Assembly: GCA_973895155.1 (NCBI GenBank)
Contig: OZ316896.1
Coordinates: forward strand, 14,129,542 to 14,193,541
DNA from: Marsupella aquatica
Lineage: Eukaryota; Plantae; Marchantiophyta
Reading direction: 5' to 3'
DNA: 64,000 bases
Each line of letters opens with the position of its first letter. Positions within the stretch are counted from its first letter, which is position 1. Positions 1 through 64,000 of this stretch are shown one piece after another. The position numbers and the translations under genes are program-made. The notes beneath the pieces are model-generated. The model saw only the letters and a program-made list of their open reading frames with translations, did no database searches and was not told the origin of the DNA.

Positions 1-45
1 GACACCCTATTAGAGTCATTGTACCAATAATCAGAGAATTATTTG

Positions 46-224
46 AGCAACAGTACATGAGGAAGCCAAATAGTGCCAATTTTCATACTCAGCTGGCAGT
101 TACATTTTAGCAACAGTATATGAGGAAGCCAAATAGTGCCAATTTTCATACTCAGCTGGCAGTTACATTTTAGCAACAGTATATGAGGAAGCCAAATAGT
201 GCCAATTTTCATACTCAGCTGGCA
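46..224. repeat. 63-bp tandem repeat, ~2.8 copies
   Basis: Unit AGCAACAGTA(C/T)ATGAGGAAGCCAAATAGTGCC...CATTTT starts at 46, 109 and 172; copies are nearly identical. Confidence 0.95.
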
Positions 225-390
225 ATTAGCAAAGACTGAGGCTTCCTATGTATGTTTGGGTGTTGGATTGCATGCACTAGCCCCGGAAGAATTGCCTTGT
301 TGCTTGGCATGGGCAGTACACAGACACCAATAAAGTTAAGTCCATTATCCTTGAGGCAATTGCAGAATCAGGAATTGTGGAAATTGGACT

Positions 391-419
391 GGCGGGGCGG
401 GGGGGGGGGGGGGGGGGGG
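391..419 (+). repeat. poly-G tract (G21 at 399-419)
   Basis: GGCGGGGC followed by an uninterrupted G run. Confidence 0.9.
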
Positions 420-3400
420 TAACAATAACCCGAATGTGCTGGACAGATCTCCTCTCCAATGAACTTGGCCACCTTGTTAGCTTTTGCAAATTGTGGCTTC
501 ATCTTCTTGTAGTGCTCTCTCGCCATTTCCAAGAATCTCTCACTCAGCCCTTTGCCCAGCCCCAACTCACGGGTCTTGAGGCACATGCAGGATGCTCTAG
601 CAAACTTCAGCTCAGTTGGATATTTTTTCCCATGGATTGCTGCCATTGCAATCACTGTCCTCAAGTTCTTGTACAAGCTACAGTCTTCACACACACATGG
701 CCCATGAGGTTTTGCAGGACTTTGCTCCTTCCCGCCGGGCTTCCTGCAAATTGGCTCACTTGATGTTTGAATTAGCAAAATGCTTGGCGTGATGTCAGGT
801 TTTGGCTCGATGCTGCTGCATGCTAGCCTTCAGCATTGACAATCAATTTTCAGGTTAGCGGGGGGACACTACGCCGTGACTGCCTCTCTGCCAAAAACTG
901 GAGGTTGCGAGGTTGAATTTATTGCGGTCTTGATTGCAGTCGCCACAATTCTCAGATGGAGGCAGCCCTAGGGAAGAGCGTCTGGAAAAGATTAGGCAAA
1001 GCACTAAAAGTAGCAATTGCATCTCCAATATTGAGCACGGGTACTCTCACTCTCCCCACAGCTCACCTACTTCCTGCAGTGTCAAACTGCCTAACTACTC
1101 ACTTATGCTCTACAACACTTCCTCAGCTCAACATCCCATATAATCAACACTAGTTTGCAACACACTTTATTTTCCATCAAATGAAATGGTAAAAAAGAAG
1201 GTGAGTTGCCAATTGATGAGGCATTTCCATATTGTTGAGGCCACATTTTCTATTAGCAGAAACTCACCAATTTCTGAGTTTTTCTTAGTTTTAACCCAAG
1301 AGAAAATGGGGAAAAAAGGCCATCAGGTTGCCAGAAGCTGGTCCAATGTCCGCTCCTATTTGCCAACATTCCTTGAGGGTATACTCTGTGGCAGGGTATT
1401 GCTTCCCGGGAAAGGTAAGGTATCACCCAACCTCAATTTTCACTATACTTGTACAATACTCCAGCCTAGCTGGCATTGGCTCTTCCTATATCTGCCTCAG
1501 TACCCAGCCGCCAATTAGTATAGATTTTTCTTTCATGATTGTATACCTACACCTCCCTTGCATAAAGGGAGGTATTAAACCAGGTGTTGTTTTACAAAAA
1601 GATTAAAAACAATTAGTGTGTAAAGGGGAGGTACAAGGCTGCCCATTTTCAGGTTATAGGGCTACCATAAATGTTTGTTATGGCCAATAGGGGGCTGTTG
1701 GCAAAGCTGTTAATTCAGTTTTGAGTCTCCTGGTGACCCAGGGCATCTTGAATCAGACCTATGGATACAGACTGTTGTTGGATGCTGTTATGAGTCTTAA
1801 TGTACTATACTTTTACAAGTATCTCTTCCTATACGAGGGTACCATTAATTACTACCCTGGTATAGGATGCCCAAAACCTTATTAAGGGGCTTTGGGAGGC
1901 ATATGGGCAAAGGTTGCCATAAGTTCAACAGTTCCATTGGTCTTGGTGTGATTCTTAATCTCAATCACTGACTTTGATCAAGCCCACTACGGCCACAAAT
2001 TTTGTGGCATTGCTCGTGAATCTAGTCACTTAACTCGAGGAAAGTTTTCTTTAGTTCGATGGTGGGTTGCTAATTATTTTGTCTGCGATTACTTGTGCTA
2101 GCTGAAAGCTCAAGCTTCCCAATTTTATTAAGTGTAACTGGTTGTCTCGTTCTTTCCAAAAGGATTTTCTGGTCAATGAATCTCGGACAAGAGTACCATG
2201 ACTCACAGTACTTGAATCTACATATAGTTTTCATGCCAAATGTTGGAGTGGATTTAGGAGTCGTCGGGAACTCCTTTATTTACGTATTATCTATGTGCAC
2301 TCTGTGTTATTAAGCTGTCGTCTATTTTCCAATGCAAAGCATTTCCGTTGTGTTTTGAACGTTGATGAGCGATTTAAGGGCGCTAGGTTAGACAAACGGA
2401 CAGTACAAACTAACTTTGCAGATAGCTCTAACATTCTCTCAAACATGTCCACGCATCATTACGTGGAGGATCCATTCCCCCCCCCCCTCCCTTACTATCT
2501 CTGCTTCTCTATTCCCACCCTTGCCCCCTTCCGCCCCCCCCCCTCTTCGCCCTGCCTCTCCCCTCACTCCCTTGCCTCACCTCCTGGCCCGCCCTTCATG
2601 CCCTTGCGGCCAGGCGTGCAAGGAGGTACAGTCCTCGCGCACTGTGGCGAGGACACACTCCTCCTTGGCCACGATGCACATGGACCAAGGCACCAGGCTC
2701 TTTGTGGCGAGGCACGTATCGCAGGCAGGCCCACTCAGGTCAACGGCAAGCCGGGCATGAATTGTGGCCGATTGAGGGTCAGGAAAAAACATCCCTTACG
2801 ACAAATGGCTGTGGTTGAATCCTGCCCAATTCTGCTTTTGTAATCAGACGAAGCCCTGATATGGGCAAGATCACTTATTACAGTGTTTGATTCAACACTT
2901 GTTGTGATGCTAGGAGCATGGAAAGAGACACCACACTTGAAAATGGCATACTTCACAAAGGTAAAACATCTGTTCTCATTTGATTCATAATATTTGTCCT
3001 GATTGCTCATTGGAAATGTAGCAAATGATCTCCTAAAAATCTCAAACTTGAGAGCAAGAGGCATGTCTGTGTGGTAGCTCACTTGAGTGGAGATTAATAG
3101 ACTCAAATGTCGTGACTAACTGTTCACTTTCTGTGGGTTTTCACAGATTTTTCTTTAAAACATTTTTTTTTCAAACTTTGTCAAATAGAATGGACACTGG
3201 AGAAGAAGAATTAGAGCCTAGACAAAGATCCAAAAGTTATGAATCCAAATAATGGACAAGCCTACCCAAAACCAGTACTTTACAGTTGACCATGGCGCCT
3301 GAAAAAGTTACTTGGGGCGTTCTTCATGCAAGTGAAGGGTTGATTGCACAAGCAGCCAGTCCCAGCTGGTTTTCTTTTCTTTTGTTGTGTAAACTGGCTG

Positions 3401-5363
3401 GTAAACTTTACACAGTCCATGGAGATGGGTAGAGACAACATTTGGTCCATCCCAGCTTGGGTGTCTTCACAAGCTCTACCTTAATTATGTGAGAGAGAAT
3501 CAAATTTTTCAATAGGGCATCTAAAAATATAAAATTCCCATGAGTGCCCGCATGAGTGGCCTGGACTGCCATCCCCTGAAATTAAGGCCCAAAAGTAGGG
3601 CCGTGTCCACAAAATTGGGCGCAAGCAAATTAGGGGTACTTATAATTGAGTGGTGTCGCAGTTACTAGCTCGAGCTTCACCACCAAAGACAGCAGCGACG
3701 GGTCATTCAAGCAGGTGACAGCAACACCACCAAAGACAACAACTATGTAGTTGTTCAAGCAACATCAACTATGTAGTTGTTCAAGCAACATCAACTTGTT
3801 CACACCCTTTGTAAAGTAACGAGCCAGTTCAAAAAGTGTCATGGGGCTTGATCGATCAGCGTCCTCTCACACTTTACATACATAACTGTAGGCTGGTTAA
3901 GTTGGGTTAGGTGGCAGTGTGGATTGCAAGTCCCGGATCGGAATGCACGGTTAAAACAATCGCCAACCGATCAGAGTGGGCCGCATGTGGCTCGGTCTCA
4001 TTCCCAGTCAGTCAAAATGGCCGCAATGTTTAATTCTGAGCTGCCCTAATAATGATTTATTTATTAAGTTTAGCAGATAGTCCCTACCGTTGTTGTTTTT
4101 TAGTGGTGAAAATTAGCCAAATTCCACCTCTCCAACAATCTTTTGCCACTTTTGGCAAAAATAAGCTATTATTTTCTCATTAGCCAGTGTTCCGCCTAGT
4201 TTCAGGCCCCATTAGCCAGAATCTAACTGTCAGCCTTAAATCTAGGGAGATCTGACGATCAGAAAAATAATTGAATAAGGAATGTTTTGAGCATCTTCTC
4301 CTTCACAGCCCTGGCCAAAAAGTAAAATCCTTTAAAAAATAAGCTGGTCCCTACTATACTGTAGCCTACAGAACAAGGTCATCCATTCCCGAACCATGGA
4401 CTCGCCCCAAAATTTCACAATGTTGGATCTCATGTGACTGAACAGAGCTGATTTGAGTCCTTCGCTGAGCTCCGCAGCAAGAACGAAGATCGGAGCTCCC
4501 ACAAGCAATAATGGTTTTCCAAGGGTGCACAAACATGATTGTTGTGAACAAGCCAGGGATCATCACGTTTGACAGACTTCTGTGAATGAGCTGACTACTG
4601 TACATCACAGGACGTAGACTCGTAGAGCTTCTTCATTCCTTTTCTCTTTGCAAATTGAAATGCGAACGACGCAGATGTCAATTCAACGACTTGGATGGGT
4701 CATGAATTATTCTCATTTGACGGCGCCCAGCGTTGATGAGCATACTAGATCCCAAGAAACAGACCTGTTTTTTCCTCTTCACTTGAAAAGAGGACTACTG
4801 AGCAGGAAGGCGCCCAACTGTTGAGCCCGAAGTGTTTTCCCTTTCCTTTTTCAAGTGAGGTGAGAAGTACGCAGATCTTCAAGTCAATACCTGGATAAGT
4901 CATTTGACGGAGACGCAGTAATGAGCTGACTGCCTCACAAGGTGCAGAGTTTTGGGTTCTTTCCTCTCTCTTCCCTCTATCGTTTTCGATTGAAATGAGA
5001 AGCACGCTGATCTCAATACAACGACGTGGACAACTCTCGTCAGCTTACTTAGCCTGGTACCGGAGAGTGAACACGAACCAAACGTTTGCTTCGCCTCCAA
5101 CTTGATATGCACTCACTACCTGAGAAGGAGATTTCGCAAAATCGCATCGGTACAAAACCGCAAGGAATTGTTCTTCGCGGTAGTGCTCTATTCTTGTAGC
5201 GAAATCCAAATTTTAGCATGTGGCGTGTTGCTGAGGAGTTTGGAGCTAGTCCGATACAATCGAAGCGGACGACTCGAGTTTGATTTCATCACAGGAGATC
5301 CCAGGACGAGTGTCTTTACATCGAGAAGAGCCAGAGAAAGAGTGGATAAGGTGGGGGCCGAGG

Positions 5364-7931
5364 ATGCGGCTGCTGGTAATTGGTGGGACTGGCTTTCTAG
5401 GGGGGCGTTTGATTTTGGCTCTCGTGCACGCGTCCTATGACGTTCGAGCTTTGGTGCGGAAGACGAGCAAAGTGGACGATATTCCTCCCCTTGTGGAGCT
5501 GGTCTATGGAGACATCAGAGACCTGGAGTCAATCTTGGCTGCCGTAGAAGGCTGCGATGCTGTGATTCACATGGGTGCGTTGGTGGGGTCTTGGTTACCG
5601 GATCAGTCGCAATTCTGCAAAGTAAGAAGCCGAAGCCGTTTAAATTATTTTTGCCACTGGTTGCCGATGCGTGCTTTACTGCTTCTACTCGCTGGCATTT
5701 GATTTGAAATGTGTATGGCTGTATCCTGTTGACTCCATAATCAACATGAGCCTTGTGTTGACTCCATCTTGAATTATCCCGCTCTCAATTGAAATAACAG
5801 AAATCTGAGACTTAGGGCAGTGAGTTTCCCGCAGAGCAAAGCAGGTTTGCCGATGCTGCAACATACATGTGCCCTGGAACGAGCCACTGGAAATTCTCCG
5901 AGTTAGTTGTCCATCATGTTTTCAATAGTTGCTCATTCTCAACTGTGCAATTGTTTGATACTGTAATTCCCATCCGCTCTGGGTTTCTCCTACCGTGGTT
6001 TTTGAAATGTATTTTAGAGATTCGGTCTATAAAGAGCTGATCGTTTCAATGATGTGTAGTGTAAGAGGCCCCTAATATGGAGATCCATCCAGAATGAATG
6101 AAGATAGGGTGGAGAATATAAGGAGGACAGGGTGAAGCAGGCATCAGACCATTAATCTCATGATCGATTCGATCTGCAAAGAACTGATCGTTTCAATGAT
6201 ATTTAGTGTAGGAGGCTCCTTGATTTGGAGATGTATTCAGAATGTAAGAAGATAGGGTGAAGAATATGTGGAGCACAGGGTAAAGCAGGAGTAGAAAGCT
6301 TAATTTCTTCATCATGAAGTAAAGGCAATATTGCTATGATTCAGGGAGTCAAACTGAAACATGTACACAAACTCAAGATTGATACCAGAGACACCATGCA
6401 AGATTCACCACTCCCTGACAAAAATGTATGTAGAAAACATTCTTTGTCACTTTTTTAAAAGAAATTGGTCAATTTGGGTGAAGCAGGTCAATGTTGAGGG
6501 TTTGAAGAACGTTTTAGAAGCTGTGAAGCGCACTACCAGCGTCAAAAAGCTCATCTACACGTCCTCATTCTTCGCTCTGGGCCCAAGTCCTGCTGAGGGA
6601 CAAATTGTTGACGAAAGACAGGTTCCTCTTAAAGAAACTCTGTTTCCCTGAAACACGTAGTTACGGTTGACGGTCGTTAATTCATTTTCTGCGACTTCGT
6701 ATATTCTTAGTCCTGCTCTAATTTTATTCAGTTCATCAGCAGTTGAAGGGTGGCCAAGAAAATTTTTCTTGATCAGAATTCATATACCATGTTTGAATGT
6801 TGGTGCAGATCCACCCGGGAAAAGACTTCTCGTCAGAATATGAAAGGTCGAAGTATTTAGCTGACATAATTGCAAGGGATTCCGCAAGAGATGGCGTCAA
6901 TATTGTGCTGTTGTACCCCGGTGTGATCTATGGTGTAGGCAACTTGACAAATGCAAACATTATTGCTGAATTGGTAAGTATCGACCAACTTTGGACCCTG
7001 ACACTGTCATCTCAAAAGTTTTTCCAGCCTCGGGGTCCGTAAACAATTGACGCGGTACGGCAGACACCTTCAACTGAAATTGTGCATAAAAGGAGGTCAT
7101 CAAATCTACAATGCGGTGATGGATTGGAGACACTTTAGGCACTGAAATTACAGCTGGATAGAGGAAAACTGAAGACGAACAGCACTTGGCATTACCAGGT
7201 ATGAAATACTTCTAATTACAAAAACATGCCGTTGACTCTCCATATCTGGTGTTTGCCTCGCAGGTGGTCGAGAGGTTCAATGGGCGACTACCAGGATACT
7301 CAGGATCTGGCAAGGACAGGCACTCTTTCTCCCATGTGGATGATGTCGTCATGGGTCACCTAGCTGCACTGGAGAATGGTAAGCCTGGAGAGCGGTATTT
7401 ACTCACGGGGGATGTTCACTCCATCAATGACGTCTTAAACTTTGCAGCTGACTTGACCAACACCTCAAAACCACGCTTTGTCATCCCTCTCTGGACCATG
7501 ACCATAGCAGGCTATGGCTTTATCCTTTTTACTCGTTTGACTGGAAGGAAACCCGTCATAACTCCTCAGGTAAGTCTCCAGTCATGTAAAACATTTCTTT
7601 ACGTAATAGTGTGACACCAAGGACTACAACTTACTGTGCACATAGCCTCTGCTCTGTACTTGGGAATTTCAAAGAGACGAAGTCAATTGAAAAGGACTTC
7701 TGAGACCACTTGGGAATATGCCTGCTTACGTCATATTTATTGCTACATGGCTTATCTAACGAGTTTAATTTTCATTGGGCACCTTTGCAGGCTGTAGATG
7801 TGATGAGGAAACAATGGGCCTACAGCTGTGCAAAGGCAGAGAGGGAATTGGGATACAAGTCCAGGCCTTTTAAAGAAGGGCTGGCTGAGATTCTAGTCTG
7901 GTTGAAGGATTCGGGCAATATAAAATACTGA
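5364..7931 (+). CDS. FLDH: NAD(P)-dependent epimerase/dehydratase-family (extended SDR) protein, farnesol dehydrogenase / dihydroflavonol-reductase-like; 5 exons, ~334 aa
   Basis: Exons 5364-5621, 6487-6621, 6809-6973, 7264-7569 and 7791-7931, all joined by phase-0 GT..AG introns. Rossmann motif MRLLVIGGTGFLG, YTSSFFALG, catalytic YERSK, YPGVIYG, FSHVDDVVMGH and a C-terminal WAYSCAKAERELGY resemble plant FLDH. The gene symbol comes from motif recognition, not a search. Confidence 0.88.
6031..6289. repeat. diverged ~110-bp direct repeat (2 copies) in intron 1
   Basis: AAAGAGCTGATCGTTTCAATGAT...GAAGCAGG (6031-6141) is repeated as AAAGAACTGATCGTTTCAATGAT...AAAGCAGG (6178-6289). Confidence 0.85.
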
Positions 7932-9240
7932 TTTCGATAGCCTTGCCTTCTGAGTCTGGCAGCTGCGTATGAGGAGGCTCAAGATGTTGTGAATTCGATC
8001 GATCCTTGAGACCAATGTTGAACTCTAGAACGTCAAGTTTCTAGCTGGTTATATAGCCCTGTATCCTCTGCCGGCTAGTTCACTCAACGAGTGTCCTCAT
8101 GCCGCAATTGGCATCCAGAACACAATCACTGGCTAGAGGAAGACTCTTCCGACCACCATTCATGCTGTGAAGGCCATGCTGTTATTTTCGGGATATCCTT
8201 AAGAAGCTGAACCAGGCCGCCCTATACCAGAGGGTAGGTGATGCAAACTACGGTACTAGGAAGAAACCATTTAGTTCTACCACCTTCTGGAAACACAGAT
8301 TCCCAGTGTGCTGATTCTGATGTGGCTCCCGTTGAATCATAGCGAGTACAGGAAGTGACAGCTTCAGTTGCGATCTAAAGTGCATATGATGAGCTAACAT
8401 TCAAACCCAAGAATATCAAGGTTTGATTTAGTTGAAAGCTCATGTCCATGGAAATGTTTGTAAACCACTGTAAAAGAGGTGAAGCATGTGTCAATATATG
8501 CGAATTACTAGTAGAACTATGTGTTTATTACCATGTATATTTCATGCAAAATATGAAGTACAGATAAATTACCATGGTGACACTCGAAATTCGGATGATG
8601 AGATATGCACTCCTATTCCCAGATTCCCGGCACAAATTACACAAGCATCTATCTTTCAACTACCCCTTAACAACCAGAGCGAAGAGATCGATAACCACCA
8701 CCAACAACCCTCGCTCGATTCAATCCTATCCAACTTGATTCCATTCCATTCATTTTGGTACAGTCAATTTCACCTAAATTCAATATACCTGTCAAGCCGA
8801 AGCACCAACGCAGACAGCCCTCCATCGAAGCACGCCAGAGACAGAAATCAAAGCCTGCCAAAGATGATTTCAGCTCGATGGGTCAGGTCCCGATAACTTC
8901 TTCCTTTTCCAGGTTGGAGTTTTGCACAGACAGACGACGGTAGCTTGCTGGCGCTTAGGACCTATAGACAGACCTAAAGTGTCAGTTTAGCACTCGCCTC
9001 ATTGTGGACAATAGCTAGAGGCTCAGGGCCGTCTTGTATGTAGAAGGTCCTGACTCCTGAAAAAAATGGTCCTGAAAAACGGGCCCTTTAGATAACCGGT
9101 GGCTGCCCCTGAGCAATACTTTCCCCTGAGTGAGGCAGTCCTGATGGCACTAATCTACTGTAGGACTTGGAAGGGCAAAGCCACTGAAACTTTGCCCCCC
9201 TTCACTCCTCATAAGTGCATTATGCATTTGTCCATTACTG

Positions 9241-9600
9241 CAGCCCGGTTTGAACTGTCCTACAAGTTGTCGTATTGTCGGACACGAAAACTTGTCATTA
9301 GTCGGCTCCAAAAAGATCAAATGTCGGACATTCGCCTCTATTCCCCGGCTGGGCCCGAATTTTCCCGAACCACTCCCGGCCCCGTCCTGGACTCTCCCGA
9401 ACCCTCCCAGCCCGGTCTCAGACCTCCTGGACTCCCCACAGTTTAGTGAGCCCTCCCGACCCAGCCCGCCCTCCCGACTAGGCCCGACTGCCTCCCGCCC
9501 GACCGCCTCCCGCTTGACCTCTTCCCGGCTCGCCAAACCCCGTCACCCAGACGGGATCGACCGGGGCGACGTCTGTCGGATGTCGGACCCCAGACCACTT
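9241..9600 (+). mobile_element. non-autonomous DNA-transposon (MITE-like) repeat, copy 1; right end probably eroded
   Basis: CAGCCCGGTTTGAACT...TTGTCG.ATTGTC.GACACGA... is homologous to 56210-56933, where a matching inverted terminus is visible. Confidence 0.6.
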
Positions 9601-10494
9601 ATCCAATTGAACTTTGCAGTACTAGGACTTGGGGTAGGAGGAGTCCATTGTGTATCACTTGAAAACACATATGGGATATAGAATTTTTTCCGGTGCATCT
9701 TTGTGTCAGTCCATTTTTATTTGGTTATTATTTTCATTTTAATTTGCCTATGAGGGTTGTCTTCTTTGCTATTCCATCAGTTTTGAATTTATCTGAGACC
9801 CCCCTATATGTTATTTGTTATTTTAAAATCCTTTGTTTTCCAATTTTGTCTTGTTCTCCTTTCCACAATTGTTATATAATTTTGCCCTTGAAAAAATATT
9901 GTCATAAAATAATTGTTGCTTGCTTCTGACATGATATTTATTACTTAATTTTTTTTAAAATTCTATGGCCTGTACCATGCACGCTGTCCAAGATTGCTCC
10001 GCCTCTCTTTCTTCACAATAACTTTACAATAAATTATTTCCTGTACTTAATTCAAGTGATTACTTAAATAAATTCAAATACGATATGAGAATATTATTTT
10101 TACAGAATTTTCAATAAGTTAAGATAGCAAAGTGTTAGAAGGGTGTAGCTATTAATATGGGAAAGTGCATTAAGTTATTTTCCAAGCACCATGCAGACAT
10201 TGGATATTGGATACATTGCACATATGGGGAAGTGAAGTAATGAGAACCTAATGCCCTTCATGATTTAACTCTTTGCAATTTTCAGTGCATGTTTGGAGAA
10301 GAATGCACAAATAGGCTTGCTGTCATGCTGAGGGACAGTGCCTCTTATGTACATCGGTATGTCCCTCGCATGCCCACTAGGTATGTAATTAGGACCAGTA
10401 CTTGAGTTAAGTTGCACATGTTCTTGAAGCAAGTTTGGGTCGTTCTTGAAGCAAACACGTTTGTTATGAGAACACTTGGACTTGGCTTGCTTAG

Positions 10495-10839
10495 TGTTGA
10501 GCATAGACAACAATCGCAATGGCAAGCCCATGAACCATCCAACGCACAAGAGTCAACACAGAGAGATACGTGGTTCACCTCCACATGAGGCTACGTCCAC
10601 GGGAACACACAAGAGCTTTACTGCACTCTAGGCCGACCGGCCATACCAAGCATCCACAGCGCAAGCTCTCTCTATCTCTCAACTAGCTCCGTAACAATGA
10701 ACCTGAGTTCCCACTCTCCAAGCAAACACCGCTTGGTTATAGAGTGTGCACAACATGAGTAACCTAACCAAGTCTGTGACTAAGGTTAGCCTTAACTACG
10801 GTACAGTTGTAACTCTAGACCTAAGAGTAAATCCTAACA
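10495..10839 (-). repeat. copia 3' LTR (345 bp)
   Basis: TGTTGAGCATAG...ATCCTAACA; PPT AAGGGGGAGAT (minus) adjacent at 10840-10850; about 18 differences from the 5' LTR by manual count. Confidence 0.95.
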
Positions 10840-11031
10840 ATCTCCCCCTTGACTCTGGTCTAGGGGAGGGTAAAGACTGTAACCAATATGATTGCTCAAC
10901 GGGAAGTTCTGGAAAGAAAAACCAAACTGGTTTTTCCCTCTTTTATATGAGAGTAGACCAGAACTAAGCCGTAGCCTATACAAGGAATGAGCAAGAGCAT
11001 ATCTCAATATCTACACAAATGTTAAGTAACC

Positions 11032-14000
11032 TTACTTGTGAGGCAATTGCAAAACTTGCAACGCATCATGGTGTCTAGAAAAACTCTCCAAAGGAATCAC
11101 TTTGGTAAATGCATCAGCCGGGTTGAGTTTACCGTCAATCTTGACTAGCTCAAACATATTATCAGACATAGCTTGCCTGATAAAATGGTACCTGACATCG
11201 ATGTGCTTCACTCTGCTGTCCATCACCTGGTTCACAGCAAGGTGGAGTGCACTCTGACTATCACAATGGAGCTTCACATTCCCCTGTGGCAATCCCATCT
11301 CAATGATCAGTCTATCCAACCAAATCGCTTCCTTTGCTGCTTCCGCTGTTGCAACATACTCTGTTTCTGTAGTAGACTGAGCAATGCACTTCTGCAAAGT
11401 AGACCTCCAACTTATGCATGCACCGCCAAGTGTGAACACATAACTTGTTGTTGACCTCCTCCAATCCAGATCCTGCATAGTCAACATCTACATAGCCCAT
11501 CAATGATCTAGCATTATCAGCATGTGCATCAAACAATAGACCATGATCCACGTTACCCTTCACGTACCAAATAATCCACTTCACTGCTTCCCAATGTACC
11601 TTCCCTGGATTTGACATGTACCAGCTCACCTTCCCCATAGCCATGGCAAGATCATGTCTAGTGCAAGTCATCAAATACATGAGACTCCCCACTACCTTGT
11701 TATAAGGAACCTTTGACATCAGCCCCTTCTCTGTTTCATCCATAGGACAGAGAGCTAATGACAACTTGAAGTGTGGAGCCAATGGGGTACTCACTGGCTT
11801 ACTATCCCCCATGTTGAACCTTGCAATTACCTTCCTCGCATAACTGCTCTGCGTCAACCATAGCTTGCCAGCCTCCGAGTCCCTAGTGATCTCCATACCC
11901 AAAATCCTCTTAGCTGGCCCTAAGTCCTTCATCTTAAACTCTGCACTTAGCAGTGCCTTGAGCTTAACAATCTCAGACCTATCCTTGGCCGCAATAAGCA
12001 TGTCATCCACATAAAGTACTAAAATAATGAACCCAAAAACAACATTCTTCATCGGTTTAAGATACACACATGGGTCAAACACACTCCTGTGAAAGCCTTG
12101 TGCATGAATCCAATCATCAAACCGCTTATTCCACTATCTTGGTGATTGCTCCAACCCATATAAGGATCTCAGCAATTTGCAAACCAAATCCTCTTGCCCT
12201 TTCTTCACAAAACCTAGCGGCTATCTCATGAAGATCACCTCTTCCAAGGTGCCATAGAGGAAAGTTGTGACAACATCCATCTGATCTAGCAGCAAACTAA
12301 ACATTACAACAAGCACACACAATAGCCGTATTGTTGAGTACTTAGCAACTGGTGAGAAGACCTCATTGTAATCCATACCTTTTTCCTGTGTGAATCCCTT
12401 GGCTACCAACCTAGCCTTGTAGACCTTCAATCCACCTCTCTTTAGCTTGTATATCCACTTGCTGTCCACCACTTGCTGTCCCTCAGGCAGCTTGACAAGC
12501 TCCCAAGTTTTGTTGTCCTTCAATGATTGCATCTCCGTTTGCATTGCTGTAGTCCACTCCTGCTTCTCCTTTGAAGCACTTGCTTCATGAAATGAAGATG
12601 GTTCCCCTTCTTCCAAAATCAATGCATCACCCTCATCGTCAGTAACAAAATCCTCCTCTTGCAACTGAGATGAGTCAACCCACTGTCCATACCTTGGTGG
12701 AGCGCGTACAGTGCGACCAGATGTTCTTCTAGTCGATGACTCCGGTTGATCTGTGTGTGCTGGTATACTTTGAAGCTCAGTAATATTCACTTGCTGCTCA
12801 CCAACATCAACAAACTCCTCTGGTTCCTCTGGCATAGGAACCAACTCCATAATTGGAGCAACTCCTTCTCTCCGGTCATGCACCTCATGACCAATCTCCC
12901 CCTCAGTGAGATCCGGGATAGGAGATTTTCCTTTGTCAGTACAGGAGACCTGAGTATTCTCCCCCTCCTTCAATAATCTTGATTCATTGAAGGAAACGTC
13001 CCTACTAACAACGAGCTTACAGGCAATAGGATCCCATAGCCTATAGGCTTTCACACCACTCTGGTACCCAAGGAAAACACATTTCTTGGAGGTAGGATCC
13101 AACTTGGTCCTATCTGCTTTGGTGTGAGAGCATATGCATCACTTCCAAAAACTACCAAGCCATGATAGTTTGCTTGCCGCTTATAGCGCATCTCAAACGG
13201 CGTTTTGAAATTGATAGCACTAGAAGGAGAAAGATTTACCAAATAAGTTGCGGTATTGACAGCTTCTGCCCAAAATTCCTGTGGTAAACCTGATTGGCTC
13301 AACATACTTCGTGACCACTCCAATAGTGTCTGATTGAGCCTCTCAACGACACCATTCTGCTGCGGAGTACAAACTGTGGTGAGATGGCGAGTTATCCCCT
13401 GTTCTGAACAATACTCTTCAAATTCCACTGAAGTGTACTCCCTGTCATTGTCTGACCTTAGACTCTTCACCCTTGTATCCAAACACTTGACCGTGTTTCC
13501 AATCTGATTCTCCACCTGGGCCTTCCACTTCTTAAAAATGGACAAGACATCAGACTTATGCGTCATAAAATAAATCCACATAAATCTTGAGTAATCGTCA
13601 ATAAATGATACATACAACTTTCCAGAGTGTGAGAGAGTCGGGAATGGACCCCACACGTCACTATGTATATACTCAAGAACCGCCTTGGAACAATGAGTTC
13701 CAACACCGAAAGCACGATGATGCTACTTTCCAAGAATGCAATGCTCACAAAACTCTAATTTACAAGATTGGAAAAAAAAAATGAGTCCATTCTTCTGTAA
13801 GATAGCCAAACCCTTCTCACTCATGTGGCCTAGCCATGAATGCAACAGTTGAGTCATCTACTCGTGAGACTTGGTTACATTGGCCTCTCCACATACAATA
13901 TTGCCCTGCAACACATACAAATTCTTATGTCTGCTCCCCTTCAAAATCACTGTCTCTCCCGACCTGACTTAAAGTTCACCATCAATAACACTCCATTGAT

Positions 14001-14509
14001 GACCATTTGAATCAAACACACCAAGTGAAATCAGATTCTTACGCATGCCAGGTACATACCTGACTCCGGACACTGTGCGCATAACGCCATCAAATATTTG
14101 AATCTTCATAGACCCAATTCCCTCAATTTGACAGGAGTGATCATTTCCCATCAGAACCGAACCGTTTGAAATAGAGTAAGAATTGAAAAACTCACGAATG
14201 TAACAAATGTGAAAAGAGCAAGCACAATCAAGAATCCACACATCATCTGCTCTCTTGATGACATGCACAGGGCATACCCCTGGCTTCATAATACATACTC
14301 ATCATTGAGTAAATCAACGTCCCCATTAGCCCTAGCCACATTTGCCGATGAAGATTCAATTGCCTTTCCCTTACAATCTCGCTTGAAGTGTCCAACTTGG
14401 TTGCACTTCCAACATGTCACCTACCTCCTCTGAGGGGATATACCCCTGGACTTAGATCGGGATTTAGATCTAAACTGGGTTCCACGGTCCCCAATTGGTC
14501 GTTGCATAC
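11032..14509 (-). pseudogene. copia gag C-terminus/protease/integrase/RT/RNase H, with stops and frameshifts
   Basis: Zinc knuckle CWKCNQVGHFKRDC (~14373-14414), protease WILDCACSFH, integrase FIDDYSR...LRSDN...PQQNGVVER, RT KARLVAKGFTQ...LYVDDML, RNase H STTETEY...CDSQSA...KHIDVRYHF. Confidence 0.93.
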
Positions 14510-14629
14510 TCCTCTGTGATGCCTAGACAGGAATCACTCGGCCGGTTAAGTGGGTAAAGCAGGAAGGCACCCTAGGAACACCTTAGTATAGGGACAAAAC
14601 AAGGAAAATATAAACAATTAGGGGCAACC

Positions 14630-17600
14630 ATGGAACCCGGGCCGAGGCCGGAGGTAAGGCTGAGGGTGAAAACCCGATTAGGGTTAGGGCGCGTTAAGCG
14701 TCGGCGGCTAGGAAGGATCAACGGGAAGAAGGACCGGCAGAGGAGAGGGGTAAGGAGCGCTTGCAGGAGATGGTGGCTCATTTGCGAGCACGAACTAGGC
14801 AGACGACTACGGGAGGCCAACTACTGTCAGCTGCTTAGGCAAGCACTCGGGGAGAGAGTAGATACCGACGATCGACCTAAGGAGGGTATGAGCAACGTCA
14901 ATCAAGCGGCACATTTCTGGGGATGCCTGTTCGAACGGGCAACTGAGTACATCAAGACTTACGAGGACGAGGAGTCAGAAAGGGCAGCTCGAGAACGGCA
15001 GGAGCTCACTCGATTGTGGGAGCTGCAGAAGACGGCTTTCTTAGGAGGCGAACTCATCAAGGACGAGTTCCTGTGGACGCCTACTTCCAATCAACTCGAC
15101 GATCTTCTGTTCTGCAAAGACAGCGTCGTCGGCATCTGAGAGGCCATCAAGAACTGCAACGACATACACTGGGAATTAAAGGGTAGCACGGAAAGGTGGA
15201 CCCAGGCAACGGTGCTAGGAGAAACCTCCACGGCAGCAGAGATGAAGAGGAAGGGAGCCATCAACGATGAAGCCACCCCGGCAAAAAGAACGAGGTCGGC
15301 GGCACCAAAGAAGCCAGCCGAGCAACAGAGCAGGAGGCAGGGAGAAGCCGAAGAGGAGGAGGTCGATCCCATCAAGGCCATTCCAACCAGGGATGACACC
15401 TGGAAGGGCTGGGCGGCAACCCTACCGGTGGAGGTGCAACTACATTTTGCACGGGAGGAGGATGCATGCTTTACGGCCATGCAGACCAAGAAGTACCAAG
15501 GCTTCATGGCCGGATCCGGCTTGGAGGCCTTTGTAAGATTACCATGGCTGAAGCCGGAGGTACCGGAGTCAGACCTATTAGAATTCGTGGGGTCATGGTG
15601 TAGTTTGCTATGAAGAACCAAAAACACATTTAAAGGTCTTCAAACTCGGTATTCGTTCCCGTAAAGAACAAGATTGGGTTGGTTTGATAGTTTTAAACAA
15701 TAATAAAGAAATTAAGATGTTTTCCACATATAGTAATCAAATTTGATTACTTTACTAAGGTATTTTGAAGATCGCTCCACAGCGGTGAGCAGTTTTTGAT
15801 GATAACTCAACATCATATAACCATCAATTAAGCAAAAGGTTGCAATTAACGAAATACAAGGAAAAATCTCTTAGAGTATGCTAAGGGAGTCTGGAATAGA
15901 CCAAGGTTACTCCTTAGACATAAGTAATAATGGAATAACTTAAAGGGAATCCAAATCCACACGGCTTTTCAGATCTAAACTGCATACTAGAGTATCCTTT
16001 TAAAATGCCGGCAACATGTCTTGACCTTTCTTCCTAAGTGATACTTAGTCAAGATCTAAAAGGATAAATACTTCAGCATTTAGATGGTACTAAGCAACAT
16101 GAAGGTGAAAACATCATTTCCAATGCAACTTAAACTCAATGAGTTAACTCTAAGAACTTGTGAGATTACAATGTGTCACCAAAGCGGAATCTGACATTAT
16201 AATTCACGAGATTCATAACTGAGGTTTTACTTCAAGTATTTGGGTTCCAAAATACAAGAAGGAGGTAAGTCTCTCCAAATGTTAAACCTGATCTCGAACT
16301 CATAGATTCATGATCAACTAGTTTAACACAAGGGAGAGGCAAAACTGCAAAACTTAACCATCATCTACACTAGTGGTAGAGGGGTCTTATAGTAAAAATC
16401 TACTGAGTGAGAGGTCACAGGGTCGAAGAGACATGCCTCTTCATACCCCTCAAAATTTTAAAATGGCGATTCAGTAAGTGAAAAGCCGGAAAAATGGCTA
16501 AGTATGAACTCGTAACTAGTAACTATTAACTCGTAATCGGTTGTCTATCGGAACTCGTAATCGGAAACTAGTAACTCTTAAACTAGTAAAAGCTAAGTCG
16601 TAACTCGTAATCGCGGTAAAGTAAAGACTTGATGAATTCAACTATTTTTAACTTCCTAACTATAAGTCAGAAAACTCTGAGATTTTGCCAGGAGGTTTTC
16701 CTAGGTACAGACTATACACTAAAGAAGTATGACAGCTTCTAAAGCTCTAGAACACATTTCTAAAAATCAGATAAGATGCACTACTCTAAAAACTAACTAA
16801 GAACACTTAGAGACTTCTTCAAGCTTGCTGTCGGATGTCCTCTGGTTCTAGTAACTCCACAAGGGTAACAATTCGGTTCTGGGTAACCTCTATCAGCTCA
16901 GCTTGGCGTGGGGATCCTCTGGAGTAAGGTAGGCACCTCAGTTGTCTCTCAGGGTACATCAAAGGCATTCTCTTCATCAAATAACATGAATCTATACGAA
17001 GAGCTTCTCTGTACATCCCGATCACATCATAGTTGTTGCAGGTAGCAGCATACACTTGAGGATAATGAAACAGGAACTCATCACTACTCATCATCCTGGA
17101 ATAGAAGGGTCGAAGTCTCCATTTGACATCTCTGAAATACCGGTTGAAGCTGGGCAGAGTTTGAGAGGTAAGGTGGAAGAGAAGTCAGTAATGAGCGCCT
17201 ATGTCTTGCATTCCTTCCCTTTCAAGGTGAGCTCTTCATCCGTTGTGGAGTCCCGTTGAACTAGTTGTAAGATGTCACGATCACAGAGTCGCCAAATCTT
17301 AAGGTGTAACTCGTAAAGCAGTGAACTAGTAAACTCGTAAACTGAGTTTACTCGTAACTTAGGAACTTAGTAACTTTGAATGCTGTTTTAGTTACAGTTA
17401 GCAATAATTGCAGTCTAAACACCGTAAAAAATTTAAAAATTTTCAGTTTCTTCATGCTTTTGGAATTACCCACTACTTACACATGGGAACTCGAGACCAA
17501 TTGCACGAGGATATATGGGAAGGATTTCTATCTTACTCCCAAGGTAATTGCCGAAGTGTTTGGCCTGCCGATAGGCAATAAGACCAAAGTTGATACCAGG

Positions 17601-20150
17601 AAGACCTTGCCTGACAAGGAGTTCCGGTCGTTCCCCGGGCCATCAACGAAGAATGGCTTCTTCCGGAACACCTGCACCAACCCGCACATAGGAGAGATGA
17701 TTGACTTCTTGCGGGTGACCATGCATTGTAACTTGCCGAGGGCAGAGATCGGCAAGGCACAGGTCTATCTGGCAGAAAGGCCAGACCCAAGCCGGGACTA
17801 CAACGGGTACCTCCTCAACCAATTGAAGAAGATCTTAAAGGAGGAGCAGTAGGTAATCGGCATGGGGAGCGTGTCGCGGCTGGGCTATCACATGCCGCTG
17901 TTGTGCCGGTATGCCAGAGGTCAGACTTTTGCCCCGGTACTTCCCCTGCAGGTAAGGGCACCCGAGGAAGCTCCAACGCCGAGGCCGTTGGCTGAGAAGC
18001 CTCAACCACCTGTTAGTCCTACGATCGAGCAGGTGTTTAGGCCCAGGAAGGAAGACTTGCCGATGCAGCAACCAGGCATGCAGAGTCTGCTGAAACTACT
18101 GGAGAAAGAAAAGAAATCGGCATCGGCAACAACAACGGCAACGGCAACAATGCAGGACACTACTACAGAGGTAGGCCTACACCGGCTCACAAGAGAAAAC
18201 CCCTTTGCTGGAGACAAGGAGAGAATCAGGCCGGAATCCAAGCCAGGTGTTCGAATGTACGTGGGAACCTCAAGCTCCAAATCTGAGGCAGAATTGCCTG
18301 AAGCTCCTACCAACGAAGAGGAGAGGGAGAAGCCGGACGTCCAAGAGGTAGAGGAGGCAGTGGAGGACTGCAGCCATGATAATTCCGGCTATGGGTCGGA
18401 CCATCACGTTCCAGGAGTAAGGACCTGTGGCCGGTTTGTCCCCACACTTCCAAGGGTAGTGCGAGGGGACCCCAACCAGCAGAGTAGCCCTGAGTCTCCC
18501 CCACCAGATGTTGCTCCCCCGAGCTTCGACGACATAAAACAGACGGTGCAGGAATTTCAGGAGCGAATCAAGCAGGAGGAGGAGGCCGCCCTGGCTAAGG
18601 AAAAGGATTTACCAGGAGGAGATTGGCCGGAGGACATCAGGCGGCTATCCAAAAAAGGAAGCAAACCTCTAGCCACGATTGAAGAGATCCGCAGGACGGC
18701 TTGGGAGCAGAGGCCGCGATGGGCGATGCCGATCACTTCTACTTACTCCACCTACGCTAAGAATAGAGCCATGGAGTATGGTGAGATGTGTGGGGAACTT
18801 GCGCTCGGCATCTTTGGAGAGGAGTTGGAGGTAGGACCCTTTTTCCATAGGGAGCAGTTGGAGAAGCACCAATTAGAAGAAGCGGTGGCTTTAGAGAGAA
18901 GCAAGAAGGACGAGGTCATTCGGCGGCTTAGGAGGATGGAAGCCGAGATTGAAGATCTAAGGGCGGCCAAGAAAGCCCAAGATGAACTGCGGATTAAACG
19001 ACATGAGCTGAACATCATGCAGGGGCAGTTGGACACCGCGTAGGCTGATAATCAGAATATCAAGGATAAACTGACTCAGACGCAGGAAGAGTTGGCCGAC
19101 ACGATCAAAGAGAGGGAGAAGTGGAAGCAAGAGCTGAAGAATACAGAGGAGGCCCACATAACAGCCAACAGCCGGGCCATGGCGGAGACCCAAAGAAAGG
19201 AATGGGTGTTGAAAGGGGAGCTCGAGAAAATCCGCGGAGCCCTTGAGCAGAAGGAGGCCGAGTTAGGGAAATCCTATCAAGGGATTATGGCGCTGCAGCA
19301 GGAGCTTGCGTCCCTGACGGCCAGCTTCAAGGCCGACCTAAGGGAGAAGGACGAGATGCTCGAACAGACTTACGCCAAGATGAACCAGATGGAGTCTATC
19401 ATCATTGCAGAGCTCGACAAGGAGCTAAAAGCAACCCAGGAGGAGAGGACTACCTTGAAACAAGAACGGGAGGAAGCCCAGAAGGAACTAGAGGAGGCAT
19501 GCAAGGACCTGGATGAGACCCAGGAGGAGTTGGAGGAAATCACGAGGAAGATGGAGAACCTCCAGCGGCGGGCCGACAACCAAACGGAGCGGCTGAAGAA
19601 ACAAGCCGCAGTATTTAGGTGCTTGTCTTCATCAGGCCCAACTCCAATTGGGGCAACCAAGTTACCAGGAGTGGTACTGGCCGAAGAAAAAGCCGCGCCA
19701 ACTGCACCAGTGCCGGAGGTAAGTGGGAAGGGGAAGGGACCAGCTGCCGAACCAGAAAAGAAGAAAAAGCGGAAACCTTCAGGGTCAAGGAGTAATCCGA
19801 CTCCACAAGCCGTGGTGACCAAAGAGGTAGAACCAGCACCATCCTCCGACATGAATACGGCAATAGATCCCGCTATGATCACAGGTAGGGATGGTGCGGC
19901 CCAAGCCGAACTACTCAGTAAGGAGGCCAGTATTCCAGATCTGCCTCTTGAGCAGGCCGGGGAGACCGTAGCCGAGGCTGAGGCCGTAACTGATTCTCGA
20001 GCCGATGCCGACGCCGATGGTGGACCCAGTCAGGCCGATGGAGAGTTGACTCAGTCAAGGGCAGGTAATCTGTCAGGGAATGAGCCTACGGCAGTGGCTG
20101 AGGAGGAAGCGTTGGGGGCGTCCATTAAGGATCCACCACCGGTGTCGTGA
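14630..20150 (+). pseudogene. LTR-encoded accessory ORF, 5'-LTR copy (3 nonsense changes plus a solo-LTR insertion)
   Basis: ORF pieces 14630-15139, 15212-15598, 17487-17852, 17862-19043 and 19092-20150 join into the same protein as the 3'-LTR copy. Stops are CGA>TGA or CAG>TAG at codons that are sense in the other LTR. Confidence 0.85.
15599..17481 (-). mobile_element. 1883-bp solo LTR of a different family (family D) inserted in the family A 5' LTR
   Basis: TGTA...TACA termini and perfect TSD CATGG (15594-15598 and 17482-17486); AT-rich, with clustered AACT(C/A)GTAA repeats. Orientation is inferred from a minus-strand TATA-like site and is tentative. Confidence 0.85.
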
Positions 20151-21075
20151 TGGTGCAAGGGCGCCGTTCCTTTTAGGGAGGGCGGACGTGGAGGGAGGAG
20201 GCGTGAGTGGGCAGGGCGGGCGCGGATCTCCACGTTTAGGATTAGGATCAGAACCAGGAGCGGCCCTGACACTTAGCTTAGTGGGATTGCGGTCCCACTG
20301 GTAGGAGCAACACTTGTGCTCCTGCCTTGCTGTACATAGGTAGATTCGGGCAAGTAGATTACTGTTAAGTAGATTAGGCTTACGATGCAAAGAATGGCGG
20401 ATCCACTACCAAGATAAGTACCTGGGCAGCGGGGAGCTCAGGGCCTCTTCTTTAGCAAGTTTTTAGTTTGCACCAGCCGGGCTGGGATCAAGTAGTACGA
20501 GAAGCTCTCGGTTAGACATACAGTGACCCTTGTGTATATTCATGTTTCCTCATGCCTAAGAGCTGAATAGAGTTGGCCTCACGGCTTAGTTCGCAGAACT
20601 TGTGTATGAGATGTACTGTTTGTATGGCAAGTGCATGGTATGACTCAGTCAGAATGAGTCATTTTGCTATTTGTGTGTCGCATTAACTTGTGTGAAGAGT
20701 GCCCACATCAACAGAAGGAAGGAAAGTAAGCAGGGGAGTGAGAGTTGGATGTGTCGAGCTAAGAGAGGTCTTAGCGGCTTAACCAAGCCTATTGGGGATC
20801 ATTCCGGCGGCGGAATCCAAACATACCTAACAAGACGGAGGGGAAGACAGGGGAAGACAGGGGAAGGTCTATATTAGGCCGGCTACGTATCTCATGACCC
20901 GATGAAGGATCTGTCCAGTATATGTGTGTAAAATGTTAATAGTAGTAGTAGAAGGTTAGCAGCGTCCCATGCCGCTAAGCCGCGGAAACGGCCTCGCCAA
21001 GCACGAAACCTGCGGGAATCGGCTTGAGCTGGGGGGTTTCTTGGGTTTAGGGAGCCATGGGATGCACCACATTTT

Positions 21076-21092
21076 TGGTGCTAGATGGAGGG
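21076..21092 (+). promoter_or_regulatory. primer-binding site, tRNA-Asn-like
   Basis: TGGTGCTAGATGGAGGG 4 nt after the LTR; two mismatches to TGGCGCTAGAAGGAGGG, the complement of the plant tRNA-Asn(GUU) 3' end as recalled. Confidence 0.7.
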
Positions 21093-21140
21093 GGCATTTC
21101 TTAAGCCGTGAGATATGAAGTTAGAACGGAAGCGTAGGTA

Positions 21141-23228
21141 ATGACTGACCTTACGCCGAGGGAAGAAAGAGTGATTCAACGGGAGAGAGCTCGACTGCAG
21201 CAGCTCGCCGGGTGGCATGATACACAGCGACTGAGAGGGGCAGAAAGAGCTGGTAGCTCCAAAACTGGAAGTGGCGTCGAAGAAGACATACCAGAAGAAG
21301 AGTCGGTAAGGAGAAGTGAGTCTCCAACTGACATGGGGGAACCAGAGGCACGGCCAGACGAGAGGCCAGGGACCAGATTGAGCCAGCGGTCGCGCATACA
21401 TTACAAGGCATTTCATGGGAGAGGAGATGAGGATCCGGACGAATGGTTGGATGATTTCGAGGGAACCGCTGCAGCAAATGGAGAATCGGCCATCAAGATG
21501 CAGATTCTTCCCGGCCTATTCAAGGGTGAGGCTAGGCCTTGGTACAGAGCATTAGATGTGGAAGATCAAGCCATCTGGGATATCTTCAAAACACTCTTTG
21601 TTAAGGAGTTTCGACCCATTGGAACTTCAGAACTAGCAGTGCTGAAGTTGGGACAACTTCGGTTCAAGGAGAACAAATCCTTCAGGAAGTTCTTGCAACG
21701 CTTTCAGAAACTGGTAAGACGTACAAAGACCAATGCATCTGAAGGTATGCAACTTCAATGGTTGGTGAATGCTTTGCCACAGAAGATGAGTTTTGCAATT
21801 AGGAAGGAGAACCCGGAGACTTTAGCCGAAGCAATTAAGGATATTCAATTATACATTAATGCAGATATCACAAGCTGGAAGAAACAACTTAAGTCTGAGA
21901 GTTCCTCATCAGAGAAGGGATCACCCCATAAGAAAAAAGATAAGAAGAAGAAACATCCCAAGAAGTCTAGAAGTGATAAGTCAAGCTCGGATAGTGGGAG
22001 TAGCAAGAGTGAGTCATCTTCTAGTTCTGAAGAAGAAAAAACTAGGAAAAGGAAGGGTAGAAGGAGAGGGAAGACGAAAGTCAAGATGGAGGCTAAGCCA
22101 CCAGATAACATCGTAGCCCTTACCGAGCAACTTAAGGCTATCATTGCAGAGGTAAAACCAAAGAAGAAGGTAGTACAGGAGGATAGCTCTGTATGGTGTG
22201 CCTTATGTTATAAAACCGGACACCATAAAGATGCGTGTCCTAAGCTTAATACTAATCATGTTCGGCATGTGGCCGAGATCAGACCATGTCAGGGAGAAGT
22301 AGAGTACTTTTTAGGAGATGCCGCTGATAGTGTTTTCGGCATCAGTGAGACTGGAGCACGAGACCTATCCAACAGACCTGCATCTCTGTGGTCAGGGTTA
22401 AGGAACAATCCAGGAGAGATGTATCCTCGGATTATTCAGAACCCGTCAGTACCTCCTAGGCCAAATGTGCAAAGATTTGCGGCGTGCTATAATTGTGGTC
22501 AACCTGGCCATTTTGCTAGAGAATACCCGAATGCACGCAAACAGGGTGATGGACAACCAGCTCAGCTATGTATGGGATGCCGACAGGAAGGTCATATGCT
22601 AGGGCAATGTCCTACTTGGTTGGCAGGCCTGGCCGCAAATCATAAGCTTTTGCCGATCAAGATCTTACCGCCAGGTACTACCCCCGGAGGAGTTCAAATC
22701 AACCACATCGAACTAGGATGGCAAGAGGATGCCGAGGCAGAGTTCGTACCATCTGCTGATGAGGCCAAAGCCCTATCAACCTTCTCAGAGGAGGATTTAG
22801 ATCATGATTGCTACCGGGTCTCTACTCGATCTACCAGAAGGAAGGAAAGGTGGGATGGGCTGGCCAAAAATAAAGGGAAGGTTACGGAGGAAAGGATCGA
22901 CTCTTCGTCAACATCAACAGAAGGAGAAGGGAGGGCTCCGGCAATACAGGTAAGCCATGAGCCCACCAGTGAAACCAATCCTTCACAAGATAGCGACTTC
23001 AATCGAGATCATCCTAAGTTGTTCTACCCCTCTGTTACGGCTAGTGTTAAGGAACAACTAAGAGAATTAGAAACCCTGGAGAATACCGAAGCCATTGCCA
23101 AGGATGTAAAACGAGCAAAAGCATTGTTTGCTTCGGAAGACCCAACAGCTGTGGAGACTAGCGTGGCAAAACTGGCCGAATCCAAGACGGAAAACACCAC
23201 CAGAAGAGAAGCCGATTGTTCCCTATGA
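21141..23228 (+). CDS. gag: gypsy Gag (retrotransposon capsid domain, Ser/Lys-rich linker, three CCHC knuckles)
   Basis: FHGRGDEDPDEWL...GEARPWY capsid-like region; CALCYKTGHHKDAC, CYNCGQPGHFAREY (degenerate) and CMGCRQEGHMLGQC. Confidence 0.88.
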   Translation: MTDLTPREERVIQRERARLQQLAGWHDTQRLRGAERAGSSKTGSGVEEDIPEEESVRRSESPTDMGEPEARPDERPGTRLSQRSRIHYKAFHGRGDEDPDEWLDDFEGTAAANGESAIKMQILPGLFKGEARPWYRALDVEDQAIWDIFKTLFVKEFRPIGTSELAVLKLGQLRFKENKSFRKFLQRFQKLVRRTKTNASEGMQLQWLVNALPQKMSFAIRKENPETLAEAIKDIQLYINADITSWKKQLKSESSSSEKGSPHKKKDKKKKHPKKSRSDKSSSDSGSSKSESSSSSEEEKTRKRKGRRRGKTKVKMEAKPPDNIVALTEQLKAIIAEVKPKKKVVQEDSSVWCALCYKTGHHKDACPKLNTNHVRHVAEIRPCQGEVEYFLGDAADSVFGISETGARDLSNRPASLWSGLRNNPGEMYPRIIQNPSVPPRPNVQRFAACYNCGQPGHFAREYPNARKQGDGQPAQLCMGCRQEGHMLGQCPTWLAGLAANHKLLPIKILPPGTTPGGVQINHIELGWQEDAEAEFVPSADEAKALSTFSEEDLDHDCYRVSTRSTRRKERWDGLAKNKGKVTEERIDSSSTSTEGEGRAPAIQVSHEPTSETNPSQDSDFNRDHPKLFYPSVTASVKEQLRELETLENTEAIAKDVKRAKALFASEDPTAVETSVAKLAESKTENTTRREADCSL

Positions 23229-24135
23229 CCTGGCTAAAGATGTACTAGAATCTAGAGTCTCGGCAACAGTAGGTCAACTATTGAAAAATAGCCCGTACTT
23301 CCGGAAGCAATTAAGGAAGGCTATTCTCGGCAAGCCGAGATTACCCAAGGTAGCAACCAGATCCGACGTACTAATGATAGAAGAAGATCAAGGAGCCCCA
23401 GCATTACCATTAATGATTCAAGGAGAATTATTACTACGGGTACCCATCGATGGAGGATCAGGGGTATGTATTATGATTGATTCAACAGCAAAAGGGTGGG
23501 GTCTAACACCGGAGATGACTGGAAGAGTGTTGAACATGGCCAATGGATATCAGGTCATTCCTACGGGAGTGTTAACCGGCATCAAGACAGAGATAGGAGG
23601 TATCTTCTTTAGCATTAACTATGTAGTAATGAAGCCGGTAAATCCTACGTCATTCCGGCTATTGATTGGTAGGCCATGGTTGTACCTAGCCGAGGTAATA
23701 GAAGATTGGGGTAAAAAGCAGTTCACTTTCGGGACCCCCTCTATCACGGTATCCTGGGACACTAAGGATGACCGTAGGAAAAGCATAAGGGAAGTAGATG
23801 GGTACGACAGTGGACTGGAGTCAGCCGATGAAGTACGTTGGTTAGAATGCCTCACTAACCTAACCGAAGAAGGTGTCTTTGGACCAGAGGTAGCCCCCAG
23901 CGGATTATGGCAAGAACCAATGGAAGGTGACTTGGAAGAAGAAGACGAAGAGGTCGAGGACTGCTTTACAATAGAATCCACCTTTTTAGCTGCAATTCCG
24001 GAGGAAGTAAAGGATGTAGACCAATTGGATGAAACGGCTAAGTGGGGAGCAGTAGCAGGGACAGTGGATTTTCTGCAGGCGTTGTGGCAGAGCCAACGGG
24101 GTCCACAACGCCATCGATCATCGGCAAGGAATTAA
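23128..24135 (+). CDS. gypsy aspartic protease region (+1 frame relative to gag)
   Basis: Active-site motif PIDGGSGVCIM and LLIGRPWL. Probably continuous with gag before a 1-nt slip near 23190. Confidence 0.8.
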   Translation: MLRKTQQLWRLAWQNWPNPRRKTPPEEKPIVPYDLAKDVLESRVSATVGQLLKNSPYFRKQLRKAILGKPRLPKVATRSDVLMIEEDQGAPALPLMIQGELLLRVPIDGGSGVCIMIDSTAKGWGLTPEMTGRVLNMANGYQVIPTGVLTGIKTEIGGIFFSINYVVMKPVNPTSFRLLIGRPWLYLAEVIEDWGKKQFTFGTPSITVSWDTKDDRRKSIREVDGYDSGLESADEVRWLECLTNLTEEGVFGPEVAPSGLWQEPMEGDLEEEDEEVEDCFTIESTFLAAIPEEVKDVDQLDETAKWGAVAGTVDFLQALWQSQRGPQRHRSSARN

Positions 24136-27100
24136 ATACCAAGGGATCGGCATACAAGCCGATTACGAGGGCAGAACAAATTGAGGCCCTATTAGAAGCC
24201 GAGAGAGCACAGCGGCCTAACTCTCAGGAGCAAGAGGTGGATGAGATGGACAGACACGATCCAGAGCCAAGGCAGGAAGGGGAGCCGACCACTAATTCAA
24301 AACCGAATAGACCGGTAAGGGGACAATCTATGGACACCAAGGAAGGGACCGACTCGGCTAGTCCAGCCGAGATCCCAGTTTATGGAGGTATGAGATTAGA
24401 GAGACTGGAAGCCGAACTGGACCCGAATTTGAAGAAGCAGATTAATATGATCCAAGCACGGCAATATCGGAAGCTCGACTTAGGAGAGGGAAGTGAACTG
24501 AACTTAGGGAGAAACCTAGCACCTGAGCTCGAGAAAGAGATCAGTAACTTATTGATTGAATTTCAGGATGTGTTTGCATGGAGTCACCAAGATCTAAAGG
24601 GAGTAGATCCAACACTAGGGGAACATCGAATTGATCTCATGTTAGGAGCCAAATCATTTCGACAACCAATTCGAAGGATGAACCCGAAGTATTCCCTGCT
24701 GGTCAAAACAGAAATCGACAAACTAGTGGAAGCTGGATTCATCACTCCAGTCCTGCATTCAGACTGGGTGTCTCCAATTGTGATAGTTCCCAAGAAAGCT
24801 GGACCCGATGGTAAACCCAAGATCCGGGTTTGTCAGGATTACAGGAAGCTGAATGAAGCAACATTAAAAGACCATTTTCCTTTACCGTTTACTGATATGG
24901 TACTAGACATGGTAGCCAGTCATGAACTATATTCATTCATGGATGGATACTCTGGTTATAACCAAATCAGGATTCGGCAGGAAGACCAAATCAAGACGGC
25001 CTTCATCACGGAATGGGGGATCTATGTCTTCAATCGTATGCCGTTTGGACTCTGCAACGCACCAGCTATGTTCCAACGATTAATGGTGAACATTTTTCAT
25101 GATTACTTGAGAAAGTTCATGGAAATCTTCATTGACGACTTTGCAGTATTCGGGAAGGCATCGAAACATGCTAAATACCTCAGGAAAACCTTCATGAGAT
25201 GTAGAGAGGTGGGTCTCAAGTTACACCCAGATAAATGTTTTTTTGCAGTAACCGAGGGGGTGCTACTAGGTCACAAGGTATCAAGGAAGGGCATTGAGAT
25301 TGACAAAGGTAAGCTAGCAGTATGGCTAGATATCATGCAACCTAAGAACATAAAGGATGTAAGATCCTTCTTGGGATGCATTGGTTACTATCACCGGTTC
25401 ATCAAGGATTTTGCCAAGCTAGCTTTACCATTAACCAATATGCTCAAGGCAGGAGCAGACTTCGAACCCACACCCGAACGAGTCACAGCGGTGGTAGAAT
25501 TAAAGCAGATGTTAGTAGAGGCCCCAGTCATGATAGCACCGGACTGGAACAAAGATTTTCATGTTTTTGTAGATGTCTCGGGCTTCTGTATTGGCTCAGT
25601 ACTAAGTCAGTTGGATGAGAAAGGAAGGGACCATCCCATATACTTCGCAAGCCGTCAACTTGCCGATGCCGAACGGAACTACTCTACCACGGAAAGAGAA
25701 GCATTAGGAGTCATTTATTCTTGTAAAAAGTTTAGGCATTATTTACTAGGGTACAAGGTAATCTTTCATACTTATCACGAAAGTTTGAAGTACCTAGTCA
25801 ATAAGCCGGACCTTACAGGCAGAGTAGCAAGATGAATTTTGCTATTACAGGAGTTTGACTATGAGCTGAGGATCAAGCCGGGAAAGTTACATGCCAATGC
25901 CGACTTCTTTTCAAGGATCACAGGTAAACCTGCCACGGATTGCATCGATGATCAATTCCCCGACGAGGAGCTATTCATTGTGGAAATAGCTGGTACATGG
26001 TACCCTGAGATTTTACAATTTCTCAGCACTTCCAGATTACAGCCAGGATTAAGCCGAGAGCAAGCCGCAGTCTTTGTGCGGAAGGTCAGACAGTATCAGT
26101 GCATTAAGGGCATACTGCACAAGCATGGAATCAACGGCACGATTCAAAGATGTTTGGAAAAGAGAGAGGTAAAACGAGTCCTACGGGCCATGCATGGAGA
26201 GGAGGCCGGAGGACATTTTGCCCCAGTAACCACGTCTAAAAAGATATTAAATGCCGGTTACTGGTGGCCCACCTTGCACAAAGATGTCTATCAGTTTATC
26301 AAACAATGCGATCCTTGTCAACGAGCGGGAGGACCAAGGGCGTCCACCAGGCATCCACTGCACCCTATTCTACCTCTGGCACCATTCGAGAAGTGGGGTA
26401 TTGATTACATTGGACCTCTGAAACCACTGACCCACCCTCGACGGAACAAGTACATAATCCTGGCTACGGATTATGCAACTAAATGGGTAGAGGCCAGACC
26501 AACAACGAAGGATGATGCAATTACTACGGCTAGATTCATGTATGAGCAGATCTTCACCAGGTATGGAGCACCCCTAGAATTAGTTAGTGATAGAGGAACC
26601 CATTTTTTGAATGATATAATTAGTCGTTTAAATGAGCAGTATTTAGTTAAACATAGGCCTACTACTCCCTACCATCCAAAGGCAAACGGGTTGACAGAAC
26701 GAGCAAACGGAATTATAGGAAAGATATTGAACAAGACAGTAGCTCAGAACAAACTCGATTGGGATGATAAATTGTTTGCTGCTGTTTTTGCTTACAATCT
26801 TGCCTATAAATCCACTACCGGTCATACACCCTTCTTCTTAACCTTTGGACAAGAAGCCCTGGTACCCATGCAACTTGAGATACCGACATTTCAAGTTACA
26901 ATTGAGGAAAGAGCCTCAGCAGAGGAGAGCCTAAAGGAGCGAGAATATAGGTTAGAAGCTTTAGAGGAAGCGAGAATGATTTCACTTGAGAGAGTAGAAT
27001 ATAGACAGAATATCATGAAGCAGCAGTATGATAAAAGGTTAAAAGTAGTTAGTATTCATACCGGTGATCTTGTGCTACTTTATGACAGTAGGTATAGTAG

Positions 27101-27308
27101 GTTTCCAGGAAAGCTTTACACTCGCTGGTTAGGACCCTTTAGAGTAACCATGATGTTCCCCAATGGCTCCGTACAATTGGCCAACATTACGGGAGAGGTA
27201 TATCCAGTTCGCATCCATTATGACCGCCTCAAGAAATACTATATGGACGAAGATGAAGTTGTTCGCGAGGATGCTTCACAATTAAGTGGGGAGCTATGTG
27301 ATGCCTAG
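24042..27308 (+). CDS. pol: gypsy Pol: RT, RNase H and integrase; one in-frame stop (TGG>TGA at 25833-25835)
   Basis: RT RVCQDYRKLN, MDGYSGYNQI, MPFGLCNAP, IFIDDF; RH VDVSG..EREAL; INT HHCC (GGHF..CDPCQ), WGIDY, SDRGTHF, NGLTER. The ORF ends 12 nt inside the 3' LTR. Confidence 0.93.
24066..24112 (+). promoter_or_regulatory. putative programmed -1 ribosomal frameshift signal
   Basis: Slippery G-GAT-TTT (24066-24072) in the protease frame, a 5-nt spacer, then a perfect 10-bp stem GGCGTTGTGG (24078-24087)/CCACAACGCC (24103-24112). It lies in the overlap of the PR ORF and the -1 pol ORF. Confidence 0.7.
27284..27293 (+). promoter_or_regulatory. polypurine tract, within the integrase coding end
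   Basis: AAGTGGGGAG, 3 nt before the TG of the 3' LTR. Confidence 0.75.
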
Positions 27309-30300
27309 ACAGGAATCACTCGGCCGGTTAAGTGGGTAAAGCAGGAAGGCACCCTAGGAACACCTTAGTATAGGGACAAAACAAGGAAAATATAAACAAT
27401 TAGGGGCAACCATGGAACCCGGGCCGAGGCCGGAGGTAAGGCTGAGGGTGAAAACCCGATTAGGGTTAGGGCGCGTTAAGCGTCGGCGGCTAGGAAGGAT
27501 CAACGGGAAGAAGGACCGGCAGAGGAGAGGGGTAAGGAGCGCTTGCAGGAGATGGTGGCTCATTTGCGAGCACGAACTAGGCAGACGACTACGGGAGGTC
27601 AACTACTGTCAGTTGCTTAGGCAAGCACTTGGGGAGAGAGTAGATACCGACGATCGACCTAAGGAGGGTATGAGCAACGTCAATCAAGCGGCACATTTCT
27701 GGGGATGCCTGTTCGAACGGGCAACTGAGTACATCAAGACTTACGAGGACGAGGAGTCAGAAAGGGCAGCTTGAGAACGGCAGGAGCTCGCTTGATTGTG
27801 GGAGCTGCAAAAGACGGCTTTCTTAGGAGGCGAACTCATCAAGGACGAGTTCCTGTGGACGCCTACTTCCAATCAACTCGACGATCTTCTGTTTTGCAAA
27901 GACAGCGTCGTCGGCATCCGAGAGGCCATGAAGAACTGCAACGACATACACTGGGAATTAAAGGGTAGCACGGAAAGGTGGACCCAGGCAACAGTGCTAG
28001 GAGAAACCTCCACGGCAGCAGAGATGAAGAGGAAGGGAGCCGTCAACGATGAAGCCACCCCGGCAAAAAGAACGAGGTCGGCGGCACCAAAGAAGCCAGC
28101 CGAGCAGCAGAGCAGGAGGCAGGGAGAAGCCGAAGAGGAGGAGGTCGATCCCATCAAGGCCATTCCAACCAGGGATGACACCTGGAAGGGCTGGGCGGCA
28201 ACCCTACCGGTGGAGGTGCAACTACATTTTGCACGGGAGGAGGATGCATGCTTTACGGCCATGCAGACCAAGAAGTACCAAGGCTTCATGGCCGGATCCG
28301 GCTTGGAGGCCTTTGTAAGATTACCATGGCTGAAGCCGGAGGTACCGGAGTCAGACCTATTAGAATTCGTGGGGTCATGGGAACCCGAGACCAATTGCAC
28401 GAGGATATATGGGAAGGATTTCTATCTTACTCCCAAGGTAATTGCCGAAGTGTTTGGCCTGCCGATAGGCAATAAGACCAAAGTTGATACCAGGAAGACC
28501 TTGCCTGACAAGGAGTTCCGGTTGTTCCCCGGGCCATCAACGAAGAATGGCTTCTTCCGGAACACCTGCACCAACCCGCACATAGGAGAGATGATTGACT
28601 TCTTGCGGGTGACCATGCATTGTAACTTGCCGAGGGCAGAGATCGGCAAGGCACAGGTCTATCTGGCAGAAAGGCCAGACCCAAGCCGGGACTACAACGG
28701 GTACCTCCTCAACCAATTGAAGAAGATCTTAAAGGAGGAGCAGCAGGTAATCGGCATGGGGAGCGTGTCGCGGCTGGGCTATCACATGCCGCTGTTGTGC
28801 CGGTATGCCAGAGGTCAGACTTTTGCCCCGGTACTTCCCCTGCAGGTAAGGGCACCCGAGGAAGCTCCAACGCCGAGGCCGTTGGCTGAGAAGCCTCAAC
28901 CACCTGTTAGTCCTACGATCGAGCAGGTGTTTAGGCCCAGGAAGGAAGACTTGCCGATGCAGCAACCAGGCATGCAGAGTCTGCTGAAACTACTGGAGAA
29001 AGAAAAGAAATCGGCATCGGCAACAACAACGGCAACGGCAACAATGCAGGACACTACTACAGAGGTAGGCCTACACCGGCTCACAAGAGAAAACCCCTTT
29101 GCTGGAGACAAGGAGAGAATCAGGCCGGAATCCAAGCCAGGTGTTCGAATGTACATGGGAACCTCAAGCTCCGAATCTGAGGCAGAATTGCCTGAAGCTC
29201 CTACCGACGAAGAGGAGAGGGAGAAGCCGGACGTCCAAGAGGTAGAGGAGGCAGTGGAGGACTGCAGCCATGATAATTCCGGCTATGGGTCGGACCATCA
29301 CGTTCCAGGAGTAAGGACCTGTGGCCGGTTTGTCCCCACACTTCCAAGGGTAGTGCGAGGGGACCCCAACCAGCAGAGTAGCCCTGAGTCTCCCCCACCA
29401 GATGTTGCTCCCCCGAGCTTCGACGACATAAAATAGACGGTGCAGGAATTTCAGGAGCGAATCAAGCAGGAGGAGGAGGCCGCCCTGGCTAAGGAAAAGG
29501 ATTTACCAGGAGGAGATTGGCCGGAGGACATCAGGCGGCTATCCAAAAAAGGAAGCAAACCTCTAGCCACGATTGAAGAGATCCGCAGGACGGCTTGGGA
29601 GCAGAGGCCGCGATGGGCGATGCCGATCACTTCTACTTACTCCACCTACGCTAAGAATAGAGCCATGGAGTATGGTGAGATGTGTGGGGAACTTGCGCTC
29701 GGCATCTTTGGAGAGGAGTTGGAGGTAGGACCCTTTTTCCATAGGGAGCAGTTGGAGAAGCACCAATTAGAAGAAGCGGTGGCTTTAGAGAGAAGCAAGA
29801 AGGACGAGGTCATTCGGCGGCTTAGGAGGATGGAAGCCGAGATTGAAGATCTAAGGGCGGCCAAGAAAGCCCAAGATGAACTGCGGATTAAACGACATGA
29901 GCTGAACATCATGCAGGGGCAGTTGGACACCGCGCAGGCTGATAATCAGAATATCAAGGATAAACTGACTCAGACGCAGGAAGAGTTGGCCGACACGATC
30001 AAAGAGAGGGAGAAGTGGAAGCAAGAGCTGAAGAATACAGAGGAGGCCCACATAACAGCCAACAGCCGGGCCATGGCGGAGACCCAAAGAAAGGAATGGG
30101 CGTTGAAAGGGGAGCTTGAGAAAATCCGCGGAGCCCTTGAGCAGAAGGAGGCCGAGTTAGGGAAATCCTATCAAGGGATTATGGCGCTGCAGCAGGAGCT
30201 TGCGTCCCTGACGGCCAGCTTCAAGGCCGACCTAAGGGAGAAGGACGAGATGCTCGAACAGACTTACGCCAAGATGAACCAGATGGAGTCTATCATCATT

Positions 30301-31965
30301 GCAGAGCTCGACAAGGAGCTAAAAGCAACCCAGGAGGAGAGGACTACCTTGAAACAAGAACGGGAGGAAGCCCAGAAGGAACTAGAGGAGGCATGCAAGG
30401 ACCTGGATGAGACCCAGGAGGAGTTGGAGGAAATCACGAGGAAGATGGAGAACCTCCAGCGGCGGGCCGACAACCAAACGGAGCGGCTGAAGAAACAAGC
30501 CGCAGTATTTAGGTGCTTGTCTTCATCAGGCCCAACTCCAATTGGGGCAACCAAGTTACCAGGAGTGGTACTGGCCGAAGAAAAAGCCGCGCCAAGTGCA
30601 CCAGTGCCGGAGGTAAGTGGGAAGGGGAAGGGACCAGCTGCCGAACCAGAAAAGAAGAAAAAGCGGAAACCTTCAGGGTCAAGGAGTAATCCGACTCCAC
30701 AAGCCGTGGTGACCAAAGAGGTAGAACCAGCACCATCCTCCGACATGAATACGGCAATAGATCCCGCTATGATCACAGGTAGGGATGGTGCGGCCCAAGC
30801 CGAACTACTCAGTAAGGAGGCCAGTATTCCAGATCCGCCTCTTGAGCAGGCCGGGGAAACCGTAGCCAAGGCTGAGGCCGTAACTGATTCTCGAGCCGAT
30901 GCCGACGCCGATGGTGGACCCAGTCAGGCCGATGGAGAGTTGACTCAGTCAAGGGCAGGTAATCTGTCAGGGAATGAGCCTACGGCAGTGGCTGAGGAGG
31001 AAGCGTTGGGGGCGTCCATTAAGGATCCACCACCGGTGTCGTGACGGTGCAAGGGCGCCGTTCCTTTTAGGGAGGGCGGACGTGGAGGGAGGAGGCGTGA
31101 GTGGGCAGGGCGGGCGCGGATCTCCACGTTTAGGATTAGGATCAGAACCAGGAGCGGCCCTGACACTTAGCTTAGTGGGATTGCGGTCCCACTGGTAGGA
31201 GCAACACTTGTGCTCCTGCCTTGCTGTACATAGGTAGATTCGGGCAAGTAGATTACTGTTAAGTAGATTAGGCTTACGATGCAAAGAATGGCGGATCCAC
31301 TACCAGGATAAGTACCTGGGCAGCGGGGAGCTCAGGGCCTCTTCTTTAGCAAGTTTTTAGTTTGCACCAGCCGGGCTGGGATCAAGTAGTACGAGAAGCT
31401 CTCGGTTAGTCATACAGTGACCCTTGTGTATATTCATGTTTCCTCATGCCTAAGAGCTGAATAGAGTTGGCCTCACGGCTTAGTTCGCAGAACTTGTGTA
31501 TGAGATGTACTGTTTGTATGGCAAGTGCATGGTATGACTCAGTCAGAATGAGTCATTTTGCTATTTGTGTGTCGCATTAACTTGTGTGAAGAGTGCCCAC
31601 ATCAACAGAAGGAAGGAAAGTAAGCAGGGGAGTGAGAGTTGGATGTGTCGAGCTAAGAGAGGTCTTAGCGGCTTAACCAAGCCTATTGGGGATCATTCCG
31701 GCGGCGGAATCCAAACATACCTAACAAGACGGAGGGGAAGACAGGGGAAGACAGGGGAAGGTCTATATTAGGCCGGCTACGTATCTCATGACCCGATGAA
31801 GGATCTGTCCAGTATATGTGTGTAAAATGTTAATAGTAGTAGTAGAAGGTTAGCAGCGTCCCATGCCGCTAAGCCGCGGAAACGGCCTCGCCAAGCACGA
31901 AACCTGCGGGAATCGGCTTGAGCTGGGGGGTTTCTTGGGTTTAGGGAGCCATGGGACGCACCACA
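27297..31965 (+). repeat. family A 3' LTR (4669 bp)
   Basis: TGTGATGCC...GCACCACA, followed by TSD TCCTC. Confidence 0.95.
27412..31044 (+). pseudogene. LTR-encoded accessory ORF, 3'-LTR copy: 1210 codons from ATG 27412, or 1124 aa from ATG 27670; two nonsense changes
   Basis: ORFs 27412-27774, 27796-29436 and 29440-31044 share one frame. Stops at 27772 (CGA>TGA) and 29434 (CAG>TAG) are sense in the 5' LTR. Contains a globular domain LPW..LLEFVGSW..TRIYGKDFYLTPKVIAEVFGLP, a long heptad coiled coil and KKKKRK. Confidence 0.88.
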
Positions 31966-32751
31966 TCCTCCCATGGTTAACATTGAGGGCAGCACCAGAT
32001 GATGAAGGCTGTGACATGATGTGCATTTTATGCTGAAGATCATCACTAAGCAAATAACTTACCACGTCATTGTATGAAATGGTATCCCTATCACAATGCA
32101 ACGACACCCGTGATAGGGACTGGTAAGATGGAGGCAATGAACTGAGAAGCTACAGAGCCTTCGTCTCATTATTCAAAGTCTTCCCAAGGTTTTCCAAGTC
32201 AACGACCATGTCGTTGAAAGCATCCACATGGTCCTGCAACTTTGTATCTGATTCCTTCATCCTAAAACTCATCAGTTTGTAGGAAGTATAGAGCCGGTTT
32301 GACAACTCTTTGCGGTGATACTTGCTTTGCAATTCCGCAAACAAGGACATGCAATCCTTATGTGCACCCAATTGCTTGATGATGGGAGGCATGAGATAGA
32401 GTGTAACACACCATACTCCCTGCTCCTACATGCGGTCCCATTATTTCTCATCAACATCGTCTTCACGAGGGCTCAACAGTTGGCCCATCCCTGATGCATA
32501 GAGCACTCCCTTCACCTGCTTCTCCCATAGCAAGTAGTCGGAGCGCCCATCATACTTTGTCATTTCATACTTGGGTTCTCCAAGCTTGAACATCCCCATA
32601 TTTTTCTTTGGCACTACCGTGAGCTCTGGTAGTAGAACTGCTTCCTCCACCACATGCCGCACCGGTGATGATACCGGTGTCACGTGCTCTTCCTCTTGCT
32701 CCTCTCTCTCCACCTCAAATTTCTGCGGTGATCCTCGTGCTTCAAGTTCCA

Positions 32752-35700
32752 TGTGATGCCTAGACAGGAATCACTCGGCCAGTTAAGTGGGTAAAGCAGC
32801 AAGGCACCCTAGAAACACCTTAGTATAGGGACAAAACAAGAAAAATATAAACAATTAGGGGCGACCATGGAACCCGGGCCGAGGCCGGAGGTAAGGACGC
32901 TGGGGGTGAAAACTCGATTAGGGCTAGGGCGCGTTAAGCATCGGCGGCTAGGAAGGATCAACGGGAGGAAGGACCTGAAGAGGAGAGGGGTAAGGAGCGC
33001 TTGCAGGAGATGGTGGCTCATTTGCGAGCACGAACTAGGCAGACGCCTACGGGAGGCCAACTACTGTCAGCTGCTTAGGCAAGCACTCGGGGAGAGAGTA
33101 GATACCGACGATCGACCTAAGGAGGACCGTATGAGCAACGTCAATCAAGCGGCACATTTCTAGGGATGCCTGTTCGAACGGGCAACTGAGTACATCAAGA
33201 CTTACGAGGACGAGGAATCAGAAAGGGCAGCTCGAGAACAGCAGGAGCTCGCTCGATTGTGGGAGCTGCAGAAGACGGCTTTCTTAGGAGGCGAACTCAT
33301 CAAGGACGAGTTCTTGTGGACTCCTACTTCCAATCAACTCGACGATCTTCTGTTTTGCAAAGACAGCGTCGTCGGCATCCGAGAGGCCATCAAGAACTGC
33401 AAGGACATACATTGGGAATTAAAGGGTAGCACGGAAAGGTGGACCCAAGCAACGGTGCTAGGAGAAACCTCCACGGCAGCAGAGATGAAGAGGAAGGGAG
33501 CCGTCAACGATGAAGCCACCCCGACAAAAAGAACGAGGTCGGCGGCACCAAAGAAGCCAGCCGAGCAGCAGAGCAGGAGGCAGGGAGAAGCCGAAGAGGA
33601 GGAGGTCGATCCCATCAAGGCCATTCCAACCAGGGATGACACCTGGAAGGGCTGGGCGGCAACCCTACCGGTGGAGGTGCAACTACATTTTGCACGGGAG
33701 GAGGATGCATGCTTTACGGCCATGCAGACAAACAGATCCGTAACTTCGGGAAAAGGATTGGCTCTGAGGGCTGGGCCTAGGGGTCTGCGGCTTGACCCTG
33801 TAGGCTGTCGGCGGTCTGCCCGAGCTGCTCGCGCGGCGAGGGCGGACCACCGCGCCAAGAAGTACCAAGGCTTCATGGCCGGATCCGGCTTAGAGGCCTT
33901 TGTAAGATTACCATGGTTGAAGCTGGAGGTACCGGAGTCAGACCTATTAGAATTCGTGGGGTCATGGGAACCCGAGACCAATTGCACGAGGATATATGGG
34001 AAGGATTTCTATCTTACTCCCAAAGTGATTGCCGAAGTGTTTGGCTTGCCGATAGGCAATAAGACCAAAGTTGATACCAGGAAGACCTTGCCTGACAAGG
34101 AGTTCCGGTCGTTCCCCGGGCCATCAACGAAGAATGGCTTCTTCCGAAACACCTGCACCAACCCGCACATAGGAGAGAGGATCAACTTCTTGCGGGTGAC
34201 CATGCATTGTAACTTGCCGAGGGCAGAGATCGGCAAAGCACAGGTTTATCTGGCAGAGAGGCCAGACCCAAGCCGGGACTACAACGGGTACCTCCTCAAC
34301 CAATTGAAGAAGATCTTAAAGGAGGAGCAGCAGGTAATCGGCATGGGGAGCGTGTCGCGGCTTGGCTATCACATGCCGCTGTTGTGCCGGTATGCCAGAG
34401 GTCAGACTTTTGCCCCAGTACTTCCCCTGCAGGTAAGGGCACCCGAGGAAGCTCCAACGCCGAGGCCATTAGCAGAGAAGCCTCAACCACCTGTTAGCCC
34501 TACGATCGAGCAGGTGTTTAGGCCAAGGACGGAGGACTTGCCGATGCAGCAACCAGGCATGCAGAGTCTGCTGAAACTACTGGAGAAAGAAAAGAGATTG
34601 GCATCGGCAACGACAACGGCAACGGCAACATGCAGGACACTACTCCAGAGGTAGGCCTACACCGGCTCACAAGAGAAAACCCCTTTGCTGGAGACAAGGA
34701 GAGAATCAGGCCGGAATCCAAGCCAGGTGTTCGAATGTATGTGGGAGTCTCAAGCTCTGAATCTGAGGCAGAATTGCCTGAAGCTCCTACCGACGAAGAG
34801 GAGAGGGAGAAGCTGGACGTCCAAGAAGTACAGGAGGCAGTGGAGGACTGCAGCCATGATAATTCCGGCTATGGGTCGGACCATCACATTCCAGGAGTAA
34901 GGACCTGTGGCCGGTTTGTCCCCACGCTTCCAAGGGTAGTACGAGGGGACCCCAACCAGCAGAGTAGCCCTGAGTCTCCCCCACCAGATGTTGCTCCCCC
35001 GAGCTTTGACGGCATAAAACAGACGGCGCAGGAATTTCAGGAGTGAATCAGGCAGGAAGAGGAGGCAACCCTGGCTAGGGAAAAGGATTTACCAGGAGGA
35101 GATTGGCCGGAGGACATCAGGCGGCTAGCCCAAAAAGGAAGCAAAGCTCTAGCCACGATTGAAGAGATCCGCAAGACGGCTTGGGAGCAGAGGCCGCGAT
35201 GGGCGATGCCGATCACTCCTACTTACTCCACCTACGCTAAGAATAGAGCCATGGAGTATGGTGAGATGTGTGGGGAACTTGCGCTCGGCATCTTTGGAGA
35301 GGAGTTGGAGGTAGGACCCTTTTTCCATAGGGAGCAGTTGGAGAAGCACCAATTAGAAGAAGCGGTGGCTTTAGAGAGAAGCAAGAAGGACGAGGTCATT
35401 CGGCGGCTTAGGAGGATGGAAGCCGAGATTGAAGACCTAAGGGCGGCCAAGAAAGCCCAAGATGAACTGCGGATTAAACGGCATGAGCTGAACATCATGC
35501 AGGGGCAGTTGGACACCGCGCAGGCTGATAATCGGAATATCAAGGATAAACTGACTCAGACGCAGGGAGAGTTGGCCGATACGATCAAAGAGAGGGAGAA
35601 GTGGAAGCGAGAGCTGAAGAATACAGAGGAGGCCCACATAACAGCCAACAGCCGGGCCATGGCGGAGACCCAAAGAAAGGAATGGGCGTTGAAGGGGGAG

Positions 35701-37559
35701 CTCCAGAAAATCCGCGGAGCCCTAGAGCAGAAGGAGGTCGAGTTAGGGAAATCCTATCAAGGGATTATGGCGCTGCAGCAGGAGCTTGCGTCCCTGAAGG
35801 CCAGCTTCAAGGCCGACCTAAGGGAGAAGGACGAGATGCTCGATCAGACTTACGCCAAGATGAACCAGATGGAGTCTGTCATCATTGCAGAGCTCGACAA
35901 GGAGCTAAGAGCAACCCGGGAGGAGAGGACTACCTTGAAAAAAGAACGGGAGGAAGCCCAGAAGGAACTAGAGGAGGCGCGCAAGGACCTGGATGAGACC
36001 CAGGAGGAGTTGGAGGAAATCACGAGGAAGATGGAGAACCTCTAGCGGCGGGCAGACAACCAAACAGAGCGGCTGAAGAAACAAGCCGCAGTATTTAAGT
36101 GCTTGTCTTCATCAGGCCCAACTCCAATTGGGGCAACCAAGTTACCAGGAGTGGTACTGGCCGAAGAAAAAGCCGCGCCACCTGCACCAGTGCCGGAAGT
36201 AAGTGGGAAGGGGAAGGGACCAGCTGCCGAACCAGAAAAGAAGAAGAAACAGAAACCTTCAGGGTCAAGGAGTAATCCGACTCCACAAGCCGTGGTGACC
36301 AAAGAGGTAGACCCAGCACCAACCTCCGGCATGAATACGGCAATAGATTCCGCTATCATCAAGGGTGGGGATGGTGCGGCCCAAGCCGAACTACTCAGTA
36401 ATGAGGCCGGTATCCCAGATCCGCCTCTTGAGCAGGCCGGGGAGACCGTAGTCGAGGCTGAGGCCGTAACCGATTCCCGAGCCAGTGCCGACGCCGATGG
36501 TGGACCCAGTCAGGCCGATGGAGAGTTGACTCAGTCAAGGGCAGGTAATCTGTCAGAGAACGAACCTACGGCAGTGGCTGAGGAGGAAGCGTTGGGGGCG
36601 TCCATTAAGGATCCACCACCGGTGTCGTGACGGTGCAAGGGCGCCGTTCCTTTTAGGAAGGGCGGACGTGGAGGGAGGAGGCATGAGTGGGCAGGGCGGG
36701 CGCTGATCTCCAAGTTTAGGATTAGGATTAGGATTAGGATCAGGCCCAGGAGCGGCCCTGACACTTAGCTTAGTGGGATTGCGGTTCCACTGGTAGGAGC
36801 AACACTTGTGCTCCTGCCTTGCTGTACATAGGTAGATCCGGGCAAGTAGATTACTGTTAGGTAGATTAGGCTTACGCTGCAAAGAATTAGGCGGATCCAC
36901 TACCAGGATAAGTACCTGGGCAGCGGGGAGCTCAGGGCCTCTTCTTTAGCAAGTTTTTAGTTTGCACCAGCCGGGCTGGGATCAAGTAGTAAGGGAAGCT
37001 CTCGGTTAGTCATACAGTGACCCTTGTGTATATTCATGTTTCGTCATGCCTAAGAGCTGAATAGAGTTGGCCTCACGGCTTAGTTCGCAGAGCTTGTGTA
37101 TGAGATGTACTGTTTGTATGGCAAGTGCATGGTATGACTCAGTCAGAAGGAGTCATTTTGCTATTTGTGTGTCGCATTAACTTGTGTGAAGAGTGCCCAC
37201 ATCAACTAACAGAAGGAAGGAAAGTAAGCAGGGGAGTGAGAGTTGGATGTGTCGAGCTGAGAGAGGTCTTAGCGGCTTAACCAAGCCTATTGGGGATCAT
37301 TCCGGCGGCGGAATCCAAACATACCTAACAAGACGGAGGGGAAGACGAGGGAAGGCCTAGATTAGGCCGGCTACGTATCTCATGACCCGATGAAGGATCT
37401 GTCCAGTATATGTGTGTAAAATGTTAATAGTAGTAGTAGAAGGTTAGCAGCGTCCCATGCCGCTAAGCCGCGGAAACGGCCTCGCCAAGCGCGAAACCTG
37501 TGGGAATCGGCTTGAGCTGGGGGGTATCTTGGGTTTAGGGAGCCATGGGACGCACCACA
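32752..37559 (+). mobile_element. family A solo LTR (4808 bp) carrying a degenerate LTR ORF (32867-36630)
   Basis: TG..CA termini, TSD TTCCA (32747-32751 and 37560-37564), no PBS or PPT adjacent. Confidence 0.95.
33730..33855 (+). pseudogene. 126-bp 25S/26S rRNA fragment captured in frame in the LTR ORF
   Basis: GATCCGTAACTTCGGGAAAAGGATTGGCTCTGAGGGCTGGGC is the conserved plant LSU rRNA segment; it is absent from the other five family A LTR copies. Confidence 0.9.
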
Positions 37560-39275
37560 TTCCACGTCTTCAAAAATCTCCTCCAAATCACTCATATGAG
37601 AAAATCACGAAAAAATGTCATTTTTCACAACTTCTCAAAAAACTCCCAAAAAAACTCAAAACAAAATACCATCGCGTAGCCCACGAAGCTAGGGGTCCAA
37701 CACTGAAAATCAAAATCAAAAATCGAAGGAGAATTTATACAAATTTTGGTCGGGGTGGGTAAAACCTTGGGAAACTCCCCCGTTTTGGCCACCTCAGGAA
37801 ATAACCAAAATGCCAAGTACAACCCATCGTCAAATCGCAATTGATCGGTGCGCCGCATTGCTAACTTCAATGGCTACGACCTCGCCAAGAAAGAACCAAA
37901 AATGTTACCCTTTGTGGCGTGGAATCTTTGTTGAATGGCCAAAAAACAGCTCTCTATTTTTTGGGAATATTCCCGCATAGTCAAACAAATCTCACAGGGG
38001 GCCGTTCCCCCTGTCCAAGCGGTTAAATATGGGGTCACTGAGATCGGGAGAACCAATAGAAAAGCCGAGAGGAAAAAACAAAAAATTGGGCACTTAAAAA
38101 GGGGGGTTTAAGCCCCTTTGAGAAAAAATACCTTGTATGAGGGCCGGGTGTACGCCGAGTGAGGTACTGGGCCAAGCACGGGGGAGTACGGGCAGGGCGA
38201 GTACATAGGCAGCTGCATACGCAGCCACGTACTTTTGCCGGGCCAGGCCGGTTACAAGGGAGGGGACGCGGTGGGGCAGTCGTCACGGCTGCGAAGGGCG
38301 TAGGGACGGGGCTGCAAGCCATGGCTTGCAAGCTCCGACGGGAGGCAAAGGGCAAAGGGCCGGCGGGGGCGGGTCCGGGTGGTTACAACCCGCGGGCTGT
38401 GGGTTTGGCGCCGGCTGGCGTTGCGTGAAGGATCGCGGCCGCTACTACGGCAGCGTACACGAAAGTATGGGGAGCACAAAAGGGATATCGGGGCTGGGCG
38501 GGCGTGATCGTGTGTATGTACACACGTTTCTGTGTGTATAAACACACAAAATGCCCACTAACCCCCCTTAAACAAAAAATTTGACCCTAAGGAAACTTTT
38601 GGCCGATTACATACCTTAAACGTCGTTGCTTTATAGGAGAGAAATGACAACAACCGACGGAGAAAAGTTGTCAAATTGAACCGGGGTCGTTTGCATGCAC
38701 AATAGAGGAAAAACCTTCTATCGCAACTCACTCTCTCCGCGTCAAGTGCCAATCCCGGACTCAAAATAACCACTGCGCCGCGATCTCTCCGTTGAGCCCC
38801 AGAATTTTGCGTTTCTTTCTTCAAGTCGGACGTCACGATGAGAAACTCAGTTCAGATGGGAACAAGCTCCATAGCCTGTGAAAAAATCTGAATGCCTCCT
38901 TCACTCGTCACGACACACTCGGTACCCACTCGGTAGCAAATCAATTACCGAAACGATCAGCTCGCTTCAACCTCCAACTTGAGCTATAACATGCAACGCC
39001 TCCCGCACCGCACAACTCACACCATTGGAAACTTGAACTATGGTCTCTCCCTCGAAAAACCGTCGAACACAAAAAACCTTCAGAACGACGCAAACTCTGA
39101 TTCCTCCGCACCATGGATACCAACCAATGAGTTCTATATACCAATAGAAAGCCCTCTCACTAATCTATCCGCTTAGCCACACACATTTGAGTTTCATGCG
39201 ATGAAACTCTGAATGCAACATCAACACTGAACGCTAGAAAACCGTCACAAAAAAACCTCATCACCTCCCAAACAT

Positions 39276-39287
39276 GCTCTGATACTA
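39276..39287 (-). promoter_or_regulatory. copia PBS, initiator tRNA-Met (TGG>TAG mutated)
   Basis: TAGTATCAGAGC on the minus strand, 2 nt from the 5' LTR. Confidence 0.85.
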
Positions 39288-39289
39288 AT

Positions 39290-39634
39290 TGTTGAGCATA
39301 GACGACAATTGTAACGGCAAGCCCATGAACCATCCAACGCACAAGAGTCAACACAAAGAGATATGTGGTTCACCTCCACATGAGGCTACGTCGACGGGAA
39401 CACACAAGAGCTTTACTGCAATCTAGGCCGACCGGCCATACCAAGCATCCACAACGCAAGCTCTCTCTATCTCTCAACTAGCTCTGTAACAATGAACCTG
39501 AGTTCCCACTCTCCAAGCAAACACCGCTTGGTTATAGAGTGTGCGCAACATGACTAACTTGACCAAGTCTACGACTAAGGTTAACCTTAACTACGGTACA
39601 GTCGTAACTCTAGACCTAAGAGTAAATCCTAACA
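39290..39634 (-). repeat. copia 5' LTR (345 bp)
   Basis: Matches 10495-10839; flanked by TSD CTTAG. Confidence 0.95.
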
Positions 39635-39796
39635 CTTAGGGCATGTCCCTCTTTGTCGTTTTCAGTTATTCTTGAATTGCTATTGAGACAGAGCTTTTCA
39701 GACAATGCTCATCAGTTTAGTACATAGGATTCAGATAGTGATTCATTAGGTGCTCCCAGCATATCTTGGCATCCCGCTGGTTTTCAGTTTGATTTT

Positions 39797-42700
39797 TGTC
39801 ATGTCGTAGGCTTCGGCCTTAACTCAGACTTCAGTTGAGACGGGCACATCCCTCGTAAATCTGAGGGTTCGGGCAGGAAGGGAAGCACGTAATGCACCTT
39901 ATTCTCGTAAACTAGCGCTAAGTGCGCATACTGCTAAATACGGACACCTCCTAGGTATGGTTTGTGTTCCGCCACCGGAACGTACCTTAGTCGATAGCAG
40001 GATCGACCCCGGCTTAAGGGCTTCTAAGCCTTTGTGCTGTCCGCCTTCGATCCGGATTTGATGATACAGGTCCTCAACCCGTGCTCGCAACCACTTACCC
40101 ACAGGCTGCACCCTGTGCACGTCTCGGGTAGTGCGTTCGGCCTGGCGCTGCCACCCATATACAAGAAACCCACACACATATGCGCACACATGCATACAAT
40201 CTCGATTTACACGAAGGAAAATGATGGGAAAGGATTTTACTACAAAGGGAACATATGCGTACACTTAGTTGACCCGACAGCCCTGGAATGAATAGGTTCA
40301 AGGCCGAGGGTGCACACTACAACGGAGCCCGGCTCCGCACTCGCCCGACGAGCTTAGTCCTACCCCCTCCCCTTGGTACTCTGTCATTCCCAGAGGTCGG
40401 GACTCCCCGCATATCCCGCGGATGTCCGACTCTGAAACTAAAAACCCCCCTGCCTCTACCGAGGGGTGCACTAAATACTAAGAGCCGAGGGACGGGGTGT
40501 CCTCTCGCCGAAGATTCGCTGACTAAGGTCCTAACTAAGCTGACAGTCAGGCCGGAAAACGGCTGTGTCTTATTAGAAGATCCTAATCTATGCAGGCTGG
40601 ACAGCAAGGCAGCGCTGCTGTACCTAAGGCAGGTGCCTGTCCCAAGAGCCTGACTAAGCCAATCCTAATCCTAATCTATTCCTACTCCGCCGCTAATGCC
40701 TGGCACGCTTGCCAGAGCCGCCCGAATGGGAACGGCCATCCCGCTGCCTTCGAAGCCTGTCATTGTCCGCTTTGAGGAGCTGGACCTGGTCCAACAGAGA
40801 TTCGTTCTCTCGCCTTGCCGCGTTCGTCTCCTCAGCTGCCTCCTGACATGCCTCCTCTAGCTGCTGGGCGTCGCTCGTCAGTTTACCCGCCAGCTGGTCC
40901 TGCTTCTCGGCCTTGGTTTGGAGCCGCGCCATCTCAGCCTGCAGCGTGGCTATCTCCGCCGTGTCCCGTTGGGCTCGCTCCTCGGCCTCCTCCAGGTCTT
41001 TCTACCAGGTGATAGCTTGTTTCTTCAAACTGTCAATCTGGTTCCGGAGTCGTGTAATCTTGGCCTCGTTCCCAGCTTTGGCCTATTCGGCTAGGGCGGT
41101 AAGAGCGTGCGCCTTTGCTAACAACTCATCGGTGGCTGCAACCTTGGGTCGTAGTTGCAGAAGCTCAGCCTCTTGCGCCGCCACTTCGTTCTTTAGGTAC
41201 ACGGACTCCACCCGGTACCGCTCTATCCTCTGAAGGGCCTCCGACTGGGCCCGACCTGCCTTTACGGCGGCAACCAACTCCTGATTGAAGAAACAGGCTA
41301 CCTTCCGGGCCATGAACTCCCCGGTATCCCGGGAAATTTGATGAGAGAAATCTCCCAGAAGCCCGTTCAGAAACGTACCCTGTACGAAGAGTTCCGGGTG
41401 GTCCAAGTTGTGCCTGTCCGGATTTGGGCACGGGCAGACGTCAACACGCGCGGGGGCCGGGGCAGTGACGTCCAGCCCTGGGGACATAAGGTTGGAAGGG
41501 GCTGGAGTGTCCTCCTGCAGCAATGTCCGGTTCTCCGGAATTGCCACCGGTGGGTCATTGGGAGACCCGGGTTTGGGTAAGACCTGTGCCGTACCAACTT
41601 CTGTACTTAGCCCGACTAGTTGGGTCGCATCAACGGTTGCGACAACCGACCCCTCCGGCGCCTCCTCGGTTACGATTACAGCTATTTGTGGAGGTGGGGT
41701 GGGTGAAGCTGGCGTGTCCGCTGGACTTCGGGCCTCGGGTTGGGGCCGTCTCTCCAATGCCGGAAAAACCCACCTAGCTGGGACCAGCTTTGTAACGTTG
41801 ATGCGGGGAAGGGTTCGTCGATCAAATCGGGCGTACCACTCAAGAATGATTTCGATGTGGCTAGCGAAATACGCCTTCCCGCCAATGTACAGCATCTTCC
41901 TTCGCTGCTCCATCTCTTCATGGAATTTCTTAGTGAAGTACAACGCCCATTTCCTAGGTCGATAGTTCTCGACCTGGATAACCTGGGCGGCGGAGATCTC
42001 CCCCCGGGGTTCCATCATGTGGAGAGCGTACCTTTGGAACTCCAGCCGCTCAGCTATCTCGGGCATGAGGCAGGTCCTCATCACGAACCCGTTGTCTACT
42101 GCTCCCTCTGAGGGAAAACTTGAAGATTGGTACTTGGCCCCCTTGCCCCGGGAGCCCGTGATTCGACTCGATGATCACCTTCAGATAACCCGAAGATCAT
42201 CTTGAGCCGTTCTTCTATGAGGGACATATTCCTTCCCCGCAGCCAAGTCTGTTGACGTACGTCGTCATAATTCTTGACGAATTCTGTCATGTCCTCCCCG
42301 TAGTACCTACAAGTGTTCCAGGGGAGAGAGGTGAGGTGCTCAAATCCCTGAGTCTTCAGGTACACCGCATGCTTGGGTTGGAGGATGTTGCTGTGAACGT
42401 TTTCCCCCATGCGGTGCATCGTCACCTTGGCTACGGCTACCGTGGCCAACGGTAACCCGGATGTAGTGGCGGATTCCTTCCTCTTCTTTCCCCGTGACTG
42501 ACTCGGGGAAGGTGATACTTCCCCATCCTCCCGATCGGGCCTGGGGAGTGCCACTGCCATTGGTAACGGGCCCGGGGCGGCCACGGTCACCATGTTGTCT
42601 GCTGGGGCCGCTCCTCGGGTCAGAGCAGGGGGTGGGGACGATATAGTGTCGGCCCCCCGAGCGCTTGTTCCTCTGGGCCGCCTGGTCAAGGGTGGGGTAG

Positions 42701-43812
42701 CCTCGTCGTCATCGCTAAGATCCACAGCATTGATGACGGAGCGTACCTGTGCTGGCTGGGTGATAGGTGGTGGGGTTTGGCTAGGCTGCGGCTGAGGCTG
42801 AAGCTGAAGCTGAGCCTGAGGTTGAGGCTGGGGTTGCATGGGCACGGGTACGGGTACGGGCATGGCTGAGTTGGTCATGTTGGTTGATGGCCGAGTTCCC
42901 ATGAAGCTCTGCAGGTGCTGGTAGAAGTTCTCCGAAGCGAGTGGGGACGCCCTTGTCGAACGGTTGGTACTGGACTCGCCGTTAATGACAGCCCAAACCC
43001 GGGCAGGGATGTGGTCGAAGTGATGTCGCTGCAGGTCGATTGTACTCGGGATATTGAAGACCTCGTCCGGAAGCCGAAGCAATGCTTCCCAGAACCCGAT
43101 ATATTTGTCTCCGTTGAAGAAGTACCCAGATACCTCTGCTGGTCGGTAAAGCTCGCTCTGAGACGGGTAGTCAAAGTTAAGGACGTAGTGGTGTCGTCCT
43201 GCTAGGCGGATGGCTCTCTCGTATTCGCGTTCGATTTCGTATCGGTGCGGGTTGGCGTGTTTCAATGAATCGGCCAAGTGCCTTCCGGTAGATAGGAACT
43301 GCGTCCAGAATCGAATGGCTGAGCTAGAGAGGATCGTGTGCGACATTCAGAGGAGATAGTAGTGGCGACCTAGAGAGAACGAGAGAGTTGGGGTCAAAGC
43401 TGGCGCGCGGACTGATGGACTGGTGCACTACAAAGGGTTGGCTCCCCTTTTATACTTTGAGGGCTTGCCGATCCCCGACATCTCCTCGACGCCCATAGGC
43501 TGAACCGCTCACGCTTGTGGTGTACCGGCCACTCCGCCGGTCTGAGTCAGCGTGCGTCAGTGGCCGCTTCCTTAAGTTTGTTATACGGACCCGAGGGAGG
43601 GGCCCTTCCACGCTCGTAACCCGGGTGTGCGAATAGCGACCCGCCGCCAGCCCGAACCTGAAGTCCCCCTTATTGCCTAATGATGTCCTACCCCTAATGA
43701 TTACCTAAATACTATCGTTATGCTAATAATAGCGGCCTAAGACCCACCTAACGCGCGTGCCAAGCGCAGTTAGACTGAATTACTCATTAACCGCCGTACC
43801 GGCGGCGTCACA
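39797..43812 (-). mobile_element. 4016-bp solo LTR of family B carrying an LTR-encoded ORF
   Basis: Minus-strand TGTGACG...CATGACA termini, TSD ATTTT (39792-39796 and 43813-43817), TATA-like TATAAAAGGG near 43446-43454 (minus), no gag/pol inside. Confidence 0.85.
40693..43346 (-). pseudogene. family B LTR ORF (~880 codons; one frameshift near 42150, two stops), homolog of the family A LTR protein
   Basis: LPW...MTEFVKNY...WLRGRNMSL...IFGL / SFPSEGAVDNGFVMRTCLMPEIAERLEFQR...PRGEISAAQV aligns with family A LPW...LLEFVGSW...IYGKDFYL...VFGL / SFPGPSTKNGFFRNTCTNPHIGEMIDFLR...PRAEIGKAQV; C-terminal coiled coil. Confidence 0.8.
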
Positions 43813-44162
43813 ATTTTGATACTTTGTTTCTATTACGCCTTTATTCAAGAAGAAATGTCAAGTTAATGGTGAGGAGAAGAAGATCGGAGACATTTTGCTT
43901 CTCAATTGCTCATGGCAATTTTGATCATTTTTGTCCAGGTCATTGCAATTTCTTCGACGAACATTGGAGCGACGGGTTGAAAGTTATGAGGTTTATGTTA
44001 TGTGTATACATATTAATGTGTTCCCGTGGGACCCATATTTTTTGTTTGGCCGTAGCGCGACCTCCTTTTGACCACATTATTAACAACCCTTCGCGACCAT
44101 TTTTTGCCATTTCCCGACCATGGTTGCCGATGAGCCTACCCTGGCCGCAGCGCAATCATCTG

Positions 44163-44859
44163 CATAGGGCCATGTGCCCATTTCCATTTCAACCCCCTCC
44201 TCTTTATGCACGATGTACATAGGGTCGCGTGCCCTCCTCCTTACGCCCTTCAGGCGCACCGCCTCGCCTCGCCTCGACATTCCTCCCCCCATTACATGAT
44301 GTTGTTTGTGCATTGGGCATCATGCCCTAGACTTAATGGCCCCATTTCTTCTCCTTGCCAGTTTCTAGCCTTTCCAGTCGTGGTCTTCCCTTTGCCTCCC
44401 CGTCTGCCTCCCTTCCGACTGCATAGGGCCACGCGCCCATTTTTCTTGCCTCATTTCCGCAGGTGCCTTTGCCCTGTTTCCTTGCCCATTTCTACTCTTC
44501 CTGGCCGTGCTCTTTCCGTTGCTGCATGTTGACCTACATAGGGTCACGTGCCCATTTTTATTGGTGTGCATAGGGCACCGTACCCCGAGTGTGTATACAC
44601 ACTTGACTAGTCCCCACTTTGTCAATTTTTCACCCGACCCGCACCTCCTCTATTTATGGACCCACTAGAGGTCCCTTCCAAAATTCAAGACTCCATAGCA
44701 TGCCACGTCATCATGACACGCTCCAAACAGGTATGGATTGGTTTATAAAATAAAATTACTTCACCTCTCGTGTTTGTGGCAGGATTTTGGTAAAATTGAG
44801 GACGCCATGCCGTAAACCTTGATGTCAAAATTTTTGAAAAATAACCATTTTATTTACCC
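44163..44859. mobile_element. DNA-transposon-like end with subterminal repeats (possibly Mutator-like)
   Basis: About five copies of CATAGGG(C/T)C..G.GCCC between 44163 and 44587; the segment ends in TATTTACCC, a GGGTAAAT-type terminus. No partner TIR was found. Confidence 0.35.
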
Positions 44860-45217
44860 TAGGTAACAGAGTGTTCAATTAGTAGGAGGCCCACCTTCCG
44901 TGTTTTTTACCCTGAATAACCGCTGCCCACCCGCATTTTGAATTGTGTTTCAATTGAATAATAACTAACTCTCTCTTGGCAAGTTGATCTAATGACAAAG
45001 TAATCATGGCAATTTTCTTGACCTTCTGCTGCCATGAAGGAAGAAGTGGACATGATTCTATGTTGGATCACTCAACACTCCTTTCCATGGCGTCATCATT
45101 GCAGTTCCTAACTCGGTGATGCCTCTCGCTACTATTAGATTGTCCAACGCATGAGCACGAGCGAACGAAAGAGAAGCAAGCTTAGCAGGGTTCAGTAAGG
45201 GCCTCGTCTACGTGCAG

Positions 45218-45346
45218 ATGGTGTTGAAGAGCCTGGGCATGAAAGAAGAACATAATTATAAGAAGTGTCAGCAGATGATCAAGGGAGTCGATGCGGATGG
45301 TAATGGGAAGGTGGACTTTCAGGAGTTCAAGGGGTCCATGAACTAA
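45218..45346 (+). pseudogene. calmodulin-like (CML) C-terminal EF-hand gene fragment
   Basis: Translates MVLKSLGMKEEHNYKKCQQMIKGVDADGNGKVDFQEFKGSMN*, with a canonical EF-hand loop DADGNGKVDFQE. No upstream EF-hands are in frame. Confidence 0.8.
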
Positions 45347-46713
45347 TTTTGGTCGTGCTGCCAGAAATCCGGGCCCACATAGGGGCCCGAGGTATACACT
45401 TAAAGGGGGCCCTCCTGCTTTCACGTTTTAGGGGCCCGTTTTCCCCGTATTTCTTTGCATAGGCCGACGTTATGCCTCCTTGGACACTTGGTGGCCACTT
45501 GTCATCCGCAGGGTTATGCCTATCATCCGTAGGGTTACGGTGTCCAAGGAACACGGTTAAGTTTGCGGATGACAGGATTACGGGTTACAAGCAGGCGTAA
45601 CCCTACGGTTTTCAAGGGTCCTTTTTCTCCGTGATAGATTTTCTTTGTGTTTACACATTTTGTACATTTTCAGGACCCTGAGTTACCTGTCATTTTGTTT
45701 GTTTTGGTACACCGGGTACTGCAACACAGTATGTTAGTAGACGAGCTGAGTGGTAACAGCTCATCGCCACCACCACCGAGGTACCACTTACGGAGTGATC
45801 CATGACCGTTGGTGCCAATTTCATTGTAGTCTTGGTCATTTGGACGGCGTTAGCAGACAACAACAGCTCCCATATAGAGGTTTACACCTCCACTACGCAC
45901 ATACCACCCCATTTGCTTTTTTGCAGTTACTTGTAAATGTGATGAGATTTTTTCTTTGCATGTTGGTTGTTAGCGGCTTACACATATGCATTGCAGGTGA
46001 CTTGTATGTTTTCAATACACTATGGCTACCCTTGGGCCCTCACTAAGGGAAATGTAATGAGATATATCTATGACCAAACAAGCCTCCCTAGGTACCCCTT
46101 GTTATATTTGGAGGAATATTTAAATCTATCTTGTTCGTTCTAAAAAGGACTTTTAGTCTTATGTAAAATCCTCCTAGGTTATTATCATTTCCAATATTTT
46201 AGGAATTAAAATACCCAGGTTCATTTGTTATAAAAACAAGGTTTAGGGGATGCATATAAGCGTCTTCTTCACATCGGGCCGTCCATTCTAGGGCAACCTC
46301 CCATTGAACGGCTCCAAGAACCCAAAACCCAGGTCACACCCAAATACAAGAGGGTTGGGGAGGGGGTTTAGGGTTCTCGTGTGAGAACTGGTACGAGAGA
46401 CTGGCCCTGTTACATACCCTAAACCAATGAGTCTCCGACACATGGACCAATCAAATGCTAACACCTATCATGGAGTATTTACAAACCCCACCAGCTAATG
46501 TAATGGGCAACCAAGTTTACAATAGTCTTCATTCCTTCTAACCTAGCTTACGCATACATGGTGTCCTAGTTCATTCTAACCTTGTTCTAATATTATTTTC
46601 AAAATGGATTAAAATACCCGTCGGACGTTCACACGTATGTTTTGTTATTTCATAAGTTGAGGGCCCGGGGATGGCTATGATACTATATGTCACAACATCG
46701 CTATGCAACCTTT

Positions 46714-48799
46714 TGTGACAAGGCCCCAAACCTGGTAGTAACTTAGTGGTGACTTATAATTGTGTATATAAATAGAAAGACAAGTAGATGTAGCAAAAGT
46801 GTTTGGATTTTCAAATGTTTTACCTTTGTTAGTTCTAATAAATTGATGCGATAATCGGAGGCTGGAGTTGAGAGAGGTGTTGGGCGGTGAGGACGACAAT
46901 GGAGGCCAAGGTGGGGGCATCTTGGATGGGTGGGGGCTTGCTGGAGGCTCCATATCAGGCGTAAAACGGGTATAACAACCAAAATATAGAAAACGTTGAA
47001 TCTTAAAATACACATTGCTGCGCTAGTACTATTCCAAACATGGTCAAGTTTGGATTAATTTTGAAGCCCTCAATGAGCCCCATGCAAAATTGGGATTCCA
47101 TAGTTGAGTTTAGGTTTGTAGCAAACAATGGCATCTCGAGAAACCTCAATGCTCGTAAAACGGCAAAACTAAACAAACTTGGAGTAGTGATGGTGGGAGG
47201 GCCCTTAGAAGGAAGGGGTTCCCACACTTGTGTTCCCCTTTCCCATTTCACCCTTTGTGTGGTCCTCACATGGTTTTGCTCCCTCCGTACCGGGCTCCGT
47301 AGAAGGGGCCCCCGCACTTTCTTCCTTCCTTTTTTTTCTCTTTCCTCACTTGTGGGGTTGCCACCTAAACCCTAAACCCTTTCCCTGTTGTGCTTGCTTT
47401 CAACGTGTACGGACCTTGGTTGTACGAACCCTGGTTGTACGAATATTAGATTTTTTACCATCTCAAAATCAGGAGTGTATGAGCTTGTTGGAAAGAGCTC
47501 TCCGAGCTGAATCCAACAACATGTCACACAGCCCAAACGGAGTTAAGATGGTAAAGATACGTTAAATTTTGTTTTGACAATAATTTCTCGACATCGGAGC
47601 CGTACGGACATCCGTACATCCAGCATCCGGAGACCCCAGTTTTTTCTCATAAGTGGAAATGGCAGCAGCAAAGCCGGGGACCCCTGGTATTGTACGGACG
47701 AAATGGTGAGGGACGGTGCCCGTAAAAACTTAAATGATCATATCTTGGCCGTTTGACCTCCGTTTTGTGCGCCGTTTATGGGGCCATGATCAGGAAGAGC
47801 AAGACTCCTCAGATATGTTTTCAGATGTGAATTTTGGAAAAACTATAGTTTCGACAATTGTAGGGGGCCCCTTCTTTTACGGTGGACCGGTGGTGGCAAT
47901 CTGGAGGACTGAGACTGGTAGGCAGGGCAGATAGATAGGATAGGAGGTGGTGGACCTCAGGTGAGTCCCTATTTAGAGGAGTGGTAGTGTGCACGATTGA
48001 AGGCACCGCCGGTCTCCCTTAGGATAGGATAGGATAGGATAGGATAAGTTGGTGATACATGTGTGTGCTGCATGTTTAAGCTAGCTTTTGAGAGTAGCGG
48101 TGCCGCTAGGGTAGCCGCCGTCGTTGTGGTGCCGTGAGGGGTGATTTGGTGTGGTTGGAGTATTTAGGAGAGAGCCCCATAGTGACTCGGGGGTGTTGAG
48201 CATAGACGACAATCGCAATGGCAAGCCCATGAACCATCCAACGCACAAGAGTCGACACAGAGAGATACTTGGTTCACCTCCACATGAGACTACGTCCACG
48301 GGAACACACATGAGCTTTACTTCACTCTAGGCCGATCGGCCATACCAAGCATCCACAATGCAAGCTCTCTCTATCTCTCAACTAGCTCCGTAACAATGAG
48401 CCTGAGTTCCCACTCTCCAAGCAAATACCATTTGGTTATAGAGTGTGCATAGCATGACTAACCTAACCAAGTCTGCGACTAAGGTTAGTCTTACTACGTA
48501 CGATCATAACTCTAGACCTAAGAGTAAATCCTAACAGGGGAGAACTCAGTCTAGTGTTTGTTTAGGGAAGTTATCTCATAGCCAGAAGAGGGAATCTAGC
48601 CAGAGTAGTGAGGTAGAGGCGTAGCACTTGTCCCAGTGAGGCAGGAGTTGGGCAGGCGGCAGGAGGTCGGGTTGCCCTTGCAATGTGTTACGATTTCTTA
48701 CCAAAAGATATGGATTTGGTTTGATTCCTGAAATTTTGGTGTGGCGTTATCTTTTCAGTGTCACGATTGTGTTCTTTCCCAAGAAGTTTCTAAGGAATC
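46714..48799. mobile_element. degenerate LTR-like sequence; boundaries unresolved
   Basis: TGTGACA start, an LTR-type GAATCCAAC...CAAACGGAGTT motif near 47509-47545 and (AGGAT)5 at 48021-48045; hosts later insertions. Confidence 0.35.
48194..48536 (-). mobile_element. copia-family solo LTR (343 bp)
   Basis: Same family and orientation as 10495-10839; flanks GGGGG/GGGGA. Confidence 0.92.
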
Positions 48800-51700
48800 T
48801 GTGATACCTAGCCAGGAATCACTCGGCTAGTTGAAGTGGAAATGGGAAGTGTACCCTAGAAACACCTTAGTATAGTTACAGAAATAAGAAAATATAAACA
48901 ATTAAGGGTGACTATGGAACCCGAGCCAAGGCTGGAAGTAAGGACGCCAGGGGAGAGAACACGATTAGGGTTAGGGCACGATAAATGCCGGCGGCTAGGG
49001 GTCACCAATGGGAGAGAAACGCCGAGGAGGAGAGGGGTAAGGACCGCTCGCGAAGAGTTGTGGCTCATTTGCAGGCACGAACTGGGCAGACGACTACGGG
49101 CGGCCAACTACTATCAGCTGCTTAAGCAAGCACTCGGGGGGGGAGCAGATACCGACTATCAACTCGATAAGGGTATGAGCAACGTCAATCAAGTGGCACA
49201 TTTTTGGGGATGCCTGTTTGAACGGGCAACTGAGTACATTGGGACTTACGAGGACGAAGAATCGGAGAGAGCAGCTCGAGAACGGCAGGAGCTCGCTCGA
49301 TTGTGGGAGCTGTAGAAAGCTACCTTCTTAGGAGGAGAACTCATCAAGGCCGAATTCTTGTGGACTCCTACTACCAATCAACTCGACGACCTTCTGTTTT
49401 GCGAAGACACAGTCGTCGGCATCCGCGAAGCCATCAAACGCTGCAACGACCTACACTGGGAGTTGAAGGGTAGCACGGAGGGGTGGACAAAGGCAACCGT
49501 GCTTGGAGAGACATCCACGGCAGCCGAGATGAAGAGGAAGGGAAGAGGAAGGGAATTAACAACCACGAGGCCACCCCGGCAAAAAGAACGAGGTCGGCGG
49601 CACCAAAGAAACCAGCCGAACAGCAGAGCAGGAGGCAGAGAGAAGCCGAGGAGGAGGAGGTCGACCCCATCAACGCCATTCCAACGAGAGATGACACCTG
49701 GAAAGGCTGGGCGGCGATCCTCCCTGAGGACGTCCAATTACACTTTGCAAGAGAAGAGGATGCATGCTTTACGGCTATGCAGACTCGGAAATATCAGGGC
49801 TTCATGGCCGGATCCGGCTTGGAAGCCTTCGTAAGGTTACCGTGGCTGGAGCCGGAGGTGCCGAATTCAGACTTACTTGAATTCGTGGGATCATGGGAGT
49901 CCGAGACCAATTCCACAAGGGTGTATGGGAAGGAATTCTATTTTACTCCCCAGGTGATTGCCAAAGTATTTGGCTTGCCGATGGGCAATAAGACCAAGGT
50001 AGATACCAGGAAGACCTTGCCAGACACGGAGTTCAGGTCGTTTCCAGGGCCTTCAACAAAGAATGGTTTTTTCTGTAACACTTGCACCAACCCGCATATA
50101 GGAGAGATGATCGATTTCTTGCAGGTGACCATGCATTGCAACTGGCCGAGAGTAGAGATCGGCAAGGCACAGGTCTATCTGGCAGAGAGGCCAGACCCAA
50201 GCCGGGACTACAACGGTTACCTCCTCACTCAACTAAAGAAGATCTTGAAGGAGGAACAGCTGGTGATCGGCAAGGGAAGCGTGTCCCGGCTGGGCTATCA
50301 CATGCCGCTATTGTGCCGGTATGCCCGAAGTAAGACCTTTGCCCCGGTACTTCCCCTACAGGCAAGGGCACCAGAGGAGGTTCCGGAATAGAGGCCGGCA
50401 ACGGAGAAACCTAAACGCCCGACAGTCCTACAATCGAGCAGGTATTTAGGCCAAGGACGGAGGACTTGCCGATGCAGCAACCAGGCATGTAGAATCTGTT
50501 GAAACTGCTGGAGAAAGAAAAGAGAACGGCTACGGCATCGGCAACAACAACAACAACGGCAATGGCAACGGCAACAATATAGGACACTGCTCCAGAGGTA
50601 GGCCTAAACCGGCTTACAAGGGAAAACCCCTTTACTGGAGTCAAGGAGAGAAGGAGGCCGGAACACGAGCCGGGAGTCCGGATGTATGTAGGAGCCTCTA
50701 GTCCTGAAGCCGAAGAGAAGCAGGCCGTAGCTCCCGGCCCCGACAAGGAGAACAAGAGATCAACACGGAAGCCGGAGGAGGAACCAAGACCGGCAAGGTG
50801 AAGTCGTGTTCACAACAAAATCAGGAGAACAGCGGGAGAAGCCGGTAGTCCAAGCCAATGAGGAGGCGGTGGAGGACTACAGCAATGATAACTCCGGCTA
50901 CGGGTCGGATCATCATGTTCCAGGAGTAAGGACATGTGGCCGGTTTATCCCCACACTCCCAAGAGTAGTCCGAGGGGACCCGAGCCAGCAGAGCAGCCCC
51001 GAGTCTCCCCCGCCAGATGTCGCTCCCCCAAGCTTTGACGGCATAAAACAGACGGCGCAGGAATTTCAGGACCGAATGAGGGAGGAAGAGGAGGCAGCCC
51101 TGGCTAGGGAGAAGGATTTACCAGGAGGAGAATGGCCAGAGAACATCAGGCGGCTTGCAGAAAAACGAAGCAGCCCTCCGACCACGATAGAGGAGATCCG
51201 CAAGGCGGCTTGGGAACAAAGGCCGCGGTGGATGATGCCGATGACTTCTACTTCCTCCACCTATGCTAAAAATAGAGCCATGGAGTACGGGGAGATGTGT
51301 GGAGAACTAGCGCTCAGCATCTTTGGGGAGGAGTTGGAGCAGGGACCCTTTTTCCAGAGGGAGATGTTGGAGAAGCGCCATTTAGAAGAAGCGGTGGCCT
51401 TGGAAAGAAGCAAGAAGGACGAGGTCATCCGTCGGCTTAGGGAAAGGGAAGCCAAAATCAAGGACCTAAGGGCGGCCAAGAAAGTCCAAGATGAGCTGCG
51501 GATTAAGCGGCATGAGCTAAATATCATGCAGGGCCAGTTGGATACCGCACAATATGATAATCGGATGATCGAGAATCTACTGACGCGGACCCAAGGAGAG
51601 TTGGCCGATGCGATCAAGGAGCGGGAGAAGTGGAAGCGAGAGCTGAGGAATGCAGAGAAGGCCACATAACAGCCAACAATCGGGCCATGGCGGAGACCCA

Positions 51701-53524
51701 GAGAAGGGAAAGGGTGTTGAAGGGGGAGCTCGAGGTTATCCGCGGAGCCCTTAAGCAGAAGGAGGCTGAGTTAGGGAAATCCTATCAAGGGATTATTGCA
51801 CTGCAGCAGGAACTTGCATCCCTGACGGCCAGCTTCAAGGCCGACCTACGGGAGAAGGACGACCAGCTCGACTAGACTTATGCCAAGATGAATAAAATGG
51901 AGTTTGAGGTCGTAACGGAGCTCGACAAAGAGCTAAGAGCAACCCAGGAGGAGAGGGCTACCTTGAAGAAGGAATTGGAGGAAGCCCACAGGGAGCTGGA
52001 GGAAGCCCAGAAAGAACTGGAGGAGGCGCGCAAGGACCTGGACGAAGTGCAGGAGGAGTTGGAGGAAAGCACGCGGAAGCTGGAGAAGTTACAACGGCGA
52101 GCCGACAACCAAACGGAGCGGCTGAAGAAACAAGCCGCAGTAATTAAAGGCTTGGCTCCACAGGCCCAACTCCAATTGGGGCAACCAAGTTACCAGGAGT
52201 GGTACTGGCCGAAGAACAAGCCGCGCCACTTGCACCAGTGCCGGAAGTAAGTGGGAAGGGGAAGGGACCAGCTGCCGAACCAGAAAAGAAGAAGAAGCGG
52301 AAACCTTCAGGGTCAAGGAGTAATACGGCTCCACAGGCCGTGGTGACCCAGGAGGCAGACCCAGCACCGACCCCAGGCAGGGTCACGGCAGAGGATCCAA
52401 CTACCCTAGAAGCAGGGGATGACGAAGCCGAGGCTCAGGCCGAAGCCGTGGATGATGCCGAAGCCGGTGCCGAGGCCAAAGCCGAAGGTGGACCCAGTCA
52501 GGCCAATGGAGAGTTGACTAAGTCCAGGGCAGGTAATCTGTCAGAGAACAAACCTACGGCAGTGGCTGAGGAGGAAGCGTTGGGGGCTTCCACTGAGGAA
52601 CAGACACCGCTGCCATGACGGTGGTGGAGGGCCGCTCCTTTCAAGGAGGGCGGACGTGGAGGGAGGAGGCGTGAGTGGGCAGGGCGGGCTCGAATCTCTA
52701 AGTTTAGGATTAGGATCAGGACCAGGAGGCGGCCCTGACACTTAGCTTAGTGGGATTGCGGTTCCACTGGTAAGAGCAACACTTGTACTCCTGCCTCGCT
52801 GTAGTTAGGTAGATTCAGTTAGGTAGATTTGGCTTACGCTGCAAGGAATTAGGCGGATCCGCATCCATAATAAGTACCTGGGCAGCGGGGAGCTCAGGGC
52901 CTCTTCTTTAAGCAAGTTTTTAGTTGCACCAGCCGGGCTGGGATCAAGTAGTAAGAGAAGCTCTCGGTTAGTCATACAGTGACCCTTGTGTATATTCATG
53001 TTTCCTCATGCCTAAGAACTGAATAGAGTTGGCCTCACGGCTTAGTTCGCAGAGCTTGTGTATGAGATGTACCGTTTGTATGGCAAGTGCATGGTATGAC
53101 TCAGTCAAAAGGAGTCATTTTGCTATTTGTGTGTCGCATTAACTTGTGTGAAGAGTGCCCACATCAACTAATAGATGAAGGAAAGTAAGCAAGGGAGTGA
53201 GAGTTGGATGTGTCAAGCTGAGAGAGGTCTTAGCGGCTTAACCAAGCCTATTGGGGATCATTCCGGCGGCAGAATCCAAATATACCCAACCAGAAGGGGA
53301 GGAAGAGAAGGGAAGGCCTAGATTAGGCCGGCTACATATCTCATGACCCGATGAAGGATCTGTCCAGTATATGTGTGTAAAATGTTAATAGTAGTAGTAG
53401 AAGGAGGTTAGCAGCGTCCCATGCCGCTAAGCCGCAAAAATGGCCTCGCCGAGGACAAAACCCGTGGGAATCGGCTTGTGCGGGGGGGGTTTCTTGGGTT
53501 TGGGGAGCCATGGGGCGCACCACA
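48800..53524 (+). mobile_element. family A solo LTR, diverged subfamily (4725 bp), with a degenerate LTR ORF (~48914-52618)
   Basis: TGTGATACC...GCACCACA; TSD GAATC (48795-48799 and 53525-53529). Confidence 0.94.
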
Positions 53525-53989
53525 GAATCCTTGCATGGATTGGTCAACCTTGTGAATAGGAGGGGTGGTGACAGCACTCCACCAGCGACCAGCAGGAGTG
53601 AGTGTGGTGTAGTCCATGGACCTTGATCCAAAGCAGAGAGACTAGTCTGTAGACTTGATCAAAAATTATATTTTTGGGAGCGAAAATAAACATACTCATT
53701 CTACATGCAATAGAATCCAAATAGTGTCCCTCCACGTCCCCATCATACAATAACAAACGATTTTAGTAGAAGGAAATACGTATTTATTGTGTAAATCGTT
53801 TGATAAGCAGGTGACACCTTTCCCATATTTTTACTAATTAAACCTAGTGAAAGAAACTCTTATCCCTGTATGTGCATTAATAATTATCCTATTACCAGAG
53901 CATCATGGACAATAGTAGTCCCTCAAAACTTGAGCTTAAGCACTCTTTTCAATGCCCTGAAAACAAAAGATGAACTGTATTCATATGAA

Positions 53990-54154
53990 AGACATTCACT
54001 TGATGACCCCCAAACCAAAGTTTTCAATTACAACTAAACCCCATGAGGTTTTGGATATATATGTTGATTAAAAATCTAGCTAGCAATGGTCTAGATAGCT
54101 CATTGGGTCCATCAAGTAACACTTTTTAATTGGGGGTCCATCAAGTAAATGTCT
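53990..54154. mobile_element. MITE-like element with ~25-bp TIRs
   Basis: AGACATTCACTTGATGACCCCCAA ... TTGGGGGTCCATCAAGTAAATGTCT. Confidence 0.6.
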
Positions 54155-54255
54155 CTTGAATCTGTTCCAGGTGTAATCTGTGCTTTCAACATACTGAACA
54201 CCTATTCTTCAGTTGTGGCAAAGTTGTTGAGGGGTGGACAGAGATCCACCAACTT

Positions 54256-54513
54256 GTGCTTAACTCCCCTGCCCTCAAGATTAATACCAGCACAATGTTT
54301 GAGGCCATTAACAGTGCAATGCTGAAGCATAAACAGAAGTCTAGACCTTTGATTATTCATATGGAGCTCTGCAACAGCATCTGGAATGAGAGGAACAAAG
54401 CCACCTACTCTCAATTCCTAGGGAGGCTCCCTGGTTGGGTCATCCTCCGTAACACTGACATACATTTGAAATCCATGATGAACATTTGTCACTCCATGAA
54501 GAAACTAAGGTAA
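54256..54513 (+). pseudogene. LINE (L1-like) ORF2 C-terminal remnant
   Basis: ELCNSIWNERNKATY matches the IW(K/N)ERN motif typical of plant LINE ORF2 tails. Confidence 0.5.
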
Positions 54514-54753
54514 GCAACTCAAGGACGTCATCGAGCAACTCCAAATCATGTTGAAACCCTGGGAGCAGACTGACAGTTTGATTTCTCTTGGAGCTAAAGG
54601 TGAGGAAAGTAGTTAGGTTCCAACAGATGACTAGTTATAGTAGACAGGTTAGTGAGAGCAGCAAAAGTGAGTATTGGCGCCCTCATCGTAAGGTTTTGGC
54701 TGTTGCCAAGAGTACTAAGAGTAGGAGGGAGAGGAGAGACACAAGGACAGGAG

Positions 54754-55187
54754 TGTTAGGATTTACTCTTAGGTCTAGAGTTATGACTGTACGTAGTTAA
54801 GGCTAACCTTAGTCGCAGTCTTGGTTAGGTTAGTCATGCTATGCACACTCTATAACCAAGCGGTATTTGCTTGGAGAGTGGGAACTCAGGCTCATTGTTA
54901 CGGAGCTAGTTGAGAGATAGAGAGAGCTTGCGTTGTGGATGCTTGGTATGGTCGGTCGGCCTAGAGTGCAGTAAAACTCTCGTGTCCCGTGGACGTAGTC
55001 TCATGTGGAGGTGAACCACATATCTCTCTGTGTCAACTATTGTGTGTTGGATGGTTCATGGGCTTGCTGTTACGAATGTCGTCTATGCTCAACAAGTGGT
55101 ATTAGAGCATCTACCTTGCAGAAGTGCATTTCTCAGTCTACTACAGAAGTAGAGTATGTTGCAGCAGCAGAAGCAGCAAAGGAAGCA
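54754..55187 (+). mobile_element. truncated copia: LTR (54754-55094) plus PBS fused directly to an RNase H fragment
   Basis: LTR of the 345-bp family, then TGGTATTAGAGC, then STLQKCISQSTTEVEYVAAAEAAKEA, which matches the RH of the element at 11330-11405. Confidence 0.88.
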
Positions 55188-55738
55188 AAGACCCCCAAAA
55201 ATACTATCTGACTAGTCGAGCCCAGAACTTTATAATTATTGGCCTAAGTAACTTCAATTCTTTACTTTGATGGGGGCCAAGAAATGGCCCAAACTTGTGG
55301 TGGGGTTTGTGGTCAAAACCATGCAAACTCTAGATGTTAGTTGAGTCTATTGTGACCACATAACTTTGGTCATTGACTTTGTATATTTTTTGCACAACCC
55401 AAAATGGCAAAAATTTACTGGATTTGACCTCTGTAAAAAGTCTTAGTCACCTTTTTACAAAACTTTGCCAAGTTTTAAGTCTTCCATAGGGGTGCTCCGA
55501 CTTTAAACAATTTCCACCAAATGGAAATAAAAAGGTTTTTAGGACCATCGTATCTAGATATATGAGGAAACAAGTATTCTTTAAGGTACCTAACAAATGT
55601 GAAGATTCCCCAATACAAGGTAAAATAGTGTGTCTTGTAGTGTTTGGTTTTTGTCCGCTTTGGACTTCCTTTGTTTGTTGTTTTGTATTCCCATCTTGAG
55701 AAGAATAATTAATCTTTTTAGTTGACTCCAATTTTGAT

Positions 55739-55791
55739 TCAAGGTGACAGGATTTGAACCTGTAACTTTCTGCGCCCAAGGCAGACGCGCT
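55739..55791 (-). pseudogene. trnP: 5'-truncated organelle-type (mitochondrial-like) tRNA-Pro(UGG) fragment
   Basis: Minus strand AGCGCG TCTGC-CTTGGGC-GCAGA AAGTT ACAGG-TTCAAAT-CCTGT CACCTTGA: anticodon arm, T arm and 3' acceptor strand present; 5' acceptor strand and most of the D arm missing. Confidence 0.65.
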
Positions 55792-56209
55792 TAATTCATT
55801 TTTAGAGTTTGGATGGATTTTTAAGTAACCCCTTTAAAGCAAGAATAAATTAGATTTTGGTGACTTGGTACATGTGCCTCAATCATTATCGGATCCTGTA
55901 CAAGCTGCGTTACCTTCATTTCATGAGTTTTTATCCTTGGACCCTGTCCATCTTCAGACTGACCTTATTGGGCGTATGCACGCTTTCACCCTCTCTAGCA
56001 TCCTCACCAAGGCGTGCACCTGACATAGACCAAGCTCAGATTCTTTCTTCCAGAGGGAAGGGTGCAGGAGGATGACTTCATGCCAATCTAGTCATTCCTC
56101 ATCTACGGATGTCTTTCAAGGAGTTCTCAACACCCATGCATTTTTGTATGGGGCTGCCCAACCCACTTCTTGTAGGTTCACCTACTTCTTGCACATGTGG
56201 GAAGCCCTA

Positions 56210-56933
56210 TAATCCCGGTTTGAACTAACGGACATATTGTCGTGTTGTCTGACACGACAACTTATCATTTGTCGGCTCTAAAAGGGGTCAAATGTTGCAT
56301 ATTCGCCTTTATTCCCTAGCCGGTCCCAAACTTTCCCGAACCCCTCCTGATTGTTAGGATTTACTCTTAGGTCTAGAGTTACAATTGTACCATAGTTAAG
56401 GCTAATCTTAGTCGTAGACTTGGTTAGGTTAGTCATGCTGTGCATACTCTATAACCAAGCGGTGTTTGCTTGGAGCGGGGGAACTCAGGCTCATTGTTAC
56501 GGAGCTAGTTGAGAGATAGAGAAAGCTTGCGCTGTGGATGCTTGGTATGGCCGATTGGCCTAGAGTGCAGTAAAGCTCATGTGTGTTCTCATGGATGTAG
56601 CCTCATGTGGAGGTGAACCACGTATCTCTCTGTGTTGACTATTGTGCGTTGGATGGTTCATGGGCTTGCCGTTGCAATCGTCGTCTATGCTCTACACTGA
56701 CCCGGTCCCAAATTCTCCCAAACTCCTCCCAAACTCCCCCGGTTTAGCGAGCCGGCCCCCCAGTTTGGGTCAGGGCCGGGTCAGGGCGGGGTAGGATAAG
56801 GTCGGGGTTGGAGCGGGGTGTGGGTTGGTCGGGGATGGGGAGTAGTGGCCGGGGCCGGGACGACCGGGTGTGACACATGTTGGATGTCGGGGTCCAGACC
56901 CTTCATTTGTCAGACAAGTCCAAACCAGGCCTG
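56210..56933 (+). mobile_element. MITE-like repeat, copy 2, interrupted by a copia solo LTR
   Basis: Left CCCGGTTTGAACT and right AGTCCAAACCAGG are imperfect inverted termini; homologous to 9241-9600. Confidence 0.65.
56352..56696 (+). mobile_element. copia-family solo LTR (345 bp)
   Basis: TGTTAGGAT...CTCTACA; near-perfect TSD CTGAT/CTGAC. Confidence 0.92.
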
Positions 56934-58769
56934 GAATGCCACTGGTGTCCATCTTCTTCAGTGTAGTTTGGGTGGTGAAACCATTATTGTTACGACACTG
57001 TGAGAGATGTGATTGCTCAGTTCTCTCTAGCTCTTTGGTCCAGTGCGATGGAAGGTGGTGCTTGAGTTACCTGGTCCTCCATGACAATGGTTATAGGTTG
57101 ATTTTACCATGGTTTGTGATGGTCAGCATACTGTGGCAGATGTAGAGGTGGCAAACCCATTGTGCCAAGACATCTTTGGGACAACAGCAACAACAGCCCG
57201 GGCAGCAGCATCACGAGCGACAACAACGAGGGAGGCAAAATATGTTGCACGAGCTTCATCTGATAGCCTTGCCCCCTTGCTCTTGAAACCTTTGGGCGTC
57301 TCCCTCATCAGTTTGACTGGCTTCTTTGATAGACTGCTCAGGATATTCATGGTCGGATGGGTCGCACCGGATGCCCACTATCTCTTTTGACCACACACAT
57401 TTGCCAACGCATTTCAGTCACCTTATACATGCTCAAGCCATCTATCGCCAATCTCTCAGAGTGGGTGCTTGTGCCTCCCCATCAACAGCCCCCCTAGAAG
57501 ACATTCACGTTCCACTTGCCAATTTTGTTTTGACACTTGATGTGGACCATTAGCTTTTGCCACATTTTCTAGGTTTGATGAGGACCTTTGTCCATTTGCA
57601 TTAGTTTCCCTGTTAATTTTGGTTCCTCTTTCTTGTTTTTAGGGGTTTCCCCACATGCCATTTTTCTAGTAGACAATTGTCTTCTAGAAACTATTGTGAC
57701 CCTTTCCAAAACAACGTGGGCCTCTCATTTGTTTTGCATAATAGCTAGTGACACTTAAGTTACTCAAAACCATAGACTTAGGAAATATAACTTTGAGCTC
57801 TTGTGATGCCTAGCCAGGAATCATTAGGCCAGTTTAAATAGTAAAATCAGGAGTGTACCCTAGGAAACACCTTAGTATAGTAACAAAAATAGGGAAATAT
57901 AAACAATTAAGGGTGACTATGAAACCCGAGCCGAGGCCGAAAGTAAGGACGTCGGGGGAGGGAACACGATTAGGGTTAGGGTGCGCTAAGTACCGGTGGC
58001 TATGGGTAACCAACGGGAAGGAAGACCAGCCAAAGTGGGGGGGTAAGGACCGAGCGCAAGGAATGGCGGCTCATTTGCAAACACGAGCCAAGCGGACGAC
58101 TACAGGAGGCCAACTGTTGTCCGTTGCTCAGGCAAGCACTCGGGGTGGAAGCAGATACCGACAATCAACTCAAGAAGGGTATGAGCAACGTCAATCAAGC
58201 TACTCATTTTTGGGGATGCCTATTAGAACGGGCAACTGAGTACATTGGGACCTACGAGGACAAAGAATCAGAGAGAGCAGCTCGAGAATGGCAGGAGCTC
58301 GCTCGGCTGTGGGAGCTGCAGAAGTCTGATTTCTTAGGAGGAGACCTCATTACGGCTGAATTCTTGTGGACGCCTACTGCCTACAAACTTGACGATCTTC
58401 TATTTTGTGAGAACAGAATAGTTGGCATCCGGGAGGCCATCAACCGCTGCAACGATATACACTGGGAGTTGAGGGTAGCACGGAGGGGTGGACAAAGGCA
58501 ACCGTGCTAGGAGAAACATCCACGACAACCGCTATGAAGAGGAAAGGGAACAACAACGAAGAAGCCACCCCTGCAAAAAGAACGAGGTTGGCAGCACCCA
58601 GGAAACCAGTAGAGCAGGGAAGCAGGAGGCGGGCGGAAGTCAAAGAGGAGGAGGTCGACCCCGTCAATGCCGTTCCAACAAGAGATGACACTTGGAAAGG
58701 CTGGGCGGCGACCCTCCCCGAGGAGGTGCAATTACACTTTGCACAGGAAGAGGATGCATGCTTTACGGC

Positions 58770-61700
58770 TGTGGTGCGTCCCCTGCCTCCCCAAACCCAA
58801 GAAACCCCCTTGCTCAAGCTGATTCCCGCAGGTTTCGTCCTTGGCGAGGCCGTTTCCGCGGTCTAGCGGCATGGGACGCTGCTAATCCCATTAACATTTT
58901 ACACACATATACTAGACAGATCCTTCATCGGGTCATGAGATACTCAGCCGGCCTATTCCCTCCCTTGTATTCCTCTCCTGGTCCTCCATTAGGTATGTTT
59001 GGATTCCGCCGCCGGAATGATCCCCAATTGGCTTGGTTAAGCCGCTAAGACCTCTCTCAGCTTGACACATCCAACTCTCACTCCCCTGCTTACTTCTATT
59101 CCTCTATTAGTTGATGTGGGCACTCTTCCACAAGTTAATGCGACACACAAATAGCAAAATGACTCCTTCTGACTGAGTTATACCATGCACTTGCCATACA
59201 AACAGTACATCTCATATACAAGCTCTGCGAACTAAGCCGTGAGGCCAACTCTATTAAGTTCTTAAGTATGAGGAAACATGAATATATACAAGGGTCACTG
59301 TATAACTAACCGAGAGCTTCTCTTACTACTTGATCCCAGCCCTGCTGGTGCAACTAAAAACTTGCTAAAGAAGAGGCCCTGAACTCCCCGCAGCCCAGGT
59401 ACTTATCCTGGTTGCGGATCTGCCTGATTCCTTGCAGCGTAAGCCTAATCTACCTACTATAATCTACCTAAGTACAGCGAGGCAGGAGCACAAGTGTTGT
59501 CCACACCCATGGATCCGAAATCCCACTAATCTAAGTGTCAGGGCCGTCTCCTGATCTTGATCCTAAGTCTAAACTTGGAGATCAGCGCCCGCCCTGCCCA
59601 CTCATGCCTCCTACCTCCACGTCCGCCCTTCCTAAAAGGAACGGCGCCCTTACACCGTCATGACACCGGTGGTTGGTTCTCAATGGACGCCCCCAACGCT
59701 TCCTCCGCAGCCACTGCCGTTGGTCCATCCTCTGACAGATTACCTGCCCTTGACCAAGTCAACTCTTCATCGGCCTGACTGGGTCCACCCTCGGCTTCGG
59801 CCTCAGCATCGGTCACGGCCTCTGCCACGGCTACGGCCTCTGCCACGGCTACGGCCTCTGCCACGGCTTGTTCTAGTGGAGGACCTAGTACCTCGGCAGC
59901 ATTACTGGTTCTCCCGGCTTCGGCCTTGCCATCTCCACTTCCTAGGACTGGTGGATCCACCACCTTGCTGATGCCGGAGGTTGGTGCCGGGTTTATCTTC
60001 TCGGTCACAATGGTTTGAGAAGCTGTATAACTCCCAGACCTAGAAGGTTTCCGCTTCTTCTTCTTCCCTATTTCGACAGCCAGTTCATTCCCCTTGCCAC
60101 TTACCTCCAGCACCGGGGTGAGTGTTACGGCTTGTCCTTTGGCCAATACTACCCCTGGTAACTGGGTTCCACCAATTGGAGTTGGACCTGATGAAGCCAA
60201 GCATTTAAATACTGTGGCTGGTGTCTTCAGCCGCTCCGTTTGGTTGTTGGCCCGCCGCTGTAGGTTCTCCATCTTCCTCGTGATTTCCTCCAACTCCTTT
60301 TGGGTCTCGTCCAGGTCCTTGCGCGCCTCCTCTAGCTCCTTATTGGCTTCCTCCAATTCTCTTTTCAAGGTAGCCCTCTCCTCCTGGGTTGCTCTTAGCT
60401 CCCTGTTGAGCTCTGCGATGACCACAGACTCCATCTTATTCATCTTGGCATAAGTCTGGTCGAGCTGGTCATCCTTTTCACGCAGGTCGGCCTTGAAGCC
60501 GGCCGTCAGGGACGCAAGCTCCTGCTGCAGCGCAATAATCCCTTGATAGGATTTCCCTAACTCTACTTCCTTCTGCTCAAGGGCTCCGCGGATATCTTCG
60601 AGCTCTCCTTTCAATGCCCTCTCCCTTCTCTGGTTCTCCGCCATGGCCTGATTGTTGGTTGCTAAGTGGGCTTCCTCTGCATCCCTTAGCTCCCGCTTCC
60701 ATTTCTCTCTCTCCTTGACTGCGCCGACCAACTCTCCTTGGGTCCGAGTCAGTTTATCTTTGATAATCTGACTGTCAGTCTGAGCGGTATCCAACTGCCC
60801 CTCCATGATGTTTAGCTCATGCCGCTTAATCCGCAACTCATCTTGGGCTTTCTTGGCCGCCTGCAGGTCTTCCACCTCGGCTTCCTTCTCCCTAAGCCGC
60901 CGGATGACCTTGTCCTTCTTGCTTCTCTCCAAAGCCACCGCTTCTTCTAACCGGTGCTTTTCCAACATCTCCCTTTGGAAAAAGGGTCCCTGCTCCAACT
61001 CCTCCCCAAAGATGCTGAGTGCCAGGTCCCCACACATCTCCCCGTACTCCATGGCTCTATCCTTAGCATAGGTGGAGTAACTAGAAGTCATCGGCATCAA
61101 CCACCGCGGCCTCTGCTCCCAAGCTGTCTTGCGGATTTCTTCTACGGTGGCAAGAGGGTTGCTTCTTTTCTTGGCAAGCCGCTTGATGTCCTCCGGCCAA
61201 TCTCCTCCTGGTAAATCCTTCTCCCTAGCCAGGGCTGCACTCTCTTCCTCCCTAAGTCGCTCCTGAAATTCTTGTGCTATCTGCTTTATACCGTCAAAGC
61301 TCGGGGGAGCAACCTCTGGTGGGGGAGACTCGGGGTTACTCTGCTGGGTGGGGTCCCCTCGAACTACTCTTGGAAGTGTGGGGATAAATCGGCCACAGGT
61401 CCTTACTCCTGGAACATGATGATCTGACCCATAGCCGGAGTTATCATTGCTGTAGTCCTCCACTGCCTCCTCCACTACTTGGACGCCCGGCTCCTCTGCC
61501 TCAGATTCGGGGCTTGAGGCTCCTACGTACATTTGCACTCCCGGCTTGTGCTCTGGCCTCAATCTCTCCTTGGTTCCGGTAAAGGGGTCTTCCCTTCTGA
61601 GTCAGCTTAGGTTGACTTCTGGGGCAGCATCCTGTATTGGTGCTGTTGCCGTTGCCGTAACCGTTCTCCTTTCCTTCTCTAGCAATTTCAGCAGATTTTG

Positions 61701-63352
61701 CATGCCTGGTTGCTGCATCGGCAAGTCCTCTTCCCTTGGCCTAAACACCTGCTTGATCGTCGGACTGTCGGGCTGGTTTGGCTTCTCTGGTGCCGGCCTC
61801 TTCTCCTGGACCTCCTCCGGTGCCCTTGCCGATAGGGGAAGCACTGGGGCAAAGATTTGACTTCTGGCATACCGACACAACAGTGGCATGTGATAGCCAA
61901 GCCGGGACACGCTTCCCACGCCGATCACCTGTTGTTCCTCCTTCAAGATCTTCTTCAGTTGGTTGAGGAGGTACCCGTTGTAATCCTGGCTTGGGTCTGG
62001 CCTTTCTGCCAGGTAGACCTGAGCCTTGCCGATCTCTGCCCTCGGCAAGTTACAGTGCATGGTCACTCGCAAGAAATCAATCATCTCTCCGATGTGCGGG
62101 TTGGTGCAGGTGTTCCGGAAGAATCCATTCTTCGTTGATGGTCCTGGAAATGACCAAAACTCCTTGTCAGGTAAGGTCTTCCTGGTATCAACCTTGGTCT
62201 TATTACCCATCGGCAAGCCAAACACTTCAGCAATCACCCGGGGAGTGAGATAGAAATCCTTCCCATACACCCTCGTGGAATTGGTCTCGGGTTCCCATGA
62301 TCCCACAAATTCTAACAAGTCTGAGTCCGGCACCTCCGGCTTCAGCCATGGTAATCTTACGAAGGCTTCCAAGCCGGATCCGGCCATGAAGCCTTGGTAC
62401 TTCTTGGTCTGCATGGCCGTAAAGCATGCATCCTCCTCCCGTGCAAAGTGTAATTGCACTTCCTCCGGTAGGGTCGCCGCCCAGCCTTTCCAGGTGTCAT
62501 CGTTTGTTGGAATGGCATTGATGGGATCAACCTCTTCCTCTTTGGCTTCTCCTCTTGTCCTGCTCGGCTGCTCTGCTAGCTTCCTAGGTGCCGCCGACCT
62601 CATTCTTTTTGCCAGGGTGGCCTCATCGTCGTTGTTTCCTTTCCTCTTCATCTCGGCTGCCGTGGATGTTTCTCCTAGCAAGATTGCCTTCGTCCACCCC
62701 TCCATGTTACCCTTCAACTCCCAGTGTAGGTCATTGCAGTGATTGATGGCTTCCCGGATGCCGATGATTATGTTTTCGCAAAACAGAAGGTCATCGAGCT
62801 GATTGGCAGTAGGAGTCCACAAGAACTCAGCCTTGATAAGTTCTCCTCCTAAGAAAGCCGTCATCTGCAGTTCCCAGAGCCGAGCGAGCTCCTACCGTTC
62901 TTGAGCTGCTCTCTCCGATTCTTCGTCCTCATAAGTCCTGACGTACTCACCTGCCCGTTCGAGCAGGCATCCCCAAAAATGTGCCGCTTGATTGATGTTG
63001 CTCATACCCTCCTTGATTGATCGTTGGTATCTATTCCCACCTCGAGTGCTTGTCTAAGCAGCTGACAGCATTTGGCCTCTCGTAGTCGTCCTTGCAAATA
63101 AGCCACTATTCCTCGCGAGTGGTTCTTACCCCTCTCCTCCTCTGGTCCCCCCTAGCCGCCGACGCTTAGTGCGCCCTAACCCTAATCGTGTTCTCTCCCC
63201 GACGTCCTTATTTCCGGCCTCGGCCCGGGTTCCATAGTCACCCTTAATTGTTTATATTTTCCTTGTGTTTGGTCCTATACTTAAGGTGTTTCCAGGGTAC
63301 ACTCCTGCTTACCATGTAAACCGGGCCTAGTGATTCCTGGCTAGGCATCACA
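58770..63352 (-). mobile_element. family A solo LTR (4583 bp), inverted and nested in another family A LTR
   Basis: TSD ACGGC (58765-58769 and 63353-63357); termini match family A in reverse. Confidence 0.95.
59658..63005 (-). pseudogene. LTR ORF of the inverted copy, 1115 codons with two in-frame stops
   Basis: ATG 63005 (MSN), ORF 62864-61602 and ORF 61562-59658 share one frame; stops at ~62892 and 61602. Confidence 0.85.
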
Positions 63353-63734
63353 ACGGCTATGCAGACTCGGAAATACCAAGGTTTCATGGCCGGATCCGGC
63401 TTGGAAGCCTTCGTAAAGTTACCATGGCTGAAGCCGGAGGTGCCGGATTCAGACTTACTAGAATTCGAGGGATCATGGGAGCCCGAGACCAATTCCACAA
63501 AGGTGTATGGGAAGGATTTCCATCTCACTCCTTGGGTGATTGCCAAAGTGTTTGGCTTGCCGATGGGCAATAAGACCAAAGTAGATACCAGGAAGACCTT
63601 GCCAGACAAGGAGTTCCGGTCGTTTCCAGGGCCATCAACAAAGAATGGCTTCTTCCGAAACACCTGCACCAACCCGCACATAGGAGAAATGATTGATTTC
63701 TTGCGGATAACCATGCATTGTAACTTGCCAAGGG

Positions 63735-64000
63735 TGTGACACGGGTAATGTGTCACTTAACCGAACCCAGGTCGTAGATTAGGTCTTCTACGGACGTTAG
63801 GACCGTAGCCGTAGCGTAGAATAGCACGTATAGCCGTCCGTTGCCATTATGAATAGATTAGGAGTAGGTTAAGATGACCGAATAATTACGAGTTCAGGAA
63901 GAGGATTATTACACGCGACCGAGGTACGGTGGCGACAGCAGAGTAAAAATCAGTTAGAAGTCACGCTTGGACCAAGGCGCCGACTTCAGCTCATTCAATG
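63735..64000. mobile_element. left end of another LTR-like insertion (family C), truncated by the window edge
   Basis: Family A homology stops abruptly at a new TGTGACACGGG start; the TSD cannot be checked. Confidence 0.6.

What the first reader, a model, noticed from the sequence alone, without database searches (positions are those of the whole stretch)
27297..31965. Giant LTRs that carry their own ~1100-1200 aa protein gene
Seen: about 3.4-3.6 kb of the 4669-bp LTR is one sense-strand reading frame. The 5' and 3' LTR copies are broken by different single C>T stops (15137, 17850, 19041 versus 27772, 29434), so the inserting element had an intact ORF in both LTRs. All six family A LTR copies in the window contain it. 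The protein has a globular domain, a conserved SxDNSGYGSDHHVPGVRTCGRF motif, a coiled coil of roughly 250 aa and a KKKKRK patch, with no obvious TM helix. Known: extra ORFs of plant Athila/Tat/Ogre elements normally lie between the LTRs, while LTR-embedded genes are known from retroviruses (MMTV sag, lentiviral nef in U3). Inference: a nuclear accessory factor (anti-silencing, targeting or regulatory) duplicated in every element and left intact in every solo LTR. The globular domain looks like the plant ATHILA/Transposase_32-type accessory domain.
Basis: partly seen in the sequence, partly recalled or inferred. Interest (0 to 1): 0.93.

Follow-up and report, generated by a model that had tools for sequence, protein, structure and literature searches.

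The report
Anti-silencing-like gene inside giant LTRs
A plant jumping gene, likely from a liverwort, carries a real 1,124-codon protein gene inside each of its 4.7-kb end-repeats, and the protein's predicted fold resembles the transposon anti-silencing factor VANC21, so every leftover end-repeat would carry a gene that likely helps the family escape host silencing.

The parts
14515..21071 (+). 5' LTR of the full family A element (copy 1), with a 1,883-bp insertion
   Evidence: TG..CA, TSD TCCTC shared with 31965 end; 31 differences from the 3' LTR in 4,669 aligned bases
15599..17481 (.). Unrelated TG..CA insertion with TSD CATGG (likely a solo LTR of another family) interrupting the 5' copy of the gene
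21076..21093 (+). Primer binding site, 4 nt after the LTR; tRNA not identified
   Evidence: sequence; only copy in the window
21141..27308 (+). gag-pol (gag, CCHC, protease, RT, RNase H, integrase), broken by frameshifts and a stop at 25833; fills the whole internal region and ends 12 bp inside the 3' LTR
   Evidence: Pfam hits; no aRH or chromodomain seen
27260..27296 (+). Hairpin plus polypurine tract that sets the LTR's left end
   Evidence: best match in the window (score 59, next 30) to the module before the LTR of relative L011
27297..31965 (+). 3' LTR, 4,669 bp (copy 2)
27390..27397 (+). TATA-like box 1, candidate promoter of the LTR gene
   Evidence: only TATA(A/T)A in the LTR; inside a 15-bp block invariant in 5 of 5 aligned copies
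27670..31044 (+). LTR-embedded gene, 1,124 codons, three stops in this copy
27670..27981 (+). N-terminal helical domain shared with family B and five database relatives; no clear fold match
28168..28830 (+). Central globular domain, predicted VANC21/DUF1985/PMD-like fold, most conserved part
29266..29331 (+). SxDNSGYGSDHH(V/I)PGVRTCGRF motif, family A only
   Evidence: 5 of 5 full copies
29731..30534 (+). Coiled-coil-like region, 267 aa without proline
   Evidence: coiled-coil Pfam hits below cut-off
30652..30669 (+). KKKKRK patch, likely nuclear localisation signal
   Evidence: one copy reads KKKKQK
31057..31080 (+). PPT-like hairpin and purine tract directly after the stop codon, likely relic or internal primer site
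31045..31965 (+). Conserved 921-bp non-coding 3' part, likely the ancestral-size LTR (own U3-R-U5), TTAG-rich
   Evidence: divergence 0.07-0.10 where synonymous sites differ by about 0.4
31813..31818 (+). TATA-like box 2 (TATATG), 153 bp from the LTR end, candidate promoter of the genomic RNA
   Evidence: invariant in 4 of 4 copies; relative L002 has TATAAAAG at -152
32752..37559 (+). Family A solo LTR (copy 3), TSD TTCCA, gene broken
39797..43812 (-). Family B solo LTR, 4,016 bp, TSD ATTTT, with TATAAAAG at 43454 and a homologous gene of about 884 codons (43346 to 40693; one frameshift, two stops)
48800..53524 (+). Family A solo LTR (copy 4), TSD GAATC, gene broken
57802..63734 (+). Partial family A LTR (copy 5: 57802-58769 and 63353-63734), split by copy 6 and cut at 63735
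58770..63352 (-). Family A solo LTR (copy 6), TSD ACGGC, nested in copy 5

Best explanation
Both LTRs of this Ty3/gypsy family carry a selected 1,124-codon gene that likely lies in an expanded U3 with its own promoter and is predicted to encode a nuclear VANC/PMD-like DNA-binding protein that would counter host silencing of the family's LTRs. Shown: true 4.7-kb LTRs, the gene, purifying selection, the same layout in a second family and in five relatives, and an internal position in one sister element. Inferred origin: the ancestor read pol - purine module - accessory gene - purine module - 1-kb LTR; plus-strand priming and the integrase end came to lie upstream of the gene, so the gene and its promoter became part of U3. 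The genomic RNA would then start at the downstream TATA and hold the gene once at its 3' end, and reverse transcription would copy it into both LTRs. Inferred function: the upstream TATA gives a monocistronic mRNA ending at the LTR's poly(A) site; the protein enters the nucleus (KKKKRK), oligomerises through the coiled coil, binds short motifs in non-coding LTR DNA through the central domain and keeps the LTR promoter open. LTR-LTR recombination leaves the cassette behind in each solo LTR until it decays. My odds by step: real LTR gene 0.95, U3 with two promoters 0.65, VANC/PMD-related fold 0.75, anti-silencing on its own family 0.5.
Confidence: 0.5

Rival explanations
1. Same gene, but it lies in a 4-kb R region: one promoter (TATA 1) makes either a short gene mRNA polyadenylated in the 5' LTR or, by read-through, the genomic RNA, with gag-pol reached by splicing.
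For: The only canonical TATA(A/T)A of each LTR lies upstream of the gene (A position 95, B position 359 with a pyrimidine-rich leader). The region after the stop is GT/TGTA-rich like a 3' UTR (B: 7 TGTA, 5 of 200 shuffles; A: 6, 25 of 200). A GG|GTAAG donor-like word in the leader is invariant in 5 of 5 copies.
Against: PPT-like relic after the stop, an ancestral-size 0.9-kb conserved tail, a TATA at -152/-153 in L002 and A, and the internal position in L011 all fit U3 better. Gag would sit 4.6 kb behind the cap.
Confidence: 0.25
2. The protein is a real accessory factor with another job: tethering the integration complex to chromatin or centromeres, or scaffolding particles through its coiled coil, and not anti-silencing.
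For: The element has no chromodomain; family A copies cluster and nest in this window; Phygy/Selgy/Tat domains are centromere-enriched in one liverwort (PMC12885004 passage); Athila-domain proteins are modelled as coiled-coil pentamers with unknown function (PMC13547354); the N-terminal domain has no clear fold match.
Against: The only standout structural match is a sequence-specific anti-silencing factor; keeping a promoter-bearing copy in each LTR suits a trans-acting regulator; non-coding LTR parts of relatives carry dense family-specific short motifs (TCCGGA 11-16 per kb in L002 and L004, none in L011's LTR).
Confidence: 0.3
3. The protein binds the LTR but dampens the element (copy-number control or a silencing role), as host MAIN/MAIL1 proteins were first described to do.
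For: PMD proteins act in gene silencing in Arabidopsis (PMC5418596); solo LTRs as extra sources of a repressor would give feedback with copy number (inference).
Against: Later work assigns PMD-C proteins an anti-Polycomb role and explains the transposon effect as indirect (10.1101/2024.09.27.615353 Discussion); the transposon-encoded member tested so far, VANC, derepresses.
Confidence: 0.12
4. The frame is a by-product of G/A-rich composition, or the repeat is not an LTR but a short LTR plus a duplicated internal segment.
For: The sense strand is purine-rich; a PPT-like module lies inside the repeat.
Against: 0 of 1,000 shuffles approach the open frame; dN/dS 0.07-0.18 in the domain; three solo copies with TSDs at the long boundaries; no TG..CA short-LTR copy or second PBS seen in the window.
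Confidence: 0.03

Closest known systems
VANC21 of VANDAL21 (Mutator-like DNA transposon; PDB 9LNK; PMC5735166)
   Different: Encoded in a retrotransposon LTR; 8% identity; extra N-terminal domain; no tandem target array found in family A; DNA binding and demethylation untested.
3' extra ORFs of Athila/OTA elements: ATHILA ORF-1 (PF03078), Transposase_32 (PF20167), PMD-A (PF10536) (PMC6317226, PMC11728184, PMC5418596)
   Same: Sense accessory ORF downstream of pol in a non-chromovirus Ty3/gypsy element; nuclear signal; weak Transposase_32 similarity in 3 of 56 aligned relatives; sister element L011 has exactly this internal layout.
   Different: Here the gene lies inside the LTR, is duplicated, and stays in solo LTRs; no Pfam cut-off reached; 1,124 aa; PBS is not the tRNA-Asp type.
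MMTV sag and lentiviral nef in U3 (recalled, no call)
   Same: Protein gene within the LTR, present at both ends of the provirus.
   Different: No homology found; about 3.5 times the length of sag (recalled about 320 aa); no membrane helix; plant retrotransposon without env.
Phygy and Selgy non-chromoviruses (PMC6317226)
   Same: Polyprotein fills nearly the whole internal region; no aRH, no chromodomain; non-seed-plant host group.
   Different: Described as short elements without extra ORFs; this one is 15.6 kb with 4.7-kb coding LTRs. RT placement against Phygy/Selgy references was not tested.
Long-LTR plant elements such as Ogre and Diaspora (PMC6431247, PMC1142308)
   Same: LTRs of 2-6.5 kb.
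   Different: In the passages read their extra ORFs are internal or absent and the long LTRs are treated as non-coding.

Membership tests
Ty3/gypsy LTR retrotransposon | gag-PR-RT-RH-INT order | tested here: met
   Pfam hits in this order
Ty3/gypsy LTR retrotransposon | TG..CA direct repeats, 5-bp TSD, PBS and PPT | tested here: met
Athila clade (OTA) | no aRH domain, no chromodomain | tested here: met
   RH runs into integrase without a second RNase H
Athila clade (OTA) | RT-RH groups with Athila references | tested here: inconclusive
   groups with Calypogeia rows 100/100, apart from the seed-plant rows; no REXdb references were in the trees
Athila clade (OTA) | PBS for tRNA-Asp | tested here: not met
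   window PBS differs from the TGGCGCCG(C/T)TGCC type seen in L001, L002, L011; naming that type as Asp rests on PMC1142308 and recall
Athila clade (OTA) | extra ORF between pol and the 3' LTR | tested here: not met
   pol ends inside the LTR; the gene is in the LTR; met in relative L011
Phygy/Selgy | polyprotein spans the internal region | tested here: met
   21141-27308 of 21072-27296 internal region
Phygy/Selgy | short element without extra ORF | tested here: not met
   15.6 kb without its insertion, with a 1,124-codon extra gene
Phygy/Selgy | RT clade membership | not tested
   no reference sequences at hand
ATHILA ORF-1 / Transposase_32 / PMD / DUF1985 Pfam families | score above Pfam gathering threshold | tested here: not met
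   0 hits for window proteins; Transposase_32 in 3 of 56 rows, best E 0.0058, 17 bits against 45; 0 of 5 relatives' ORFs
VANC anti-silencing proteins | DUF1985/VANC fold | tested here: inconclusive
VANC anti-silencing proteins | coiled-coil region beside the globular domain | tested here: met
   VANC coiled coil per PMC13547354
VANC anti-silencing proteins | encoded by a VANDAL/Mutator DNA transposon | tested here: not met
   encoded in a Ty3/gypsy LTR
VANC anti-silencing proteins | family-specific short motif arrays in non-coding parts of the element | tested here: inconclusive
   TTAG(G) enriched in both non-coding parts of A and B but shared between them; TCCGGA arrays in L002 and L004 only
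VANC anti-silencing proteins | sequence-specific DNA binding and loss of DNA methylation | not testable with these tools
   needs DAP/ChIP-seq and methylome
U3-encoded gene (MMTV sag type) | ORF wholly within both LTRs | tested here: met
U3-encoded gene (MMTV sag type) | ORF upstream of the genomic-RNA start site | tested here: inconclusive
   indirect support only; no RNA data

The most novel reading that the evidence does not exclude
A bryophyte Ty3/gypsy lineage has moved a VANC-like sequence-specific anti-silencing gene into U3, making each LTR a self-contained unit of promoter, gene and target sites. The host's usual clean-up, recombination to solo LTRs, then removes gag-pol but leaves the counter-defence gene in place, so solo LTRs act in trans to keep the remaining full elements active. 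It would be the first retrotransposon anti-silencing protein of this kind that I know of, and would place the VANC/PMD fold in bryophyte retroelements, well outside the eudicot DNA transposons where VANC was described.
Probability: 0.3. Interest if true: 0.9.

Novelty: new variant of a known kind. Interest (0 to 1): 0.74.

Why it matters
The function of the extra ORFs of plant Athila/Tat/Ogre elements is a long-open question (PMC7264820, PMC6317226). This lineage gives a fold-based hypothesis (VANC/PMD-like DNA-binding anti-silencing) and a compact test object, because gene, promoter and likely targets sit in one 4-5 kb repeat and unbroken homologues exist. It also shows that an LTR can annex a 3.4-kb gene, with an internal-gene sister element and a PPT-like relic marking the path. 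Annotation pipelines that look for extra ORFs only between the LTRs would miss such genes, and solo LTRs, usually counted as dead, may be protein-coding in these genomes.

Full report
Check of the observation. Self-comparison of the window shows six copies of one 4.6-4.8 kb repeat. Copies 1 (14515-21071) and 2 (27297-31965) flank a gag-pol region with gag, CCHC, protease, RT, RNase H and integrase and share the target duplication TCCTC; copies 3, 4 and 6 are solo LTRs with their own 5-bp duplications at the same ends. Copy 5 is partial. A PBS follows copy 1 by 4 nt and occurs once in the window; a purine tract precedes copy 2. The two LTRs of the full element differ at 31 of 4,669 aligned bases, 28 of them transitions. 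So the long repeat is the working LTR.

The gene. One sense frame from 27670 has 3 stops in 1,124 codons; the other five frames have 22-51, and the best frame of 1,000 shuffles never had under 13. All 17 stop positions among the six copies are private to one copy, and no window copy is whole. NG86 dN/dS is 0.22-0.35 in 14 of 15 pairs; the two LTRs of the one insertion give 0.49 on 21 changes (p 0.12, as expected for decay after insertion); the central domain gives 0.07-0.18 in the 14 pairs with synonymous changes. The pairs share history and are not independent. The selection signal says the gene worked in the replicating lineage, not that present solo copies work. The start is likely ATG 27670.

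It is a lineage trait. At 39797-43812 on the minus strand lies a 4,016-bp solo LTR of a second family (TG..CA, TSD ATTTT) with a canonical TATA, a pyrimidine-rich leader and a broken gene of about 884 codons that shares the central domain (24-29% identity) and a coiled coil. A profile search of 1.84 billion representatives gave 63 relatives; of 20 looked up, 9 carry species names, all liverwort, and the rest are unnamed. The RT-RH region groups with Calypogeia fissa proteins at 100/100 (41 rows chosen from the 120 listed), so the host is likely a liverwort; that is an inference from neighbours. An RT scan of metagenome contigs gave 19 loci: 7 were too short or ended under 400 bp past integrase, 5 were distant (36-39% identity) and had no domain hit, and all 7 remaining carry a sense gene of this family after pol (L002 and L003 hold only its first 60-70 codons). 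In L001-L005 the gene starts 500-770 bp behind the same hairpin-PPT-TG junction that opens the window's LTR. In L001 and L002 the LTR's 3' end and PBS are on the contig and do not recur before the gene, so it is inside the LTR; for L003-L005 the placement rests on the junction alone. In L011, a circularly assembled element, the gene lies between pol and that junction, and the LTR is 991 bp: the ordinary Athila layout. L009's layout cannot be told. L009-L011 are sister to the clade holding the window and L001-L005 (SH-aLRT 94 for that clade, 96 for both, quick method, no clade test).

How the gene got there (inferred). L010 and L011 have a purine module after pol. Searching the window with L010's module, the five best places are the five full family A copies directly after the gene's stop; shuffled queries reach those scores 0-1 times in 1,000 on site and 2-5 times in 300 anywhere in an LTR. 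With L011's module the result is weaker (3 of the top 8 places are unrelated to the stop in rank order ahead of copies 1 and 2, and copy 4 fails). The 921 bp behind the stop are as long as L011's LTR and far more conserved than synonymous sites. A TATA-like word lies 153 bp from the LTR end in family A and 152 bp in L002. I read this as an ancestral 1-kb LTR whose left boundary moved upstream of an internal gene, which puts the gene in U3 with its own upstream TATA. Two purine tracts around the Athila env-like region are recalled from Wright and Voytas 2002; my search for the phrase found no occurrence in the 12 papers listed. Against this reading: the relic is missing in family B, L004 and L005; the two module types are in opposite order in L011 and family A; and the only canonical TATA in each window LTR is the upstream one, which also fits a long-R model. 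RNA data are needed.

Comparison and novelty. It works like a VANC/PMD-type accessory factor placed like MMTV sag (recalled). It is not a member of VANC (wrong element class), of the Pfam accessory families (cut-off not met), of canonical Athila (PBS and gene position differ) or of Phygy/Selgy as described. [quoted passage not shown] Seven of my ten paper searches bore on prior description; none of the listed papers' titles or abstract starts describes a plant LTR-embedded gene, and the phrases 'ORF within LTR' and 'ORF in the LTR' had no occurrence in the listed rows. The library lacks subscription journals and Repbase reports, and Steinbauerova 2011 and Tanaka 2026 (VANC21 structure) could not be read, so prior mention is possible. 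Earlier notes of this scan report genes inside LTRs in other genomes (unchecked); none matched this sequence or this genome, and a word search for the VANC/PMD link returned nothing.

What I saw of each paper. Passages: PMC6317226, PMC11728184, PMC12885004, 10.64898/2026.09.17.752431 (82, nothing relevant), PMC5735166, PMC1142308, PMC5418596, PMC6431247. Passages plus one section: 10.1101/2024.09.27.615353 (81, Discussion 100), PMC13547354 (83, 94, section 10 in 92). Parts 1 and 2 of 3: PMC7264820. No supplements were read; the REXdb element tables and the bioRxiv structure figures could bear on lineage, PBS type and the fold link.

Verdict. Real, well supported as a selected gene inside true LTRs across a bryophyte Ty3/gypsy lineage; U3 position likely; VANC/PMD-like anti-silencing role plausible but untested. 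New variant of a known kind; interest 0.74.

Noticed in passing
window 39797-43812 (-): Second-family solo LTR with its own homologous gene, canonical TATA and leader; no internal region of this family in the window.
   Followed up: yes
window 15599-17481: 1,883-bp TG..CA insertion with TSD CATGG inside the 5' LTR gene, AT-rich, no long ORF; likely a solo LTR of a third family.
   Followed up: partly
window 10495-10842, 39290-39636, 48193-48536, 54751-55094, 56349-56698: Five copies of a 345-bp repeat (89-95% alike) reading TGTTGAGC..CCTAACA; likely short copia-type solo LTRs or LTR ends.
   Followed up: no
window 11312-13722 (-): Broken Ty1/copia pol (integrase, SH3, RVT_2 by Pfam).
   Followed up: partly
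window 5367-5699 (+): Exon of a host NAD-dependent epimerase/dehydratase; resembles plant farnesol dehydrogenase from recall.
   Followed up: partly
window 45212-45343 (+): EF-hand, calmodulin-like fragment without an evident full gene (read by eye).
   Followed up: no
window 33733-33854: About 122-bp GC-rich insertion in copy 3 inside the central domain; the frame stays open across it.
   Followed up: no
window 63735-64000: Another TG-starting, TTAG-rich sequence cuts copy 5; its start resembles family B's (TGTGAC) and may be a further LTR family.
   Followed up: no
window 37560-39290 and 43813-46500: Unclassified repeat-like DNA between the LTR copies, with GC-rich and CATAGGG-rich tracts; possibly DNA-transposon remnants.
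   Followed up: no
P0165, P0166 (Riccia sorocarpa proteins): The central domain is predicted next to a DDE_Tnp_4 (Harbinger-type) fragment, hinting that DNA transposons carry it too, or that gene models are fused.
   Followed up: no
L002 1-1394, L004 4990-6092, L005 2440-3100: Dense family-specific short motifs in non-coding LTR parts (TCCGGA; ACGGAAC/ACGCG), reminiscent of VANC target arrays.
   Followed up: partly
L001-L005, L009, L011: These relatives' proteins begin with the central domain and lack the N-terminal domain of families A and B.
   Followed up: partly

Follow-up and report, generated by a model that had tools for sequence, protein, structure and literature searches.

The closest known system to the gene reported here is that of VANC21 and VANC6, DUF1985 proteins of the Mutator-like VANDAL transposons of Arabidopsis (PMC5735166; PDB 9lnj, 9lnk), which are described as dicot-specific and which another study traces to host MAIN-like proteins (PMC13547354). 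The host PMD-C proteins MAIN, MAIL1 and MAIL2 are angiosperm genes that reportedly share the VANC fold and act at DNA motifs against Polycomb silencing (PMC5418596; bioRxiv 10.1101/2024.09.27.615353); our comparison with them relies on these published descriptions. Among retrotransposons, the extra ORFs of OTA Ty3/gypsy elements (PMD-A in Ogre, Athila ORF-1, Transposase_32) are described as lying in sense orientation after pol and encoding PMD-superfamily domains (PMC6317226, PMC7264820, PMC5418596). Non-chromoviruses are reported to carry such PMD or Athila ORF-1 domains and LTRs of up to ~5 kb, in a text that makes no mention of Marchantia in the parts available (PMC6317226), and a review places the extra ORFs of plants in the internal region (PMC7264820). 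PMD-A is described as Gypsy-encoded in angiosperms, and the ancestry of PMD is called fully open (PMC5418596). A liverwort genome paper names Athila, Phygy and Tat lineages but, in its accessible text, makes no reference to solo LTRs (PMC12885004). A whole ORF with its own promoter inside an LTR is known from MMTV, whose sag/naf ORF lies in U3 (PMC9412291, as described there). MMTV is, however, a vertebrate retrovirus and its protein is unrelated. The MMTV LTR is also much smaller than the LTRs described below. Our literature search, which covered main texts and few subscription papers, turned up neither a plant element whose LTR holds a whole gene nor an origin of giant LTRs by a switch of polypurine tract (PPT). 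The domain superfamily and the element class are thus known, and it is the layout and the route to it that we did not find described for plants.

Here we analyse a window of 64,000 nucleotides from the liverwort Marsupella aquatica that contains a family of giant LTRs, A, and a probable second one, B, each with an accessory gene. Our overall reading, to which we give a probability of roughly 0.6, is that the single family B unit is a solo LTR, that its gene has a core of the PMD/VANC fold and entered the LTR by a PPT switch, and that the product may act as an anti-silencing factor. Compared with VANC, the gene belongs to a retrotransposon rather than a DNA transposon and to a liverwort rather than a dicot; the protein has 11-13% identity to VANC and carries an extra N-terminal domain, and DNA binding or demethylation by it is a prediction by analogy. 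In contrast to the extra ORFs described for OTA elements, it reaches no Pfam cut-off and would lie wholly in the LTR, so that it is doubled in each element and kept in solo LTRs. The family B unit comprises the following features.

39797-43812, minus strand: family B unit, likely a solo LTR, 4016 bp, reading TGTGACG...CATGACA (sequence, depth drop at both ends, empty sites in related runs)
39792-39796, no strand: left target-site duplication (TSD) ATTTT, a 5-mer present once in paralogous empty sites
43813-43817, no strand: right target-site duplication ATTTT (sequence)
43347-43812, minus strand: head, 466 nt, likely the old spacer from PPT1 to the ATG and now U3, with a TTAG-rich cluster and a TATA box (role suggested by metagenome locus L004, with 452 nt from PPT1 to ATG)
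43445-43454, minus strand: TATAAAAGGG, TATA box, candidate promoter of the B gene (sequence)
40693-43346, minus strand: accessory gene, disrupted here and colinear with P0064, an intact homologue of 906 aa (E 4e-69)
42987-43346, minus strand: N-terminal helical domain with FW motif, without a clear fold match (profile and structure comparison)
41770-42416, minus strand: core domain, PMD/DUF1985(VANC)/Transposase_32-like, divided by a frameshift (profiles; atlas; fold taken from the A homologue)
40783-41349, minus strand: coiled-coil region, followed by the basic C-terminal GKRARH (sequence)
39797-40692, minus strand: tail, 896 nt, likely the ancestral short LTR (old U3-R-U5), with a TTAG-rich cluster at its start (size close to the L004 LTR, about 990 nt)
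39952-39980, minus strand: 29-nt motif common to the B and A tails, a TTCCG-N4-CGGAA hairpin plus CATACCTA (local alignment)

The sequence-only reading that preceded this work had proposed a 4016-bp TG..CA unit bounded by ATTTT, and both its ends and both duplications were recovered as proposed. Part of the unit is present in seven of the eight sequencing runs listed, and in runs X1-X3 the summed contig depth, which is not a copy number, amounts to ~1e4-6e5 over the unit against ~3e2-3e3 in adjoining bins, with repeat limits that coincide with the proposed ends. Contigs that pass from the left flank directly into right-flank-like sequence occur four times in X2 and five times in X3, with a joint in X5; because they hold the 5-mer only once, the duplication is real. 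Upstream of the 5' end, six X5 contigs show a purine tract whose last eight bases equal those of the family A PPT (agreement 0.54), and downstream of the 3' end three X2 contigs show a 13-nt T-rich spacer starting with TAG, followed by TG; two X3 contigs have TGG at the same offset. No PBS, gag or pol of B was seen in these run contigs of 50-900 bp. L004 has a comparable 11-nt spacer ahead of its PBS. The claim that the unit lacks gag and pol agrees with a Pfam scan of the three longer ORF pieces, in which nothing beyond coiled-coil noise was found. On this sequence evidence B is very probably the solo LTR of an LTR retrotransposon and, with the family A pol as proxy, likely represents a second non-chromovirus Ty3/gypsy family. 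That B is instead a self-standing non-autonomous unit or a gene-carrying DNA transposon is very unlikely: single units alone were seen (the repeat comparison found no second copy within the window), and gene models of Riccia sorocarpa (P0048, P0050) join the domain to a DDE_Tnp_4 (Harbinger-type) transposase fragment, either a modelling artefact or a sign that the domain can travel with DNA transposons, but the 5-bp duplication, the TG..CA ends with terminal inverted repeats of only a few bases, an LTR start nearly identical to that of A and the PPT-like and spacer-like junctions of other copies all speak for an LTR. This copy differs from those in the run contigs mostly by T>C and A>G, the pattern expected if it decayed via cytosine deamination. 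Its gene had been presented as a single ORF; it is in fact interrupted by a frameshift between 42156 and 42132 and by stops at 41085-41083 and 41004-41002. The TATAAAAGGG box, placed earlier at about 100 nt upstream of the ATG, lies at 43454-43445, 108 nt before the ATG at 43346.

Family A provides the complete element against which B can be read.

14515-31965, plus strand: full-length Ty3/gypsy element with TSD TCCTC, gag-PR-RT-RH-INT between two 4669-bp LTRs
21076-21093, plus strand: PBS-like sequence with TGG start, 4 nt past the 5' LTR (sequence), which we take to be tRNA-Asn-like
27280-27296, plus strand: PPT1, the polypurine tract in use, at the end of pol (sequence)
27297-31965, plus strand: 3' LTR (repeat comparison)
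27670-31044, plus strand: accessory gene in the LTR, 1124 codons with three stops in this copy (sequence)
31048-31085, plus strand: decayed PPT-like relic, likely PPT2, directly after the stop codon (weight matrix)

The element measures ~15.6 kb without a nested insert, its LTRs differ at 31 positions, 28 of them transitions, and the accessory gene lies wholly within the repeats. The order of its pol domains, an integrase without a chromodomain family and a non-Met PBS-like site mark it as a non-chromovirus Ty3/gypsy element. An additional RNase H, the mark of the Tat clade, was found neither between RH and INT nor after INT, and OTA elements are described as likewise without one between RH and INT; Phygy/Selgy elements, defined as short and without an extra ORF in the accessible part of PMC6317226, do not match the length and extra ORF of A. 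Its closest named RT relatives come from Calypogeia fissa (65-71% identity), with which it groups at support 100 and apart from seed-plant hits in a quick midpoint-rooted tree of 78 of 121 rows that held no labelled Athila references; this makes a liverwort host likely. Each of five copies has the stops of its gene at codons of its own. In comparisons between subfamilies (dS 0.39-0.54), dN/dS is 0.08-0.11 in the core, 0.12-0.33 at the N-terminus and 0.24-0.28 over the whole gene; since the stops differ per copy and dN/dS is low, the gene has been kept by selection while in the LTR.

Besides the full element, the window holds three family A solo LTRs, each between matching TSDs, and a further copy that is interrupted (32752-37559, 48800-53524, 58770-63352, 57802-63735). 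Nested insertions at 15598, 33732 and 58769 in three different LTR copies (28380, 28271 and 28259 of the A 3' LTR) all lie in the same ~120 bp of the 4.7-kb repeat, where the core domain begins, which reflects either an insertion hotspot or selection favouring copies whose gene is disrupted. One of them, at 15599-17481 in the 5' LTR, is a 1883-bp TG..CA unit with TSD CATGG, likely the solo LTR of a third family. Another is a ~122-bp insert at 33733-33854, in a family A solo LTR, across which an ORF reads; Rfam at gathering scores found nothing in it. By appearance it resembles a fragment of large-subunit rRNA.

The A and B proteins had been said to match block by block, and for the core this stands: its two blocks have local scores of 74 and 114, far above the 44-53 that 500 plain and 500 block shuffles reach at most, and the tblastn sum E is 4e-14. 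Taken pairwise, the N-terminal MS..FW block falls short of significance (30 against 25 +/- 4, a score reached in 63 of 500 shuffles). Support for it comes from a profile built on the N-termini of four outside proteins, chosen by eye for the FW motif: B is matched at E 4e-11, the six A N-termini all align in register at E 7e-4 to 0.03, and no further match among 858 tiles comes under E 2.7. Because this profile, from its own 4th position on, aligns with the A N-termini in register with B, and the codons there are under selection (dN/dS 0.11-0.33), MSNVNQ at 27670 is the likely start of the A gene, as had been suggested. When 1.84 billion proteins were searched with a profile combining three A cores with two B pieces, 62 matched at E <= 0.001; 15 of these are significant when A is used by itself, 28 when B is, and 5 in both cases. 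Full-length relatives (P0064 and P0071, 906 and 787 aa) share the order of N-domain, linker, core, linker and coiled coil with A and B, and named species were found for seven of 20 relatives checked, five from Calypogeia fissa and two from Riccia sorocarpa. The A and B genes are homologous, as profile alignment of their sequences bears out, and the protein family is old and wide. At the DNA level the sequence-only reading had seen no similarity between the two LTRs; there is a little, in two short matches, the first nine bases (8/9; the starts are TGTGACGCC and TGTGATGCC) and the 29-nt tail motif (score 34 against a maximum of 28 in 300 shuffles).

Neither A nor B matches PMD (PF10536), DUF1985 (PF09331) or Transposase_32 (PF20167) at the curated Pfam cut-offs; two of the 62 relatives reach 17 bits against a Transposase_32 cut-off of 45, locus L008 reaches 21 against 45, and L057 24 against 35 for PMD. 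The predicted structure of the core of the A homologue nevertheless gives a domain-wide match to the PMD/DUF1985 (VANC) fold, which we assign to the gene core with good confidence on this model, whereas structure comparison found no fold match for the extra N-terminal domain. By analogy, we tentatively suggest that the protein may be a DNA-binding anti-silencing factor for the element. It could also be a nuclear or particle helper encoded by the same solo LTR, acting in integration targeting to heterochromatin, RNA export or as a coiled-coil oligomeric scaffold, like the unexplained extra ORFs of Athila and Retand. The functions of retrotransposon PMD and Athila ORFs are described as not established (PMC7264820, PMC5418596), the protein combines an N-terminal domain lacking a fold match with a long coiled coil, and motif counts revealed no significant tandem target motif in the element (TTAG(G) clusters in non-coding DNA are not significant as a global top k-mer). 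Against this, the only structural match of the core is a DNA-bound anti-silencing protein, and the same-fold MAIN/MAIL proteins are described as opposing Polycomb silencing at DNA motifs (bioRxiv 10.1101/2024.09.27.615353); we regard a helper role as plausible but somewhat doubtful. These findings make the idea that extra ORFs of retrotransposons are anti-silencing factors testable in a liverwort model. They also extend domains of the predicted PMD/VANC fold to retrotransposons outside the seed plants, a bryophyte source that bears on the ancestry of PMD (PMC5418596, as discussed there) and on the derivation of VANC (PMC13547354, likewise).

How might such a gene come to lie in an LTR? In standard reverse transcription the PPT primes the plus strand and thereby fixes the 5' end of the LTR. 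Upstream PPTs are described in Athila4, Calypso (both with an extra PPT in the linker, reminiscent of the elements with PPT1 and PPT2 described here) and Sireviruses, where their failure is attributed to kinetic competition and the lack of an integrase site (PMC2829016). In the ancestral state we propose, the gene would have stood between pol and a 3' LTR of ~1 kb, with PPT1 after pol and PPT2 before the LTR. Decay of PPT2 and its integrase site, together with a TG following PPT1, would remove both obstacles and shift plus-strand priming to PPT1, from which reverse transcription would copy spacer and gene into the U3 of both LTRs. The resulting LTR would consist of a head (370-470 nt, with its own TATA box), the gene and the old LTR (900 nt). 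Genomic RNA would start in the tail, carry the gene once and need not lengthen, while the integrated element would hold two copies, and LTR-LTR recombination would delete gag-pol and leave a solo LTR with the whole gene and its promoter. This offers a concrete, checkable route to giant LTRs, with elements in both states and a relic to compare, and an arrangement whose accessory gene survives deletion of the element.

The relic is the best site in the A LTR by a weight matrix built from 12 PPT contexts of metagenome loci, anchored by eye and free of window sequence: it lies 4 nt after the stop codon and scores 16.6 bits, against 9.1 for the next site and 19.7 for the true PPT1, a score reached by none of 100 shuffles (2/100 and 1/100 in two other subfamilies), and it lacks the AGCTA-TGT end. 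After the B gene no relic was found by the same matrix (82 of 100 shuffles reach the best site). The A head measures 373 nt and the A tail 921 nt, and TTAG clusters occur at the start of head and tail in both families and at the LTR start in L004 and L008. On these sequence features a PPT switch probably placed the gene in the LTR of family A and is favoured on balance for family B. The gene could alternatively sit in R/U5, as a 5' leader gene on genomic RNA initiated at a head TATA box, similar to Ogre ORF1 but within the repeat; the clearest TATA box of both LTRs is indeed in the head (position 94 in A, 359 in B) and no canonical poly(A) signal was found in either, yet a minus-strand strong stop longer than 3.5 kb would then be required, and neither the PPT relic nor the match in tail size to the L004 LTR would be explained; we consider this reading quite unlikely.

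An integrase scan of metagenomes, from which 80 of 376 confirmed loci were kept (39 with at least 1.3 kb after the integrase), supplied elements in the state proposed as ancestral. The core profile matches six of the 80 at E < 0.05, all in sense and downstream of pol, and five of the six belong to the seven closest loci with at least 1.3 kb. L004, a circular whole element, reads pol, PPT1 (with no TG after it), 452 nt, a 743-aa ORF, PPT2, TGTGATG, about 990 nt, spacer, PBS and gag; L008 and L031 have a PPT and TGT after the ORF, as does L006, whose layout is similar though its ORF missed the core profile. The domain thus lies between pol and the 3' LTR in L004, L008 and L031. In L002 the nine bases after PPT1 form an inverted repeat of those preceding the PBS spacer, and its sister L005 shows no second PPT over the 215 nt that follow the stop; both contigs end early, and on this sequence it is rather likely that both carry the gene in the LTR. 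Layout calls cover neither L001, L003 nor L007. Placement in the LTR is hence seen directly in family A; for B it is inferred, and one further clade, that of L002 and L005, likely shares it. The proposal of an old, lineage-wide gene-in-LTR architecture survives for the protein, with its 62 relatives, but the position is not lineage-wide, nor do hits of the domain always fall within LTR pairs, because L004, L008 and L031 hold the gene outside.

In the integrase tree A, L002 and L005 form one clade with L004 (support 99) in which A branches first, and two changes are needed whichever layout came first. As either history takes two changes and a domain tree (FastTree, 41 rows, weak backbone) does not pair A with B, one or several moves into the LTR are possible. 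These branchings would also suit a single old capture, in which the in-LTR layout is ancestral for the clade of A, B, L001, L002, L004, L005 and L007 and L004 shortened its LTR through a new PPT after the gene, as would the termini, PPT end and tail motif common to A and B. The domain lies outside the LTR in the outgroups L008 and L031, however, the decayed PPT after the A stop codon is what is expected if PPT2 came first, and A is a long branch; we judge an ancestral in-LTR layout rather unlikely, and both it and the PPT-switch reading are compatible with one early switch. More speculatively, and we would not expect all of it to hold, liverwort retrotransposons may possess an anti-silencing gene that resembles VANC but predates both VANC and MAIN and that was repeatedly moved into the LTR by a one-step PPT switch. 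Solo-LTR formation, the principal means by which the host removes these elements, would then scatter self-contained anti-silencing genes able to work in trans for surviving full-length copies.

Two loci show further arrangements: at L031 (70-4713) the end of pol continues in frame into the core domain and a coiled coil, ahead of the PPT, and at L057 (11108-12996) an RNase H-like ORF follows the integrase, as judged by eye, together with an antisense ORF with a weak PMD match. Elsewhere in the window, a 350-bp repeat in five copies (10493-10842, 39290-39640, 48193-48536, 54751-55094, 56349-56698) likely represents copia-type LTRs, with pol at 11032-13581 on the minus strand, and a 63-bp tandem repeat of about three copies occupies 41-228.
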